64,000 nt of DNA, taken from Acidobacteria bacterium RIFCSPLOWO2_12_FULL_66_21 (GTDB lineage: Bacteria; Acidobacteriota; Vicinamibacteria; Vicinamibacterales; 2-12-FULL-66-21). The stretch covers positions 11,939-75,938 of the forward strand of contig MELC01000088.1 of the NCBI GenBank assembly GCA_001767455.1. Reading direction: 5' to 3'. Each line of letters starts with the position of its first letter. Positions within the stretch are counted from its first letter, which is position 1. The position numbers and the translations under genes were made by a program. The notes below the pieces were generated by a model. That model did not search any database. It was not told where the DNA came from and saw only the letters and a list, made by a program, of their open reading frames with translations. Positions 1 to 64,000 of this stretch are shown here, piece after piece.

Positions 1-1
1 A

Positions 2-985
2 TTGACGGCCGTGAAGAACGTCGGCGACGGCGCCGTGCTCTCGATTCTCGGCGTCCGGCGGGAGTCCGGCCGGATTGATTCGCTCTATGCGCTGGCCGAG
101 CGGGTCGATCTGCGGCTGGTCAACAAGCGTGTGCTCGAGAGCCTGGTCAAGGCCGGCGCGATGGATTCCCTCGAGGCGGCGGGGAGCGTCGCCGCGCGCC
201 GCGCGCGGCTGTTCGCGGCCGTCGACGGGGTGATCGAGCATGGCGGCCGGTGCCAGCGGGACCGCGACAAGGGACAGTCGCAGCTGTTCGGCGGCGACGA
301 GGGGGATGCGGGGGGCGGCGGCGGACGATCGCTGCGTGACGCGCCGGCATGGACCGAGGCGCAGCAACTCGCGGGCGAGAAGGAGGCGCTCGGTCTCTAC
401 ATGAGCGGCCATCCGCTCGATCGCTTCAACGAGGAGCTGAAGGTGTTCGGCGCCCGGCGCGTCGTCGACCTCGTCTCGCCCGAGGCGGACGTGTGGGCCG
501 CGGGCATCGTCGCGGGACTGCGGCCGCTCAAGACGAAGAAGGGAGACCGCATGGCGGTCTTCATGCTCGACGACGTCGCGGCGAGCGTGGAGGTGGTCGT
601 GTTTCCCGAGACCTTCGGCAAATGCGGGAACGCCATCGAAGGCGACGCGATGCTGCTCGTCCGCGGCAAATTCGAAAAAGACGACGAGTCGGCGCGGATC
701 GTCGCGACGGAGGTGCTCCCGATCGGCGCGCTGAAGGAGCGGACGACGCGTGAGGTCGCCATTCACCTGGCCGCGCCGCCGCACGGGCGCCAGACCTTCG
801 AGGCGCTCGCCGAGCTGCTGACGCGCCATCGCGGCGATCGGCGCGTCCTGCTGGAGCTCGACGTCCCGGGTCGAGAAAAGCCGCTCCGGGTCAGGTCCGA
901 GGTCGCCCAACGGGTCAGGCCGTCCGAGCGCCTGGTGGCGGAGCTCGAACTCATCTGTGGGGCCGGAACGGTGGAATTGAGGTGA
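2..985 (+). CDS. dnaE: DNA polymerase III alpha subunit, C-terminal part (5' truncated by window edge)
   Basis: HhH region (AVKNVG...NKRVLESLVKAGAMD), EKEALGLYMSGHPL motif, OB fold (KTKKGDRMA...EVVVFP); precedes accA as is usual. Confidence 0.95.
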   Translation: MTAVKNVGDGAVLSILGVRRESGRIDSLYALAERVDLRLVNKRVLESLVKAGAMDSLEAAGSVAARRARLFAAVDGVIEHGGRCQRDRDKGQSQLFGGDEGDAGGGGGRSLRDAPAWTEAQQLAGEKEALGLYMSGHPLDRFNEELKVFGARRVVDLVSPEADVWAAGIVAGLRPLKTKKGDRMAVFMLDDVAASVEVVVFPETFGKCGNAIEGDAMLLVRGKFEKDDESARIVATEVLPIGALKERTTREVAIHLAAPPHGRQTFEALAELLTRHRGDRRVLLELDVPGREKPLRVRSEVAQRVRPSERLVAELELICGAGTVELR

Positions 986-989
986 GACA

Positions 990-1130
990 GGCATCGCAGC
1001 TCGCGGCTCGCGGCTCGCAGTCCGTGGCTCGTGGCTCGCCTGGCGCGCCGAAGCGCCACGCGCGAAGGCGGCTGGCTCGTGACTCCTCTGGCTGGAAACT
1101 GGAAGCTGGGAACTGGAAACTGATTCATGC
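990..1130. repeat. Heptamer arrays (GGCTCGC-type, then CTGGAAA/G-type)
   Basis: Visible degenerate 7-bp tandem units between dnaE and accA. Confidence 0.8.
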
Positions 1131-2119
1131 CTGCTGATCTGCTTGAATTCGAGGAACCGGTCGGCGTCCTGCTGAAGGAGATCGAAGCCCTCAGCATGCT
1201 GCCACGGACGCCGGAGCGCGAGCGATCGATCGAGACGCTGCGGTCGCGGGCCGACGAGATCCGGACGGAGATCTTCGCCAACCTGACGGCGTGGCAGCGC
1301 GTGCTGGTCGCGCGGCATCCGAACCGGCCGAACACGCTCGACTACGTCGAGCGGCTGTTCACCGGCTGGGACGAACTGCACGGCGACCGCCGCTTCGCCG
1401 ACGATCACGCGATCGTGTGCGGGACGGCCGAGTACCGCGGCCGGCCGGTCGCGATCGTCGGACACCAGAAGGGGCGCGACACGAAACAGAAGATCTTCAG
1501 GAACTTCGGCTACGCGCGGCCGGAAGGCTACCGCAAGGCGCTGCGCGTGATGCAGATGGCGCAGAAGTTCGGGCGGCCCATCCTCGTGTTCATCGACACG
1601 CCGGCGGCCTACCCCGGCGTCGAGTCGGAAGAGCGCGGCGTGGCCGAGGCGATCGCGTTCAACCTGCGCGAGATGATGATGCTCGAAGTGCCGATCATCG
1701 TCACCGTCTGCGGCGAGGGGGGCAGCGGCGGCGCGCTCGGCATCGCCATCGGGGACCGCGTGCTGATGCAGGAGTTCTCGGTCTACAGCGTGATCCCGCC
1801 GGAAGGCTGCGCGGCGATCCTCTGGCGCGACTCGAACCGCAAGGTCGAGGCGGCCGAAGCGCTCAGGATTACGGCGCCGGACCTGATGGCCCTCGGGCTG
1901 ATCGACGGGATCGTGCCGGAGCCGTCCGGCGGCGCGCACAACGACTACGATACGGCGTCGGCGCTCGTCGATCAGGCGATCTCGGCCTCGCTCGACGAGG
2001 TATCCGCGTTGTCGGTGCCGGAGCGGCTCGACGCGCGCTACGAGAAGTTCCGCCGCATGGGCGAAGAGGGGCTGGGGTTCATGGACCTGGACAAGCCCGA
2101 ACCGCCGCAGGCTCCGTAA
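1127..2119 (+). CDS. accA: Acetyl-CoA carboxylase carboxyltransferase alpha subunit
   Basis: LEFEEP, ARHPNRP, ELHGDR, GHQKGRDT, PEGYRKALR, GEGGSGGALG, SVIPPEGCAAILWRD motifs. Confidence 0.97.
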   Translation: MPADLLEFEEPVGVLLKEIEALSMLPRTPERERSIETLRSRADEIRTEIFANLTAWQRVLVARHPNRPNTLDYVERLFTGWDELHGDRRFADDHAIVCGTAEYRGRPVAIVGHQKGRDTKQKIFRNFGYARPEGYRKALRVMQMAQKFGRPILVFIDTPAAYPGVESEERGVAEAIAFNLREMMMLEVPIIVTVCGEGGSGGALGIAIGDRVLMQEFSVYSVIPPEGCAAILWRDSNRKVEAAEALRITAPDLMALGLIDGIVPEPSGGAHNDYDTASALVDQAISASLDEVSALSVPERLDARYEKFRRMGEEGLGFMDLDKPEPPQAP

Positions 2120-2126
2120 GCCGTTC

Positions 2127-3851
2127 ATGAAATCGCTTGTCTGGGATCATCTCCCGTGCAACGACGAGGAGTCAGGCCGGCTGGCGGCGGCGCTCGGCGT
2201 GCATCCGATCGTCGCGCGCCTGCTGTGCCTGCGCGGTCTCGCCGACGCGGCGGCGGCCGACCGGTTCCTGAATCCGTCGCTCGATCACCTGCACGATCCG
2301 TTCAGGCTCGCGGACATGGACCGTGCGGTCGCGCGGCTGGAGGAGGCGATTGCGCGCCGCGAGCGCATCGCCATTCACGGCGATTACGACGTCGACGGCA
2401 TCACGTCGACCGTCATGCTGCGGCGCGCTCTCGAGCTGCTCGGGGGGGAGGTCGTGCACTTCATTCCCGAGCGCCTGCGGGACGGATACGGGCTGCAGCC
2501 CTCCGCGATCGACCGGCTGCACGCCGAGGGGGTCCGGCTGGTCGTCTCGGTGGACTGCGGCATCCGCGGCACCGAGGCGGCCCTCCGCGCGCGAGACCTC
2601 GGCGTGGACCTCATCGTCACCGATCACCACGAACCGGATGGCACGCTGCCGGCGGCACTGGCCGTGATCAACCCGAAGCGCCACGACTGCTCGTACCCCG
2701 ACAAGAACCTGGCGGGCGTCGGCGTCGCGCTGAAGGTCGTGCAGGCGCTCATCGGCAGAGCCGGCAAGACCAAGTGGCTGCCCTCGTTCGTCAAGATCGC
2801 GGCACTTGGCACGCTCGCCGATGTCGTGCCGCTCGTGGGCGAGAACCGCGTCATCGCGCGGCTCGGCCTGGCCGCACTGAGCAGTGGGCCGCACACGGTC
2901 GGCTTGCGCGCCCTGCTCGAGGGATCCGGCCTGGGCGGCCGCCGGATTGACAGCTATGAGGTGGCCTTCATCCTGGCGCCGCGCGTCAACGCCGCCGGCC
3001 GCATGAGCACGCCCGACATCGCCACGCGTCTGCTGCTCGCCACCGACGAGGCCATGGGCGAGGAGGCGCGCGGGCTGGCGCAGCAGCTCAACGACGAGAA
3101 CGCCCGGCGGCAGCAGGAAGAAGCGGATCTGGTGGCCTCGGCGCGCACGGCGATCGACACCGATCCCGCGGTCGGCGCCCACAACGTCCTGGTCGTCGGC
3201 GGCGCCGGCTGGCATCGGGGCGTGATCGGGATTGCCGCGTCGAAGCTGGTGGACGCGTACCACAAGCCGTCCATCGTGCTGTCCGTGGACGGCGAGCTGG
3301 CGCACGGCTCCTGCCGAAGCATCCCCGAGTTCGACATGCTCGGCGCGCTCGAGCGGTGCGCCGATGTCTTCCTGCGCTTCGGCGGCCACCACCAGGCCGC
3401 GGGTTTGACCATGGAAGCGGCGCGCGTACCGGAGTTCCGCGCCCGCATCAACGCGTACGCGGATGCCATCCTCGAGCCGGATCAGTTGAGGCCGCGTCTG
3501 AAGATCGACGGGCCGCTGAGCCTCCGCGCGATCACGCCCGATCTCATGCAGGCGCTCGATCGCCTGGGACCGTTTGGCATGGCCAACCCGCGCCCGGTTT
3601 TTCACGCGGCCGGCGTGGAGATCGTGGACGGCCCACGGACGCTGAAGGCGCGCCACCTGAAGATGACCTTCTGTCAGGACGGCCGGCGGATGCGCGCCAT
3701 CGCCTGGCGCGCGGCCGAACGCGCGGAGTTCCTGACCCGCAATCGCGCCAGCCTGGACCTGGCCTTCTCGCTCGAGCGCAGCGAATACCAGGGAGAGACG
3801 TATTTGGAATTGCGCGTCGCGGATTTCAAGGCACCGGGGGAAGTGGAATAA
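2127..3851 (+). CDS. recJ: Single-stranded-DNA-specific exonuclease RecJ
   Basis: GDYDVDG, VDCG, TDHH, GTLADVVPL, PRVNAAGR, GSCRS, FGGH, PFGMANP motifs. Confidence 0.96.
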   Translation: MKSLVWDHLPCNDEESGRLAAALGVHPIVARLLCLRGLADAAAADRFLNPSLDHLHDPFRLADMDRAVARLEEAIARRERIAIHGDYDVDGITSTVMLRRALELLGGEVVHFIPERLRDGYGLQPSAIDRLHAEGVRLVVSVDCGIRGTEAALRARDLGVDLIVTDHHEPDGTLPAALAVINPKRHDCSYPDKNLAGVGVALKVVQALIGRAGKTKWLPSFVKIAALGTLADVVPLVGENRVIARLGLAALSSGPHTVGLRALLEGSGLGGRRIDSYEVAFILAPRVNAAGRMSTPDIATRLLLATDEAMGEEARGLAQQLNDENARRQQEEADLVASARTAIDTDPAVGAHNVLVVGGAGWHRGVIGIAASKLVDAYHKPSIVLSVDGELAHGSCRSIPEFDMLGALERCADVFLRFGGHHQAAGLTMEAARVPEFRARINAYADAILEPDQLRPRLKIDGPLSLRAITPDLMQALDRLGPFGMANPRPVFHAAGVEIVDGPRTLKARHLKMTFCQDGRRMRAIAWRAAERAEFLTRNRASLDLAFSLERSEYQGETYLELRVADFKAPGEVE

Positions 3852-3857
3852 TAGCGT

Positions 3858-3960
3858 CCAGCTTCCAGTTTCCAGTTTCCAGCCTGGCGAGACCCGCGCA
3901 CCGAAGTCCGGAAACTCGAACCCTGGGAGCTGGAAGCAGGCAACTGGCAACTGGAAACTT
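3858..3960. repeat. Inverted CTGGAAA/G heptamer arrays
   Basis: CCAGTTT units at 3858-3882 and CTGGNAA/G units at 3923-3960. Confidence 0.8.
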
Positions 3961-3967
3961 CTTATTC

Positions 3968-6277
3968 ATGTCTTGGCAGAAAACCGCGCGGCTGGCGATC
4001 GCCGCGTTCGTCCTCGTCTTTGCCGTCATCGTCGTCCTCGCCCTGCGGCAGCGCAAGCAGCCGGCCGCCGCGGGACAGGCGCCGGCGCGCAAGGACAGTG
4101 CGACGACGGCCGAAACCGGCCGCGGCGTGAACGAACTGGTGAACAAGGAGGGAAAGGTCCTTCACAATCTCACGTTCGAGAGCAGCGCCACGTACCCGCA
4201 CGGCCGCAAGAAGCTGCTCCGCATCACCCTGACCCTCCCCGACCGCGGCAACCGCACGGTCGTCGTCACGGCGGACGAAGGAGAACTCCTCACGAGCCCG
4301 GGCGGAGAGATCGGCACCGCGCATTTGATCGGCCACGTGCGGCTGAAGACGAGCGACGGCTTCGAAGTGACCACCGGGGAAGCCACCTATGACGAGGCAG
4401 CCGGCATGCTCAACGTCCCCGGTCAGGTTGGCTTCGCCCGGGGCCGCATGAAAGGCAGCGGCGTCGGCGCCACCTACGACCGGAACCGCGAGGTGCTCTG
4501 GCTGCTCGCACAGGCACACGTCACGCTGGCCGCCGGCAAGCACGGCGAGGGGGCGATGGACGCGACGGCCGGATCGGCGGGCCTGGCACGCAAGGACCAT
4601 TACGTCAAGTTCACCGGCGCCGCGCATCTGACGCGCGAAGAGCGCGCGATGGATGCCGACGAGATAACGGTGATGCTGACCGACGATGACGAGCGTCCCC
4701 GGGCTGCCCAGCTCCGCGCGAACAGTCGCGTCACGGGCGGGAGCGGGGAATCCCCGACCATGACCGCCCGCGATATCGACATCACCTACAGCGACGACGG
4801 GCAGCACCCTCAGACAGTGCAGCTCCGCGGCGACAGTCACATCGGGGGCGGCGCGGACAAGTCGTCCACGATGGACGCGCGGGACATCGATCTTGTTTAC
4901 GGCGACGGCGGCGGCCCCCTCCAGCACGCGCAGCTCGTCGAGAACGCCGTCCTCCAGCTGCCGGGCGCCGCCCGGGCGGGGTCCCGGCGCATCGCCGCGA
5001 AGCTCATCGACCTCGGCCTGGCGCCGGACGGCACGACCGTCACCAGCGTGAACGCGGCGGACACCGTGCAAGTGGACCTTCCGCCCGACGGAGATGCGCC
5101 GGCCAAACGCATCCGATCGGCGACCCTGGCGGCCAGCGGGGGAGCGGCCGGCATTCAGAACGCCACCTTCGGCGGCAACACCGAGTACAGGGAGTCGCGC
5201 GCCGCGCGCGGCAATGTCACCGAAGTCAACCGCACGGCACGCGCCTTGAGGCTCGTCGTCGCCACCAAACCTGGGTTCGGCGCCATTGAACAGGCCGAAT
5301 TCCACGGGAACGTTCATTTCGTCGACGGCACCCAGTTCACCGCCGACGCCCCTTACGCCCTCTATCACGTCGATCGCGATCAAATCGATCTCGGGCCATT
5401 CGAAGGCGATCCGGGACCGCCGGCGCATATCAGCGATGGCCGGGTCGTCGTGGACGCGCGGACGCTCGAGTTCGTGCTGTCGTCGCGAAAGCTCAAAGCG
5501 GACACGCGTGTCCGGTGCTCCATGCAGCCCGATCGCCCGCAGCCGAAGGCGCAGACTCCGGCCGCGGGCGCCCCGGCCGACCGGCCGGCGAAGGTGCCCT
5601 CCATGCTCAAGCGGGACCAGCGGGTCAACGTCACGTCCAACCGTCTGGAGTACGATGGCGCGGCGGGGCATGCCGTCTATCTCGGACACGCGCGGCTCTG
5701 GCAGGGTGAAACGGTGTTCCTCGGAGACACGATTGTGGTGGACGACAGCACCGGGAACCTCGAGGTGAACGGCGCGGCGCGCACCGAACTGATGCTCGAG
5801 AATCCGGACAAGGCCACCGGCAAGCGCACCGTCAGCCGCACGATCGGAACGGCCGACGTATTCGTGTACGACGACGCCAAGCGGCTGGCTACCTACACGA
5901 TGCAGAACGAAAGCCTCACACAGGGACGGCGCGCGCACCTCGTGGGACCGGATGGAGACATCACGGCCGACAAGCTCGAGCTGATTCTCAAGCCGGAAGC
6001 GAGCGAGCTCGACCGGGCGGAGGGGTACGGGAATATCGTCGTGAAGGAGCCCGCCCGGACGGTCAGCGGCGCGCGAATGACGTACGGCGCGGACAGCCAG
6101 CAGTACATCGTGACGGGCACGCCGGTGGAGGTGATCGACATCACGCCGCCGAACTGCAAGAAGAGCACGTACGCCACCATCACGTTCCATCGGGGGGCGG
6201 ACACCGCCGAAGGGGCGGGACGCGGCAACAATCCGATCACCTCCGGGGCGATCGCGTGTCCGGCGGGCCGCCAGTGA
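3968..6277 (+). CDS. Long LptC/LptA(OstA)-like LPS transport periplasmic protein with N-terminal membrane anchor
   Basis: N-terminal TM helix ([18 protein letters not shown]), repeated beta-jellyroll-like segments, directly upstream of lptB-rpoN; ATG at 3968 preferred over the track start at 3356, which overlaps recJ. Confidence 0.75.
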
Positions 6278-6279
6278 CG

Positions 6280-7005
6280 ATGGCCACGCTCGGCACGCGC
6301 GATCTCACGAAGTCGTACAGCGGGCGGACGGTCGTCAAGGGCGTGAACCTGGAGATCGTCTCGGGCGAGGTCGTCGGACTCCTCGGCCCGAACGGCGCGG
6401 GCAAGACGACCACGTTCTCGATGGTGGTCGGCCTCACGCCCCCCGATGCCGGGCGGGTGCTCCTCGACGGCACGGACGTGACCGACGATCCGATGTACGT
6501 GCGGGCGCGCAAGGGGATCGGCTACCTGCCGCAGGAGCCGTCGATTTTCCGCGGCCTGACGGTCGAGCAGAACATCATGGCCATCCTCGAGACGCTCGAC
6601 CTGGATCGCGCGGCCCGCCGGCTGCGGCTCGCGGAGCTGCTGGCCGAGCTGGGACTGACCCCGCTCGCCAGGTCGCCCGCCTATACGTTGTCGGGGGGCG
6701 AGCGCCGCCGCGTCGAAATCACACGGGCCCTGGTGATGTCGCCGCTGTTCATCCTCCTGGATGAGCCGTTTGCGGGCATCGACCCGATTGCGGTCACCGA
6801 CATCCAGAAGATCATCTTCCATCTGAAAGGACGGGGCATCGGGGTGCTCGTCACGGACCACAACGTGCGGGAGACGCTGCGGATCACCGACCGCGCGTAC
6901 ATCGTGCACGACGGCGAGATTTTCCGCAGCGGAACGCCGGAGACCCTGGCCGCTGACGAGGACGTCAAAAGGATTTACCTCGGCGCTGACTTCCGATTGG
7001 ACTAA
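6280..7005 (+). CDS. lptB: LPS export ABC transporter ATPase LptB
   Basis: [51 protein letters not shown]. Confidence 0.97.
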
Positions 7006-7038
7006 GATTGAAAAGGGCGGCGGCGCCCGCCTGGGACC

Positions 7039-8466
7039 ATGGCGATTCAGCAGAAACTCCACACAAAGCTCGTTCAAAAGCTCATCCTGACGCCGTCGCT
7101 GCAGCAGGCGATCAAGCTGCTGCCGATGTCGACGCTCGAGCTGGCGGACATGCTGAACCAGGAGATGGTGGAGAACCCGCTGCTCGAGGAAGTCCCGACC
7201 GAGGAGCTGCAGCCGGCCGAGCAGCAGCAGCAGGACAAGGCCGCCGAGCAGCCGGCTGCTGAAAAACCCGACACCTGGGACGACGCCGACTACGAGTACT
7301 TCTTCGGGGACTACCTGGACGACGGGTACCGATCGCGCACGCCGTCGGAAGTCAAGGAACTCCCCCCGATCGAGAACACCCTCTCCTCGTCGGCCTCCCT
7401 CTCCGATCACCTCCTCTGGCAGCTCTCGCTCGGCACCGACAACGAGCAGGTGAAGGAGATCGGCTCGGCGATCATCGGGAACCTGGACGACGACGGGTAC
7501 CTGGTGGCGTCGGTCGAAGAGATCGCGGCGATGGGGGAGTGGCCGGTGGCCGACGTGGAGCGCGCGCTGCAGCACCTGCAGACGTTCGATCCGATCGGCG
7601 TCGCCGCGCGCGACCTGCAGGAGTGCCTCTGGCTCCAGATCCGTCACCTCGGCCTCGAGGGCACGCCGACCGAGAAGATCGTCACCGAGCACCTGCGGCT
7701 GCTGCAGAATCACCAGGTGCCGGAGATTGCCCGCAAGCTGGGCATGTCGATCGACGACCTCAAGGAGCACGTCGAGATCATCCGCAACCTCGATCCGAAG
7801 CCGGGCAGCCGCTTCAATCCGTCGCAATCGCAGTACGTCATCCCCGACGTGTACGTCATCAAGGTCGAAGATCAGTACGTCGCCGCCCTCAACGAGGAGG
7901 GGCTGCCGCAGCTCCGCATCAGCCCCGTGTACCGGCGGCTGCTCGACAAGACCCAGGGGGAGCAGAACGACGAGACGCGCGCGTACGTCAAGGACAAGTT
8001 CCGCTCGGCGCTGTGGCTGATCAAGTCGGTCGATCAGCGGCAGAAGACGATCCACAAGGTCGCAACGAGCATCATCAATTTCCAGCGCGAGTTCCTGGAT
8101 CACGGCATCGAGTACCTGCGGCCGCTGGTCCTGCGGGACGTGGCGAACGACATCGGCATGCACGAATCGACGGTGAGCCGCGTCGTCAACAACAAGTACA
8201 TGCACACGCCGCAGGGCGTGTTCGAGCTGAAGTACTTCTTCCACAGCGGGATCAGCAGCTCGTACGGCGAGAGCGTCTCGTCGGTCACGATCAAGCAGCG
8301 CATCCGCAAGATCATCGAGAACGAGGACCCGCGCAAGCCGCTGAGCGATTCCAAGATCGTCAGCATCCTCCAGAAGGAGGGGCTGATGCTCGCCCGGCGC
8401 ACGATCGCGAAGTACCGCGAGGAGCTCAAGATCCCCACGTCCAATCAGCGAAAGGTCCTGTTCTGA
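7039..8466 (+). CDS. rpoN: RNA polymerase sigma-54 factor
   Basis: LQQAIKLL region I, MHESTVSR helix-turn-helix, RpoN box ARRTIAKYRE. Confidence 0.98.
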   Translation: MAIQQKLHTKLVQKLILTPSLQQAIKLLPMSTLELADMLNQEMVENPLLEEVPTEELQPAEQQQQDKAAEQPAAEKPDTWDDADYEYFFGDYLDDGYRSRTPSEVKELPPIENTLSSSASLSDHLLWQLSLGTDNEQVKEIGSAIIGNLDDDGYLVASVEEIAAMGEWPVADVERALQHLQTFDPIGVAARDLQECLWLQIRHLGLEGTPTEKIVTEHLRLLQNHQVPEIARKLGMSIDDLKEHVEIIRNLDPKPGSRFNPSQSQYVIPDVYVIKVEDQYVAALNEEGLPQLRISPVYRRLLDKTQGEQNDETRAYVKDKFRSALWLIKSVDQRQKTIHKVATSIINFQREFLDHGIEYLRPLVLRDVANDIGMHESTVSRVVNNKYMHTPQGVFELKYFFHSGISSSYGESVSSVTIKQRIRKIIENEDPRKPLSDSKIVSILQKEGLMLARRTIAKYREELKIPTSNQRKVLF

Positions 8467-8468
8467 CC

Positions 8469-8509
8469 GGCTGGAAGCTGGAAGCTGGGAACTGGAAACT
8501 GATTCATGC
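8469..8509 (+). repeat. CTGGAAG heptamer array ending at the hpf ATG
   Basis: 40/41 identical to 1090-1130. Confidence 0.85.
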
Positions 8510-9033
8510 GCCTCGATATCACCGGCCGTCACGTGGAAGTGACCCCTGCGCTCAGGCAGCTCATCAGCACGCGGCTCGCGCGGCTGGAGCGCGTCCTGAA
8601 CGACGCCGCGGTCTCCGCGGTGGTCATCGTCACGAAAGAGAAATACCGCCACCTCGCTGAGATGGTCGTGCACACGCGCGGCGACCACGTGCTCAGGGGA
8701 AAAGGCGAAGGGAGCGGCTGGCCCCTGTCGCTGCGGCAGGCGGCCGAGAAGATCGAGCAGCAGGCGCACAAGCTCAAAGGGAAGTGGGACGAGCGGAAGC
8801 GCGGAAGCTCCGGCTCCCGGGTGATCACCGCGCCGGCGGGCGAACCCGCGACGGCGCGGCGCATCGTGCGCGCCACGAGATATGCCGTCAAGCCGATGAC
8901 GCTCGAGGATGCGGCGCTGCGCGTCGACGGCGGCCGGGAAACCTTCGTGGTCTTCCGGAACGCCGAGAACGACGCGGTGAGCATTCTCTACCGCCGCAAG
9001 GACGGCAATTTCGGCCTGATCGAGCCCCAGTGA
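8506..9033 (+). CDS. hpf: Ribosome hibernation promoting factor (long HPF / RaiA family)
   Basis: ITGRHVEVTPAL N-terminus; C-terminal KPMTLEDAA...FVVFRN...ILYRRKDGNFGLIEP; follows rpoN. Confidence 0.92.
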   Translation: MRLDITGRHVEVTPALRQLISTRLARLERVLNDAAVSAVVIVTKEKYRHLAEMVVHTRGDHVLRGKGEGSGWPLSLRQAAEKIEQQAHKLKGKWDERKRGSSGSRVITAPAGEPATARRIVRATRYAVKPMTLEDAALRVDGGRETFVVFRNAENDAVSILYRRKDGNFGLIEPQ

Positions 9034-10016
9034 CCACCGCCGCGCCTCTCGGGGTGAGCGTTGCGACCGTCCTGCGGGACCTTGCCGATTCCCGCGCGCT
9101 CGATCTGGAGCTGCTGGCCGGCGCGGGCGGACTCGAGCGCCGGATTACCCTCCCTCACACCCAGAAGACCGGACTCGCGCTGTCCGGGTTCGACGCGTAT
9201 CTGCGCGGCGGGCGCGTGCTCGTGTTCGGCGAGAGCGAAGTCCGCTACATCGAATCGCTGCCGCCGTCCGACCGGACCGCGGTTCTCCAGCGCGTCTTCA
9301 GCCGCGATCTGCCGTGCGTGCTGATCACGGGCGGGTTCAGCGCGCCGCCGGAGGTGGCGGCGGAAGCCGATCGCGCGCGCGTGCCGCTGCTCGGGACCCG
9401 CGCGACGACGCCCGAGGCGATGGCGCGCTTCACCCAGGTACTCGACACATACCTGTCGGCGCGAACGGTCGTCCATGGCGTTCTGATGGACATCCTGGGC
9501 CTCGGCGTCCTGGTCATCGGCGAGAGCGGCATCGGCAAGAGCGAGTGTGCCCTGGACCTGGTCGTCCGCGGGCACCGGCTCGTCGCCGACGACGCGGTGG
9601 AGCTCAGGTGCCGCGCGCAGTCGTTCGTGATCGGCACGTGCCCCGAGCTGACGCGGCACCACATGGAGATTCGCGGCCTCGGCCTCATCAACGTGCAGGA
9701 TCTGTTCGGCGTGGCGTCCACGAGAACGTCGAAGCGCGTCGAGCTGGTGGTGCAGTTCGAACGCTGGGAGCCCGGACGCGAGTATGATCGGCTCGGCGTC
9801 GACGAGGAGTTCTACGACGTGCTCGGCGTACGGGTGCCCCTGATCCGGATGCCCGTGGCTCCGGGAAGGAACCTCGCCATCCTGGTGGAGGTCGCCGCGC
9901 GCAACCATCTGCTGCGTACGCGCGGCCACCATGCCGCCCGCCGGCTCGTCGAACGGCTGAACGAGCGGCTCGACGCGCGCGGCGATGCCGAGTCCGATCC
10001 GGGGGAGGACCTCTGA
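9030..10016 (+). CDS. hprK: HPr kinase/phosphorylase
   Basis: HGVLMDILGLGVLVIGESGIGKSECALDLVVRGHRLVADDAV, MEIRGLG, PVAPGRN; GTG start overlaps the hpf stop. Confidence 0.96.
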   Translation: MTTAAPLGVSVATVLRDLADSRALDLELLAGAGGLERRITLPHTQKTGLALSGFDAYLRGGRVLVFGESEVRYIESLPPSDRTAVLQRVFSRDLPCVLITGGFSAPPEVAAEADRARVPLLGTRATTPEAMARFTQVLDTYLSARTVVHGVLMDILGLGVLVIGESGIGKSECALDLVVRGHRLVADDAVELRCRAQSFVIGTCPELTRHHMEIRGLGLINVQDLFGVASTRTSKRVELVVQFERWEPGREYDRLGVDEEFYDVLGVRVPLIRMPVAPGRNLAILVEVAARNHLLRTRGHHAARRLVERLNERLDARGDAESDPGEDL

Positions 10017-10930
10017 TGCGCGAGAAGCGCCACGCGGCCCGGCGCGCGGCACGCACGGCGATCAAATCCCGGTTCGTCGTCCTCACCGGCCTGTCCGGGT
10101 CCGGGAAGTCGCAGGCCATCCGCGCGCTCGAGGATCTCGGGTACTTCTGCGTCGACAACCTGCCCGTGACGCTCCTGCCCATGCTCGCGCAGCTCACCTT
10201 GCGGGCCGGCACGGAGATCTCGCGCGCGGCGGTCGTCGTGGACGTGCGGGAAGGGAAGATGCTGAAGGAGTTTCCGGTCATCTACCGGAAGCTCGAGCGC
10301 ATCCGCAACCTGCATCCGGTGCTGATCTTCCTCGAGGCCTCCGAGGCCGCGCTCGTCCGCCGGTTCAGCGAGACGCGCCGGCCGCATCCGCTCGCGCCGG
10401 ACCGCTCGGCCATCGAGGGGATCCGCGAGGAGCGCACGGCGATGACCCCAATCCACCGGATGGCCGACCACATCGTGAACACGTCGGAAATGACGGTGCA
10501 CGAGCTGCGGCAGACGTTCACGGGTGTGGCGACCGGCACCGCGCCGGGCGCGCAGCTCGTGGTCACGATCCTGAGCTTCGGATTCAAGCACGGCATCCCC
10601 GTGGATTCGGACCTGCTGTTCGACGTCCGCTTCCTGCCGAACCCGCACTTCGTTCCCGCGCTCCGGCCGCATACGGGCCGGGACCAGGCGGTCGTCAAGT
10701 ACCTCGAGCGCTCGGACGCGACACGCGAGTTCCTCGAGCACACGCTGAACCTGCTGAAGTTCCTCGTTCCGCAGTACGCGCGCGAAGGCAAGGCCTACCT
10801 CACGATCGGGATCGGCTGCACCGGCGGCCGTCACCGGTCCGTGGCGATCGCCGAAGCGCTCAAAAAGGGGCTCGCGGGCACGCCCGCGGTGCAGCTGAGA
10901 GTCAAGCACCGGGACATCGCGAATGACTGA
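10016..10930 (+). CDS. rapZ: RNase adapter RapZ / YvcJ-family P-loop protein
   Basis: TGLSGSGKS, CVDNLP, RFSETRRPHPL, SFGFKHG, DVRFLPNP, GCTGGRHRSV. Confidence 0.95.
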   Translation: MREKRHAARRAARTAIKSRFVVLTGLSGSGKSQAIRALEDLGYFCVDNLPVTLLPMLAQLTLRAGTEISRAAVVVDVREGKMLKEFPVIYRKLERIRNLHPVLIFLEASEAALVRRFSETRRPHPLAPDRSAIEGIREERTAMTPIHRMADHIVNTSEMTVHELRQTFTGVATGTAPGAQLVVTILSFGFKHGIPVDSDLLFDVRFLPNPHFVPALRPHTGRDQAVVKYLERSDATREFLEHTLNLLKFLVPQYAREGKAYLTIGIGCTGGRHRSVAIAEALKKGLAGTPAVQLRVKHRDIAND

Positions 10931-11069
10931 GTTGCGAATTGTGAGTTGTGAATTGAGCGAGACCGGGCCGTGGCCGATCGCGCGGACGATTCGGGCAACC
11001 AGGCTCGCGTCGTCCGAACCCCCGGCCGTGGCGGGTTGCCTCTCAATTCGTGATTCACAATCCAGAATC
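10929..11069. repeat. Inverted GAATTGT/GAGTTGT heptamer arrays
   Basis: Same unit family at 34177-34283 and about 13990-14014. Confidence 0.75.
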
Positions 11070-11077
11070 TCTCGATC

Positions 11078-11509
11078 ATGAAACTCGGCGTGGTGGTGGT
11101 GACGCATGGACAATTGGCGACCGAGCTGGTCAACTCGGTCGAGATGATCGTCGGCGACCTGCCGCACTTCGCGGCCGTGTCGATCGGCTGGCACGAAGAG
11201 GTCGATCACGCGCGGGAGGACATCGGGCGGGCGATCGCCCGCGTCGCCGAGTCGGCGGGGGGGACCGGAGACGAGCCGGCAAACGTGCTGGTGCTGACGG
11301 ACATGTTCGGCGGGACCCCCGCGAACCTGGCGGTGACGTATGTGAGCCCGCAGGTCGAAGTCATCACGGGCGTCAACCTCCCGATGCTCATCAAGCTGGC
11401 GCGGCCGCCCAAGCACACCGACCTGCTGGCCCTCGCGCGCGAGATGCGCGAGGACGGACGCAACGCCATCTGGGTGGCGTCGGATCTGCTCCGGGGTGAG
11501 AAGGCGTGA
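11078..11509 (+). CDS. PTS mannose/fructose-family EIIA component
   Basis: VVVTHG phospho-His motif, LTDMFGGTP, GVNLPML. Confidence 0.92.
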   Translation: MKLGVVVVTHGQLATELVNSVEMIVGDLPHFAAVSIGWHEEVDHAREDIGRAIARVAESAGGTGDEPANVLVLTDMFGGTPANLAVTYVSPQVEVITGVNLPMLIKLARPPKHTDLLALAREMREDGRNAIWVASDLLRGEKA

Positions 11510-11805
11510 CCTCCTGCGACGTCACGGTGATCAACGCCCTCGGCCTTCACGCGCGCGCCGCCGCGAAATTCGTTCACGCGGCAAGCGCCTTCAGATCCCG
11601 CATCCGGGTGGGCCGCGACGGGCGGCACATGGACGGCAAGAGCATCATGGGCCTTCTCCTCCTCGCCGCCTCGCAAGGCACGCTCATCACCATCACCGCC
11701 GAAGGATCCGACGAGGCCGAGGCCATCGCGACGCTGCGCGCGCTCGTGGAGCGCGGCTTCGACGAGGCGTCCTTCGAGACGCCTCAGGGCGGGCCATGCG
11801 CCTGA
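11506..11805 (+). CDS. ptsH: Phosphocarrier protein HPr
   Basis: GLHARAA (His15) and DGKSIMGLL (Ser46). Confidence 0.95.
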   Translation: MTSCDVTVINALGLHARAAAKFVHAASAFRSRIRVGRDGRHMDGKSIMGLLLLAASQGTLITITAEGSDEAEAIATLRALVERGFDEASFETPQGGPCA

Positions 11806-13529
11806 CCGGAGTCGGCGTGTCGCCCGGCGTGGGTGTTGGAAAGGCGCTCGTGCTGAAGCACGGCGCCCAGGATCTGCGCTTCCGCATCCCGGCGGCGCGC
11901 GTGCCGCGGGAGATCGATCGGCTCCAGGAGGCGCGGACGCGATCCCGCCGGCAGATCGAGCAGATCAAGGCCCGCATCGCCCAGTCGGCGGGCGCGGATC
12001 ACGCGTACCTGTTCGACGCGCAACTGCTGATGCTCGACGATGCGATGCTCGTCGGACGGGCGGCGGCGATCATCCGCTCCCAGCGTTTGAACGCATCGTC
12101 GGCGCTGGAGAAGGCGCTCGAGGAGATTTCGGCGGTCTTCGACAAGGCCGAGGATGCGTACCTGCGCGAACGCAAGGGGGACGTCGCGGACGTCGTCGGA
12201 CGGCTGCGCATGAACCTGCGGGCCGCCGGGGATCCCGCGGACCTGTTCGCGGATCTCGAGGGGCCGCTCGTGCTGATCGCCGACGAGCTCTCTCCCTCCA
12301 CCGTCGCGCAGCTCGACTGGCAGCGCCTGGCCGGGCTCGTGACCAATGGCGGAAGCTGGACCCACCATGCCGCGATCCTGGCGAGATCGATCCACGTGCC
12401 GGCCGTCGCCGCGCTCCACGACGCCAGCTCCGCGATCCCGCCCGGCGCGCTCGTCGCCGTCGATGGCAGCACCGGCGAGGTGCTCGTCGATCCCGATGCG
12501 GAGATGCTCCAGCAGTTCAGGGGACGGCAGCAGCGGCGCGCGGCGTACGAGCTGGCGCTGCACGAGTACAGCGCGCTTGCGCCCGTCACGGCCGACGGCG
12601 TCGCGATCCTGCTCGAGGCGAACCTGGAGTCCCCCGACGACACGGAGCGCGCGAAGGAACAGGGGGCCGTGGGCATCGGGCTGTTCAGGACGGAATCGCT
12701 GCTCGCCGGCGTGGGCATGGCCGGCGCGACCGAAGAGATGCAGTACGCCGCGTACCGGCAGCTCGTCGTCAGCATGGCCCCGGGCCGCGTGACGGTGCGG
12801 ACGTTCGACGTCGGTGAGCCCCAGCGGCGCGGCGACGAGACACCGGGCGGGTCGGCGCTCGGCCTGCGCGGAATCCGTCTGAGCCTCGGCCTCGAAGAGG
12901 TCTTCCAGACGCAGCTCCGCGCGCTCCTCCGCGCGGCCGCGCACGGGCCGCTGCGGATCATGTTCCCGTTCGTCTCGAGCGTGGAGGAGCTGCAGGCGGC
13001 ACGCCGCGCCGTCGCGCTGGCGGCCGCCACCTTGCGCGCGCGCGGCGACGCGGCGCCAGCGGTGCCGGTCGGCGTCATGATCGAGGTGCCGTCGGCCGCG
13101 CTCGCCGCCGATCTGCTCGCGCCGGACGCCGACTTCTTCAGCATCGGCACCAACGATCTGATTCAGTATTGCCTCGCCGTCGATCGCACCGACGATCGCG
13201 TGTCGCAGCTGTACCAGCCGCTCCATCCCGCGATTGTCCGCTTGGTGCGCATGGTCGTGCGCGCCGGACGGCACCGCGGGATTCCCGTGTCGGTCTGTGG
13301 AGAGATGGCCGCCGATCCCCTGCAGCTCGCGCTGCTCATCGGGCTGGGGCTGCGCGAGTTCAGCATGGCGCCCACGTCGGTGCCGCTCGCCAAGCGCGTG
13401 CTGCGCGACCTGCGCACGGCCGACGCCGCGCGGACGGCGTCGGCCGCCCTGCGCGCGCGCACCGCGGCAGCAGTGGAGAGCGGACTGCTGCGCCTGCTGG
13501 CGCCGCTGGAAGTCAAGCGAACGTCGTAA
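11796..13529 (+). CDS. ptsI: PTS enzyme I (phosphoenolpyruvate-protein phosphotransferase)
   Basis: GVGVSPG start, phospho-His region THHAAILARS, GIGLFRTE, GVMIEVPSA, FSIGTNDLIQY, CGEMA; ATG at 11796. Confidence 0.94.
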   Translation: MRLTGVGVSPGVGVGKALVLKHGAQDLRFRIPAARVPREIDRLQEARTRSRRQIEQIKARIAQSAGADHAYLFDAQLLMLDDAMLVGRAAAIIRSQRLNASSALEKALEEISAVFDKAEDAYLRERKGDVADVVGRLRMNLRAAGDPADLFADLEGPLVLIADELSPSTVAQLDWQRLAGLVTNGGSWTHHAAILARSIHVPAVAALHDASSAIPPGALVAVDGSTGEVLVDPDAEMLQQFRGRQQRRAAYELALHEYSALAPVTADGVAILLEANLESPDDTERAKEQGAVGIGLFRTESLLAGVGMAGATEEMQYAAYRQLVVSMAPGRVTVRTFDVGEPQRRGDETPGGSALGLRGIRLSLGLEEVFQTQLRALLRAAAHGPLRIMFPFVSSVEELQAARRAVALAAATLRARGDAAPAVPVGVMIEVPSAALAADLLAPDADFFSIGTNDLIQYCLAVDRTDDRVSQLYQPLHPAIVRLVRMVVRAGRHRGIPVSVCGEMAADPLQLALLIGLGLREFSMAPTSVPLAKRVLRDLRTADAARTASAALRARTAAAVESGLLRLLAPLEVKRTS

Positions 13530-13544
13530 GGAGAAGGGGCGATT

Positions 13545-13898
13545 GTGTCCGATCAGGTGACACGCGTGGACAAGCCGTGGGGGTACGAACTGCACTGGGC
13601 GAAGACCGACCGGTACGTCGGCAAGCTGATTCACGTCAACGCCGGACATGCGCTCAGCCTCCAGTACCACAACCGCAAGGACGAGACGATCTATCTGGCG
13701 TCCGGCCGCATGCTGTTCGAAATCAAGGAAGGCGACGAGCTCGTTCGGCGCGAGATGCGGCCCGGACAGGCCGTGCACGTCACGCCGAAAACCGTCCACC
13801 GCATGATTGCCGTCGACGACTGCGACGTCTTCGAAGTCTCCACGCCGGAGCTCGACGACGTCGTACGGATCGAGGATCGGTACGGACGGACGACCTGA
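13545..13898 (+). CDS. Cupin-domain protein (mannose-6-phosphate isomerase C-terminal-like)
   Basis: VDKPWG, LSLQYHNRKDET, EVSTPELDDVVRIEDRYGR. Confidence 0.85.
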   Translation: MSDQVTRVDKPWGYELHWAKTDRYVGKLIHVNAGHALSLQYHNRKDETIYLASGRMLFEIKEGDELVRREMRPGQAVHVTPKTVHRMIAVDDCDVFEVSTPELDDVVRIEDRYGRTT

Positions 13899-13900
13899 TA

Positions 13901-14014
13901 GTTGGCGAATTGGTGAATTGGTGAATTGGTGAATTTGGCGGCACCGTGTCACGTGCCATCCGAACGGACGACGACGGCAGGGTGTGCACAATTCACGACT
14001 CGCAATTCGCAATT
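13901..14014. repeat. TGGTGAAT octamer array plus CAATTCG heptamer array
   Basis: Tandem units visible at both ends of the interval. Confidence 0.75.
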
Positions 14015-14063
14015 TCAGCGCGGAGTACTCGGAAACTGCCGCGCGCCCCGCGCAAGATCGCGA

Positions 14064-14092
14064 TTGACGCCTGAAATCGTGGCGTCCACAAT
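14064..14092 (+). promoter_or_regulatory. Probable sigma-70 promoter of ssb
   Basis: TTGACG-N17-CACAAT. Confidence 0.6.
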
Positions 14093-14119
14093 GGCGGGAC
14101 TCTTGAAAGGACTCGTGGA

Positions 14120-14554
14120 ATGGGCAGTGTGAACAAAGTGATTCTGGTGGGGAATCTCGGACGCGACGCGGAGCTGCGCTACACCCCCGGCGGCTCGCCG
14201 GTGGCCACGCTCAACCTCGCGACGACCGAGGTCTGGAACGACAAGGCCGGGCAGCGCCAGGAAAAGACGGAATGGCATCGCGTGGTCCTGTGGGGCAAGA
14301 CCGCCGAGAGCCTGAACGAATACCTGACGAAGGGCAAGCAGATCTACGTCGAGGGGCGGTTGCAGACCCGCCAGTGGGACGACAAGGACGGGAACAAGCG
14401 CTACACGACCGAAATCCGCGGCGACCGCATCGTCCTGCTCGGCGGCGGAGGGGGAGGCGGGGCGCGGCAGCAGACGCGCGCGGCCACGCCGGCCGGCGAG
14501 GAGGCGATAGGGGAGCCGGTCACCGAACTGACCGACGACGATATCCCGTTCTGA
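14120..14554 (+). CDS. ssb: Single-stranded DNA-binding protein
   Basis: [29 protein letters not shown], acidic C-terminus DDDIPF. Confidence 0.98.
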
Positions 14555-14556
14555 GT

Positions 14557-14803
14557 CTGGAGCCCGCGGAGCGGGCGGAGCGCACGGAGCCAATCCTCAC
14601 ACGGAGACACGGAGCACACGGAGGCAGGGCCGGTCTGGCCGCGCTCGTACGCCGGCCGCAGGCCGTCGCCAGACCGGCCACGAGTCGGTAGTGGGCCGGT
14701 TTGAACAGCGGCTCAGTCTTTGACACGAGCAACGAGCCACGGCAGTGCTCCGTGCGCTCCGTGCCTCCGTGTGAGCGTGACACCGCGCCCTCCGCCTGCT
14801 CCG
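14557..14803. repeat. Nested palindromic dispersed element (MITE/REPIN-like), copy 1
   Basis: GCGGAG/CACGGAG arrays on the left, CTCCGTG/CTCCGC on the right, core hairpin GGCCGGTCTGGC...GCCAGACCGGCC; related copy at 44150-44395. Confidence 0.75.
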
Positions 14804-14804
14804 T

Positions 14805-15671
14805 TTATTTCCGGTTCAGGTTGTCGAGCCGCTGCCTGGCGAGGATGGCCTCGTACGCCGTCGGGTACTTCTGGATGACGCTCTCGTAGGACTTTTTCGC
14901 CAGGTCCACCTGCTTCAGCGCCTCGTAGGCGAGCCCCAGCTTGTAGTACGCGACCGGGACGCTGTCGGACTGCGGGTAGTCGCTGATCACCTTCTGATAG
15001 GCGGCGACCGCCTCGCGGTTCTTGCCACCGCCGTACAGCGCGTTCCCGATGTTCAACTGCGCATCGTCGGCCATCTCGGCGCGTGGAAACATCTTGATGT
15101 ACGTCTCGAAGCCGACGATCGCCAGGTCGTAATCGCCCGCCGTGTAGTCCGCGAACGCGTTCTCGTACATCTTCTTGGGGGAGACGTTGGCGGTGCCTGG
15201 GGCCGGCGACGGGTTCGGCGGAAGCTGGATGGGCTGCGCCCCGGTCTGGGGCGCCGTCGCCGGCGCACCGGTCTCGGCCCCAGCCGCGGGCGCGACCGAG
15301 GGAGCCGGCGCCGACGCGATGGTCTGGCGCATCGCCTCCAGCTCCTGAGTCATCGACGAGAGGCGCACGTTCGTGTCGTCCGCTTTTTCGCGGAGGATGC
15401 GGACCCCTTCGGCGACCGCGTCCACCTGCAGCTTGTGATCGGCAAAGGCCTTGCGCGTCGCGCCGGTCTGATCGTCGATCTTCGCGGCGATCGCTTTCAG
15501 CGTCTCGGCGAGCCCTCCCATCATCTGCCGCAGCTGCTGCTGCTGCTCCTGCAGCATGCGGATCTCCGCCATCAACTGCTGGTGCGCCTTGTCGGTCGCC
15601 GAGGCGGCCGGGGGGAATCCCAGCAGGATGGCCAGGGCCGCCACGATCGGAGGCCATGCGGATCGCTTCAT
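14805..15671 (-). CDS. cpoB: Tol-Pal system protein CpoB/YbgF
   Basis: Signal peptide, coiled coil, C-terminal TPR repeats (YENAF...AIVGFETYIKMFP); downstream of pal. Confidence 0.88.
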   Translation of the reverse strand: MKRSAWPPIVAALAILLGFPPAASATDKAHQQLMAEIRMLQEQQQQLRQMMGGLAETLKAIAAKIDDQTGATRKAFADHKLQVDAVAEGVRILREKADDTNVRLSSMTQELEAMRQTIASAPAPSVAPAAGAETGAPATAPQTGAQPIQLPPNPSPAPGTANVSPKKMYENAFADYTAGDYDLAIVGFETYIKMFPRAEMADDAQLNIGNALYGGGKNREAVAAYQKVISDYPQSDSVPVAYYKLGLAYEALKQVDLAKKSYESVIQKYPTAYEAILARQRLDNLNRK

Positions 15672-15693
15672 ACTCAACCTCTGTCGCGCGAAC

Positions 15694-15717
15694 GCCCGAC
15701 CTGAAGGCCGGGCCTAC
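15694..15717 (-). repeat. GTAG-type REP-like palindrome overlapping the pal stop codon
   Basis: Minus strand GTAGGCCCGGCCTTCAGGTCGGGC; near-identical copy at 16312-16335. Confidence 0.75.
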
Positions 15718-16292
15718 TTGCTCGTCACGACGAAATGCGCGCGGCGGTTCTTCGACCAGGCGGACTCGTCGTGGCCGGGATCGAACGGAAATTCCTTTCC
15801 GTAGCTGACCGTGCGGAGCCGATCCGCCGGAATCCCGAGCGCGACGAGGTAGTTGCGCGCCGCGAGCGCCCTTCGCTCGCCCAGAGCCAGATTGTACTCC
15901 GCCGTTCCACGCTCGTCGCAGTGCCCCTCGATGGTGACGATCCACGTGCCGTACTTCTTCATCAGCTCGGCGTTGACGTTGAGCGCCTGCTGGCCCGGCT
16001 CGTCGACTTCCGCCTGGTCGTAGCCGAAAAAGACCGGCTGAAAGGGGGAGTTCCGGTTGATCTCGTCGATGTCCTTGCTCGCCAGGGTGTCCTCGGCGGG
16101 CACCGGCTCAGCCGGCACCGGCTGCGGCTCGGCGACCGGCTGCGGCGGGGCAGGCGGCCGCGTCGGCGTCGCCGCCGTGGCGGGAGGCGGCGCGACCGGC
16201 CGCGCGACGGGCGGCTTCTTCTTCGCGCACGCGCCGGCCGCGCTGATGAGAATGAGGAGGGCGATCACGCTCGTGATACGTCGAATCTGCAT
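15714..16292 (-). CDS. pal: Peptidoglycan-associated lipoprotein Pal
   Basis: Lipobox AGAC, OmpA-like domain [31 protein letters not shown]. Confidence 0.96.
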
Positions 16293-16311
16293 GCTGATCT
16301 CGTTTCTACAC

Positions 16312-16335
16312 GCTCGACCTGAAGGTCGGGCCTAC
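16312..16335 (-). repeat. GTAG-type REP-like palindrome overlapping the tolB stop codon
   Basis: Minus strand GTAGGCCCGACCTTCAGGTCGAGC. Confidence 0.75.
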
Positions 16336-17702
16336 TGCGGTGACTGCGACCAGTTCGGGTACCGGTTCATGCCTTCTCTCGTGACCTGCCGGAGGTCGTC
16401 CCCCTTGCGGCTGATCGTGAAGATCTGCTCCTTGCCGGCGCGCGTGGACGTGAACGCCAGGTGGCGCCCGTTCGGCGCGAACGCGGGGCTCTCGTTGCTG
16501 CCGATGCCGTTGGTGATCTGACGGATGCTCTGCGTGGCGAAGTCCCAGATTTTGACGTCGAACCCGCCTCCCGATCGCGCGGCATAGGCAATCTCGTTGT
16601 ACGGCGCCGGGGACCACGTCGCGCGGTCGCTCCATTCCGTGGTGATCCGCCGCACGCCGGATCCATCCACGTTCATGATGTAAATCTGCGGCGTCCCGCT
16701 CCGCTCGGACGTGAACCCGATCTGGTTGCCGGTGGGCGACCAGGTCGGCGTCACGTCGATCGCGGCGTTGGTGGTCAGGCGGCGGATCCCGGAACCATCC
16801 CGGTTCATCACGTAGATCTCCGGGTTGCCGTCGCGGTTCGAGGTGAACGCGATCTTCGACCCGTCAGGCGAGAACACCGGCAGGTAGTTCTGCCGGTCGG
16901 CGTTGCCGTTGGCCGGCTTCGCCATGCGCCCTTCATAGATGTAGGAGACGATGATGTCCTGGTAGCCGCTGCGGTATGACGTGTAGGCAATCGCGCGGCC
17001 GTCGGGCGACCAGGCCGGCGTGATGTCGAGCGACTTGGTCACGGTGACGCGGCGCGGGTGCGCGCCGTCGTAGTCGGCCATATAGATGTTCGAGATGCCG
17101 CGATCCACCACCGGCCCCTTCATCCGTTCGCCGTCACGATCCGACGTGAACGCAATCTTGGTCCGCGCGACCCCTTTCAGGCCGGCGCGCTGGGTCAGGT
17201 GAATCTCGTCCGAGATCGTGTGCGCGTAGAGCCGCGGGTTGGCGATCGACCCGCTGTACTCCTTGGACAGCGCCGCGCGGCCGCTCGCCGCCTCGACGAG
17301 CCGCACCTGCACGACCACTCCGGAGCCGGTCTTCCGCACCGTCCCCACGACGACCGCGTCCGCCCCCAGCTCGCGCCAGCGATCCAGCGGCACCTGATCG
17401 AGGCTCGCGGCCGGCGGGATCGTCCGGTACGTGTCGCGCGCGATCATGTAGAACTCCTGCTCGAACTTCAAATCGGCCCACAGCACCTCGCCGATCGTCC
17501 TGGCCGCCGCCTGCGTCTCCGCGTCGGCCGTCAGCGCGACGAAATCGGGCACCGCGTATTTCGGCGGCAGCCCCGGCGTGGCCGAGGAGATGGTGAAGGT
17601 GACCTCGGTCGGCTGCTGCGGTGGCGGCGCGGCCTGGGCGGCAAGCAGGAGCGTTGCGCAGGCGGTGAAGACGGCTACGGCGGCTGGGCGGATGTGTGTC
17701 AT
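16332..17702 (-). CDS. tolB: Tol-Pal beta-propeller protein TolB
   Basis: TolB N-domain (AHTISDEI) and PD40 repeats (PAWSPDG, PVFSPDG, PTWSPTG). Confidence 0.93.
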   Translation of the reverse strand: MTHIRPAAVAVFTACATLLLAAQAAPPPQQPTEVTFTISSATPGLPPKYAVPDFVALTADAETQAAARTIGEVLWADLKFEQEFYMIARDTYRTIPPAASLDQVPLDRWRELGADAVVVGTVRKTGSGVVVQVRLVEAASGRAALSKEYSGSIANPRLYAHTISDEIHLTQRAGLKGVARTKIAFTSDRDGERMKGPVVDRGISNIYMADYDGAHPRRVTVTKSLDITPAWSPDGRAIAYTSYRSGYQDIIVSYIYEGRMAKPANGNADRQNYLPVFSPDGSKIAFTSNRDGNPEIYVMNRDGSGIRRLTTNAAIDVTPTWSPTGNQIGFTSERSGTPQIYIMNVDGSGVRRITTEWSDRATWSPAPYNEIAYAARSGGGFDVKIWDFATQSIRQITNGIGSNESPAFAPNGRHLAFTSTRAGKEQIFTISRKGDDLRQVTREGMNRYPNWSQSPQ

Positions 17703-18493
17703 CAGCGCTGGTACTCAAATATCAGGTGCACGGTCAGCTTGTTCTCGGTGAATTCGCGCGGAAGCGGCGGCAGCCGCCGCGTCTTGACGAGCGCGCGCTG
17801 GGAGGCCAGATCGAGCATGGCGATGTTGCTCGGCTTCTCGATCTGGATGTCCTCGATGACCCCGTCCCGGCGGATGGTGAACTTCATCTGCACCTTTCCG
17901 GCCGCCCCCTGGTTCGTGTCCCAGTTCCGCTGGATGAACGTGGACATCTGGATCAGGTAGGCGGGGCAGCAGAAGTTCGCGTAGTCGGTGAACACTCCGC
18001 CGCCCGGGCCGCCGCCGCTCGACAGGCCGCCGAACGGAATGGGCGCGCCCCCCGTGTCCACCGCCGATCCGCCCGGCTTCACCTGCGCCCCCGTCGTGGG
18101 CTTGCGCGACGTCGACTTCTCGAGCGGCTTGTCCACCCTCTTCGGCGGCGCCTTTGCCGCGGGCTTCGCCTTCAATTCTGGCAGCACCATTTCCGGGGCC
18201 TTGGGCGCGGGCGGGGCCTGCGGCGCCGGCCTCGCCTGCGGCGGCGCCACTTCCTGCACGGCACGACCCGGAATCGGCGTCAGGCCGCCGCTCTCAGGGC
18301 CCGACGCGCCCCCGAGCGTAATCATCATCGGCGTCACGTCCGTGTCGACGTGCTGGCGCCAGTCGGCCGGCATCAGGACGAGCAGCGCAATCAGCAACCC
18401 GTGCCCGACAAACGACACCAGCACGACCGCGGCGGTGATGTCGCCAGCTTCGCGGGCGCGGTCGGTCAGAATGCTGCTGACTGCCTCCTGCAT
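17702..18493 (-). CDS. TonB/TolA-family energy transducer
   Basis: N-terminal TM helix with S-x3-H (SFVGH), Pro/Lys-rich linker, TonB C-terminal domain (FTIRRDG...LD). Confidence 0.85.
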   Translation of the reverse strand: MQEAVSSILTDRAREAGDITAAVVLVSFVGHGLLIALLVLMPADWRQHVDTDVTPMMITLGGASGPESGGLTPIPGRAVQEVAPPQARPAPQAPPAPKAPEMVLPELKAKPAAKAPPKRVDKPLEKSTSRKPTTGAQVKPGGSAVDTGGAPIPFGGLSSGGGPGGGVFTDYANFCCPAYLIQMSTFIQRNWDTNQGAAGKVQMKFTIRRDGVIEDIQIEKPSNIAMLDLASQRALVKTRRLPPLPREFTENKLTVHLIFEYQR

Positions 18494-18505
18494 GGTGTTT
18501 CCTGC

Positions 18506-18609
18506 AATTGGTGAGTTGGTGAGTTGGTGAATTGACGACGGTGGCCTGTATCAACCACGGAGCTAATTCACTAATCCACTAATTCACCAATCCACGAATT
18601 CGCCGATTT
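18506..18609. repeat. Inverted TGGTGAAT/ATTCACCA octamer arrays with conserved core
   Basis: Core also present at 23016-23106. Confidence 0.8.
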
Positions 18610-18610
18610 C

Positions 18611-19075
18611 CTATTTCGTGGGGGGCGTGGTGACCACGCCGACCTTCTCGACGCCCCCCTCCTTCAACTTGTCCATCACCGTGATCAGGTCCTGGATGCG
18701 GCCGCCGCCGTCGGCGCGGATGAACACGGACTTGTCCTCGCGCGGGAGCATCACCTGCCGCACGCGCTCCTGCAGCACCTCGATCGGGACATCGTCCTTA
18801 TCGAGCTGGACGACGCGACGCTGCGAGAAATCGGCGGGCACCGTCACGTACACCGGCTGCGCGGTCACGGGCGTCGCCCTGCGCGATTGGGGCAGGTTGA
18901 CGGCCAGCCCCTGCTGCATCATCGGCGCCGTCACCATGAAGATGATGAGCAGCACGAGCATCACGTCGACGAGCGGCACGACATTGATCTCGGCGAGCGT
19001 CGTCGTGACGCGCGCGCTGCGTCCGCGCCGGCCTCGGCCGGACCCGCCGGAATCGTGCTGCTGGACCTTTGGCAT
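18611..19075 (-). CDS. tolR: TolR/ExbD biopolymer transport protein
   Basis: EINVVPLVDVMLVLLIIFMVTAP; VFIRAD. Confidence 0.9.
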   Translation of the reverse strand: MPKVQQHDSGGSGRGRRGRSARVTTTLAEINVVPLVDVMLVLLIIFMVTAPMMQQGLAVNLPQSRRATPVTAQPVYVTVPADFSQRRVVQLDKDDVPIEVLQERVRQVMLPREDKSVFIRADGGGRIQDLITVMDKLKEGGVEKVGVVTTPPTK

Positions 19076-19093
19076 CGCTAATCGAGCGCCGGT

Positions 19094-19867
19094 CTACGTG
19101 AAGTTCCTCTCGGAGATGTTCAGGAACTCGAGCGCGAAGTCGTCCATTTCGGCGCCGAACTTCTTCACCTGGTGCGTGAAATGGTTGTAGAAGTACACGG
19201 CCGGGATCGCCGCGAACAGCCCGGCGGCCGTCGCAATCAGGGCCTCGGCGATCCCGGGCGCGACCACGCCGAGACTCGTCGAGCCGGCCGCCCCGATTCC
19301 CTGGAACGCCGACATGATGCCCCAGACCGTGCCGAACAGCCCGATGAACGGCGTGATGCTCGCCGTCGTCGCGAGAAACGGCACGCGGCGCTCCAGCTTC
19401 ATCATCTCCACGGTGGTGGCGCGCAGCAGCGCGCGGTCGACGGCGTCGAGGCTCTTCAAGGTTGGACGCACGCCCGGGTTCGATGGCTTGGCCGCCTCGC
19501 CGGCCGCCGTTCCGCGCAGCTGCGTGTTCAGCTCGGCATAGCCGGACTGAAACAGTCCGACGAGCGGACTCGCGGCGAGCGTAGGGCAGACCGCCTGCAC
19601 CTCCGAGAACTTGCTGCTCTTGCGGAAGACGTCGACGAAGGAGGACGACTGGCGCTCGGCCCGGCCGAACTGCCACACCTTGGCGAGCACGATCGCCCAC
19701 GACACCGCCGAAAAAACGAGCAGGATCGCCAGCACGGCGATCACGAGCGGCTGGGCGTGGGTGACGAGACTGACGATGTCGGTGTCTATTTGTTGTCCGG
19801 TCCCAGCATCCGGCTGACCCGCTCCCTGCGCGTACAGCGCAAGGGCGTAGTATCCAAGCGTGCGCAA
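19094..19867 (-). CDS. tolQ: TolQ/ExbB proton channel
   Basis: LATTASITPFIGLFGTVWGIM, VAPGIAEALIATAAGLFAAIPA; TTG at 19867 has GGAGG upstream, so preferred over 19990. Confidence 0.9.
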   Translation of the reverse strand: MRTLGYYALALYAQGAGQPDAGTGQQIDTDIVSLVTHAQPLVIAVLAILLVFSAVSWAIVLAKVWQFGRAERQSSSFVDVFRKSSKFSEVQAVCPTLAASPLVGLFQSGYAELNTQLRGTAAGEAAKPSNPGVRPTLKSLDAVDRALLRATTVEMMKLERRVPFLATTASITPFIGLFGTVWGIMSAFQGIGAAGSTSLGVVAPGIAEALIATAAGLFAAIPAVYFYNHFTHQVKKFGAEMDDFALEFLNISERNFT

Positions 19868-19921
19868 ACAGTCCTCCGCAACATAGTGTGGTGCGCCGCT
19901 GGGACAGCGCAGGCAGCCGAA

Positions 19922-19950
19922 AGAGTAACACGCCCCCAGTACGCTGTCAA
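19922..19950 (-). promoter_or_regulatory. Probable sigma-70 promoter of the tol-pal operon
   Basis: Minus strand TTGACA-N17-TACTCT with extended -10 TG. Confidence 0.65.
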
Positions 19951-20010
19951 ACATCTGATAAGATGGTACTTCGGGCCACGGTGAGGGCACCGTCTCCCTC
20001 AGCCATCAAC

Positions 20011-21693
20011 ATGCTGCGGTACCTGACGATTCGTCATCTCGCGGTCATCGATCGCCTCGAGCTCGAGTTCGAGCCGGGCCTCAACGTCCTCACGGGCGAG
20101 ACCGGAGCCGGCAAATCGATCCTGGTCGGGGCCGTCGGCCTGCTCGTCGGCGGCCGCGCGTCAGCCGACCTCGTCCGCACAGGAGAAGACGCGGCGGTTG
20201 TCGAAGCCATCTTCGACGCGATGGACGGGCGCGAGCTGATCGTCCGGCGGGAGATTTCGTCGCAGGGACGCAGCCGCGCCTGGATCGACGGTGCGCTCAC
20301 GACCACGACGGCGCTGCGCGAGAGCTGCGGCGGCCTCGTCGACCTGCACGGCCAGCACGAACACCAAGTGCTGCTCGATCCGGCTGCGCATCTCGAGTTA
20401 TTGGACGAATTCGCGGCGCTTTCGGCCGAGCGCGAGCGCGTGCGATCGGGCTTCGCGCGCTGGCAGCAGGCACGGACCGAGCGCGATCGCCTGGTGGCCG
20501 GCGAGCGCGAGAAGGCCGCGCGCGCGGAATTCCTGTCGTTCCAGCTCGCCGAGATCGAGCGCGCGGGCGTGCAGCCCGGTGAAGACGAGTCGCTCGCCGC
20601 GACCCGCCAGGTGCTGGCCAACGCCGATAGGCTGCAGCGCCTGTGCGGCGAGGCGTACGACTCGTTGTACGAAGGGGACCAGGCGGCGCTGCCGGCGCTC
20701 GGGCAGGTGTGGCGCAGGGTCGGCGATCTGGCCGCGCTCGATGCGCGCTTCGCGCCGTACCTCGACGCGCGCGACGCGGTCAAGTCGCAGCTCGAGGACC
20801 TCGCGTACTTCCTGCGCTCGTACGTGAACGGCATCGACGCGTCGCCCGCACGGCTGCAGGAGGTCGAGGATCGGCTCGCGGTCCTCGAGCGTCTGAAGAA
20901 GAAGCACGGCCCGACGCTGGACGGCGTCATCGAGACCGCCGCTCAGCTCAGGCGCGAGCTGCACGACATCGAGCATGCCACCGAGCGCGTGGCCGAGCTC
21001 GACACCGAGCTGGCGGCGCTGCGCACGGGGTTCCTCGAGGCCGCGTCGGGGCTCTCGGCGAAGCGGCGGGCCGCCGCGAAGGACTTCTGCCGCGCGCTCG
21101 AGCGCTCGCTCGCGGATCTCGCGATGGCGAGAACCCGCTGCGAGGTGCGCTTCGAGGACGCCGTCGACGAATCCGGCTGGACCGAACGCGGCGTCGAGCG
21201 GGGGGAATTCTACATCTCGCCGAACCCCGGCGAGGACCTCAAGCCGCTCGCGCGCATCGCGTCCGGCGGCGAGCTCTCGCGCGTGATGCTCGCGCTGCGA
21301 ACGCTCGCCAGCACCGACGCCGCAGGCAAGACGCTGATCTTCGACGAGGTGGACGCGGGCATCGGCGCGGCAGTGGCCGACGTGGTCGGCAACCGGCTGC
21401 AGCGGCTCGGCGGGCGGTTCCAGGTGCTCTGCATTACGCACCTGCCGCAGATAGCCGCGCACGGCGGGACGCACTACCGGATCGAGAAATGCGTGCGCGC
21501 CGGGCGGACCGTCACGCAGGTGGCTCGCCTGGGTGTGGACGACCGGCAGGAGGAGATTGCCAGGATGATCGGCGGGGCTGACCTGTCGCCTTCGGTGCGG
21601 GCGAGCGCCCGTGAAATGCTCGCGTCCCGGGCCAAAGCGAAAGGCGAAGAAACAGCAAAAGGCGAAAGCGAAAGTCCCAGGCGGAGGAAGTAG
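20011..21693 (+). CDS. recN: DNA repair protein RecN
   Basis: LTGETGAGKS, HGQHEHQ, ISPNPGE, ASGGELSR, IFDEVDAG, CITHLPQIA. Confidence 0.97.
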   Translation: MLRYLTIRHLAVIDRLELEFEPGLNVLTGETGAGKSILVGAVGLLVGGRASADLVRTGEDAAVVEAIFDAMDGRELIVRREISSQGRSRAWIDGALTTTTALRESCGGLVDLHGQHEHQVLLDPAAHLELLDEFAALSAERERVRSGFARWQQARTERDRLVAGEREKAARAEFLSFQLAEIERAGVQPGEDESLAATRQVLANADRLQRLCGEAYDSLYEGDQAALPALGQVWRRVGDLAALDARFAPYLDARDAVKSQLEDLAYFLRSYVNGIDASPARLQEVEDRLAVLERLKKKHGPTLDGVIETAAQLRRELHDIEHATERVAELDTELAALRTGFLEAASGLSAKRRAAAKDFCRALERSLADLAMARTRCEVRFEDAVDESGWTERGVERGEFYISPNPGEDLKPLARIASGGELSRVMLALRTLASTDAAGKTLIFDEVDAGIGAAVADVVGNRLQRLGGRFQVLCITHLPQIAAHGGTHYRIEKCVRAGRTVTQVARLGVDDRQEEIARMIGGADLSPSVRASAREMLASRAKAKGEETAKGESESPRRRK

Positions 21694-21696
21694 GGA

Positions 21697-23028
21697 GTGA
21701 AATACCTGATCGAGACGTTCGGATGCCAGATGAACGTGCATGACTCCGAGCGCATGGCGGGGCTGCTCGAACAGGCTGGCTACGAGTCCACCGCGGACGA
21801 GCGCGACGCCGACCTCATCGTGATCAACACGTGCAGCGTCCGCGAACGCGCCGAAGAAAAGCTCTTCACGCGCCTCGGCGAGCTGCGCCAGATGGCCATC
21901 GAGGAGGGCCAGCGCCCCGTGGTCGCCGTCGCGGGGTGCGTGGCACAACAGGAGGGACGGCACATCCTGAAGCGATCGAACGCCGTGGACGTGGTCATCG
22001 GCACCCGGAACCTCAAGCGGCTGCCGATGCTCGTCGAGCGCGCCGTCGAACAGGGCGCCGGAGCCGCACCCGCCACGATCGATCTCGATCCCATCGACGA
22101 CGTCTCGTTTCCCCTCGGGGTCGTGCGCCGGAGCGATCCGGTGAAGGCCTACGTCACGATCATCGAGGGATGCAACGAGTTCTGCGCGTTCTGCGTGGTG
22201 CCGTACACGCGCGGCCACGAGCGGATGCGCCCGGTCGCCGAGATCCTCGCCGATGCCCGTCATGCGGTGGATACGGGGGCACGCGAGATCCAGCTCCTCG
22301 GGCAAATCGTCAACCACTACCAGGCCCCCGACGACCCCGCCTGTGACTTCGCGGCGCTATTGGAGCGCCTGAACACTCTCGACGGCCTCGAGCGAATCCG
22401 GTTTGCGAGCCCGCACCCGCGCCACGTGACGCCCCGGATAATCGACGCCATGCGCGATCTGCCGAAGGTCTGCCGCCACCTGCACCTGCCGGTACAGTCC
22501 GGCTCGTCGCGGATGCTGGCCGCGATGCGCCGCCGGCACACGCGCGAGGAGTACGTCGAGCTGGTTGCCGCGCTGCGCGAGGCCATGCCGGACATCGCGC
22601 TTTCGACCGATATGATCGTCGGGTTCGCCGGGGAGACGGAACGGGACTTCGAGGAGACGCTGTCGCTCACTGCCGCGGTGCGCTACCACAGCATGTTCTC
22701 TTTCAAGTATTCCGAGCGGCCGAACACGCTCGCCCTGAAGCGCATGAACGACGACGTTCCGGAGGAGGAGAAGACGCGGCGGATCGTCGCGCTGCAGGGG
22801 CTCCAGAAGACGATCCAGGGGGAGCTGCACTCCCGGGCCATCGGCCGCATCGAGCCGGTCCTGGTGGACGCGCGCAGCCGCCGCCGCGACTGGGAACTCT
22901 CCGGCCGCACGAGCGGCAATACCGTCGTGAACTTTGCCGGGCGGCCGGAATGGATCGGGACGACCGTGGCGGTGCGCATCACCGGGGCAAACCCCAACAG
23001 CCTGCGGGGAGAATCGGTGAATTCGTGA
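21697..23028 (+). CDS. miaB: tRNA-2-methylthio-N6-dimethylallyladenosine synthase MiaB
   Basis: TFGCQMNVHDSE, NTCSVRE, radical-SAM CNEFCAFC, LHLPVQSGS, C-terminal TRAM domain. Confidence 0.96.
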   Translation: MKYLIETFGCQMNVHDSERMAGLLEQAGYESTADERDADLIVINTCSVRERAEEKLFTRLGELRQMAIEEGQRPVVAVAGCVAQQEGRHILKRSNAVDVVIGTRNLKRLPMLVERAVEQGAGAAPATIDLDPIDDVSFPLGVVRRSDPVKAYVTIIEGCNEFCAFCVVPYTRGHERMRPVAEILADARHAVDTGAREIQLLGQIVNHYQAPDDPACDFAALLERLNTLDGLERIRFASPHPRHVTPRIIDAMRDLPKVCRHLHLPVQSGSSRMLAAMRRRHTREEYVELVAALREAMPDIALSTDMIVGFAGETERDFEETLSLTAAVRYHSMFSFKYSERPNTLALKRMNDDVPEEEKTRRIVALQGLQKTIQGELHSRAIGRIEPVLVDARSRRRDWELSGRTSGNTVVNFAGRPEWIGTTVAVRITGANPNSLRGESVNS

Positions 23029-23106
23029 ATTTGTGAATTGGTGAGTTGACGACGGAAGCCGGTATCAGCCACGGAAATGATTCACCAAGTCACGAATTCA
23101 CCAAAT
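23016..23106. repeat. Inverted octamer arrays with conserved core, overlapping the miaB stop
   Basis: Core TTGACGACGGnnGCCnGTATCAnCCACGGA shared with 18506-18609. Confidence 0.8.
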
Positions 23107-23114
23107 ACTTCATC

Positions 23115-23143
23115 TTGACTTAGAGGGTGCCGGCTCCTAGCTT
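23115..23143 (+). promoter_or_regulatory. Probable sigma-70 promoter of the DUF151 gene
   Basis: TTGACT-N17-TAGCTT. Confidence 0.55.
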
Positions 23144-23165
23144 AGATGTGCGACCTGGGGACCGT

Positions 23166-23651
23166 ATGCAGATTGAAATGACGATCAAGGGCCTGATGGT
23201 GGATCCCATCACCAACATGCCCATCATCATCCTGCGGGACCGCGACGGGCAGCGCGTTCTGCCGATCTGGGTGGGCGTGTTCGAAGCGAACGCCATCGCG
23301 CTGCAGATCGAGAACGTGACCACGCCGCGCCCGATGACGCACGACCTGCTCCGGAACGTCATCCACGACCTCAAGGCGGACATCCAGAAGATCGTCGTCT
23401 CCGACCTCAAGGAGAACACGTTCTACGCGCTGATCTACCTGCTGGTGAACGGCGAGCCGGTGGCCGTGGACGCGCGGCCGAGCGACGCGATCGCGCTGGC
23501 GCTGCGGGCGCAGGCGCCGATCTTCGTGGAGGACGCCGTCATCGATCACGCCAAGACGGTCGACTTCGCGCCCGAGAAGGGGGACGCCGAGCGGCTCCAG
23601 AAGTGGCTCGAGAGCCTCGACCCCGACGACATGGGGAAATACAAGATGTAG
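23166..23651 (+). CDS. Bifunctional nuclease family protein (DUF151)
   Basis: LPIWVGVFEA, RPMTHDLL, DARPSDAIALALR. Confidence 0.93.
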   Translation: MQIEMTIKGLMVDPITNMPIIILRDRDGQRVLPIWVGVFEANAIALQIENVTTPRPMTHDLLRNVIHDLKADIQKIVVSDLKENTFYALIYLLVNGEPVAVDARPSDAIALALRAQAPIFVEDAVIDHAKTVDFAPEKGDAERLQKWLESLDPDDMGKYKM

Positions 23652-23790
23652 TTGGTGAGTTGGTGAATTCGTGAGTTGGTGAATTCGTGAGGGGTGAATT
23701 GTCATCCTGCCGTGGCCGTCCGGAGGGGTGGTTCGAGCCGCGTTCACAATTCACCAACCCACCAATTCACCAACCCACCAATTCACCAAC
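23651..23790. repeat. Inverted octamer arrays (TGGTGAAT ... ATTCACCA)
   Basis: About 6 units on the left and 5 on the right around a different spacer. Confidence 0.8.
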
Positions 23791-23814
23791 TACGCTACAA
23801 TCCCTCCCGTCCCG

Positions 23815-24570
23815 ATGATTGTCGCGATCGCAAACCAGAAAGGCGGCGTGGGCAAGACCACGACCGCCATCAACCTCGCCGCAGCCCTGTCCCTCCGAGG
23901 TAAGCGCACGCTGCTCGTCGATCTCGATCCCCAGGCGAACAGCACGATGTCGTACCTGGACGTCCGGACCGTGACCCGCAGCGTCTACGACGCCATCGCC
24001 GACGCCGACTGCGGCTTCGCGGACATCATCCAGCCTTCGTCGCAGCCGAACCTGTGGGTGGCCCCCTCGCGCATCGCGCTGGCCAAGCTCGAAGGGAAGC
24101 TGGTGGGCGAGCTCGACGCGCACTTCCGGCTGAAGGATCGTCTCGAGCCTATCCGGGCCGACTACCCGCACATCGTCATCGACTGCCCGCCGACGCTCGG
24201 ACTGTTGACCGTCAACGCGCTGGTCGCCGCAACGCACCTGCTCATCCCGATCCAATCGTCGTACTTCGCGCTCGAAGGGACCGACGACCTGCTCGAGACG
24301 ATCGAGAAGGTACGGGCCCGCGCGAATCCGACGCTGCGGATCCTGGGGGTCGTGATCACCATGCACGACAAGCGCACGTCGCTCGCGCGCGACATCCGAG
24401 CGCAGATCGACAAGGTGTTCGGCAGCAAGGTGTTCCGGACGGTCATCACGAAGAGCGTCCGGCTCGAGGAAAGCCCGGCCTACAAGGAGTCGATTTTCTC
24501 CTTCGCGCCGGAATCGAGCGGGGCGGCGGAGTATTACCGGCTTTGCGAAGAAGTCATGGATCGGGCCTGA
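23815..24570 (+). CDS. parA: ParA/Soj-family ATPase
   Basis: Deviant Walker A NQKGGVGKTTT, DLDPQAN, IDCPPTLG. Confidence 0.93.
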   Translation: MIVAIANQKGGVGKTTTAINLAAALSLRGKRTLLVDLDPQANSTMSYLDVRTVTRSVYDAIADADCGFADIIQPSSQPNLWVAPSRIALAKLEGKLVGELDAHFRLKDRLEPIRADYPHIVIDCPPTLGLLTVNALVAATHLLIPIQSSYFALEGTDDLLETIEKVRARANPTLRILGVVITMHDKRTSLARDIRAQIDKVFGSKVFRTVITKSVRLEESPAYKESIFSFAPESSGAAEYYRLCEEVMDRA

Positions 24571-24584
24571 TGCTGCGAACTCTG

Positions 24585-24789
24585 ACGGCGAACGAGCGAG
24601 AGCGAGGGAGTCACGCGATCGGAGCGAGCCGACGAAGCGGCGAGCGAGAGCGCGTGTGGGGGAGTCTGAGGGGCGCGAGCCCTGAACGGCGAACGAGCGA
24701 GAGCGAGAGAGCCACGCGATCGGAGCGAGCCGACGAAGCGGCGAGCGAGAGCGCGTGTGGGGGAGTCTGAGGGGCGCGAGCCCCTCAGA
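24585..24789 (+). repeat. Tandem duplication of a ~98-bp REP-like unit (period 101 bp) ending in a GNRA hairpin
   Basis: Copies start at 24585 and 24686 with about 2 mismatches; copy 2 ends in TCTGAGGGGC-GCGA-GCCCCTCAGA. Confidence 0.9.
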
Positions 24790-24809
24790 TGATGAGGAGG
24801 TCATGGACC

Positions 24810-25628
24810 GTGCCTAAGAGAGGACTGCCGGAATCGGTGCGGATGCGGCACGACGAGCATTACGTCGAGGCCCTCGCAAGCTCCGCGGGAGCTCCGATTG
24901 GCCGCGTGGTGCCGATCGACCAGGTGGATCCGAATCCAAACCAGCCGCGCCAGGTGATGGGGGATCTGTCGGAGCTGATGGCCTCGATCGCGGAGAAGGG
25001 GATCATCGAGCCCATCATCGTGCGGCAGCGCGGACGGCGACTCCAGATCGTCGCGGGTGAGCGCCGGTACCAGGCCGCCGTACAGGTTGGCCTGCGGGAG
25101 ATCCCGATCGTGATCCGCGAGGTGGACGACGACGAGATCATCGAGATTGCGCTCATCGAGAACATCCAGCGCAAGGATCTGACGGCGTTCGAGGAGGCGG
25201 AGGCGCTCCAGGCGCTGGCGACGCGGTGCTCGTACACGCACGAAGACATGGCGCGGCGGCTGGGAAAGTCGCGGACGGCGATTACCGAGTCACTGTCGCT
25301 GAATGGAATGCCGGACGAAGTCAAAAACCTCTGTCGGCTGGCCGACATTCATTCTAAGTCTCTGCTACTACAGATAGTTAGGCAGGGCCACCCCCAGAAA
25401 ATGGTGGCGCTCCTCGAGAAGATCTCGCGCGACGGCGGCGCTACGCGCGAAGCCGTCCGGAAAGAGACCGCGAAGCCCAAGCCGGGGCGGCCGAAGGCCT
25501 ACGTCTTCAGCTACAAGGCACCCACCAAGGCGTTCAAGCTGCAGCTCCGGTTCACCAAGTCGCGCGTCGATCGCGACGAGGTGATCGAAGCGTTGCAGGC
25601 GATCATCCGCGAGCTGAAAGAGAAGTAG
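24810..25628 (+). CDS. parB: ParB/Spo0J-family CTP-binding partition protein
   Basis: PNPNQPR, IVAGERRYQA arginine patch, ALIENIQRKDL, helix-turn-helix THEDMARRLGKSRT; GTG start with GAGGAGG upstream. Confidence 0.92.
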   Translation: MPKRGLPESVRMRHDEHYVEALASSAGAPIGRVVPIDQVDPNPNQPRQVMGDLSELMASIAEKGIIEPIIVRQRGRRLQIVAGERRYQAAVQVGLREIPIVIREVDDDEIIEIALIENIQRKDLTAFEEAEALQALATRCSYTHEDMARRLGKSRTAITESLSLNGMPDEVKNLCRLADIHSKSLLLQIVRQGHPQKMVALLEKISRDGGATREAVRKETAKPKPGRPKAYVFSYKAPTKAFKLQLRFTKSRVDRDEVIEALQAIIRELKEK

Positions 25629-25803
25629 CTTTTCAGCTACCAGCTTCCTGTTACCAGCTTCCAGTTACCAGCTTCCAGCCGCCAGTTTCCAGTTTCCAGT
25701 TTCCGGCTGCGGACAGGCGCTCACAGGTTCGTCGGCCGCGAGGCAGCGTGGCAGTGTGGATTCTCTCTGGCTCGAAGCTGGGAGTTGGAAACTGGGAGCC
25801 GGG
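25627..25803. repeat. Inverted CCAGCTT/CTGGAAA heptamer arrays between parB and dif
   Basis: About 10 units on the left and 4 on the right. Confidence 0.8.
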
Positions 25804-25822
25804 ACTGTCAACCAGCTTGTTT

Positions 25823-25850
25823 AGTTAACATAACACGTATTATCAGACCC
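25823..25850 (-). other. dif site (XerC/XerD recombination site)
   Basis: Minus strand GGGTCTGATAA-TACGTG-TTATGTTAACT (11-6-11); the XerD arm differs by one base from E. coli TTATGTTAAAT; intergenic and AT-rich. Confidence 0.88.
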
Positions 25851-25975
25851 ATCAACTATGCCCAGTGAAACACTCCTGTTGATGGTTTGCGGACGCCCGG
25901 TTAAGGTCGATGCCCTAGGGATCGCCCGCCGACCGCCCGCCCTCTCGATCGTGATATCGTTCGAATCCAGCCCCC

Positions 25976-28399
25976 ATGCTCCGCACGATTGACCGTTACG
26001 TGATCCGCGAGGTCATCCCCCCGTTCCTGCTCGCCCTCCTCGTATTCACGTTCCTCCTGGTCCTCCCGCCGGTGATGCAGTACCTCGAGAACCTGCTGTC
26101 CAAGGGAGTCTCCTGGCCGATCGCCGCGCGCATCGTCTTGACGTTGATCCCGCAGGGCCTCGGGCTCACGATCCCGATGGCGCTGCTCACGGGCATCCTG
26201 ATCGGGCTGGGGCGGCTCTCCACCGATCGCGAGACGATGGCGCTGCTGGCCTGCGGCGTCAGCCCCTACCGTTTGCTCCGGCCCGTCATGCTCCTGGCCG
26301 TGCTGGCGACGCTCGCGACGGGCTACGTGATGATCCAGGCCATCCCGGACGCCAACCAGACCTTCCGCGAAATCACCCTCGACGTGGTGAGCAAGCGCGT
26401 CGAAACGGACATCCGGCCGCGCGTCTTCTTCGAGGACTTCCCGGGCTTCGTGCTCTACGCCCGCGACGCCGCGCCGGGCGGCGGCTGGCGGGACGTGCTG
26501 GTCGCCGACACCAGAAAGCCCGGGGATACGAGGGTGTTCCTGGCGGCGCGCGGCCGTCTGATCATGGACCGCGAGCGGAGGGTCGTGGACCTCGTCCTGG
26601 CCGACGGCACCCAGTATTCGACGACGAAGCTTGGAGAGACCGACCGGGTCCGGTTCCTCGACGTTTTCCACATCGCGCTGGACGCCGACACGGTTTTCGG
26701 GCGCATGGACCTGCCGCGGGGGGTCACGGAAAAGACCATCGCGCAGCTTCGCGAGACCGTCACGGAGAAGGACCGGGCGAACCAGGCCAGCCGGGACGTG
26801 GTCCGCACGGAGGTCATCTCGCCGCACCCCGAGATCATGGCGATCCAGCAGAAGTTCTCGATCCCGGCGGCCTGCCTGATCTTCGCCGTCATCGGGCTCG
26901 CCCTCGGGCTGACGGTCGCGCGCGACAGCAAGCTGTCCGGCTTCGTCATCGGCATCGGGGTGATCTTCGCCTACTACGTCACCATGTTCCTGACCGACGC
27001 GGCCGTGAAGGGCTACTACACGACGCCGGAGTCCGTGATCGGGGCCTTCCGCTTCGCGAAGCTGGCGCGGTGGATTCCCGACATCGTCCTCGGCGCGTTC
27101 GGCGTGGTCGCGCTGGTCTGGCGGGCGCGGTATGCCGAACGAAACCTGCTGCCGTCTTCCGTGCGGTTCCCGGCGGGCTGGTGGCACCGGCCGGCGGCTC
27201 CCCCGCCACCCGGCCGGGGTCTGACCCCCGACGCGCAGGATCAGGGTCGGCTTGGGGTCAGACCCCGAATGCCGGGGCGGAAGGTCGTGGTCGTCGTGCG
27301 GGTCCCGCGCGTGCGGATCCCGGGACCGGGCATACTGGACCGCTACATCAGCCGCCTCTACGTCCGTGTGGTCGGCCTCTCGTTCCTCGCGCTGCTCGGC
27401 CTCTTCTACATTGCCTCGTTCATCGACCGCTCGGAGAAGCTCTTCAAGGGGCAGGCGACGACGCGGATGCTGCTGGAGTTCCTGGCGTACTCGACGCCGC
27501 AGTTCGTGTATTGGGTGATTCCGATCGCGGCGCTCCTGAGCGTGCTCGTCACCTTCGGCGTGCTCTCGCGAACGAGCGAGCTGACCGTGATGAAAGCGTG
27601 CGGGGTGAGTCTCTACCGGATTGCCGTTCCTGTCGTGGTGCTGTCACTCGTCGGGAGCGCGGTGCTGTTCGGCCTCGAGCAGGAGACGCTCGCGCGGGCG
27701 AACCGGCGCGCCGGCGCGCTCGACGACACGATCCGCGGCCGCCCGCCGAAGACGCTCAATCCGCTGAACCGCCGGTGGGTGATCGGCCGCGACCTCAGCA
27801 TCTACCATTACACGTACTTCGATCCGCGGCACAAGACGCTGTCGGCGCTGTCCATCTACCGTCTCGCCCCCGGGGCCTGGCGACTCGAGTCGCAGACCTA
27901 CGCCGCGACGGCCCGCTACCAGGACGGGAACTGGACCGCGGTCGGCGGATGGGCGCAGGATCTTTCCGGCACGACACCAACGTGGCGTCCTTTCGACCGC
28001 CGGACGCTCCCGATTGAGTCACCGGAGTATTTCGCGACCGATCAGACCGACGCGGACGTGATGACCGTGGCGGAGCTCCGCAAGCACCTCGCCGAGCTGT
28101 CCGCGACAGGCGTGGATATCGTGTCCGTGGCGGTGGAGCTGCAGCAGAAGCTCGCCTTCCCGTTCGTCACACTGGTGATGACGCTGTTGGCCGTGCCCTT
28201 CGGCGTGAGCACGGGCCGGCGGGGCACGCTCTATGGCATCGGCCTCGGCGTAATCATCGCACTGTCGTACTGGCTGTTGAGTTCCGTCTTCGTCGCGATC
28301 GGCAAGGCAGAGCTGCTCTCCCCCGCGCTCGCCGCCTGGACCCCGAACATCATCGTCACGGGGTGCGCGGGGTACTTGTTTCTGACGGTGAAGACGTAG
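25976..28399 (+). CDS. Fused LptF-LptG LPS export permease
   Basis: Two YjgP/YjgQ-type halves (IDRYVIRE...RLSTDRE; ILDRYISR...LSRTSELTVMKACGVS) joined by a Pro-rich linker. Confidence 0.9.
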   Translation: MLRTIDRYVIREVIPPFLLALLVFTFLLVLPPVMQYLENLLSKGVSWPIAARIVLTLIPQGLGLTIPMALLTGILIGLGRLSTDRETMALLACGVSPYRLLRPVMLLAVLATLATGYVMIQAIPDANQTFREITLDVVSKRVETDIRPRVFFEDFPGFVLYARDAAPGGGWRDVLVADTRKPGDTRVFLAARGRLIMDRERRVVDLVLADGTQYSTTKLGETDRVRFLDVFHIALDADTVFGRMDLPRGVTEKTIAQLRETVTEKDRANQASRDVVRTEVISPHPEIMAIQQKFSIPAACLIFAVIGLALGLTVARDSKLSGFVIGIGVIFAYYVTMFLTDAAVKGYYTTPESVIGAFRFAKLARWIPDIVLGAFGVVALVWRARYAERNLLPSSVRFPAGWWHRPAAPPPPGRGLTPDAQDQGRLGVRPRMPGRKVVVVVRVPRVRIPGPGILDRYISRLYVRVVGLSFLALLGLFYIASFIDRSEKLFKGQATTRMLLEFLAYSTPQFVYWVIPIAALLSVLVTFGVLSRTSELTVMKACGVSLYRIAVPVVVLSLVGSAVLFGLEQETLARANRRAGALDDTIRGRPPKTLNPLNRRWVIGRDLSIYHYTYFDPRHKTLSALSIYRLAPGAWRLESQTYAATARYQDGNWTAVGGWAQDLSGTTPTWRPFDRRTLPIESPEYFATDQTDADVMTVAELRKHLAELSATGVDIVSVAVELQQKLAFPFVTLVMTLLAVPFGVSTGRRGTLYGIGLGVIIALSYWLLSSVFVAIGKAELLSPALAAWTPNIIVTGCAGYLFLTVKT

Positions 28400-28525
28400 C
28401 AGGCAGCTGGCTGCAGGCAGCCGGCAGTGAGTCGCGCTGTACAGCTAAGTAGATGGTCAGCGTGACAGTGTGATCCACTGCCTGCTGCCTGCTGCCAGCT
28501 AACTGCCCGCTGCCTGCTGCCTGCT
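28399..28525. repeat. Inverted GCAGGCA/TGCCTGC heptamer arrays between convergent genes
   Basis: Visible tandem units. Confidence 0.75.
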
Positions 28526-30200
28526 AACGCCCAAACGCGACGTTCATGACGGAGAACGACCCTGCGGCTCCCGGCAGCATGTTGGTCAAATCCACCACGA
28601 ATAGAAGTGACCCGGCAGTGGAGCTGTCGGGCATGGGGCCCGTCTGGCGGTCGGCGGCCAGCAGATCGGAGATGGGCACGGTGATGCGGCGGGTGTCATC
28701 GACGTAAACCGAATGGCCCCAGCGCCCGGACGGATAGCGGAGCTGAACGGACAGCCGCATAGGGCGCGAGGCATTGGCGTCGAGTTCGATCGAGTGGAAC
28801 GTTCCGGTGCGACCGCCGAGGTCCGTGACGAGCGCGGCGTACTGGCTCGCACGCTCGCCGGGCGCAAACTGAAATGACAGGGTGGCAGTTCCTGCCACCA
28901 CCGCCACGCGCGCCGTCGATCGCGGGTCCTTCTCAATCCGCCACAAAAGGGGGACAGGCACACTTCCAGGCTTGGGAAGGAGGACAGGCACACTTCCGGG
29001 GAAAGAAGTGTGCCTGTCCCCCTTTTCCGTCTGCAGAAAATAGATGGGGTTGCTGACCACCCAGGGTACGGGGGGGACTCCCGGCGCGTCGGGGACACGA
29101 ATCTCGATGCGGACTGCGCCGGTTGTCGGTCCCAGCGCGAGATCGCCGGAGGATGGCACCGCAATCTCGCTGCCGTTTCGGATGGCGACGATCCGGGCGC
29201 CCTCCGGCATTGCCGCATGGACTGAAACGGTAGTGGTTCTTCCTGCGGGCAGCACTGAGCCCATCGCGCCGTCCCGCCCGTCCGACGTGGCCCGGAAGTC
29301 GAGAACGGCCGGCGCGGCGATGCCGTCCATGGCGGTGAAGAACCGGCCGCCGGCGATCGCGTCGAGCAGCCGCTCCCCGTCTGGCCCGGCGTCACCGGTG
29401 AACGGCGCGTCGAGAATGGCGCGGAGGCTGAAAGACCGGAAGCTCGCCTCGTAGGCGGGAATCCCCGGAAGGCCTCCCCCGTCCTCCCGCCGCCCTCGCA
29501 TGCCGCCGTGCGCATCGTGTCCGGCAATCCCGACCACAGGGCGCCGCGAGGCCAGGCTGTCCCAACGCTTCAGCGCATCGACCGGCCGATCGAACATCGA
29601 GGCGAGCGCGGGTCCGGGCCGGACCAGGTAGTCGAACACGACCCGCGCGAGCCGTACCCGCCGTTCGTTGCGCCATTCGTTGTCGGCGTTCAGCCACTCG
29701 ACGCCGTCGACCGGCGCGCCCCAGTCCGTCCAGGCGAGCGACGGCTTCGGCGAATCGACGTGCGCGGCAATCCCGAACCCGCCGAACCGGCGCACGTCCT
29801 CGACGACGGCCGCCGGCTCGCCGCCGAGCGGATAGGGCGTCGCCGCCCGCAGGCCCAGCGCGACATAGTGGCCGCCGTTCGTGCTGATCTCGACGCCTTC
29901 GAGGCACAGCACGCCGTCGACATATTCGGGACGCGCCGGTGCGCGCGTGCCGTCGCCGTGGTCGGCCAGAACGATGAACCGAAGCCCCGCGCGCGCGGCC
30001 GCAGCCGCCACTTCCCTCTTGTCCTTCGCGCCGTCGGAGACCGTGGTGTGGATGTGATAGGCGCCGGCAACCGTACGCGCGGCGAGAGCGGGATCGCCCG
30101 TCACGAGCGTCCGCGGACGCGGTGGCAGCGTTGCCAGCAGGAAAAAAACAACGGCGGCTGCAAGAGCCGCCGTTGCGATGCCGAGACGAGACGTCGTTAC
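28524..30200 (-). CDS. PHP-like (CehA/McbA-type) metallohydrolase with probable N-terminal anchor; start codon uncertain
   Basis: [27 protein letters not shown] motifs; the frame extends past GTG 30104 through a hydrophobic segment up to the metK stop. Confidence 0.7.
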
Positions 30201-31348
30201 ACTCCCGCGTCGCTTCTGAGCGCGTTGGCCCTGTCGGTGCGCTCCCAGGTGAACTCCGGCTCGGTGCGCCCGAAGTGGCCGAAGGCCGCCGTTTTCTTGT
30301 AGATCGGCCGCCGCAGGTTGAGCGCCTCGATGATCCCGCGCGGCGTCAGCTTGAACTGCGCGCGGACGATCTCGGCGATCTTGTCCTCCGCAACGAGCCC
30401 GGTGCCGAACGTATCAATCAGGACCGACACCGGATCCGCGACGCCAATCGCGTAGGCGAGCTGCACCAGGCAGCGATCCGCCAGACCCGCCGCGACGACG
30501 TTCTTCGCGACGTACCGGGCCATGTAGCACGCCGAGCGGTCCACCTTCGTCGGATCCTTGCCCGAGAACGCGCCGCCCCCGTGCGGCGCCGCGCCGCCGT
30601 AGGTGTCGACGATGATTTTGCGCCCCGTGACGCCGGCGTCGCCGTGCGGCCCGCCGACCACGAACCGGCCGGTCGGGTTGATGAGGATGCGCGTCTTCGC
30701 ATCCATCATCTCCGCCGGAATGACGCGGCTCACGATCTTGTCGACGATGTCCTCACGCAGCGTGTCGTTCGAGACGAGCGAGCTGTGCTGCGTGGACACG
30801 ACGACGGTATCGACGCGGACCGGCTTGTCGCCGTCGTACTCGACCGACACCTGCGACTTGCCGTCGGGCCGGAGGTACTCGAGGACGCCGTCGCGCCTCG
30901 CGCACGACAGCCCCTTGACGAGCTTGTGCGCGAGCATGATGGGCATCGGCATCAGCTCTTCGGTCTCCGTGCAGGCGTAGCCGAACATGAGCCCCTGGTC
31001 GCCCGCGCCGCCCGGGTCCACGCCCTGGGCGATGTCGGGCGACTGCTCGTGGATCGAGGACAGCACGGCGCAGGTCTCGGAGTCGAACCCGAACTTCGCG
31101 CGGGTGTAGCCGACGTCCTTGATCGTCTCGCGGACGATTTTCGGGAAGTCGACGTAGCAGCTCGTCGTGATCTCGCCGGCGATGATGGCCAGGCCGGTCG
31201 TCACGAGGGTCTCGCACGCGACGCGGCCGACCGGGTCCTGCGCGAGGATGGCGTCGAGGATGGAATCGGAGATCTGGTCGGCAATCTTGTCCGGATGCCC
31301 TTCGGTCACCGACTCGGAAGTGAAGAGATAACGGCCCTTGCGGCTCAT
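30197..31348 (-). CDS. metK: S-adenosylmethionine synthetase
   Basis: [33 protein letters not shown]. Confidence 0.98.
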
Positions 31349-31492
31349 GCTTGTTCGAGCTCCTTCGTGCCGCGCGAGCGCACCGGCGGTAGGGACCGGC
31401 GGCACGGGGCGCGCAGCCACGCGTAACTTGCCCGGATTGTCCGAGGAAGAAGGCGCCCCGGCCGGCAAGGCAAGGGCGTTTCAAATCCGCTA

Positions 31493-31522
31493 AATATAGC
31501 AGTATCGCGAGAGATGGGGCAA
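31493..31522 (-). promoter_or_regulatory. Probable metK promoter
   Basis: Minus strand TTGCCC-N18-TATATT with extended -10 TG. Confidence 0.5.
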
Positions 31523-31537
31523 CCCGAAACCAGCCCG

Positions 31538-31771
31538 TCAGGCGACGGTCGCCCGGTACCGGCGGTCCGAGCGGAGATACACGCCGCCCGGCGTGCGGCG
31601 GAGGAACCCCTCCGCCATGAGATCGTTCAGCGTGCGGGCGCACGCCTCGCGGTCGAGGCCCCAGAGCCGCTGCGCCTGTCCGAACGTCAGGCACAGCCCC
31701 GGCATTTCGTTGAACTCTCCCCGAATGCGCCTCTGCAGGTGCGACGGTTCGATACTGGGCTGGGGAGCCAT
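31538..31771 (-). CDS. Small hypothetical protein, possibly winged-helix
   Basis: RIRGEFNEMPGLCLTFGQAQRLWGLD...L...GFL pattern; purine-rich RBS upstream (AAGGTAGG). Confidence 0.7.
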   Translation of the reverse strand: MAPQPSIEPSHLQRRIRGEFNEMPGLCLTFGQAQRLWGLDREACARTLNDLMAEGFLRRTPGGVYLRSDRRYRATVA

Positions 31772-31792
31772 GGCGTACCTACCTTCCGGACC

Positions 31793-32065
31793 TCACTTCA
31801 CGGCGGTGGATTCCGGCGTCACCTTCTCCACCTTCTCCACCTCGATACTGCACTCCGTGAGCAGCGCCGTCAAGGCCCCGATGGCCGCGGCGACCGGCGC
31901 CAGCACCGTGCCGATCACGCCGGCGGTGAGCGGGAACTCGGCCACGGTCCGGCCGCGCTGCTTCACGACGACGCGCCGGATGTTCCCCTCCTCGACGATC
32001 CTCTTCAGCTGCGCCAGGACCTGCTCGCTCGTGCCCTCGATCTTCTGCCAGAATGTCCGCTCCAT
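31793..32065 (-). CDS. DUF4342-like small protein
   Basis: LKRIVEEGNIRRVVVK...EFPLTAGVIG...CSIEVEK; GAGG RBS before ATG 32065. Confidence 0.8.
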   Translation of the reverse strand: MERTFWQKIEGTSEQVLAQLKRIVEEGNIRRVVVKQRGRTVAEFPLTAGVIGTVLAPVAAAIGALTALLTECSIEVEKVEKVTPESTAVK

Positions 32066-32200
32066 GTGTCCTCGATTCTGCTGAGTCACGCAAACAGCTT
32101 ACCAATACAAGACGACAAAAACTGGCGCGCGTTCCCTCGACCGGGGATGCCGCTGGCGGACCTCCGCCAACCGACTGCCGGGTTCGCGGCGGCAGTGCCG

Positions 32201-33079
32201 TTATTTGCGCGGGTGAAACCGGTCGTAGACGGCGCGCAGGCGCGCCTCGATCACGTGGGTGTAGATCTCGGTCGACGACAGATCCGCGTGGCCCAGCATC
32301 ACCTGGATCATCCGCAGATCGGCGCCGCGGTCGAGCAGGTGCGTGGCGAACGAATGCCGCAGCACGTGCGGGCTCAGCTCGCGCGAGATCCCCGCCTTGA
32401 TGCCGTACGCCTTCAGCAGCTTCCAGAAGCCGACGCGCGAGAGCGCGCCGCCGCGGGCGTTGACGAAGAGCCACGGCGAGCCGCGCTTGGTGACGAGCGT
32501 CGGCCGCGCCTCGGCGATGTACTGGCTCACCCACCGCGCCGCCTGGTGCCCGAGCGGCACCATCCGCTGCTTGTCGCCCTTGCCGATGCAGGTGAGGTGT
32601 CCCTCCTCGAGGTTCAGGTCGCCCGCTTTGAGCGCCAGCAGCTCCGACACGCGCAGGCCGGTCGCATAGAGGACTTCGATGAGCGCCTTGTCGCGCAGGC
32701 CAATCGGCGTCGAGGTGTCGGGCACTGCGAGCAGCCGGTCGACGTCGGCGAGGTCCAGGAACTTCGGCAGCGCCGGCCATGCGCGTGGCGGGCGCAGGTC
32801 GTCCGCGGGACTCTGATCCTGTTTCCGCTCCACGGCGAGGAACTTGTAGAAGCCGCGCACGCAGGCGACCGCGCGGGCGACGGACCGCGGCGCGAGACCG
32901 GACGCCATCAGGTGACGGACGAAGGCGTCCAGATCGCGGCGATCCAGCGCGTCGACCGCCCGCCCGCGCGTCTCCGCGAAGGCGGAGAGCGCCGCCAGAT
33001 CGCGCGCGTAGCTCTCGACCGTGTTCGGCGACATTCGCCGCACGTCACGCAGATAGGTCAGGTAGGTGTCGATCACCAA
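32201..33079 (-). CDS. xerD: Site-specific tyrosine recombinase XerD
   Basis: NTVESY, LPKFL, LYATGLRVSEL, GKGDKQRMVP, SPHVLRHSFATHLL, LGHADLSSTEIYTHV, FHPR. Confidence 0.92.
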   Translation of the reverse strand: MVIDTYLTYLRDVRRMSPNTVESYARDLAALSAFAETRGRAVDALDRRDLDAFVRHLMASGLAPRSVARAVACVRGFYKFLAVERKQDQSPADDLRPPRAWPALPKFLDLADVDRLLAVPDTSTPIGLRDKALIEVLYATGLRVSELLALKAGDLNLEEGHLTCIGKGDKQRMVPLGHQAARWVSQYIAEARPTLVTKRGSPWLFVNARGGALSRVGFWKLLKAYGIKAGISRELSPHVLRHSFATHLLDRGADLRMIQVMLGHADLSSTEIYTHVIEARLRAVYDRFHPRK

Positions 33080-33094
33080 GCTGCAGTGTAACCT

Positions 33095-33163
33095 TCAACT
33101 CCAAACTCCAAAGGCCAAACGCCCAAATCCCAACTCGCGAACGCCGAGCCACGAGCCACGACC
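33095..33163. repeat. Heptamer arrays (CTCCAAA-type and GAGCCAC-type) between xerD and murQ
   Basis: Visible degenerate tandem units. Confidence 0.65.
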
Positions 33164-33237
33164 GTTTGACTCTGCGATGAGCGAGGAGTAGTGTACGCGG
33201 CCGGTTCACCCGGACGAGTCGAACGTACAATGTAGTC

Positions 33238-34179
33238 ATGACGATGCAATCGAAATGGCAGTCCCTCCCGACCGAAGCGATCAATCCCGTCAGCCTCGCG
33301 ATTGACAAGACGCCGGTCCGCGACATCGTCGACATGATCGTCAACGAGGACCGCAAGGTCATCACGGCGGTGCACAAGGAGAAGGAACGCATCGCGCACG
33401 GCGTCGAGATCATCACGCAGGCGCTGCGCAAGGGCGGCCGCATCATCTTCATCGGCGCCGGCACCAGCGGCCGCCTCGGCGTCGTCGAGGCCGCCGAGAT
33501 GCCGCCCACCTTCAGCACCTCGCCGACCGAGGTCCAGGCCATCATGGCCGGCGGCCAGGAGGCGGTGTTCCGCGCGAAAGAAGGCGTGGAGGACAACTTC
33601 GAGGAAGGGGCGCGCAGCCTCGCCCGGCTGCGTCTGAGCAAGCGTGACGTCGTCATCGGGGTGACGGCCAGCGGCATGACCCCGTTCGTGCGCGGCGGCC
33701 TGACGCGCGCGCGGAAGGCCGGCGCGAAGATCATCTTCGTGACGTGCTGGCCGGGCTCCGAGCTGCAGAATTTCGTCGATCTTCAGATCGCGCCGGGCGT
33801 CGGCCCCGAGATCATCGCCGGCTCGACGCGCCTCAAGGCTGGCACCGCCACCAAGATGGTGCTCAACATGCTGACGACGATCTCGATGATCAAGCTCGGG
33901 AAGACGTACGGCAACCTGATGGTGGACGTCAAGAGCGGATCCGAGAAGCTGAAGGATCGCGCGCGCCGGATCATCACGACCGTCACGGGCATCGAGTACG
34001 ACGAGGCCGACGCGCTCCTCAAGCGCGCCAAGTGGAACGTCAAGGCGGCGATCGTCATGCAGAAGGCGGACCTGACGCTGCCGCAGGCCATCAAGCGGCT
34101 GAAGAAGGCCGACGACTCCATCCGCGAGGCGATCGGCGAAGACATAGAACCGCGCCTGAGAGAACTGCTGCGCGCGTGA
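33238..34179 (+). CDS. murQ: N-acetylmuramic acid 6-phosphate etherase
   Basis: TEAINP, GAGTSGRLG, EGVED, GPEIIAGSTRLKAGTATKMVLNML, NLMVDV. Confidence 0.96.
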   Translation: MTMQSKWQSLPTEAINPVSLAIDKTPVRDIVDMIVNEDRKVITAVHKEKERIAHGVEIITQALRKGGRIIFIGAGTSGRLGVVEAAEMPPTFSTSPTEVQAIMAGGQEAVFRAKEGVEDNFEEGARSLARLRLSKRDVVIGVTASGMTPFVRGGLTRARKAGAKIIFVTCWPGSELQNFVDLQIAPGVGPEIIAGSTRLKAGTATKMVLNMLTTISMIKLGKTYGNLMVDVKSGSEKLKDRARRIITTVTGIEYDEADALLKRAKWNVKAAIVMQKADLTLPQAIKRLKKADDSIREAIGEDIEPRLRELLRA

Positions 34180-34283
34180 GAATTGTGAGTTGTGAGTTGT
34201 GAATTCTGACCGTCCGGCTCACGCCGTCCGGCCGGACGGCTTCAACAGGCTGTTCGCAATTCAGGATTCAGAACTCACAATTC
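34177..34283. repeat. Inverted GAATTGT heptamer arrays between murQ and nagB
   Basis: The arrays overlap both stop codons. Confidence 0.75.
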
Positions 34284-35021
34284 CCGTGCGGCAGACTCGT
34301 CCACCATCAGTTCAGCGTCAGCATGGAGCTGGAGGAACGAGGCGGGAACCTCCGTCGTCACTCCCCCGTTGATCACCCGCTCGATGCACGACGCCTTGGC
34401 CGCGCCCGTGGCGACGAGCACGATCCGGCGCGCGGCGAGGATCGTCGCCATGCCCATCGACAGCGCTTCCGCGGGCACTTTCGCCGGGTCGCCGCCGAAC
34501 AGCCGCGCGTTGCTGCGCCGCGTCTCCGGTTTCAGCGTGACGCGATGGGTCCGCGCGTGCAGCTCGCGCGCGGGCTCGTTGAAGCCGATGTGGCCGTTCG
34601 TGCCGATCCCGAGCACCTGGAGGTCGATGCCGCCGGCGCGCGCGATCGCGTCTTCATAGCGCACGCATTCGGCGTCCGCGTCAGGCGCCGCTCCGTTCAG
34701 GAAATTCACGCGCCCCGGCGTCACGTTCACGTGCGCGAGCAGGTGGCGATCCATGAAACTGCGGTAGCTTCCGGCATCCGCCGGCGGGAGGCCGCAGAAC
34801 TCATCCAGGTTGAACGTGGTCACCTGCGAGAAATCCGCACGGCCCTTCTCGTGCAGCGCGACGAGCTCGCGATACAGCTCGATTGGCGTGCGCCCGGTCG
34901 GCAGGCCGAGCACCAGCCGCGGATTGCGGCCGATCGCGTCGGCGATGCGCCCGGCGAGCGCCCGGGCGACAGCGGTCTCGTCGGGGAGGATGACGACGCG
35001 GGGACGGCGTGCGGAAGACAT
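34275..35021 (-). CDS. nagB: Glucosamine-6-phosphate deaminase
   Basis: LGLPTGRTP, FNLDEF, LGIGTNGHIGFNEP, PASFLQLH. Confidence 0.95.
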   Translation of the reverse strand: MSSARRPRVVILPDETAVARALAGRIADAIGRNPRLVLGLPTGRTPIELYRELVALHEKGRADFSQVTTFNLDEFCGLPPADAGSYRSFMDRHLLAHVNVTPGRVNFLNGAAPDADAECVRYEDAIARAGGIDLQVLGIGTNGHIGFNEPARELHARTHRVTLKPETRRSNARLFGGDPAKVPAEALSMGMATILAARRIVLVATGAAKASCIERVINGGVTTEVPASFLQLHADAELMVDESAAREL

Positions 35022-35965
35022 CAGTCGAGCTTGTACGCGGGAATACTGGCGCCGCCGTGCGCCTCCTGGATGGCAAGCGCCACCGCGCCGACCGCCGGCT
35101 CGCAATCGAGCAGCTTCACCGTGCTGTGCGGCGCGCTGACGGGCAGCCGCCGCACGAGTTCCTCTTCGAGCCACGGCACCGCGCGGAAGATGCCGCCCGC
35201 GAGAATGAACGCGAACGGCTCGCCAATCATGTCGAGCCGGTGCGCGACGGCCAGCGCGGAGGACTCGAGCTCGTCGGCGGCCGCCCGCAGGATCCCGATG
35301 GCGACGGCGTCCCCTTCCGAGAACGCGGTCTGCACGCACTTGGCGAGCGAGCCAATGGCCGCCGGCTTCAGGTTCGTGTGATAGACCTCGTGGATCAATC
35401 CTTGCGCCTGTTCGATCCCGAAATACTCGAGCAGCAGCGCCGACAGTGCGGTCTTCGGACCGCGGCGATCGGCCTGGCGCAGCACGGCACGCAGCGCGGC
35501 GCGGCCGATCCAGTAGCCACTGCCCTCGTCGCCGAGGACGTAGCCCCACCCACCCGAGCGCGCCGCGTCGCCACCAGCGTTGCGCCCGTACGAAATGGAT
35601 CCCGTGCCGGAGATCACGACGACGCCCGGGCGCCCTGGCGCGCCGGCCTCGAGCGCGACGAGCGCGTCGTTGACGACGAGCACGCGCGCCTTGTAGCCGA
35701 TGCGCTTCATGATCGCGCGGACGAGCGCGGAGTCGTCGGGGCGATCGACGCCGGCAATCCCGAGACAGATGGCGGCTGGCCGGATGTCGCTCGGCCCGAT
35801 CGCTTCCTCCATCACGTCGTGCAGGACCTTCTCGACCTCGAGCTCCCCCACCGCCTGGAGATTCGCGCCGCCGCGGCGCGCCTCCGCCAGCACGCGGCCG
35901 TGCTCGTCGGCGAAGAGACAGACGGTCTTGGTGCCACCCGCGTCGATGCCGAGGACATGCAGCAT
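35021..35965 (-). CDS. BadF/BadG/BcrA/BcrD-family kinase (N-acetylglucosamine/MurNAc kinase-like)
   Basis: GIDAGGTKT, NDA, ISGTGS, GGWGYVLGDEGSG. Confidence 0.9.
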   Translation of the reverse strand: MLHVLGIDAGGTKTVCLFADEHGRVLAEARRGGANLQAVGELEVEKVLHDVMEEAIGPSDIRPAAICLGIAGVDRPDDSALVRAIMKRIGYKARVLVVNDALVALEAGAPGRPGVVVISGTGSISYGRNAGGDAARSGGWGYVLGDEGSGYWIGRAALRAVLRQADRRGPKTALSALLLEYFGIEQAQGLIHEVYHTNLKPAAIGSLAKCVQTAFSEGDAVAIGILRAAADELESSALAVAHRLDMIGEPFAFILAGGIFRAVPWLEEELVRRLPVSAPHSTVKLLDCEPAVGAVALAIQEAHGGASIPAYKLD

Positions 35966-36117
35966 GGGAAGTAGTTTATGCGGAACCACTCATGGCAACG
36001 GCTCACCGGAAGTCGCGTCCTCTGTGTCCGTCCGTGCCCTTCCGTGGTCGCCGGTGTGGCAGAAACGGCCGGCGGACGTGCATCCGCCGGCCGCTCGCAT
36101 TCAATGACCCGTCCGCG

Positions 36118-39100
36118 TTACCAGTACAGCTTCAAACTGAGCTGGATTTCACGCGGATTCCGGGTGCTCGTGATCTGCCCGAAAGTGTCCGTACCGCCGA
36201 TGTCGCAGCGATTCAGCGTGACGGTGCTTGCCGCCGAGCAGGCGGCGTCCACGCCCAGCCACTGGGTATGGTTGAACGCGTTGATGAAGTCCGCGCGGAA
36301 CTGCAGCCGATTGTCTCCTACGTAGAAGTTCTTCGACAGGGCCAGATCCGTCTGGTTCCGGCCCGGCAGCCGCAGCGGTGCACGCGGCGAGTTGCCGTAG
36401 GTGCCGTCCGCCGGCGGAATGAAGGACGCCGGATCGAACCAGTACGGGAACGGCAGCGTGCCGGTCTTCGGATCGCCGTTCACGCTCGCGCGGCCACCGC
36501 GGCGGCCGCCGTTCGTATTCGCGGTGATCCGCGGCACCGGCGCACCCGAGTTGATCGTGGTCAGCCCCGACGCCTGCCAGCCGCCGAGGAGCGCTCCCAC
36601 GACCGCGTTCTCCGCGTCGCGGAAGAACGGGAACTCGTAGACGTAGGTCGCCGTGAAGATGTGCCGGCGATCCGTGCGTGCATCCGCGTACTCGATGTCG
36701 AGGTCGAGCGGGTTCTGCGGGAAGTCAATCGCGTCGCGATCGTTGGTGGAGGTCGTGCGATTGCGGCTGAGCGTGTAGTTCACCGTCAGCGATCCCTGGC
36801 GTCCCGCCTCGTGGCGGAACTGCGTCAGGATGCCCCAGTAGTTGCTGTACGCGGTCGTCTGCCGCATGGTTACCGACGTGTAGCCCTGGTACGGACGCAC
36901 CAGGTTCAGGTTGCCCGCAACCCCGACGACATCCGCCGGCTGCGGCATGTTGATGTCGAGCGGCTGGATCTGATGATCGCCGTGCGAGCCGACGTAGCTC
37001 ACGTCGATGAAGCCGCGGCGGTAGAGCTGCCGTTGCATGCCGACGTTCCACTGCTGCATCCGCGGCGTGACGAACGGCACGCTCGACGCGATCAGCGACC
37101 GCAGCCCCACGGTCCCGGGCGCGGTTCCGGCCGAAGGATTCGAGAGGGCCGGATTCAGCAGGGACACCGAGTTGGCGAACGGCGGATTGACGAACGCGTT
37201 CTGCTCGAAGATGCCGACGAGCGGCTGATCGTAGTACAGGCCGTAGCCCGCCCGCACGACCATCTTGCCGTTGGTTCCCGGATCCCAGGACACGCCGGCG
37301 CGCGGCATGATGTTGTTCTTGTCCGTCGCGTAAATCTGCCGGCCGTACGGCGAGTTGCGTCCCGCGATGATCAGGCCGTTCGTGGGATCGCCGGTGCCCG
37401 GTATCAGGGCGCCGCCAGTCGAGGACGAGAAGGTCGGCGCCTTGGCCGGGTCGTACAGCGACGGCACGAACGTGGACAGGACGTTGTTCGCGTCCTTGAC
37501 GCCTGGATACAGCGCATACCGGACGCCGTAGTCGAGCGTCACGTTCGGCCGGATCCGCCACGTGTCCTGCGCGAACGCCTCGTAGCGGTTGAAGCGCAGG
37601 TGGTTCGTCACGTCGATTTCCGACTCGGAATAGCTGCAGAAGTTGCCGCACACGCCGTCGCTGTTGCCCATCAGGAAACTCTGGAACGCCGTGCGAACGC
37701 CAGCCCGATTGCCGAACGAGAAGCGGCCGTGCGTCTCGTTGCTCGCCCCTTCGTTCTTCTGCTCGAAGGCCATCATGATGCCGGCCTTGTAGCCGTGGTT
37801 GCCGCGCATCAGCGTGAGGGTGTCGGTGACCGTGTGGTTCCAGTACTGGATGTTGTAGCCCTGTGTGGTGCCGGCGGTCGACAGTCCGGTCACGACCAGC
37901 GTCGGAATCCGATCGCGATTGTTTTCAGGGAACAGTTCGGGAATGGAGACGCCGAACTGCGTCCGGGTATTGCGGTCCGCGGCGGTGTCCGACGTGACGA
38001 TCTTGTTGCCCGACAACTGGTACTTCAATTCGTTCAGGGCCCTGCCGCGGGTGGTCCGCACTTCGGTCGAGAACACGTTGCCGGGCACGTTCGTTTCGGT
38101 CGCCGCCACGTTCGGCACCGCGACACCGAAGAACAGGCCGCCGGGCTCCGTGGTCTGGCTCAGGTCGTGCGTGTAGCGGCCGACGATCTTCCAGCCCGGC
38201 TTCCAGTCGTAGTCGAGGCGGATCACTTCCTGCCGGGTGTTATTGATCGTCGGGTTCGTGTTGATGAACCGGTTGACCCCCGAATTCGGCTGCGGCCACA
38301 AGGCGAGCAGCTTCACGGCGTTCGGATCGCGCAGCGCGGGATCGACGTAGTTCACGTTGGTCGGATCGTTGAGCCACGCCGGATCGACGACCGTCGCGGT
38401 GGACGAGGCCGGCGAGCGCGCGATGCGGCGCCACTCCTCGGACCAGAAGAAGAACGCTTTCTGGCGGCTGGGCAGCATCGGACCGCCGATCGTGTACCCG
38501 AAATTGTTATAGCGCAGCCGCGGCGCGTTGTTCCGGATGTCCGGATTGGTGCTCGAATTCCGGAAGAAGGAATTCGCGTTCAGCTTGTCGTACCGGAAGA
38601 ACTCGTAACCGGTGCCGGAGAACTTCTGCGTCCCGCCGCGCGTCACGATGTTGACGATGCCGCCGCCGCTGCGCGGCCACTCGGCGGCGTAGCTGCTCGT
38701 GATGATCTTGAATTCCTGGATCGATTCCAGGGTCGGCGTCGACAGCAGCGTGATGTTGGAGCCGACGTCCACGTTCGAGACGCCGTCCACGAGCCAGTTC
38801 ACCGCGTTCCTGCGGCCGCCGTTGACCGAGATGCTCACCGTGCTGGTCAACCCGATGCCGACCTCGTCGGGCAGGTCGCTCGACACGCCGGGCACGAGGG
38901 TCGCGAGCTGGACGAACACGCGGTTGTTGAGCGGCAGTTCCTGGATCTGCGTCGGACCAATCAGGTTCTGGACCGCCGGACTGGACTGGACGAACTGCTG
39001 CGCGGCGCTGACCTCGATGGTCTCGCTCAAGCCGCCGACGCCCATCTTGTGGCTGATGTCGAGACGGTCGTTGACGTGCAGCTCAATGCCCTTGATGGTG

Positions 39101-39375
39101 GCTGATTGGAAGCCGGAGAGTACGAACGACACCTCGTAGGTGCCCGGCTGCAGCAGCGCGAGGCCGTACTGCCCTGCGCCGTTGGTCACCGCTTCCGCGG
39201 TCCGCCCGGTCTGCACGTGCTTGGCGATCACGGAGACGCCCGGAAGCACGGCCCCGCTCTGATCGGTCACCGTTCCGGTGATGGTGCCAGTAGTTTCCTG
39301 GGCCCTTGCGGGTCCCGCGAGCGCGGCCAGAAGGGCCACGCACGCCAGTGCCTGCCAAATCCTTCGCTGCATCAT
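36118..39375 (-). CDS. TonB-dependent-type outer-membrane transporter with carboxypeptidase-regulatory-like N-domain
   Basis: Signal peptide, GTITGTVTDQSGAVLPG, LPLNNR, DGVSN, YAAEW, C-terminal PREIQLSLKLYW beta-strand. Confidence 0.9.
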   Translation of the reverse strand: MMQRRIWQALACVALLAALAGPARAQETTGTITGTVTDQSGAVLPGVSVIAKHVQTGRTAEAVTNGAGQYGLALLQPGTYEVSFVLSGFQSATIKGIELHVNDRLDISHKMGVGGLSETIEVSAAQQFVQSSPAVQNLIGPTQIQELPLNNRVFVQLATLVPGVSSDLPDEVGIGLTSTVSISVNGGRRNAVNWLVDGVSNVDVGSNITLLSTPTLESIQEFKIITSSYAAEWPRSGGGIVNIVTRGGTQKFSGTGYEFFRYDKLNANSFFRNSSTNPDIRNNAPRLRYNNFGYTIGGPMLPSRQKAFFFWSEEWRRIARSPASSTATVVDPAWLNDPTNVNYVDPALRDPNAVKLLALWPQPNSGVNRFINTNPTINNTRQEVIRLDYDWKPGWKIVGRYTHDLSQTTEPGGLFFGVAVPNVAATETNVPGNVFSTEVRTTRGRALNELKYQLSGNKIVTSDTAADRNTRTQFGVSIPELFPENNRDRIPTLVVTGLSTAGTTQGYNIQYWNHTVTDTLTLMRGNHGYKAGIMMAFEQKNEGASNETHGRFSFGNRAGVRTAFQSFLMGNSDGVCGNFCSYSESEIDVTNHLRFNRYEAFAQDTWRIRPNVTLDYGVRYALYPGVKDANNVLSTFVPSLYDPAKAPTFSSSTGGALIPGTGDPTNGLIIAGRNSPYGRQIYATDKNNIMPRAGVSWDPGTNGKMVVRAGYGLYYDQPLVGIFEQNAFVNPPFANSVSLLNPALSNPSAGTAPGTVGLRSLIASSVPFVTPRMQQWNVGMQRQLYRRGFIDVSYVGSHGDHQIQPLDINMPQPADVVGVAGNLNLVRPYQGYTSVTMRQTTAYSNYWGILTQFRHEAGRQGSLTVNYTLSRNRTTSTNDRDAIDFPQNPLDLDIEYADARTDRRHIFTATYVYEFPFFRDAENAVVGALLGGWQASGLTTINSGAPVPRITANTNGGRRGGRASVNGDPKTGTLPFPYWFDPASFIPPADGTYGNSPRAPLRLPGRNQTDLALSKNFYVGDNRLQFRADFINAFNHTQWLGVDAACSAASTVTLNRCDIGGTDTFGQITSTRNPREIQLSLKLYW

Positions 39376-39421
39376 CGATTTCCCCCACAAAAGGCGAAAA
39401 GGCTTTTCGGGCGAGAGCATA

Positions 39422-39433
39422 TCATTATAATGA
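39422..39433. promoter_or_regulatory. Perfect palindrome TCATTATAATGA, candidate GntR operator overlapping divergent -10 boxes
   Basis: 12-bp palindrome containing TATAAT on both strands, between the transporter gene and gntR. Confidence 0.6.
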
Positions 39434-39443
39434 CCTGAACAAT

Positions 39444-40187
39444 ATGCCGATGTTGCGGCGGGACCTGCCGGTTCCTCTCTACCACCAGCTGAAGACCGCC
39501 ATCCAGCGGGACATCGAGGCCGGGCGGTGGAAGCCGGGTGAGCAGCTTCCGACCGAAAACGACCTGATCGCGCGATTTCGCGTGAGCAAAATCACGGTCC
39601 GACAGGCGCTGCGCGAGCTGTCGAACCTGGGTTACATCCGTCGCGAGCAGGGCCGCGGCACGTTCGTCCAGCGGCCCCCGCTCGAGGAAGGGCCGCGCGA
39701 GCTCACCAGCTTCACGGACGAAATGCGGCATCACGGGCTGTCCGCGAAGTCCCAGGTGCTGGAACAAGGGGTCATCGCCGCGTCCCCGGACGTGGCGGCC
39801 AGGCTCGAAATCGCCCTCGCATCCCCCGTCTTTCGCCTGCGGCGCCTGCGCTTTGCCGAGGGCGAGCCGATGGGCCTCCAGACGGCGTACGTGCCGATGG
39901 CCGCAGTTCCCGGGATTGCGGACCTCCCCTTCACCGACGCGTCGCTCTACGATGTGTTCCGTTCGCGCTACAACCTCTACCCTGCCAGCGCGAAAGAAAC
40001 GCACGTCGCCGTCCTCGTGACCGCCGAAGACGCCGCCTTGCTGCGAACCTCTCCGGGGTCGCCCGGGCTTTCCGCCGAGCGTATGACGTACCTGTCGGAT
40101 GGCAAACCGCTCGAGTACGTGAAGTCCATCATGCGCGGCGATCGCTACAAGATCGTGCTGGATCTCGTGCGGCCGCCGACCACGTGA
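39444..40187 (+). CDS. GntR-family (HutC/NagR type) transcriptional regulator with UTRA domain
   Basis: PLYHQL, LPTENDL...FRVSKITVRQAL, QGRGTFV; UTRA domain (RLRFAEGEPM, RGDRY). Confidence 0.93.
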   Translation: MPMLRRDLPVPLYHQLKTAIQRDIEAGRWKPGEQLPTENDLIARFRVSKITVRQALRELSNLGYIRREQGRGTFVQRPPLEEGPRELTSFTDEMRHHGLSAKSQVLEQGVIAASPDVAARLEIALASPVFRLRRLRFAEGEPMGLQTAYVPMAAVPGIADLPFTDASLYDVFRSRYNLYPASAKETHVAVLVTAEDAALLRTSPGSPGLSAERMTYLSDGKPLEYVKSIMRGDRYKIVLDLVRPPTT

Positions 40188-40190
40188 GCG

Positions 40191-40220
40191 TTGACACTCA
40201 GGTTTGCGGGTTGCTACACT
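40191..40220 (+). promoter_or_regulatory. Probable sigma-70 promoter of the GH-SSS-hydrolase operon
   Basis: TTGACA-N18-TACACT with extended -10 TG. Confidence 0.6.
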
Positions 40221-40230
40221 CGCGTGCTTT

Positions 40231-41517
40231 ATGAGTGCAGCGGCTCGACACGGGCGCGGTCCTCTGGCCGCCGCAATCGCGATAGCCGCGTACGCGTACC
40301 TCCCCGGCGGCCCGCTCGCGCCGGCCCGCGCCGGCGCGGCGCCCGAACCCGCCACCGAGACCCGCGCGCTGTGGGTCCTGCGCACATCTCTTGGGTCCCC
40401 CGACAGCATCGCGACGCTCGTACGATCGGCGCGCGAGCACGGCTTCAACACGCTGCTCGTCCAGGTGCGGGGCCGCGGCGACTCGTACTACCGCGGCGGC
40501 GTCGAGCCCCGGCCCGCCGAGCTCGCGCGGCAGCCCGATTTCGATCCGCTCGCCAGCGTCCTCACCGCGGGGCACGCCGCGGGCCTGCGCGTCCACGCCT
40601 GGGTCAACGTGAACCTCGTGTCGAGCGCCGCGGATCTCCCGGCCGCGCGCGAGCACCTGATCTATCGCCATCCATCGTGGCTGATGGTGCCGCGCGACAT
40701 CGCGCAGGACCTGGCGGCCGAGAACATCGACAGCCCGGCGTACGTGGGCAAGCTGGCGCGCTGGACGCGCGCACAGCCCTCGGAGATCGAGGGGCTCTAC
40801 TCGACGCCGATCGCTCCCGCGGCGGCCGCCTACACCACCGAGGTGGTCGAGGATCTGGTGCGGCGCTACGCGGTTGACGGCGTCCATTTCGATTACGCGC
40901 GCTACCCCACCGAGCGCTTCGACTACAGCCGCGACGCCATCCGCGAGTTCCGCGCCGCGGTCCGCGATCGGCTGCCGCTCGCGACCAGGCGCGCGCTCGA
41001 CGCGCAGGAGGTGGACGACCTCTTCGCCTACCCCGACGGGTTGCAGGACCAGTGGCGCGGCTTCCGGATCGAACGGATGACAGGGCTAATCCGCCGGATG
41101 AGCGCGGCCGTCAGGCGCGCGCGGCCGCACGCGGTCCTCAGCGTCGCCGTCTCCCCGGATCTGCGCGACGCCTCCGACCGCCGGCTGCAGGACTGGGGAG
41201 CGTGGCTCGACGCCGGGCTCATCGACGCGCTCTGTCCGATGGCGTACACGGAGGAGCTGGAGCGCTTTGCCGGGCAGATTGCCGCCGCGCGGCACGCGGC
41301 GGGGACGCGCGAGGTCTGGGCCGGCATCGGTGCCTGGCGCCTCACGCCGGGCCGCACCATCGAGAACATCCAGACGGCCCGGCGGCTCGGCGCGGCCGGC
41401 GTCGTGCTCTTCTCGTACGACAGCCTCACGAACCCGCGGCAGACCGTCCCCGACTACCTGGCGCTCGTCGGGCGCGGTGCGTTCGCGGCGACCTCCACCA
41501 CGGCCGGTTCACGCTAG
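40231..41517 (+). CDS. Exported glycoside-hydrolase-like protein (GHL10/DUF187, YddW/DigH-like)
   Basis: [42 protein letters not shown]. Confidence 0.85.
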
Positions 41518-41524
41518 CCGCGAC

Positions 41525-43063
41525 GTGCATCCGCTCGACCTCGCGGTCCTCGTCATCTATCTCGCGGGCATCGTCGCGTTCGGCGCGTACTTCTCGAAGT
41601 CGCATCACACCATCCAGGACTACTTCGTGTCGGGCAAGACGATCCCGTGGTGGGCGATCATGGGATCGATCGTGGCGACCGAGACGAGCACCGTCACGTT
41701 CATCAGCGTTCCCGGGTACGCCTACAGCCGCGACTTCACGTTCCTGCAGCTCGTCATGGGCTACATGATCGGGCGCATTGCCGTTTCCGTGCTGTTCATC
41801 CCGGCGTACTTCCGCGGGCAGCTGCTGACCGTCTATCAACTGCTGGGCGAACGGTTCGGCGGGCACGTCAAGCGCCTGGCGTCGGGCGTGTTCCTGCTGA
41901 CGCGCAGCTTCGCCGACGGCTTCCGTCTTTTTGCCACCGGGCTCGTGCTCGCGGCGGTGCTGCGGGTGCTGCCGCAGATGGACGACCTCTCGCGCGCGGT
42001 GCTGCCGGACGCGGATCCCACCTACACGATCCTGATTCTGTCCGTGATCGTGATTGGCGTCGCGACCATCATCTACACGTACCACGGCGGCATGACGGCG
42101 GTGATCTGGACCGACGTCGTCCAGCTGGTCGTCTACCTGGTCGGCGCGGCGATCGCGGCGTGGATCCTCCTGCGCGAGATTCCGGGCGGATGGGCGGAGG
42201 TCCGGGCCGTCGGCGACGCGGCGGGAAGGTTCCGCCTGTTCGATTTCACCGGCACGTTCACGAAGAGCTACACGTTCTGGTCCGGCGTGATCGGCGGCGC
42301 GTTCCTGACGACGGCCACGCACGGCACCGACCAGTTGATGGTGCAGCGGTACTTCTGCGCGTCGAACGAACACCAGGCCCGGAAGGCGCTCCTCTGGAGC
42401 GGCGTCGTCGTCTTCGTCCAGTTCGCGCTGTTCCTCACGATCGGCGTGATGCTCTTCGTCTACTACACGCAGCACGCGCCGGGCGAGATGGCGGCCTTCA
42501 TGCAGGACGGCAGCCTCCGGACCGATCGGGTCTTCCCGTACTTCATCGTCGGCCACCTGCCGCACGGCGTGGTCGGCCTGGTCCTTGCCGCGATTTTCGC
42601 GGCAGCCATGTCCACGCTGTCCTCGTCGCTCAATTCGTCGGCGGCGGCCGCCGTGAACGATTTCTACGTGCCCGCGACCGGCGGACGCCGCGCCGACGCG
42701 CATTACCTGCGCGTCTCGCGGGTGCTGACGGCGATCTTCGGCGCGATCCAGATGGCCGTCGCCATCGCCGCCATCACGCTCTCCAGCCGCGTCGTCGACG
42801 AGGTGCTCGGGATTGCGTCGTTCACCAACGGCGTCATTCTTGGCGTCTTTCTCCTCGGCACGTTCACCACGCGCGTCAGCCAGCGGGCCGCGTTTGCCGG
42901 CATCATCGGCGGCGCCGCCCTGATGCTCGTGGTGAAGCTCGGCACCGCCGTGTCGTGGCAGTGGTACGTCCTCATCGGATCCGCGGCCACCTTCATCATC
43001 GGCTGGGCCGCGTCACGCCTCCTCGGCGAGGAGGTGCACGCGCCCTCGGCTCTCAGGCCGTGA
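41525..43063 (+). CDS. Sodium:solute symporter
   Basis: Multi-TM; [45 protein letters not shown]. Confidence 0.92.
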
Positions 43064-44145
43064 CGCGATTCGCCGAAGCGGCCGCCATCCTGTCCTCGGG
43101 CGCCACCGCGCGCGCGTTCGCGGCCGCCGCCGTCGAGGTCGGGCGCGCCGACGGCCCGATCTGGCAGCAGGCGTTCGGCACCCTCACGTACGAGCCGGAC
43201 TCCCCCGCCGCGACGACGGGGACCATCTTCGATCTGGCGTCACTGACGAAGGTGATCGCGACGACGACCCTGGCGATGCGCCTGATGGACGACGAGGCGC
43301 TGGCGCTCGAGGAGCGCGTCGCCGAGTGGCTGCCCGAGTGGCGCGGCGCCGACCGCGAAGCCGCGACCGTTCGCGATCTCCTCGAGCACGCCTCCGGACT
43401 TCCCGCGTACCTGCCGTTCTTCCGCGATCACACCGGGCGCGCCGAATTCGAGCCGGCCATCTGCCACGTCGCCCTCGAGTGCGCGCCCCGCGAACGAGCG
43501 ATCTACAGCGATCTCGGTTTCATGCTCCTCGGTTTCATCATCGAGGACGCACGGTCGGGCCGGCCCCCGCGCCCCGCGGGCGTGCTCGACCCGTCGACGC
43601 TGCTCGCCGCGCAATTCCACCGGCTCGCCTCGTTCCTGACGCCCGAGCCGCTCGCCTTCAAGCCGCCCCGCGAGTGGCGCGGGCGGACGGCGCCCACCGA
43701 GATCGACCGGTGGCGCGGCCGATTGCTCGCCGGCGAAGTGCACGACGAGAACGCCTGGGCGCTCGGCGGCGCCGCCGGCCACGCGGGCCTGTTCGGCACC
43801 GCGCCGGCCGTCGGCGCCTTCGCGCGCGCCATCCTCCACACCATCCGCGGCGACGCCGTCCTCGCGCAGCCGTCCACGCTCCGCGAGTTCATGCGCCGCG
43901 GCACAGTGCCCGGCAGTTCGCGCGCGCTCGGCTGGGACACGATGCTTCCCACCTCCTCGTGCGGGACACGGATGTCTCCAACCGCAATCGGCCACACCGG
44001 CTTTACGGGCACGTCACTGTGGATCGACGGGGAACGCGATCTCTATATCGTGTTGCTCACCAACCGGGTCTACCCGACGAGGGACAACGAACGAATCCGC
44101 CCAATCCGGCCACGGTTTCACGATGCGGTGATTGCGGCCCTCTGA
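43060..44145 (+). CDS. Serine hydrolase, beta-lactamase/AmiE-like family
   Basis: FDLASLTK (SxxK), [34 protein letters not shown]. Confidence 0.88.
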
Positions 44146-44149
44146 GGCC

Positions 44150-44395
44150 ACGGTGCTGACGGAGGTAGCGGAGAAGACCATCTACACGGAGGCACGGAGT
44201 TCACGGGGACGCACGGAGGCGGCCGGTCTGGCCGCGCTCGCGCGGTGAGGCCGAAGCGGCCGGCGCCAGACCGGCCGCCGTGCGCGACGACCTCACAGCC
44301 GCGACCCCATCCCGGGACCGATCAAACTCCGTGCGCCTCCGTGTCCTCCGTGCCTCCGTGTGACCGTCGTCTCCGCGCCCTCCGCCTACTCCCTG
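44150..44395. repeat. Nested palindromic dispersed element, copy 2
   Basis: Shares GGCCGGTCTGGCCGCGCTCG, GCCAGACCGGCC and CTCCGTGCCTCCGTGTGA...CCGCGCCCTCCGCCT with 14557-14803. Confidence 0.75.
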
Positions 44396-44426
44396 CGCTC
44401 GTATTTGGCCATACAATGGCGCCGTC

Positions 44427-46211
44427 ATGACCCTGACAACTCTCGACTGGGTGATCATCGCCGCCTACTTCGTGCTCTCCCTGGCGATCGGCCTGTTCTA
44501 TTACCGCCGCGCTGGAGAAAGTACTGGCGAGTACTTCGTGGCCGGGCGCAACCTGCCGTGGTGGCTGGCGGGCACGTCGATGGTGGCGACGACCTTCGCG
44601 GCCGACACGCCGCTGGCGGTGACCGAGATGGTCGCCAGGAACGGCGTGGCGGGTAACTGGCTCTGGTGGGCGATGCTGCCGAGCGGCATGCTCACGGTGT
44701 TCTTCTTTGCGCGGCTCTGGCGCCGCGCGGAGGTGATGACCGACGTCGAGTTCGTCGAGCTGCGGTACTCGGGCAGGCCCGCGGCATTCCTTCGGGCGTT
44801 CCGCTCGCTGTACCTCGGCCTCGCGATCAATTTGATCATCATGGGCTGGGTCAACCTCGGGATGGCGAAGATCCTGAGCGGCACGCTCGGCTTGCAGAAA
44901 TGGCAGGCGCTCGGCTTCTGCCTCGGGATCACCTTCCTGTATTCGATTCTTTCCGGCCTCTGGGGCGTCGTCGTCACCGACGCCGTGCAGTTCGTCATCG
45001 CGATGGTGGGCTCGTTCGCGCTCGCGTATTTCGCCGTGCATGCGGTCGGCGGTCTCGACGCGCTGAAGGCGGGGATGGCCGCGGCCGTTCCTGCCGGCGG
45101 CACGGAGCCGTTCGGGCCGGCGGCGCTCTCTTTGTGGCCTGACGGATCGGCCGCGTGGATGATCCCCTTCGTGACGCTCGTGACCTACCTCGGCGTGAAC
45201 TGGTGGGCGTCCTGGTACCCGGGAGCCGAGCCCGGCGGCGGCGGCTACATCGCGCAGCGCATCTTCTCCGCGAAAAACGAAAAGCACGGCGTTCTGGCGA
45301 CGCTCTGGTTCAACGTCGCGCACTACGCGCTGCGGCCCTGGCCCTGGATCCTCGTCGCCCTGTCGTCGCTGGTGCTCTACAAAGGCGGCGTGATCAATCC
45401 CGCCACCGGCGTGGTCGATCCCGCGCTCGGGTACGTGCAGGTGATGAACGATTACCTGCCCGTGGGGTTCCGCGGGCTGCTCCTCGCGTCGTTCGCCGCG
45501 GCGTACATGAGCACGATCGCGACGCAGATGAACTGGGGCTCCAGCTACATCGTGAACGATTTCTACCGGCGGTTCCTCCGCAAGGGAGAGACGGAGCGCC
45601 ACTACGTGATGGCGTCGCGGGTCGCTACGTTCCTGACGATGCTCCTGTCGATTGTCGTGACCTACTTCATGAACCGCATCACGGGCGGATGGGAGCTGGT
45701 GCTGACGCTCGGCGCGGGCACGGGCCTCGTCTACATCCTGCGCTGGTACTGGTGGCGGATCAACGCGTGGTCCGAGATTTCCGCGATGACCGCGGCGCTC
45801 GTCGTCTCGCTCGGTCTGTTGTGGAGCGGTGTCTTCGAGGGCGGGACGCCGCGCGGGTTCGCGCTCACGATTCTGACGACGGTGGGCATCACGACCGCGG
45901 TGTGGCTGGCCGCGACGTTTGCCACGTCGCCGGAGCCCGAGGCCAAACTGGTCTCGTTCTACCGCCGCGTGCGTCCGGCAGGCCCGGGATGGACGGCCGT
46001 CGCCGCGCGCGCGGGAGGGCCGGCCTCGGCGCCAGTCGATCGCCTCGGACCCGGATTCATCAACTGGGTGCTCGGCATCGCCGTGGTGTACTCGACGCTC
46101 TTTGCGATCGGGGATCTGCTGTTCGGCGCGCTGGCTCGTGGAGCCGGCCTCGCCGCCCTCGCGCTCGTCGCCGCTCTCGCGCTCGCGCGACGGTTGGAGG
46201 GAGGGTTCTAG
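44427..46211 (+). CDS. Sodium:solute symporter family protein
   Basis: Multi-TM; YFVAGRNLPWW, SMVATTFAADTPL, GLWGVVVTD, AAYMST. Confidence 0.9.
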   Translation: MTLTTLDWVIIAAYFVLSLAIGLFYYRRAGESTGEYFVAGRNLPWWLAGTSMVATTFAADTPLAVTEMVARNGVAGNWLWWAMLPSGMLTVFFFARLWRRAEVMTDVEFVELRYSGRPAAFLRAFRSLYLGLAINLIIMGWVNLGMAKILSGTLGLQKWQALGFCLGITFLYSILSGLWGVVVTDAVQFVIAMVGSFALAYFAVHAVGGLDALKAGMAAAVPAGGTEPFGPAALSLWPDGSAAWMIPFVTLVTYLGVNWWASWYPGAEPGGGGYIAQRIFSAKNEKHGVLATLWFNVAHYALRPWPWILVALSSLVLYKGGVINPATGVVDPALGYVQVMNDYLPVGFRGLLLASFAAAYMSTIATQMNWGSSYIVNDFYRRFLRKGETERHYVMASRVATFLTMLLSIVVTYFMNRITGGWELVLTLGAGTGLVYILRWYWWRINAWSEISAMTAALVVSLGLLWSGVFEGGTPRGFALTILTTVGITTAVWLAATFATSPEPEAKLVSFYRRVRPAGPGWTAVAARAGGPASAPVDRLGPGFINWVLGIAVVYSTLFAIGDLLFGALARGAGLAALALVAALALARRLEGGF

Positions 46212-46250
46212 GGTTCTAGGGTTCCAGGGTTCCAGGGTTCTTGGGGTTCT
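46203..46250 (+). repeat. GGGTTCYA octamer array overlapping the symporter stop
   Basis: GGGTTCTA x2, GGGTTCCA x2, then degenerate units. Confidence 0.85.
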
Positions 46251-46307
46251 CAGAAATCTAGTCGTCCGTCAGGCCTCTCCAGTCGTCTCAAACTGACAGT
46301 GAGACTC

Positions 46308-47072
46308 CTATCCCCTACCGCCCCGGCGGCCGCCCGGCGCTCCGCGGAACGGTCCCGGGTCGGCTCCGCCCGGCCTGAATCCGCCCGGTCCGCGTCCGCG
46401 GCCGTCCGGCCCGCCGCGCCCGTCGCCGCGGCCACGTCCGTCCGGCCTGCCGATCCCGCCGGGTCCGGCCCTGCCACCCGGCCCGCCGACGCCGCCACCG
46501 GGCCGATTGCTGACCGCGATCAGGAACTGCCACTCGTTGTAATGCGTGCGTCCCTTGTACACGCGGATCGAGGCTTCCTTGCTCTTGCTCTGGACCCCCA
46601 TGAACGGGCCGCCCAGCCCCGCGCCCAGCGAGAATCCCCCGGAGCCGCCGGACCCTTGGGGTGTGCCGGACGGGGTCGGGATGCGTCCGGTGGCGCCGGC
46701 GCTCCCCTGACCGCGTCCGGGGATCTGCCCGCCGGGATTCGGCCCAAGGGGAGTCCCTCCTCCGACGGCCGACGCGGGAATCAGCGTGAATTCCCCATCC
46801 TCCGTCATCGGGTCCTTGTACTTCTTGCGGAGAAACCGCTGCGTCACCAGCACGTCGATGTTGGTCGGAAAGGAACCCGTTTTTCGCTGATACAGGCCGA
46901 TGGCCCGCGCGTACTGCTCGCCGCGGAACACCAGCTCGGCTTCCTTCTCGCGCTGCGCCTGCTGGCGCCACACGGGAAGGGCGACGCTCATCAGCACCGC
47001 CATCACTCCCAGCGCCACCAACAGCGCAGCCATCGCGTATCCGCGCTGGCTGCCTTGACCCTCTAAATACAT
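46308..47072 (-). CDS. Minor pseudopilin-like protein lacking Glu+5, with Gly/Arg-rich C-terminal tail
   Basis: QRG|YAMAALLVALGVMAV prepilin-like site, REKEAEL, RFLRKKYKDPMT; ATG at 47072. Confidence 0.8.
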   Translation of the reverse strand: MYLEGQGSQRGYAMAALLVALGVMAVLMSVALPVWRQQAQREKEAELVFRGEQYARAIGLYQRKTGSFPTNIDVLVTQRFLRKKYKDPMTEDGEFTLIPASAVGGGTPLGPNPGGQIPGRGQGSAGATGRIPTPSGTPQGSGGSGGFSLGAGLGGPFMGVQSKSKEASIRVYKGRTHYNEWQFLIAVSNRPGGGVGGPGGRAGPGGIGRPDGRGRGDGRGGPDGRGRGPGGFRPGGADPGPFRGAPGGRRGGRG

Positions 47073-47097
47073 GAGAGTATTATCCTTAGCGTCACTT

Positions 47098-48378
47098 ATG
47101 GTAACACACATCGCCCGTCGCCCAAGGCCCCGCGCCGTTGCGATTCCCGTCGCCGCGCTCTCGTTCATGACGGTCCTTTCCGCCGTGGCCGGGTGCGACA
47201 AAGTGCCGCTCGTCGCGCCGACCGGGAGTGTGATCACTTTGTTTGCCTCGGCGCCGAACGTGGCGGCCAACGGCCAGATTGAAATCGTGGCCACGGTAAT
47301 CGAGCATGGGACCACGGCGGCGACTGGCACCGGAACGCCGCCAGGTGGAACCGGCACCACATCGACGTCGACGGCCGGTTCCGGCACGCCGGTGCAGAAC
47401 GGCACGCTGGTGTCGTTCACCTCGACGCTCGGCACGATCGAGCCGCGCGAGGCGCGCACGAACAACGGTGAAGTGCGCGTCCGGTTCATCGCCGGCGGAC
47501 AGAGCGGCTCGGCGACCATCACGGCGTACTCGGGCGGCGCGTCAGGCACGCTGAAAGACCTCCTGGTCGGGACCGCCGCGGCCAAACGCATTACCGTCAC
47601 CGCCACGCCGCAGAACCTCGGCTCGTCGGGCGGCACCGCCGACATCGCGGCGCAGGTGCAGGACGACGCCGGCACCGGACTGGCCGGCGTGCCCGTGACC
47701 TTCACGACCTCGGCGGGGACGGTGACCCCGGCGACCGCCACAACGGATTCCGCAGGCGTCGCGCACGCCACGCTGACGTCCACAACGAAGGCGGAGGTGA
47801 CGGCGACGGCCGGGGCGCAGTCGGGCAAAGTCACGGTGGACGTGGCGGCCCGATCGGGTCTGGCCGTCAGCGCGTCGCCCACCTCGACGAGCGCCGGCGT
47901 GCCGGTGGCATTCACCATTACGACTAATGACGCCGCGATCCTGACAAACGGACGGATTAATTACGGCGACGGTCAGAGCCAGTCGCTTGGAACGCTCAAC
48001 AAGACGCGGAGCGATCAGCACGTCTACTCCGCGGCCGGCACCTATACGGTCACGGTCACCGCCACGGATGCCAGTGGCAACACCGACGGCGCCGGCACGA
48101 CCGTCATCGTCAGCGCACTGGGCGTCTCGATCACCACCACTGGCTCGCAGATTCAGAACAGCCCCATCACGTTCACGGCGACCTTCGACGCGGGCGCCAA
48201 TCCGTCCGTGTCCCGATACGTGTGGACGTTCGTCGAGGACGCCGCGACGCAGGAGACCACGGGCAGGTCGACGGTCCACTCCTTTGCGACGAAAGGCAAC
48301 AAGACCATCCGGGTCGATGTCTACGGCATCAACGGACAGATCATCGGAACGGCCACGACGCAGGTCTCCATCAACTGA
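47098..48378 (+). CDS. Lipoprotein with Ig-like (Big-1/invasin) and PKD domains
   Basis: Lipobox VAGC; GTLVSFTS, GVPVTFTT...TTDSAGVA, YGDG...HVYSAAGTYTVTV. Confidence 0.8.
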   Translation: MVTHIARRPRPRAVAIPVAALSFMTVLSAVAGCDKVPLVAPTGSVITLFASAPNVAANGQIEIVATVIEHGTTAATGTGTPPGGTGTTSTSTAGSGTPVQNGTLVSFTSTLGTIEPREARTNNGEVRVRFIAGGQSGSATITAYSGGASGTLKDLLVGTAAAKRITVTATPQNLGSSGGTADIAAQVQDDAGTGLAGVPVTFTTSAGTVTPATATTDSAGVAHATLTSTTKAEVTATAGAQSGKVTVDVAARSGLAVSASPTSTSAGVPVAFTITTNDAAILTNGRINYGDGQSQSLGTLNKTRSDQHVYSAAGTYTVTVTATDASGNTDGAGTTVIVSALGVSITTTGSQIQNSPITFTATFDAGANPSVSRYVWTFVEDAATQETTGRSTVHSFATKGNKTIRVDVYGINGQIIGTATTQVSIN

Positions 48379-48451
48379 TCCGTCAAAGGGCGTTCTCCGG
48401 GCGGCTCCTCCGGCTCTCGACTCGCCCGAGGGGCTGCGCCACGCGCGCTTC

Positions 48452-48883
48452 TCAATCCCAGTCCGAATACGCGGAGCCGTCGAGGGCGGTGCCGGGGGCG
48501 CCGCTCTTGACGTCGTAGATCCCGGGCTCCATCGACGGGTTCGACGGATCGGGTTCGGCGGGGACGGTCTGCCAGGTGTCGGCGGACTTCGTCATGGGAT
48601 CTTCCGGGATCTTCCGCATGTAGCCTTCGCTCACCAGCGTGTCGAGCGACGACGGGTACTTCCCTTTGTCGGCGTAGTACTGATCGATCGCGTCGCGCAT
48701 GCGGAAGAGATCCGTCTTCAGGACGCCTTCCTGCGTGCGCTGGATCGAATTGCGGTATTGCACGACCCCCATCGCCGCGAGGATCGAGATCAGCGCGATC
48801 ACGACGAGCAGCTCGACCAGGGTGAAACCTGACGGTCGTCCGTCCCTTCGAGCGTGGCTGTTCGCCGTAACTTCACCCTTCAC
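48452..48883 (-). CDS. Type II secretion pseudopilin (GspG-like)
   Basis: G|FTLVELLVVI N-methylation site; MRDAIDQY, IPEDPMT. Confidence 0.88.
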   Translation of the reverse strand: MKGEVTANSHARRDGRPSGFTLVELLVVIALISILAAMGVVQYRNSIQRTQEGVLKTDLFRMRDAIDQYYADKGKYPSSLDTLVSEGYMRKIPEDPMTKSADTWQTVPAEPDPSNPSMEPGIYDVKSGAPGTALDGSAYSDWD

Positions 48884-48893
48884 GCTTCACTCC

Positions 48894-49391
48894 TTACCAG
48901 TCCTTGTACTTGGTACCATCGAGCGCCTTCCCCTCGGACTTCGTGTACACGTCGTAGACGCTGCTACCGCCCCACGAGGTCGAGTCCGGTTTGTCGCCAT
49001 AGGCGCGCAGGCCCCAATCCGTGGACTTCGTCATCGGATCGATGGGGATCCGCCTGAGGAACTTCAGCTTGCGGCCGCTCGCGTCGTTCGCGACCGTCAC
49101 CCCTTCGACCAGGGTCTCGAGGTCGGGCGGATAGCCTTCGCTTCCCACCTTCACGTCCACCGAGCCGATCAGGCCGTTGTCGACCGCGTCCTTGTACTTG
49201 TCGATGGCGGCGCGCATCTCGCGCAGATCGCGCCGGAGCTCCGCCTCCCTCTCCCGCTGCACGGTCACCTTGGCGAGCGGCATCACCGCCGACGCGAGGA
49301 TCAGCAGCAGTGTCGTGACGACGAGCAGCTCGACGAACGTAAAACCGCGCGAACAACCACGGAAGAGTGAAGGGCGAGTGGTGAAGGACAC
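48894..49391 (-). CDS. Type II secretion pseudopilin (GspG-like)
   Basis: G|FTFVELLVV; MRAAIDKYK, FLRRIPIDPMT. Confidence 0.88.
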   Translation of the reverse strand: MSFTTRPSLFRGCSRGFTFVELLVVTTLLLILASAVMPLAKVTVQREREAELRRDLREMRAAIDKYKDAVDNGLIGSVDVKVGSEGYPPDLETLVEGVTVANDASGRKLKFLRRIPIDPMTKSTDWGLRAYGDKPDSTSWGGSSVYDVYTKSEGKALDGTKYKDW

Positions 49392-49403
49392 TCTTCACCC
49401 CTT

Positions 49404-51836
49404 CTATCGTACGGTCACCGTGACCGGACTGAAGCTGAGCGCAATCGGCGCGCCGTCGGGCGTGTTGGCCATGCCGCTCACCTGGATCATCGATCCGCCG
49501 GGCCCGACCGCGTCGAACTGCAGCGCCGCCAGCAACCCGTTGCCGGACGCGCCGGTCTGATCGGCGGTGCGCACGATGGCGATGTCCACGCGGCCGGCGG
49601 CCGCGTCGATGCGGGGCGTGAAGCTGGCCGCCACGCCTCCCTGCCGCATGAACGTGCCGTCCAGGACGGTGCGGACGCGCAGCACCGCCGGGTTGTAGGT
49701 GACCGTCAACGTAATCGCGGACAACCGCGACACGTTGTTAATCGAGAGGGGTGTCGGGTACGGACCGCCGGCGATCCTGAACTCCGTTCCGGGCGGCGTG
49801 ACGACCACCTGCGCGGCGGTCGCCGGCGCGGGCGTGCCCTGACCGGCCACCGGCGGCACGTTCACGTCGCGCGGAGGCTGCGCGGCCGCTGGTGGCGTCG
49901 TCGCTCCCGGGGGCGTCGCGGGTGGCCCAACCGGCGGCGGGGTCACGAGCGTCGGCACCGGAAATACTCCCGGCGGTACCGGCGGATTGGTCGGCGGCAC
50001 GCCGCCGGGCGGGTTGGCGGCACCGCCTGGCACCGCGCCAGAGGGCGGCGTCGTCCCGGCCGGCGCGGCCGCGGGCGGCTCGATGATCGGGGGCGCCGCG
50101 ATGAGCGGCGGCGGACCGCCGAGCCCGATGTTCTGCTGCGTGCCGATATAGATCGACGAGAGATCCTCCGCCGTCAGCTCGTGCGTGCGGACGATGTGCG
50201 GCGTCAGCAGCATGACGATGTCGGACTGGTTGATGTCGTCGCTCGTCTGGCCGAACAGCGACCGCAGGATCGGCACGTTCATGATGCCGGGGAACCCGGT
50301 GAGGATCTTCCGCTGTTCGTCCTTCAGAAGGCCGGCCAGGAGCGTGGACTCCCCTTCGCGCAGCCGGAGCTTCGTCGTCACCTTCCGCGAACTGAACGAG
50401 GGCACGCTCTGGCCCGCGACGCTGATGCTCGGCCCGAGCGCGCTGCTCTCGACCGAGAAGTTGTCGAGGACGATGTCCCCGTCGTAGGTGACGCGCGGCG
50501 TCATCTCGACGTTCACGCCGACGTCCTTGTAGTTGAACGAGGACTGCGGCACGCTGGCGAACCCACCGGGCGCTGCGGCCCCGAACACCGTCGACAGGAC
50601 GGGAATCTGGTCGCCGAGGTTCATGGTGAGCTTCGAGCCTTCGGCGCCGCGCAGCTGCGGTTTGGCGATGAGCTTCGTGTGCGAGTCCTCCGCGAGGAAC
50701 CGCACGATCGCGGTCGGGACGCTCAGATAGAAGTCCGCCGTGCTGATGCCCTGCGAGATGGTGTTGAGGTTGAACGGAGGCGGGAGCCCGGGCGTGTCCC
50801 CCGTGGGGGACGTATTCGGCGGCGCGAATTCCGGCGAAAAGGTCAGGCCCAGCGAGTAGTTGCTCAGATTCAGCCCGAGTCGCTTGGTGCGCGTCTTGTC
50901 GACCTCGAGGATCTGGACGTCGATGACGACCTCTGCGCGCGGCTTGTCGTTCGCGCGGATCACGCGCTCGATGACGTCGACGACGGGCGCGGTCGCGCGC
51001 ACGGTGATGGTATTCGCCGTCTTGCTCGGAAGCATCTGCGGCTGCACAGCCATGGTCGGGATGCGCATCACGGTGTTGAGGATCTGGACGAGCTCCGTCA
51101 CGTCGGCGTGCGACACGTAGAAGACCCGCATGACCATTTCGTCGTACTGCTGGTGCTTGGCGGGGACGTCCTGGATGACCAGGATCGTCTTCGGGTTGAG
51201 GATCTTGTAGAACGTCTGGTTGGCGGCCATGATCTGCTGGAGCGCCTGTTCCAGCGTGATCCCCTCGAGCGAGACCGTGTACGGCTTGTCCTGGAACTGC
51301 TGGTCGTACGTGATGTTGATGCCGGTCATCTGCCCGAGCATCGTCAGCAGATCCTTGAGGCTGCCGCTGAAGGTCAACTTGATCGGATCGCGCGAGGCCG
51401 GATTGAGCATCGGCGTGGACGCGCGCGCCGCCTCCTCGCGCAGCTTGTCGATGGCCGGTCTCGGACGCATCGCCTCGATGCGGTCGCGCACCGTCTTTTC
51501 CAGTTGCACGGCCTTGGCCGACGCCAGGCGGTTGGTCGCGTCGAGCTCCGACGCGCGCTTGTACTCGAGGAGCGCCGCGTCGAGCTGGTCCTTTTCCTCG
51601 AACTCGCGCCCGCGGCTGATGTGCTCCTGCGCGGCGGTCTGGGTCGCGCGCTGAAGCGAGATCTTGTACTCCGCCCTGCCGGGGTTCGCCTGCACCGCCT
51701 GGGTGAACTCGGCAACCGCCCGATCCCAGTCGCCCGCGCGCGCGGCGTCCTGGCCTTTGCGGAACGCGCGGCCCGCCGCGCAGCCCGAGACGAGTACGGC
51801 CACAACCGACAGCACGAGAAGCTTGCGTATCAACAC
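49404..51836 (-). CDS. Secretin (GspD/PilQ family), lipoprotein with N-terminal TPR and C-terminal cohesin-like domain
   Basis: Lipobox VSGC, TPR helices, DKPRAEVVIDVQILEV, YKDVGV, LREGESTLLAGL, LLTPHIVR; Pro-rich linker then a beta-sandwich. Confidence 0.9.
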   Translation of the reverse strand: MLIRKLLVLSVVAVLVSGCAAGRAFRKGQDAARAGDWDRAVAEFTQAVQANPGRAEYKISLQRATQTAAQEHISRGREFEEKDQLDAALLEYKRASELDATNRLASAKAVQLEKTVRDRIEAMRPRPAIDKLREEAARASTPMLNPASRDPIKLTFSGSLKDLLTMLGQMTGINITYDQQFQDKPYTVSLEGITLEQALQQIMAANQTFYKILNPKTILVIQDVPAKHQQYDEMVMRVFYVSHADVTELVQILNTVMRIPTMAVQPQMLPSKTANTITVRATAPVVDVIERVIRANDKPRAEVVIDVQILEVDKTRTKRLGLNLSNYSLGLTFSPEFAPPNTSPTGDTPGLPPPFNLNTISQGISTADFYLSVPTAIVRFLAEDSHTKLIAKPQLRGAEGSKLTMNLGDQIPVLSTVFGAAAPGGFASVPQSSFNYKDVGVNVEMTPRVTYDGDIVLDNFSVESSALGPSISVAGQSVPSFSSRKVTTKLRLREGESTLLAGLLKDEQRKILTGFPGIMNVPILRSLFGQTSDDINQSDIVMLLTPHIVRTHELTAEDLSSIYIGTQQNIGLGGPPPLIAAPPIIEPPAAAPAGTTPPSGAVPGGAANPPGGVPPTNPPVPPGVFPVPTLVTPPPVGPPATPPGATTPPAAAQPPRDVNVPPVAGQGTPAPATAAQVVVTPPGTEFRIAGGPYPTPLSINNVSRLSAITLTVTYNPAVLRVRTVLDGTFMRQGGVAASFTPRIDAAAGRVDIAIVRTADQTGASGNGLLAALQFDAVGPGGSMIQVSGMANTPDGAPIALSFSPVTVTVR

Positions 51837-51899
51837 CGCGACTCCATTGTCAACGCCCGGCCTGACCGCGGAGGCGGCAGGGCGGGCCTACGGTTAGGC

Positions 51900-52508
51900 C
51901 TACTTCACGCATTCCAGGCCGGTCAGCCGGATCGACGTCCGCCCCCGGCCATCCAGATATTCCATCGTCACGGACTCGACGCCGATCTTCACGAGGCGGT
52001 ACCGCCCGTCGATCGCGTCCCCTTCGCGCCCGCGGAAGGTGTGCGTCAGGCAATCGCTGAACGCCGCGATGCGATCCCCCGGCTTCGGCTCCACGATCCC
52101 GATGAACTTCAGCGGGATCGCCGGAGGCGGTGGGGGCGTGGGCGGTCCCTGAGGCACCTCGGGCGGCTCCTGGCCCGACCGGCCTCCCCCTCGCGGTCCG
52201 GGCGGCGGCGGCGGCGGGGGCGGCGGCGCCTTCGGCTGGAACTGGAACGGGTTGCGCGTTTCCTCCCCGGCATCCGGCCGCGTCTTCTTCAGATCATCGA
52301 CACGCACCTGGAGATCGGCCGGATCGACGGCCTCCCCCTTCGCCGTGCCGGACGATCCCGCCGTCCGTTGTTTAGACGGCACGGCCCCGGGAGCCGCCGG
52401 CTTAACTGGCCAGAACTGCACGACCAGCAGAATGCCCAGCGCGAGGCCCAGCAGTACCACGATCCACGGACGAACCCGGCCACCAGGACGGCCCGCGGGG
52501 TCAGCCAT
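51900..52508 (-). CDS. PilP/GspC-position protein
   Basis: N-terminal TM, RNPFQF, Pro-rich stretch, LKFIG...EGDAIDGRYRLVKI; position between pilO and the secretin. Confidence 0.65.
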   Translation of the reverse strand: MADPAGRPGGRVRPWIVVLLGLALGILLVVQFWPVKPAAPGAVPSKQRTAGSSGTAKGEAVDPADLQVRVDDLKKTRPDAGEETRNPFQFQPKAPPPPPPPPPGPRGGGRSGQEPPEVPQGPPTPPPPPAIPLKFIGIVEPKPGDRIAAFSDCLTHTFRGREGDAIDGRYRLVKIGVESVTMEYLDGRGRTSIRLTGLECVK

Positions 52509-53073
52509 GCGTTTCCGTCCGATAGTAGGTCGCGATCTGCACGATCACATTCAGGCCCTTCGCGGCGCTCTCTCCCTGCGACAGCTCGACGTTCTCGAGC
52601 ACGAGGAACTCGGGGGCGGTCTCGAGCTTGTGAATGAAGCGGCGGATGTCCTTGTATTGGCCGGAGAGCTGCGCCGTATATGTGAACTGCATCAGATCGC
52701 TGTCGTGCAGCGTTTTCGGCGCGGACGTTTCGCGTTCGAGCCGCAGATTGCACTGCTGCGCCATCTGCTCGATGTTGAGATACGTGATGCGGCGCGCGCC
52801 GCTGATGTCTGGCGGCAGGATCGCCCGGTAGAACCTGTCGAGCTCCGCGTCGGCTTCGCCCTTCCCCGTCACCGTGGCCCGCGCGGCGAGGTAGTCGCGG
52901 CGGGCGGCCTCGAGCGCGTCCGCGGATGCGCGCGCGTCCTGTTCTCCGTTCTTGACCTTTTGCGAGAGCGGATACACCACGAGGGCGAACAGCAGCATGC
53001 TGCCGACCAACGCCACGACAATCGGCCAGATCAGGCGCCGTTTCTCGCGCAGGATTCGCCGAGCGGGCGTCAT
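52501..53073 (-). CDS. PilO/GspM-like alignment protein
   Basis: TM, coiled coil, LSGQYKDIRRFIHKLE. Confidence 0.8.
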   Translation of the reverse strand: MTPARRILREKRRLIWPIVVALVGSMLLFALVVYPLSQKVKNGEQDARASADALEAARRDYLAARATVTGKGEADAELDRFYRAILPPDISGARRITYLNIEQMAQQCNLRLERETSAPKTLHDSDLMQFTYTAQLSGQYKDIRRFIHKLETAPEFLVLENVELSQGESAAKGLNVIVQIATYYRTETHG

Positions 53074-53726
53074 CGGCGTCCTCCCTGCGGCGCCGGTGCG
53101 GCCGGGGTCGCCGGCGCAGCCGCGGGCGGCGACGCGGGCGGCTGGGCGGCCTCCGCAGCCGCGGCGGCATCCTCCGTGGAACCCGTGTAGAGGCTCTCGA
53201 TCAGCACGCGGTACAACCCTTCCTCGGTGCGCTCCTGTTGCGCGGGCACGATCTCCTCGAACGCGCCGGTCGCCTCCAGCTTCTCCATGAACTCATCGAT
53301 GTCCTCGGCACGCCGGCCGAGGACCGTCATGTTCACGCGCGTCTCCCCGTCGCGCACCGCGGGCCGCACGGCCGTCAGCATGACGTCGGGAGGCAGCGTC
53401 GATTCGATGCGGTTGAAGAATGCCGTCCAGGAGAAGGTCCGCTGGTCGATGAGCGAGTTGGCCTCGCTGGCCGCGGCCGCCACGGCGTCGAGCTCGTCAC
53501 GGTCGATCGTCCTGCGGATGGCGACCGCCTCGCTCGCGTACCGCGCGGCCTCGGACTGCTCGCGCGACATCCGCCGCGACAGCTCCGTGTTGTGCCGCGA
53601 CAGGGTGACGATGCGGAAGACGCTGAAGGCGGTAATCGCGAGCACGACGAGCGCGGCGCCGGCGAGCAGCACGTGGACGAGCCGCTCGTTGTAGAAAGGG
53701 CGCGTCGAGAGGTTCGTGCGCAGCAC
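53070..53726 (-). CDS. PilN-like protein
   Basis: RTNLSTRPF, TM, SW...IESTLPPDV, F.EKLE. Confidence 0.8.
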   Translation of the reverse strand: MLRTNLSTRPFYNERLVHVLLAGAALVVLAITAFSVFRIVTLSRHNTELSRRMSREQSEAARYASEAVAIRRTIDRDELDAVAAAASEANSLIDQRTFSWTAFFNRIESTLPPDVMLTAVRPAVRDGETRVNMTVLGRRAEDIDEFMEKLEATGAFEEIVPAQQERTEEGLYRVLIESLYTGSTEDAAAAAEAAQPPASPPAAAPATPAAPAPQGGRR

Positions 53727-54724
53727 TAGGCGACCCGCTCGCGAAGAAGCACGCCGACCGCCGGCGCCAGTGAGTCAATCAGGCCCGGACCCGCGGCAAT
53801 GCGGTCGCGCAGCGCGGCCGCGGCGCGGAAGTCGAGCGTCTCGACGGGACCGCCGATCCGCTCTTCCAGATCCCGCCGCAGCCGCTCGGCGCCTTCGGCG
53901 CCCCGCGAGGACGCGCCCGCCAGCACGACGCGCGCGAGGCGGCCGCCGCCGAGCCGGTCTTCGTGGTACATCGTCGTCTGATGCACGAGATCCGCGAGGT
54001 CGTCGTCGGCGGTGGTCGACCGGTTGCGGAAGAAAATGAGCTCGCGACCGCGGACGACGGCGAGCGTGCCGTACCCCGGCCCGACGTGGACGAGCAGCCA
54101 GTCGTTCGTCGGCGTCACGCCGGACGCCCCCGAGGCTCTCGAAGCGTCCCCCGCCGGCGCCGCGCCCGGAGCCGCGAGCACGCTGTTGATCAGGTTGAGG
54201 CTCGCGATGTCCACGATGCCGGCCTGCGCGCCCGCCGCCTCGCAGGCGCGTTCGTAACTCTCGATGATGTCGCGCCTGGCGGCGGTCACGACGAACTCGC
54301 GCCCGCCGTCCGGCGGGACGATGCCCGGCACCCAGCCGACCTGGGCCTCCTCGATCTTGAACGGCACGGCCTTCCGCATCTGCCAGCGAATAAGCTGATC
54401 GAGATCCTGCAGCTTGGGCGGGATCTTCTCGAACCGCAGCAGCGACACCTTGGCCACGAGGTCCGGAACGACCAGCGCGCAGCGGCGTGGCCTCGGCGTG
54501 AGCTTGTCGAGGACGGTCTTGATCGCCGCCGCTAAGGCCGCTGGCTGATGCACGTTCGGCGCGTTCAGCGCCGGCTCGACGATGCCCGGCGCGAGCGGTT
54601 CGCGCGCGTACGAGTGGATCGATCGCGCCGCGGCATGATCGCCGATGACGACGCCCGCGATCTGCTCCGGCGAGATCTCGAGCGCGGCGGCGGGTGGCCG
54701 GCTCGAGAGCCAGCGCGACAGCAG
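53726..54724 (-). CDS. PilM-like assembly protein; start codon uncertain
   Basis: AALEISP, EPLAPG..EPAL, ALVVPD, IRWQMRKAVPF; PilM-like sequence continues about 57 codons upstream of GTG 54553 with no ATG/GTG/TTG (CTG at 54724, ACG at 54778). Confidence 0.75.
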   Translation of the reverse strand: MLSRWLSSRPPAAALEISPEQIAGVVIGDHAAARSIHSYAREPLAPGIVEPALNAPNVHQPAALAAAIKTVLDKLTPRPRRCALVVPDLVAKVSLLRFEKIPPKLQDLDQLIRWQMRKAVPFKIEEAQVGWVPGIVPPDGGREFVVTAARRDIIESYERACEAAGAQAGIVDIASLNLINSVLAAPGAAPAGDASRASGASGVTPTNDWLLVHVGPGYGTLAVVRGRELIFFRNRSTTADDDLADLVHQTTMYHEDRLGGGRLARVVLAGASSRGAEGAERLRRDLEERIGGPVETLDFRAAAALRDRIAAGPGLIDSLAPAVGVLLRERVA

Positions 54725-54791
54725 CGACGGTCGCGGACTGCGTCCCTTCCGTGTCGGTCCGTGTTCTTCCGTGGTCGTGTGTCCTTCCGTG

Positions 54792-56459
<1,668 letters not shown>

Positions 56460-56469
56460 AAGTCCCGTC

Positions 56470-57678
56470 TCAGCTCAACGCCGACGTCAGATTGAACAGC
56501 GGCATGTAGAGCGCGAGCAGCAGGCTCGCGATGACGACCCCCATCACGACCAGCAGCGCCGGCTCCACGATCGTGATGAAGCGGCCGAGGTTCGTCTCGA
56601 TCTCCTCGTCGTAGAAGTCCGACAGGCTGTTCAGCATCTCCTGGAGCGCGCCCGTGGATTCGCCGACCTCCACCATCTTGATCGCCACGTCCGGAAACGC
56701 GCCGCTCGACGTCATCGCCGCCGCGAACGCGCGCCCTTCCCGCACCTGCTGGGCCGCCGCCCCGAGCTCGTGCGCGATGTGCCGGTTCTCGATGGAGCGC
56801 GCCGCCACGTCGATGGCATTCACCAGCGGAATACCGCCGCCCAGCAGCGTCGCCAGCGTCCTCGCCGCCTGCGACGTCGCGAATTTCAGCGCGACGTCGC
56901 CCACCATGGGCAGCCCGATGATCCACCGATCGAACCGCCGCCGGTTCCCCGGCCGCTTCAGCCACGCCCAGAACGCGGACACCGCGCCCGCCACGGCCAT
57001 GAGCAGCACGAGGAAATAGGCGGCCGCGAAGTCCGACACCGCGACGATGATGCGCGTCGACAGTGGCAGCTCGTGTCCGAACTGCTTGTAGAACTCGCCG
57101 AACTGGGGCACCACCTTCAGCACGATGATGCTGACGACGATACAGGCGAGCGCCAGCAGGATGAGGGGGTAAATCAGCGCCGAGATCGTCTTCCGCTTCA
57201 CGCCCGACACCACTTTGACGTACGTGACGTAGCGGCGGATGACCTGCTCGAGCGATCCGCTCTTCTCCCCCGCAAGCAGCGACGCCGTGTAGATGCCCGG
57301 GAACATCGTCCCATGGGCCTCGAACGCCTCAGAGAGCGAGTTGCCCGCCCGCACCCGATCGTACACGTCGTCCAGCACCGTCTTCAGGAGCGGGTTGGTG
57401 ACGCGCTGCCGGAGGATGTCGAGCGACTGCACGAGCGGCATCCCGGCCTTGAGCAGCGTGGCCAGCTCCTGGTTGAAGACCAGGAATTCGCGGCTCGAGA
57501 TCCGGTTGCGTTTCGGCAGCGACAGCGACCCGAAGGCCAGCCGGCCAGCCCGCTGGATGCCCAGGACGTACAGCCCTTTGTCTTCCAGCTCCCGCCGGAG
57601 GTGGGCCTCGCTGTCGGCGGCGTAGACCCCCTCGATGACCTCGCCTCCCGGTGTGCCGAGCCTGCAGCGGAATTCCAT
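56470..57678 (-). CDS. GspF/PilC inner-membrane platform protein
   Basis: FNQELATLLKAGMPL, GEKSGSL, LPLSTR, VGESTGAL, EP...LYMPLF. Confidence 0.94.
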   Translation of the reverse strand: MEFRCRLGTPGGEVIEGVYAADSEAHLRRELEDKGLYVLGIQRAGRLAFGSLSLPKRNRISSREFLVFNQELATLLKAGMPLVQSLDILRQRVTNPLLKTVLDDVYDRVRAGNSLSEAFEAHGTMFPGIYTASLLAGEKSGSLEQVIRRYVTYVKVVSGVKRKTISALIYPLILLALACIVVSIIVLKVVPQFGEFYKQFGHELPLSTRIIVAVSDFAAAYFLVLLMAVAGAVSAFWAWLKRPGNRRRFDRWIIGLPMVGDVALKFATSQAARTLATLLGGGIPLVNAIDVAARSIENRHIAHELGAAAQQVREGRAFAAAMTSSGAFPDVAIKMVEVGESTGALQEMLNSLSDFYDEEIETNLGRFITIVEPALLVVMGVVIASLLLALYMPLFNLTSALS

Positions 57679-57866
57679 CGGTCAGCGGATACCTGTCCTG
57701 TCGGCGCAAGATCTTGTCTTTGTGGACATTATCGGCCGATCAATCGCCGGATTATATATCAGCCACGCGGGCCCTCCACGGCCCTGGCGGCACCGGGAAC
57801 CGACGGGGTCCCCCGCTGGACTTAGACAGGAAAAGAACGCGGCTGGCTGGAAAATCTGCGGGAGGG

Positions 57867-58532
57867 CTACCGGCCCGCGATGGCCATGATTCGCGAGACG
57901 TAGTTACGCGTCTCGCGGTAGGGCGGGATGCCGTTGAACTTCTGCACCGCCGCTTCGCCCGCGTTGTAGGCCGCGAGCGCAAGATCCACACCCTTCCACC
58001 GATCGAGAAGCCCCTTGAGATGCTTGATGCCCGCCTCGATGTTGGCCTTGGGGTCGAACGGATTCCTGAGCTTGTATTCGCGAGCCGTGGACGGCATCAA
58101 CTGCATCAGCCCCATCGCCCCTTTGGCCGAGCGCGCCCTTGGCTTGTAGCCCGATTCCACCTGGATGAGGGCGCGGACCAGCATCGGATCGACGCCGTGG
58201 GCCTCGGACAGCGAGGCAATGATCTCCCCGTAAGGCGTTGACTGCAGAATGGATGGATCGAACTGGCCGACCGCTTTTGCGGGCGCCTCGGCTGAGGGGG
58301 GCTCCGGGTACGGCACCTCGTCCGCCTCAATCTTCTCGATGAGCGTCTTGTCGCAGGTAACCTGGCCGCCGCTGCGCAGGGTCAGGACAATTGAATCGCC
58401 GTCAAGCTTGTGATTCTTGACCGAAAGCACGCCGCCGGAGGTCAGGAACACGATTTCTGCGGACGCCGACACAGCAGTCGTCGTCAGCGCAAGGCACGCC
58501 GTCAGGCCTACCAGCAGGGTCTTGGTTTTCAT
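57867..58532 (-). CDS. Soluble lytic transglycosylase (SLT domain)
   Basis: Signal peptide; IQVESG, AMGLMQLMP, LAAYNAG, PYRETRNYV. Confidence 0.93.
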   Translation of the reverse strand: MKTKTLLVGLTACLALTTTAVSASAEIVFLTSGGVLSVKNHKLDGDSIVLTLRSGGQVTCDKTLIEKIEADEVPYPEPPSAEAPAKAVGQFDPSILQSTPYGEIIASLSEAHGVDPMLVRALIQVESGYKPRARSAKGAMGLMQLMPSTAREYKLRNPFDPKANIEAGIKHLKGLLDRWKGVDLALAAYNAGEAAVQKFNGIPPYRETRNYVSRIMAIAGR

Positions 58533-58628
58533 GCGAGGCACCCATCCTACCATCCGGGCGCCGAATCTGTCCAGAAACACTACAGTCGAGCTTCCTGCGA
58601 CCCCGCGGTCGCCCGCCTGCCGAAGGGA

Positions 58629-59513
58629 TCATCTGGGTTCGACGAAGGCATGGAACACGCGAATGCCAAGCTCGCGCGTGTCGCCCTGTCCCGACCCGCC
58701 CGGCAGGCTGGCGGATGGCGTAAACGTCTTATCGGCCGCAAGCACCAGTTCCGCCATCTCCCCGTTGCCAAACTGGGCGGCGGAAATGGGGAACGTCTGG
58801 ACCCGGCGATCGCGCGAGTCGGCCGCGAAGGTCGCGATCGGCTGGCCGTTGACGCTGAGAGTGACCTGCTGGGGCGGGACGAACAGATCGACCCGCGCGT
58901 CCGAATCCAGGTAGAAGGTCGCGTCCTTCTTCGGGTTCCTGAACGAAATGGTGGCCGTCTTCCTGGTCCACTGCCATTCGGATGCGGGGTTGTCGGCGGC
59001 GATCTCTTCCGGGTACCAGCCTTCCTTATAGATAAGGAAGATATTCTCGGAGCTCGGCAGCACCCGCATCTTCGCCACGACGTACTCCTTGCGGGCGGCG
59101 TCCTCGGCGTTGAGCGTCAGGCGCTTGCCGGTCGACTGCGAGTACAGGCCGAGGCGGACGGTCGCTTCACCCAGGTACGGGTAGTTCGGGACGAACACCG
59201 TCCGCGTGTACTCGACGGTCTCCCCCGGCTTCCATTTCGACGTCGGGGTCGGCGGGAGGTGATCGTCGGTCCAGAGCTGCTCCCCTTCCGGATCGAGGAC
59301 GTGCACGAAGACCCAGTAATCGCCGTCGATGGCGGCGTTGGGGGCGACCTGGAACTTGTAGGTGAGCCTGACCGGGCTGCCGATCGCCACGCGATCGCGG
59401 CTCAGGGCCAGCGACGGCGTCGCGACCGCCGGTTCGTTCGACTGGCCGCCGCCGCATGCGACCGCGCCCGCGGCCACGACGGCGCCGAGGACGACGCACG
59501 AGCGTCTTTTCAT
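58629..59513 (-). CDS. Hypothetical lipoprotein (two beta-rich domains)
   Basis: Lipobox AVAC; YWVFVH...DDH.P...WKPGE; typical codon usage. Confidence 0.75.
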   Translation of the reverse strand: MKRRSCVVLGAVVAAGAVACGGGQSNEPAVATPSLALSRDRVAIGSPVRLTYKFQVAPNAAIDGDYWVFVHVLDPEGEQLWTDDHLPPTPTSKWKPGETVEYTRTVFVPNYPYLGEATVRLGLYSQSTGKRLTLNAEDAARKEYVVAKMRVLPSSENIFLIYKEGWYPEEIAADNPASEWQWTRKTATISFRNPKKDATFYLDSDARVDLFVPPQQVTLSVNGQPIATFAADSRDRRVQTFPISAAQFGNGEMAELVLAADKTFTPSASLPGGSGQGDTRELGIRVFHAFVEPR

Positions 59514-59632
59514 AGGGGATATCATCGGGACTTCTGTCCTTCCGCGGGAGCGGGCAGAACCGACGCATGGTACCGCAGTTGTCCGCGCCACTGCAATATG
59601 CTAGGTTTCATCGCATTCCGGAAAGGACCCGA

Positions 59633-59926
59633 ATGTCTCTTGAAGCGCTGGGGATGGTTGAAACAAAAGGACTCATCGGCTCAATCGAGGCGGCCGATGC
59701 CATGGTCAAGGCGGCCAACGTCATCCTCGTGGGGAAGGAATATATTGGCGCGGGGTATGTCACCGTGCTGGTGCGCGGCGACGTCGGCGCGGTCAAGGCG
59801 GCGACGGATGCCGGCGCGGCCGCCGCGCGGCGCGTCGGCGAGCTGGTCTCGGTGCACGTCATCCCACGGCCGCATGCCGAAGTCGAGAAGATCCTGCCGA
59901 AGATCAAGGACGTCAAGGCGTCATAA
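59633..59926 (+). CDS. Bacterial microcompartment hexameric shell protein (BMC-H, EutM/PduA/CcmK-like)
   Basis: [36 protein letters not shown]; AAGGA RBS. Confidence 0.96.
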
Positions 59927-59944
59927 CCGCGGCCTCCGTCACGC

Positions 59945-61732
59945 ATGGCTCAACCCACGGCCCAGACCGATCGGGATCTCGCGTCGATCAGCGAAGCCCG
60001 CGCGCTCGCGCGTCGCGCGAAAGAGGCGGCGCCCGCGCTCGCCGAATTCAGCCAGGCGCAGATAGACGCGATCGTCGATGCGATGGCCGCCGCCGCGACG
60101 TCGCAGGCTGAGGCGCTCGCGCGTCTGGCCTGCGAGGAAACCGGCTACGGCGTCGTGGCCGACAAGATCCAGAAGAACCTCTTCGCCTCGGAGCGCATCT
60201 ACAAGTTCATCCGCCCGATGAGGACCGTGGGCGTCGTCGGGCGCCTCGACGATCGCAAGGTCATCGAGATCGCCGAGCCGTTCGGCGTCGTCGCGGCCAT
60301 TGTCCCGACGACGAACCCCACCTCGACGGCGATCTACAAGATCCTGATCGCGATCAAGGCGCGCTGTCCTGTCGTCATCAGCCCGCACCCCTCCGCCGTC
60401 AGGTGCATCACCCGCACGGCGGAGCTGATGGCCGCCGCCGCGCGGGGCGCGGGCGCGCCCGAGGGCGCCATCAACTGGATGACGATCGTCACGCTCGAAG
60501 GCACGCAGGAGCTGATGAAGGCGCGCGAAGTGGCGCTCATCCTCGCGACCGGCGGGATGGGCCTGGTCCGCGCGGCGTACAGCGCCGGGAAGCCCGCCTA
60601 CGGCGTGGGTCCGGGGAATGCCCCGGCGTACATCGAGCGGACGGCCGATGTCCCGAAGGCGGTGCGCGACATCGTGACCGGGAAGACCTTCGACAACGGC
60701 CTGCTCTGCTCGTCGGAGAATTCGGTCGTGGTGGACGCGCCGCTCGCCGACGAGGTGAAGCGCCAGTTCGTCGCCAACGGCGCGCATTTCCTGTCCGCGC
60801 AGGAAATTGACACGCTCGGACGCGCGCTCGTCACGCCGCAGCGGCTCCCGAACCCGGCGTTTGTCGGGAAGAGCGCGGTCTACATCGCCCAGCAGGCCGG
60901 CATCAGCGTGGCCCCCTCGACGCGCGTGTTGATCGCCGAGCTGGCGGGCGTCGGCCGCGATTATCCGTTGTCGATCGAGAAGCTCTGCCCGGTCCTCTCC
61001 TTCTATGTGGTGCAGGACTGGCGGGAGGGCTGCGAGCGCTGCAAACAGATTCTGCGCTACGGCGGGATGGGTCACACGATGTCGATCCACTCGCGCAACG
61101 AAGACGTCATCCTCGAGTTCGGGCTGAAGAAGCCCGCCTTCCGCATCGTTGTCAACACGCCGACGACGCTGGGATCGATCGGGTTCACGACGGGACTCGA
61201 TCCGTCGATGACCCTGGGCTGCGGCGGATGGGGCGGCAACATCACGTCCGACAACATCTCGCCGCGGCATCTGCTGAACATCAAGCGCCTCGCGTATGAG
61301 ACGACCCCGGCGCCCGCCTACGCTGCCGCGAAGGGGCCGGACGCCACGGCGGGTAAACCTGGAGGGGCGACGGACTCTGGGTTACCGAAAGCCCCGGTCC
61401 CGCCACCGCAGCCCGGCGGGATCGCCGCTGAATCGCTCGCGCGGCGCATCGACCAGTTCCTCGCCTCCCGGGGGTACACGCCGCCCGGGACAGGCGCGCC
61501 CGCACACCCGCCGCCGGCGGCCCCGGCCCATCCCGCCGCCGGTCCGGCGCCGGCAGCAAATCCTGTCGATCGCGCGGAAAAAACTGCCGACTTCGTCTGC
61601 GAAGAAGACGTCCGGCAGGCCATCCGCCAGGGTCGCAAGATTGTGATCGGCGACCGTACAATCATCACGCCCGCCGCGCGGGACCTCGCCCTGGCGCACC
61701 GCGTCTTCGTCGAAGCCGCCTGGCCGCGCTAG
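59945..61732 (+). CDS. Acylating aldehyde dehydrogenase, BMC-associated, with C-terminal extension
   Basis: [28 protein letters not shown] (catalytic Cys), [17 protein letters not shown]. Confidence 0.92.
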
Positions 61733-61733
61733 A

Positions 61734-61761
61734 GGGTCAGCCCCTTGAGGGGCCTGACCCC
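61734..61761. repeat. Palindrome GGGTCAGCCCCT-TG-AGGGGCCTGACCC just after the aldehyde dehydrogenase stop (REP-like or terminator)
   Basis: Near-perfect stem; resembles the GGGGTCAGACCCC motif at 27216-27266. Confidence 0.55.
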
Positions 61762-61797
61762 GCCTTCGGCTTACTGTTGAGGCTCAACGACTTAGGG

Positions 61798-61827
61798 TTG
61801 ACCTTTTGCCTCGGCAGATGTTAAGCT
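61798..61827 (+). promoter_or_regulatory. Probable promoter of the mltD-like gene
   Basis: TTGACC-N18-TAAGCT with extended -10 TG. Confidence 0.45.
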
Positions 61828-62011
61828 GGCGCCCCAGCAATTCTTTGTCAGGTTCCAGCCACGCGGGAGTCACGGTCGGTGGCGGGAGCACGTCCGGCCA
61901 TCAAGGGAAAACACGGGTCGACCCCCTTGGGGGAGCGACCTCTACAAGGGTACTTGGCTTGCAGAGCTCCGGCTCGTGCATAAGCCCCCAGCCCTTGCGG
62001 GAGCGCCCAGC

Positions 62012-63724
62012 ATGAACAGACGTGCCTGGCTGCCTGCCTTGGCGGTCATCGGATTCTCGACAGCCGTCGCGTGCGGCGCCAACCCGAAGCCGCAGGTGCC
62101 GGTCGTGACGCCGACCGTTCCGAAGGTCGCTCCCCCGCAGCCGCCAGTGGCGCCTCCCCGTTCCGATCCCATTGCCACGCTGATCGCCTCGTCCGAAGCC
62201 CATTTCACGGAGGGCGAGCGCGAATTGAAGCTCGGCCATCTCGAGCGTGCGCGCGCGGACTTCGATCGCGCCGTCGACATCCTGCTCGAATCGCCGTACG
62301 GCGCGCGGACCGACGATCGGCTCCGGCAGCATTTCGATCGGCTGATCGATCGGATCAACGCGCACGAGACCACAGCGCTCGCTCAGGGGGACGGGTTCTC
62401 CGAGAAGCAGTCGGAGCCCGCGTCAATCGACGAGCTGCTGAAGATCGCCACATTCCCGCAGCCCGCGGCCGACGCGACCACGACGGCGGCCGTGAAGACG
62501 GACCTGGCCACGACCGAACACGACATTCCGATTTCGCAGAATGCCAAGGTCCTGTCGTACGTCGAGCTGTTCCAGACCCGGCTGCGCGACTACATCGGCG
62601 AGAGCCTGACGCGCGGCACGAAGTACCTCCCGATGATTCAGAACGTGTTCCGCGCCGAGGGACTGCCGCTGGACCTCGCGTACATTCCGATCATCGAGAG
62701 CGGGTTCAAGACGAACGCGCTCTCAAAGGCGAAGGCGAAGGGGCCCTGGCAGTTCATGACCGCGACGGCGCGCGAGAACGGCCTGAAGCACGACTGGTTC
62801 GTGGACGAGCGCTCGGATCCCGAGAAGGCGACGATCGCCGCCGCGCGGTACCTGAAGACGCTCAGCAAGATGTTCGACGGCGACTGGAACCTGGTCCTCG
62901 CCGCGTACAACGGCGGCCCCGGGCGCGTGCAGCGCGCGATGAAACGGTCAGGCAAACAGGACTTCTGGGAGATCACCGGCAGCTCGAGATTCCTGCCGAA
63001 GGAGACGCGCGAGTACGTGCCGCTGATCCTCGCCGCGATGATCGTGGCGAAGAACCCGGTGCAGTACGGATTCGACATCGTGGCGCACGATCCGATCGCG
63101 TACGACAAAGTCCGGGTGCCGCACGCCATCGACCTGCGGCGCGTGGCCGAATGGACCGGCACGTCGATCGACGAGATCCAGGCGCTGAACCCCGAGCTGC
63201 GGCGCTGGACGACTCCGGTCAAGTATCCGGACTTCGAGCTGAAGGTGCCCTCCGGCACCGGCGACACGTTCAAGGCGAAGCTGGCCGACGCGTCGTCGAC
63301 GGACCTGACGGCGCTGAAGTGGCACACCGTCAAGAAGGGTGAGACGCTGTCGACCGTCGCGCGCCGGCTGCAGGTCAGCCGCACGGATCTGGCGGAGGCA
63401 AACAGCCTGTCGGTCAAGTCGCGCGTGCGCCCCGGACAGGAGCTCGTCATCCCGCGTGCGCCCGCCACGCTCCTGGCGACACGCACGGAGCGGCCCGCTC
63501 CGGCCGTGATTGCGTCGCGTTCGCTCGCCGGCTCGGCGGACGTCCAGACGGCGGGACGCGGCGAGAGTCCGACCGTGTACCGCGTCAAGCGCGGGGACAC
63601 GCTCTTCTCGATCGCGCGGCTGTTCAACACGACAGTCGCCAACATCAAGAGCTGGAACAAGCTGCGCGGCAACGCGCTGGCCGTCGGCGCGCGCCTGAAG
63701 ATCCTCGCTTCGCGCAGCCGCTAG
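62012..63724 (+). CDS. mltD: MltD-like lytic transglycosylase lipoprotein with LysM domains
   Basis: Lipobox AVAC; IIESG, GPWQFM, LAAYNGG, ETREYVP; LysM motifs HTVKKGETL and YRVKRGDTL. Confidence 0.9.
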   Translation: MNRRAWLPALAVIGFSTAVACGANPKPQVPVVTPTVPKVAPPQPPVAPPRSDPIATLIASSEAHFTEGERELKLGHLERARADFDRAVDILLESPYGARTDDRLRQHFDRLIDRINAHETTALAQGDGFSEKQSEPASIDELLKIATFPQPAADATTTAAVKTDLATTEHDIPISQNAKVLSYVELFQTRLRDYIGESLTRGTKYLPMIQNVFRAEGLPLDLAYIPIIESGFKTNALSKAKAKGPWQFMTATARENGLKHDWFVDERSDPEKATIAAARYLKTLSKMFDGDWNLVLAAYNGGPGRVQRAMKRSGKQDFWEITGSSRFLPKETREYVPLILAAMIVAKNPVQYGFDIVAHDPIAYDKVRVPHAIDLRRVAEWTGTSIDEIQALNPELRRWTTPVKYPDFELKVPSGTGDTFKAKLADASSTDLTALKWHTVKKGETLSTVARRLQVSRTDLAEANSLSVKSRVRPGQELVIPRAPATLLATRTERPAPAVIASRSLAGSADVQTAGRGESPTVYRVKRGDTLFSIARLFNTTVANIKSWNKLRGNALAVGARLKILASRSR

Positions 63725-63837
63725 GCAGAAGCCGCAATGCCGGCGCGGCTGGCTGCCGCAATTTCTGCGATATTCCTCCGCCGGCGTGCTGAATTGCGCG
63801 GGATTCGGGCTGCCCCGCGCCTTGCACGCTCCACCGC

Positions 63838-64000
63838 GTGCTGGCATGCGTCCGCACCGCGGCGGTCTTCGGCATCGAGGCCTGTCCCGTCCAGGTCGAG
63901 GTTGACGTCTCGTACGGGCTGCCGGGCTTCACGCTGGTCGGCCTTGCGGACGTCAGCGTCCGCGAGAGCCGCGATCGGGTCCGCAGCGCCATCCGCAATT
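63838..64000 (+). CDS. ComM/YifB-family Mg-chelatase-like ATPase, N-terminus (truncated by window edge)
   Basis: GTG start; translates to MLACVRTAAVFGIEACPVQVEVDVSYGLPGFTLVGLADVSVRESRDRVRSAIRN; not in the ORF track. Confidence 0.9.
   Translation, partial: MLACVRTAAVFGIEACPVQVEVDVSYGLPGFTLVGLADVSVRESRDRVRSAIRN

Follow-up and report, generated by a model that had tools for sequence, protein, structure and literature searches.

Known Partition and Terminus Systems

The closest described relatives of the gene pair analysed here, parA2-parB2, are the chromosomal ParABS systems, namely Soj/Spo0J-parS of Bacillus subtilis and Thermus thermophilus and ParAB-parS of Caulobacter crescentus and Myxococcus xanthus. 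The pair has protein families and domain order in common with these systems, as well as a 16-bp palindromic candidate site lying close to or inside parB. Unlike them, it is found at the terminus beside dif, coexisting with an origin-linked system on the same chromosome, and its ParB protein bears a GERRYQA patch and lacks a Pfam ParB_C match. In the portions of two reviews that deal with parS, the site is described solely as origin-proximal (PMC7333895; PMC7022226). Neither the parAB2 genes nor their candidate centromere is origin-proximal, and we found no published description of a terminus-dedicated ParABS of this kind.

Three other groups of systems offer partial parallels. ParAB2-parS2 of Vibrio cholerae chromosome 2, together with the Par systems of other secondary replicons, also provides one cell with a further ParABS that is orthogonal to the first and has a centromere sequence to itself, but such systems serve a separate replicon and lie near its origin; here, both systems reside on one chromosome at opposite replication poles, as seen in single-contig relatives of a genome that is itself assembled in 91 contigs. 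MatP/matS of Escherichia coli and ZapT of Caulobacter likewise rely on a protein that recognises specific sequences found only in the terminus around dif, although their families are unrelated to ParB2, most of our genomes have one site compared with about 20, and ParAB2 adds an ATPase motor partner. Noc, which binds NBS sites in Firmicutes, resembles ParB2 in having originated as a duplicate of ParB with a new palindromic specificity; Noc is origin-linked and works without a ParA of its own, and its numerous binding sites are absent from the terminus.

The parAB2 Locus and Its dif Site

The stretch of DNA that we analysed, hereafter the window, is 64 kb long and belongs to a contig of 80.9 kb in an assembly of 91 contigs and 6,475,179 bp from a soil acidobacterium. 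It contains an intact second parA-parB pair beside dif, formed by parA2 (23815-24570, plus strand, 251 aa) and parB2 (24810-25628, plus strand, 272 aa from GTG); a sequence-only reading of the window had placed the pair about 195 bp from dif, and the distance from the parB2 stop is in fact 194 nt. The 28-mer which that reading quoted as dif is present exactly at 25823-25850 on the minus strand, and consists of an XerC-type arm (25840-25850), a 6-bp centre (25834-25839) and an XerD-type arm (25823-25833), the latter facing parB2. Its core, ATAA-N6-TTATGTTAA, occurs once in the window with up to two mismatches, against 0.00 expected, and once in the whole genome with up to one mismatch. A search for a better dif elsewhere in the genome returned no other dif-like 28-mer within seven mismatches, so the site is unique, as expected of a sequence found once per chromosome.

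The gene for the tyrosine recombinase XerD (32201-33079, minus strand; Pfam Phage_integrase plus a SAM-like N-domain) scores 345 bits on TIGR02225, above the cut-off of 329.6, and lies 6.35 kb from dif, in agreement with the 6.4 kb first estimated. FtsK is also encoded in the genome, together with other Xer-like recombinases on three contigs (C14, C67 and C64), all of which fall below the XerC cut-off. A Pfam search of the window bore out the proximity of recN, ssb and the tolQ-tolR-tolA-tolB-pal-ybgF genes. The same reading had regarded the flanks as core genome devoid of phage or plasmid genes, which holds true: both the Pfam annotation and the comparison with relatives reveal core genes in conserved order, and the Pfam-annotated ORFs of the window include no mobile, replication or transfer genes flanking parAB2. 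Directly upstream of parA2 there is a gene with a bifunctional-nuclease domain (BFN, PF02577; 23127-23651, plus strand; Pfam 1.9e-41), a conserved neighbour that is possibly part of the module. No sigma-70-type promoter was found between 23550 and 26050.

Repeated sequences are interspersed with these elements. In most relatives parA2 and parB2 overlap by 4 bp, and the start of parA2 precedes that of parB2 by 748-751 nt in most loci; here the interval is 995 nt, an insertion of two 101-bp repeat units in tandem (24585-24783) separating the genes. Related copies of this repeat are present on four other contigs. An octamer-repeat hairpin upstream of parA2 (23648-23793) and a heptamer-repeat hairpin between parB2 and dif (25631-25802) belong to generic repeat families of the genome: the former has 126 blastn-short matches on 27 contigs, with similar arrays at 13902, 18563 and 46202, and the latter has 108 matches on 29 contigs. 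Both hairpins and the 101-bp duplication were ruled out as partition devices, given their dispersal throughout the genome.

Position Opposite the Origin

The genome has exactly two genes with a ParB_N domain. The other, parB1, lies on contig C42, only 9 kb from dnaA, within the classical yidC-jag-mnmE-mnmG-rsmG-parAB block; the order on this contig is gyrA-gyrB-dnaN-dnaA followed by yidC-jag-mnmE-mnmG-rsmG-parA1-parB1. The origin-linked pair that had been suggested near gidA/rsmG is thus found where it should be, and parAB2 is indeed a second ParAB system. A canonical-type parS, TGTTCCACGTGGAACA, is located just upstream of parA1; the contig of the window has no canonical parS, and sites within two mismatches amount to two in total, on contigs C42 and C24.

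The location of parAB2 and dif at the replication terminus is supported by several observations. In the window genome parAB2 and dnaA lie on different contigs; in all 24 single-contig genomes, the distance between parB2 and dnaA along the shorter arc is 0.43-0.50 genome lengths, which upholds the terminal position proposed for the locus and places dif opposite dnaA in these relatives. The switch in gene strand claimed at dif is also present, for 18 of 24 Pfam-supported ORFs to its left are on the plus strand and 14 of 24 to its right on the minus strand, near the counts initially given. GC skew is weak, with a cumulative maximum about 10 kb from dif on the 80.9-kb contig, consistent with the same location; in one relative (G029) the maximum lies about 80 kb from dif. 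Within 400 kb around the dif of G029, no FtsK-orienting octamer emerged beyond coding-strand bias, and the KOPS octamer of E. coli had no polarity (12 and 9 copies on the two strands to the left, 7 and 10 to the right).

ParA2 and ParB2 Proteins

Judging from their sequences, ParA2 and ParB2 are true partition proteins. ParA2 is a ParA/Soj-type ATPase with the deviant Walker A motif KGGVGKT, which matches KGGxxK[ST], and with Pfam matches to AAA_31 (2e-55) and CbiA (6e-28); it is 46% identical to ParA1. ParB2 is of chromosomal type, matching Pfam ParB_N (8e-28) and HTH_ParB (1e-13) and reaching 145 bits on TIGR00180 (cut-off 58), with 36% identity to ParB1. Its ORF was first listed as 24789-25628, but GTG 24810, preceded at 9 nt by AGGAGG (24795-24800), is most likely the true start, since an in-frame stop precedes the equivalent position in 6 of 24 orthologues.

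The domain order of ParB2 comprises a CTPase N-domain, an HTH, a linker and a predicted beta-beta-alpha C-terminal domain. Profile searches of the PDB retrieved Spo0J (1vz0, 4e-50), ParB of M. xanthus and C. crescentus and Noc, with values spanning 4e-50 to 1e-35. The AF2 model has a mean pLDDT of 77.6; Foldseek placed ParB and Noc on top, with a target-normalised TM-score of 0.78 to Caulobacter ParB. At the C-terminus, which has no match to Pfam ParB_C although that of ParB1 does, the model predicts strands at 230-236 and 243-249 and a helix at 255-271 (pLDDT 72-89). All 19 aligned orthologues carry the motifs G-E-R-R-Y, E-N-x-x-R-x-D-L and Q-P-R without variation. A difference concerns the arginine patch, the complete form of which we take to be GERRxRA: ParB1 reads GERRWRA, and ParB2 reads GERRYQA, in which the third arginine has given way to Gln in 17 of the 19 orthologues, with the other six residues (G, E, R, R, Y, A) unchanged in all of them. 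Because of this replacement, the clamp behaviour of ParB2 may differ.

The Candidate Centromere parS2

A 16-bp palindrome, TGTCGGC-TG-GCCGACA, lies within parB2 at 25332-25347, overlapping the codons for C-R-L-A-D-I. It is unique in the genome and 475 bp away from dif; in the window, 0.03 sites with up to one mismatch would be expected and one was observed. On comparative grounds, this palindrome, which we call parS2, is probably the centromere of ParAB2. It has the outer TGT...ACA in common with the canonical-type site of parA1, while the inner bases differ. The arms are invariant and only the two central nucleotides vary (TGTCGGC-NN-GCCGACA).

In 80 of 80 Vicinamibacterales loci parS2 occupies identical parB2 codons. 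Ten orthologues have lost the intragenic site, and eight of these have a perfect copy 125-200 bp upstream of parA2. The palindrome follows the parB2 stop by 12-75 bp in six of nine f18 single-contig genomes (G032, G034, G036, G046, G065 and G073), and in four of five genomes from other classes the sole exact copy genome-wide is inside or close downstream of parB2 (controls, 0). A search of 40 genomes yielded 55 exact sites compared with one for the reversed pattern. Of these 55, 38 are no more than 4 kb from parB2, a further 11 share its contig at distances of up to 300 kb, and the remaining six are distant or on other contigs. Four of the 40 genomes searched had no exact parS2. Most genomes have a single copy inside or beside the operon. 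Two genomes of one genus have dispersed sets in both coding and intergenic DNA, and these resemble a small set of matS: G048 has five sites at -53, -22, 0, +50 and +76 kb around dif, and G146 has seven around its own. Four of the dispersed copies look orthologous between the two genomes, one pair having reverse-complementary flanks.

The palindrome is followed by an AT-rich flank in rare codons (25348-25385, plus strand), with a mean GC3 of 0.57 compared with 0.80 for the whole gene when averaged over 46 orthologues. This rare-codon run was examined as the centromere itself and rejected: its GC3 dip is conserved, but the run is only the flank of a palindrome that recurs on its own. The flank accompanies intergenic palindromes too, but the dispersed copies of G048 and G146 lack it; it occupies one side only according to a crude motif scoring that undercounts AAA codons for Lys. 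Within the flank lie two inverted pentamers, CTAAG (25354-25358) and GTTAG (25377-25381). By analogy only, one may recall the composite parS of plasmid P1 with its IHF site, which also joins a specific ParB site to an AT-rich element at fixed spacing; on visual inspection, CTAAG-N18-GTTAG agrees with an IHF-type consensus in no more than a few of the intergenic copies, and we do not claim an IHF-like role for it.

Distribution among Acidobacteriota

The block recN-miaB-BFN-parA2-parB2-dif is conserved across the order. Full-length ParB2 with 66-89% identity is present in 24 of the 30 nearest relatives, two more having broken or cut copies, and ParA2 orthologues are 76-92% identical across the order. 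ParB2 orthologues were recovered from 146 of the 151 class genomes searched and from 91 of 151 across the phylum; with the ParB2 of the window as query, the other 60 acidobacterial genomes gave none. These genomes are related rather than independent samples, and counts of conservation consequently overstate the support that they lend. In all 26 order-level loci parA2 has BFN upstream, within miaB-BFN-parA2-parB2 wherever the flank reaches, and recN-miaB-BFN-parA2-parB2 recurs in each of 10 loci belonging to other orders within the class.

A dif-like site on the opposite strand lies within 1.5 kb downstream of parB2 in 24 of the 26 order-level loci, the other two being cut by contig ends, and dif is found at this distance in 77 of 80 further loci, the misses having truncated flanks. 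Across the 24 loci each arm of dif differs at 0-3 positions, while the centre varies freely. The synteny of parAB and dif first noticed in the window therefore extends across the order and, with looser spacing, across the class; among five genomes tested from other classes, one (G254) yielded a dif-like site, again at a looser spacing from parAB2. The distance between parB2 and dif is large in some lineages, at about 44 kb in G045 and G114 and 7-14 kb in family f21, and thus direct contact of a ParB2 complex with dif would not be universal.

Possible Function of ParAB2

In functional terms, these observations pose a question: What would a complete partition system do at the end of the chromosome that is replicated last? 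Across Acidobacteriota, the gene pair, the palindrome and dif travel together opposite dnaA. From this we infer, with a probability of about 0.6, that parAB2-parS2 is a complete ParABS in its own right, orthogonal to the first and devoted to the replication terminus. Dimers of ParB2 would load at parS2 as CTP-dependent clamps and then slide over the adjoining DNA, which would include dif; canonical ParB spreads over several kilobases, so that a ParB2 domain would reach this site. Nucleoid-bound ParA2-ATP, stimulated by the N-terminal peptide of ParB2 that carries Lys/Arg, would position a single cargo in the manner of plasmid Par systems, one copy being placed at mid-nucleoid and two copies being pushed apart. 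In the terminus version of this process, dif would be held at the future division plane until replication ends, after which the sister termini would be helped apart and dif presented to FtsK/XerCD. ParB2 probably also autoregulates parA2-parB2, because parS2 is inside or next to the operon. More tentative, and falling somewhat short of even odds in our judgement, is the full scheme of two orthogonal ParABS per chromosome: ParAB1-parS would serve the origin, while ParAB2-parS2 would form a clamp domain over dif, which a ParA2 gradient would hold at mid-nucleoid, split after termination and hand to FtsK/XerCD. It would represent a motor-driven analogue of MatP/matS, arising through duplication of a partition system and a change in the specificity of its centromere.

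A simpler explanation would be that parA2-parB2 is an autoregulated operon and the palindrome only its operator, the adjacency of dif being a frozen gene order (recN-miaB-BFN-parAB2-dif-lptFG) with no role at the terminus; the proteins could then act on another cargo or in another process. That most genomes have a single parS2, located in the operon or less than 1 kb from it, is explained just as well by a plain operator, and the copies relocated upstream in orthologues without the intragenic one lie about 100 nt upstream of a TTGACN-N17-TAGAAT promoter. Strong synteny of the whole block and the distance of 7-45 kb to dif in some lineages are in line with this idea too. We nevertheless consider it unlikely, since additional copies occur 0.2-0.5 kb past dif in G073 and G058, and the five and seven copies of G048 and G146 straddle dif over 130-300 kb, in unrelated genes and with conservation between both species. 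Moreover, the partner ParA2 is retained at the high identity reported above, and all 24 single-contig genomes retain the locus opposite dnaA even though other regions have been rearranged.

Only a little less plausible than an operator, and hence unlikely as well, is a role of ParB2 as a division regulator, either Noc-like or acting as a MipZ partner, in which terminus-bound ParB2/ParA2 would signal that the last DNA is clearing mid-cell and so promote or block Z-ring assembly. Terminus-bound regulators of division exist elsewhere, namely MatP-ZapB and ZapT, and MatP (PF06303) has no match in this genome, while the E. coli control was found. Noc structures are among the best matches of ParB2, which gains 154 bits on the Noc model TIGR04285; this score is, however, far below the cut-off of 315 bits and also below the 245 bits of ParB1, and the N-terminal peptide with Lys/Arg and the cognate ParA rather fit a cargo driven by ParA.

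Quite improbable, in our view, is that parAB2 is a relic with no function for the host, left when a plasmid, or a mobile element exploiting Xer, inserted at dif in an ancestral acidobacterium. Partition genes beside dif do occur in Xer-exploiting islands such as the gonococcal genetic island, and ParB2, a distinct paralogue, would have a centromere to itself, as plasmid systems do. Yet instead of the two bracketing dif-like sites and mobile genes of an IMEX, the locus has one such site, with no second flanking it at up to seven mismatches, and core flanks in which genes for mobility, replication or transfer are absent. Conservation of both proteins is strong throughout a phylum, and ParB2 best matches chromosomal ParB/Spo0J and not plasmid RepB, KorB or SopB. 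An ancient capture followed by domestication may have occurred, but this concerns the origin of parAB2 and not its present function. Finally, an RNA hairpin (terminator or attenuator) in place of a protein-binding site can be practically discounted: a terminator scan flags the palindrome on both strands, with six pairs, a 4-nt loop and a T-rich tail, and a stop codon immediately precedes it in several lineages, but the arms show no compensatory stem changes while only the centre varies, there are usually one or two copies per genome, at the parAB2 locus, and the dispersed copies of G048 and G146 sit in coding frames without T-tracts.

Significance

How termini are positioned and separated outside enterobacteria is largely unexplained, and textbooks present ParABS systems as origin machines. 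If a partition system dedicated to the terminus is the correct reading of parAB2, the partition mechanism would have been recruited also for the other end of the replication cycle, throughout a phylum. Acidobacteriota would then offer a natural case of two chromosomal centromeres that do not cross-react within one cell, as well as a natural example of a ParB with altered DNA specificity. The predicted 16-bp parS2 makes the idea directly testable, and it could serve as an orthogonal ParB-parS label for DNA loci.

Genetic Organization of Two ParAB Systems

Two orthogonal partition gene sets coexist in this genome, each with a different palindrome: the first lies at the origin, the second at dif. 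There are exactly two ParB_N genes genome-wide; the one outside the window lies 9 kb from dnaA on contig C42, within the classical arrangement gyrA-gyrB-dnaN-dnaA and yidC-jag-mnmE-mnmG-rsmG-parA1-parB1, and this ori-linked pair beside mnmG-rsmG bears out the claim of the sequence-only reading that parA2-parB2 constitutes a second ParAB system. A canonical-type palindrome, TGTTCCACGTGGAACA, stands just upstream of parA1; sites with up to two mismatches from it are limited to this one and another on contig C24, with none on the contig of the window. ParA2 is 46% identical to ParA1, and ParB2 is 36% identical to ParB1 over the N-domain and HTH, the C-termini giving no convincing alignment. The Pfam ParB_C domain matches ParB1 and not ParB2, despite which the AlphaFold model of ParB2 (mean pLDDT 77.6, from a 19-sequence alignment) predicts a C-terminal strand-strand-helix unit after a flexible linker. 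Sequence-profile and fold searches group ParB2 among the chromosomal Spo0J/ParB and Noc proteins rather than plasmid KorB or RepB. A third ParB_N ORF of about 400-550 aa, matching only residues 8-120 of ParB2, is present in seven relatives (G001, G005, G006, G014, G015, G017, and G018); none is present in the genome of the window.

Between 23.1 and 26.0 kb of the window the gene order is BFN, parA2, parB2, and lptF/lptG, all on the plus strand. BFN is a bifunctional-nuclease-domain gene (PF02577, 23127-23651), and parA2 (23815-24570) encodes 251 aa with the Walker A motif KGGVGKT. The parB gene originally proposed stands, but probably not its start at 24789: in-frame stops just 5' of the conserved part in 6 of 24 orthologues, together with an AGGAGG 9 nt before the GTG at 24810, make this GTG the most likely start, so that ParB2 would most likely have 272 aa (24810-25628). 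The single 807-aa ORF at 25976-28399, with two LptF_LptG stretches, is apparently a fused lptF/lptG permease, lying directly after dif here and in the same place in most loci of the order. Profile search of the window places recN, miaB, ssb, and the tol-pal cluster to the left of parAB2, while right of dif come a type IV pilus/type II secretion cluster, sugar-utilisation genes, and xerD (32201-33079, minus strand), which scores above the XerD equivalog cut-off. The neighbours noticed earlier (xerD, recN, ssb, and tol-pal) are all confirmed, as is the lack of phage or plasmid genes; no transposon gene was seen in the window flanks either.

Two long minus-strand ORFs (28524-30104 and 46308-47918) have no Pfam match; the former, which fails the GC3 coding filter, is possibly not a real gene. 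The rpoN-hpf-hprK-rapZ-EIIA(Man)-ptsI cluster at 7039-13529, preceded by lptC/A-lptB, is the usual sigma-54/nitrogen-PTS neighbourhood, here near the terminus.

Repeats also surround parAB2: an octamer-repeat hairpin (23648-23793), a heptamer-repeat hairpin (25631-25802), and a GC-rich tandem insertion of two 101-bp units (24585-24783), which splits parA2 from parB2 where most relatives have a 4-bp overlap. We rejected all of these as parts of the partition system because they belong to genome-wide dispersed families, found on 27, 29, and 5 contigs, respectively (the 101-bp unit having related copies on C20, C5, C87, and C38). Further intergenic arrays of 7-8-nt repeats from this genome-wide family (13902-13940, 18563-18601, and 46202-46250) likewise make long hairpins by pairing with complementary arrays.

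The dif Site and the Replication Terminus

The 28-bp dif (25823-25850, minus strand), an exact match to the sequence previously proposed, lies 194 nt past the parB2 stop codon. With up to two mismatches allowed, the window has a single instance of the dif core, ATAA-N6-TTATGTTAA (0.00 expected), and with up to one the whole genome of 6.48 Mb and 91 contigs also has just one; the XerD-type arm is likewise a single occurrence, and no second 28-mer within seven mismatches exists genome-wide. A better dif elsewhere, which would have spoken against the terminus proposal, was therefore not found. As expected of a Xer site, the two arms are conserved from one orthologous locus to the next, and the 6-bp centre varies freely. 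The genome encodes FtsK and further Xer-like recombinases, none of which reaches the XerC cut-off.

Since the genome is fragmented, its own evidence for the terminus is local only. Pfam-supported ORFs lie on the plus strand in 18 of 24 cases left of dif and on the minus strand in 14 of 24 right of it, and along the 80.9-kb contig the weak cumulative GC skew reaches its maximum some 10 kb from dif. The decisive data are from 24 single-contig relatives (23 from the same class, one from a different class), in which dnaA, parB2, and dif were located: the shorter dnaA-parB2 arc spans 0.43-0.50 of the chromosome in all 24, with genome sizes exact for 13 and rounded for 11. In one of the relatives, G029, the skew maximum falls about 80 kb from dif. 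Strand bias, local skew peak, and arc thus uphold the terminus location first proposed.

Conservation of the Locus

Full-length ParB2 is found in 24 of the 30 nearest genomes, at 66-89% identity; the other six comprise one frameshifted copy, one contig-end fragment, and four genomes only 57-81% complete. Loci of the order retain miaB-BFN-parA2-parB2-dif-lptFG, with BFN directly 5' of parA2 in 26 of 26. A dif-like site 3' of parB2, on the opposite strand and with its XerD arm nearest parB2, is present in 24 of these and, 35-1444 bp past the parB2 stop, in 77 of 80 further Vicinamibacterales loci; in all five misses the locus is cut off no more than about 750 bp from parB2.

At class level ParB2 is present at E <= 1e-40 in 146 of 151 genomes (one unpublished genome included), and other orders retain the recN-miaB-BFN-parA2-parB2 block. 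The adjacency to dif is kept within the order and loosens in other orders of the class, to 3.3-4.5 kb in family f18, 7-14 kb in family f21, and about 44 kb in genomes G045 and G114; in three f18 genomes the dif pattern search gave no match. Phylum-wide, full-length ParB2 occurs in 91 of 151 genomes, each at least 90% complete (two unpublished genomes included), and with this query some families gave none, for example f41 (0 of 11).

A Candidate Centromere within parB2

A 16-bp palindrome, parS2 (TGTCGGC-TG-GCCGACA, 25332-25347), was noticed through a stretch of rare AT-rich codons in parB2; it is unique in the genome, and with up to one mismatch 0.03 occurrences are expected in the window. In each of 80 Vicinamibacterales loci it occupies identical codons (C-R-L-A-D-I), and 74 of these loci have no extra copy within 6 kb on either side; the other six have a second copy between parB2 and dif, in most cases a partial duplicate of the parB2 segment. 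The intragenic palindrome and the rare codons are both gone from ten orthologues, most of them in family f2; in eight of the ten a perfect palindrome stands 125-200 bp 5' of parA2, with a TTGACN-N17-TAGAAT promoter following after about 100 nt. Six of nine f18 single-contig genomes (G032, G034, G036, G046, G065, and G073) have it 12-75 bp past the parB2 stop, and G073 and G058 have a second copy 0.2-0.5 kb beyond dif. The sole exact copy in four of five genomes of other classes is inside parB2 or close downstream. Comparison of the loci shows that the second gene set, parA2-parB2, is conserved and that its palindrome moves with it.

A search of 40 genomes gave 55 exact sites and the reversed-pattern control one; 36 of the genomes have at least one site. 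Of the 55, 38 lie within 4 kb of parB2, 11 more within 300 kb on the same contig, and six at greater distance or on a different contig. Genus g35 has its sites grouped around dif over 130-300 kb (loci L174-L183), with five copies in G048 (C1 875554-1005017; at -53, -22, 0, +50, and +76 kb) and seven in G146 (C3 3788794-4093075). The dispersed copies fall in coding frames, some of unrelated genes, and in intergenic DNA; four look orthologous between the two genomes, and one pair has reverse-complementary flanks. G045 has three copies of one single-mismatch variant, TGTCGGACGGCCGACA, within the recN and miaB coding regions (L147, C1 264000-277000). Its parB2 has no palindrome copy, and its dif, 44 kb off, shares the strand of parB2, suggestive of an inversion.

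In a simple scan the palindrome comes out as terminator-like, a reading that fits neither its invariant arms nor its dispersed copies, which have no T-tract. Invariant arms around two variable central bases are as expected of a protein-recognised site, and parS2 is probably a centromere.

The operon-proximal palindrome always has an AT-rich stretch on its dif-facing side, and on that side only; here it covers 25348-25385 and includes CTAAG-N18-GTTAG. GC3 drops there to 0.57 versus 0.80 (mean of 46 orthologues). The stretch also accompanies intergenic palindromes and is absent from the dispersed copies of G048 and G146.

Putative Function at the Terminus

Passages of two reviews (PMC7333895, PMC7022226) describe parS as origin-proximal, and our full-text literature searches gave no description of a natural terminus-linked ParABS. 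Any mechanism has to accommodate the arginine patch of ParB2, which reads GERRYQA, the single parS2 of most genomes, which could be a mere operator, and the position of dif tens of kilobases away in some lineages. With these caveats, and by analogy with what is established for ParB CTP-clamps and ParA gradients, ParB2 would load at parS2 and then spread over adjacent DNA including dif, 475 bp away, while ParA2 would hold the single ParB2-parS2 complex at mid-nucleoid and part the two copies after termination. The outcome would be an aid to final segregation and to the action of FtsK/XerCD at dif.
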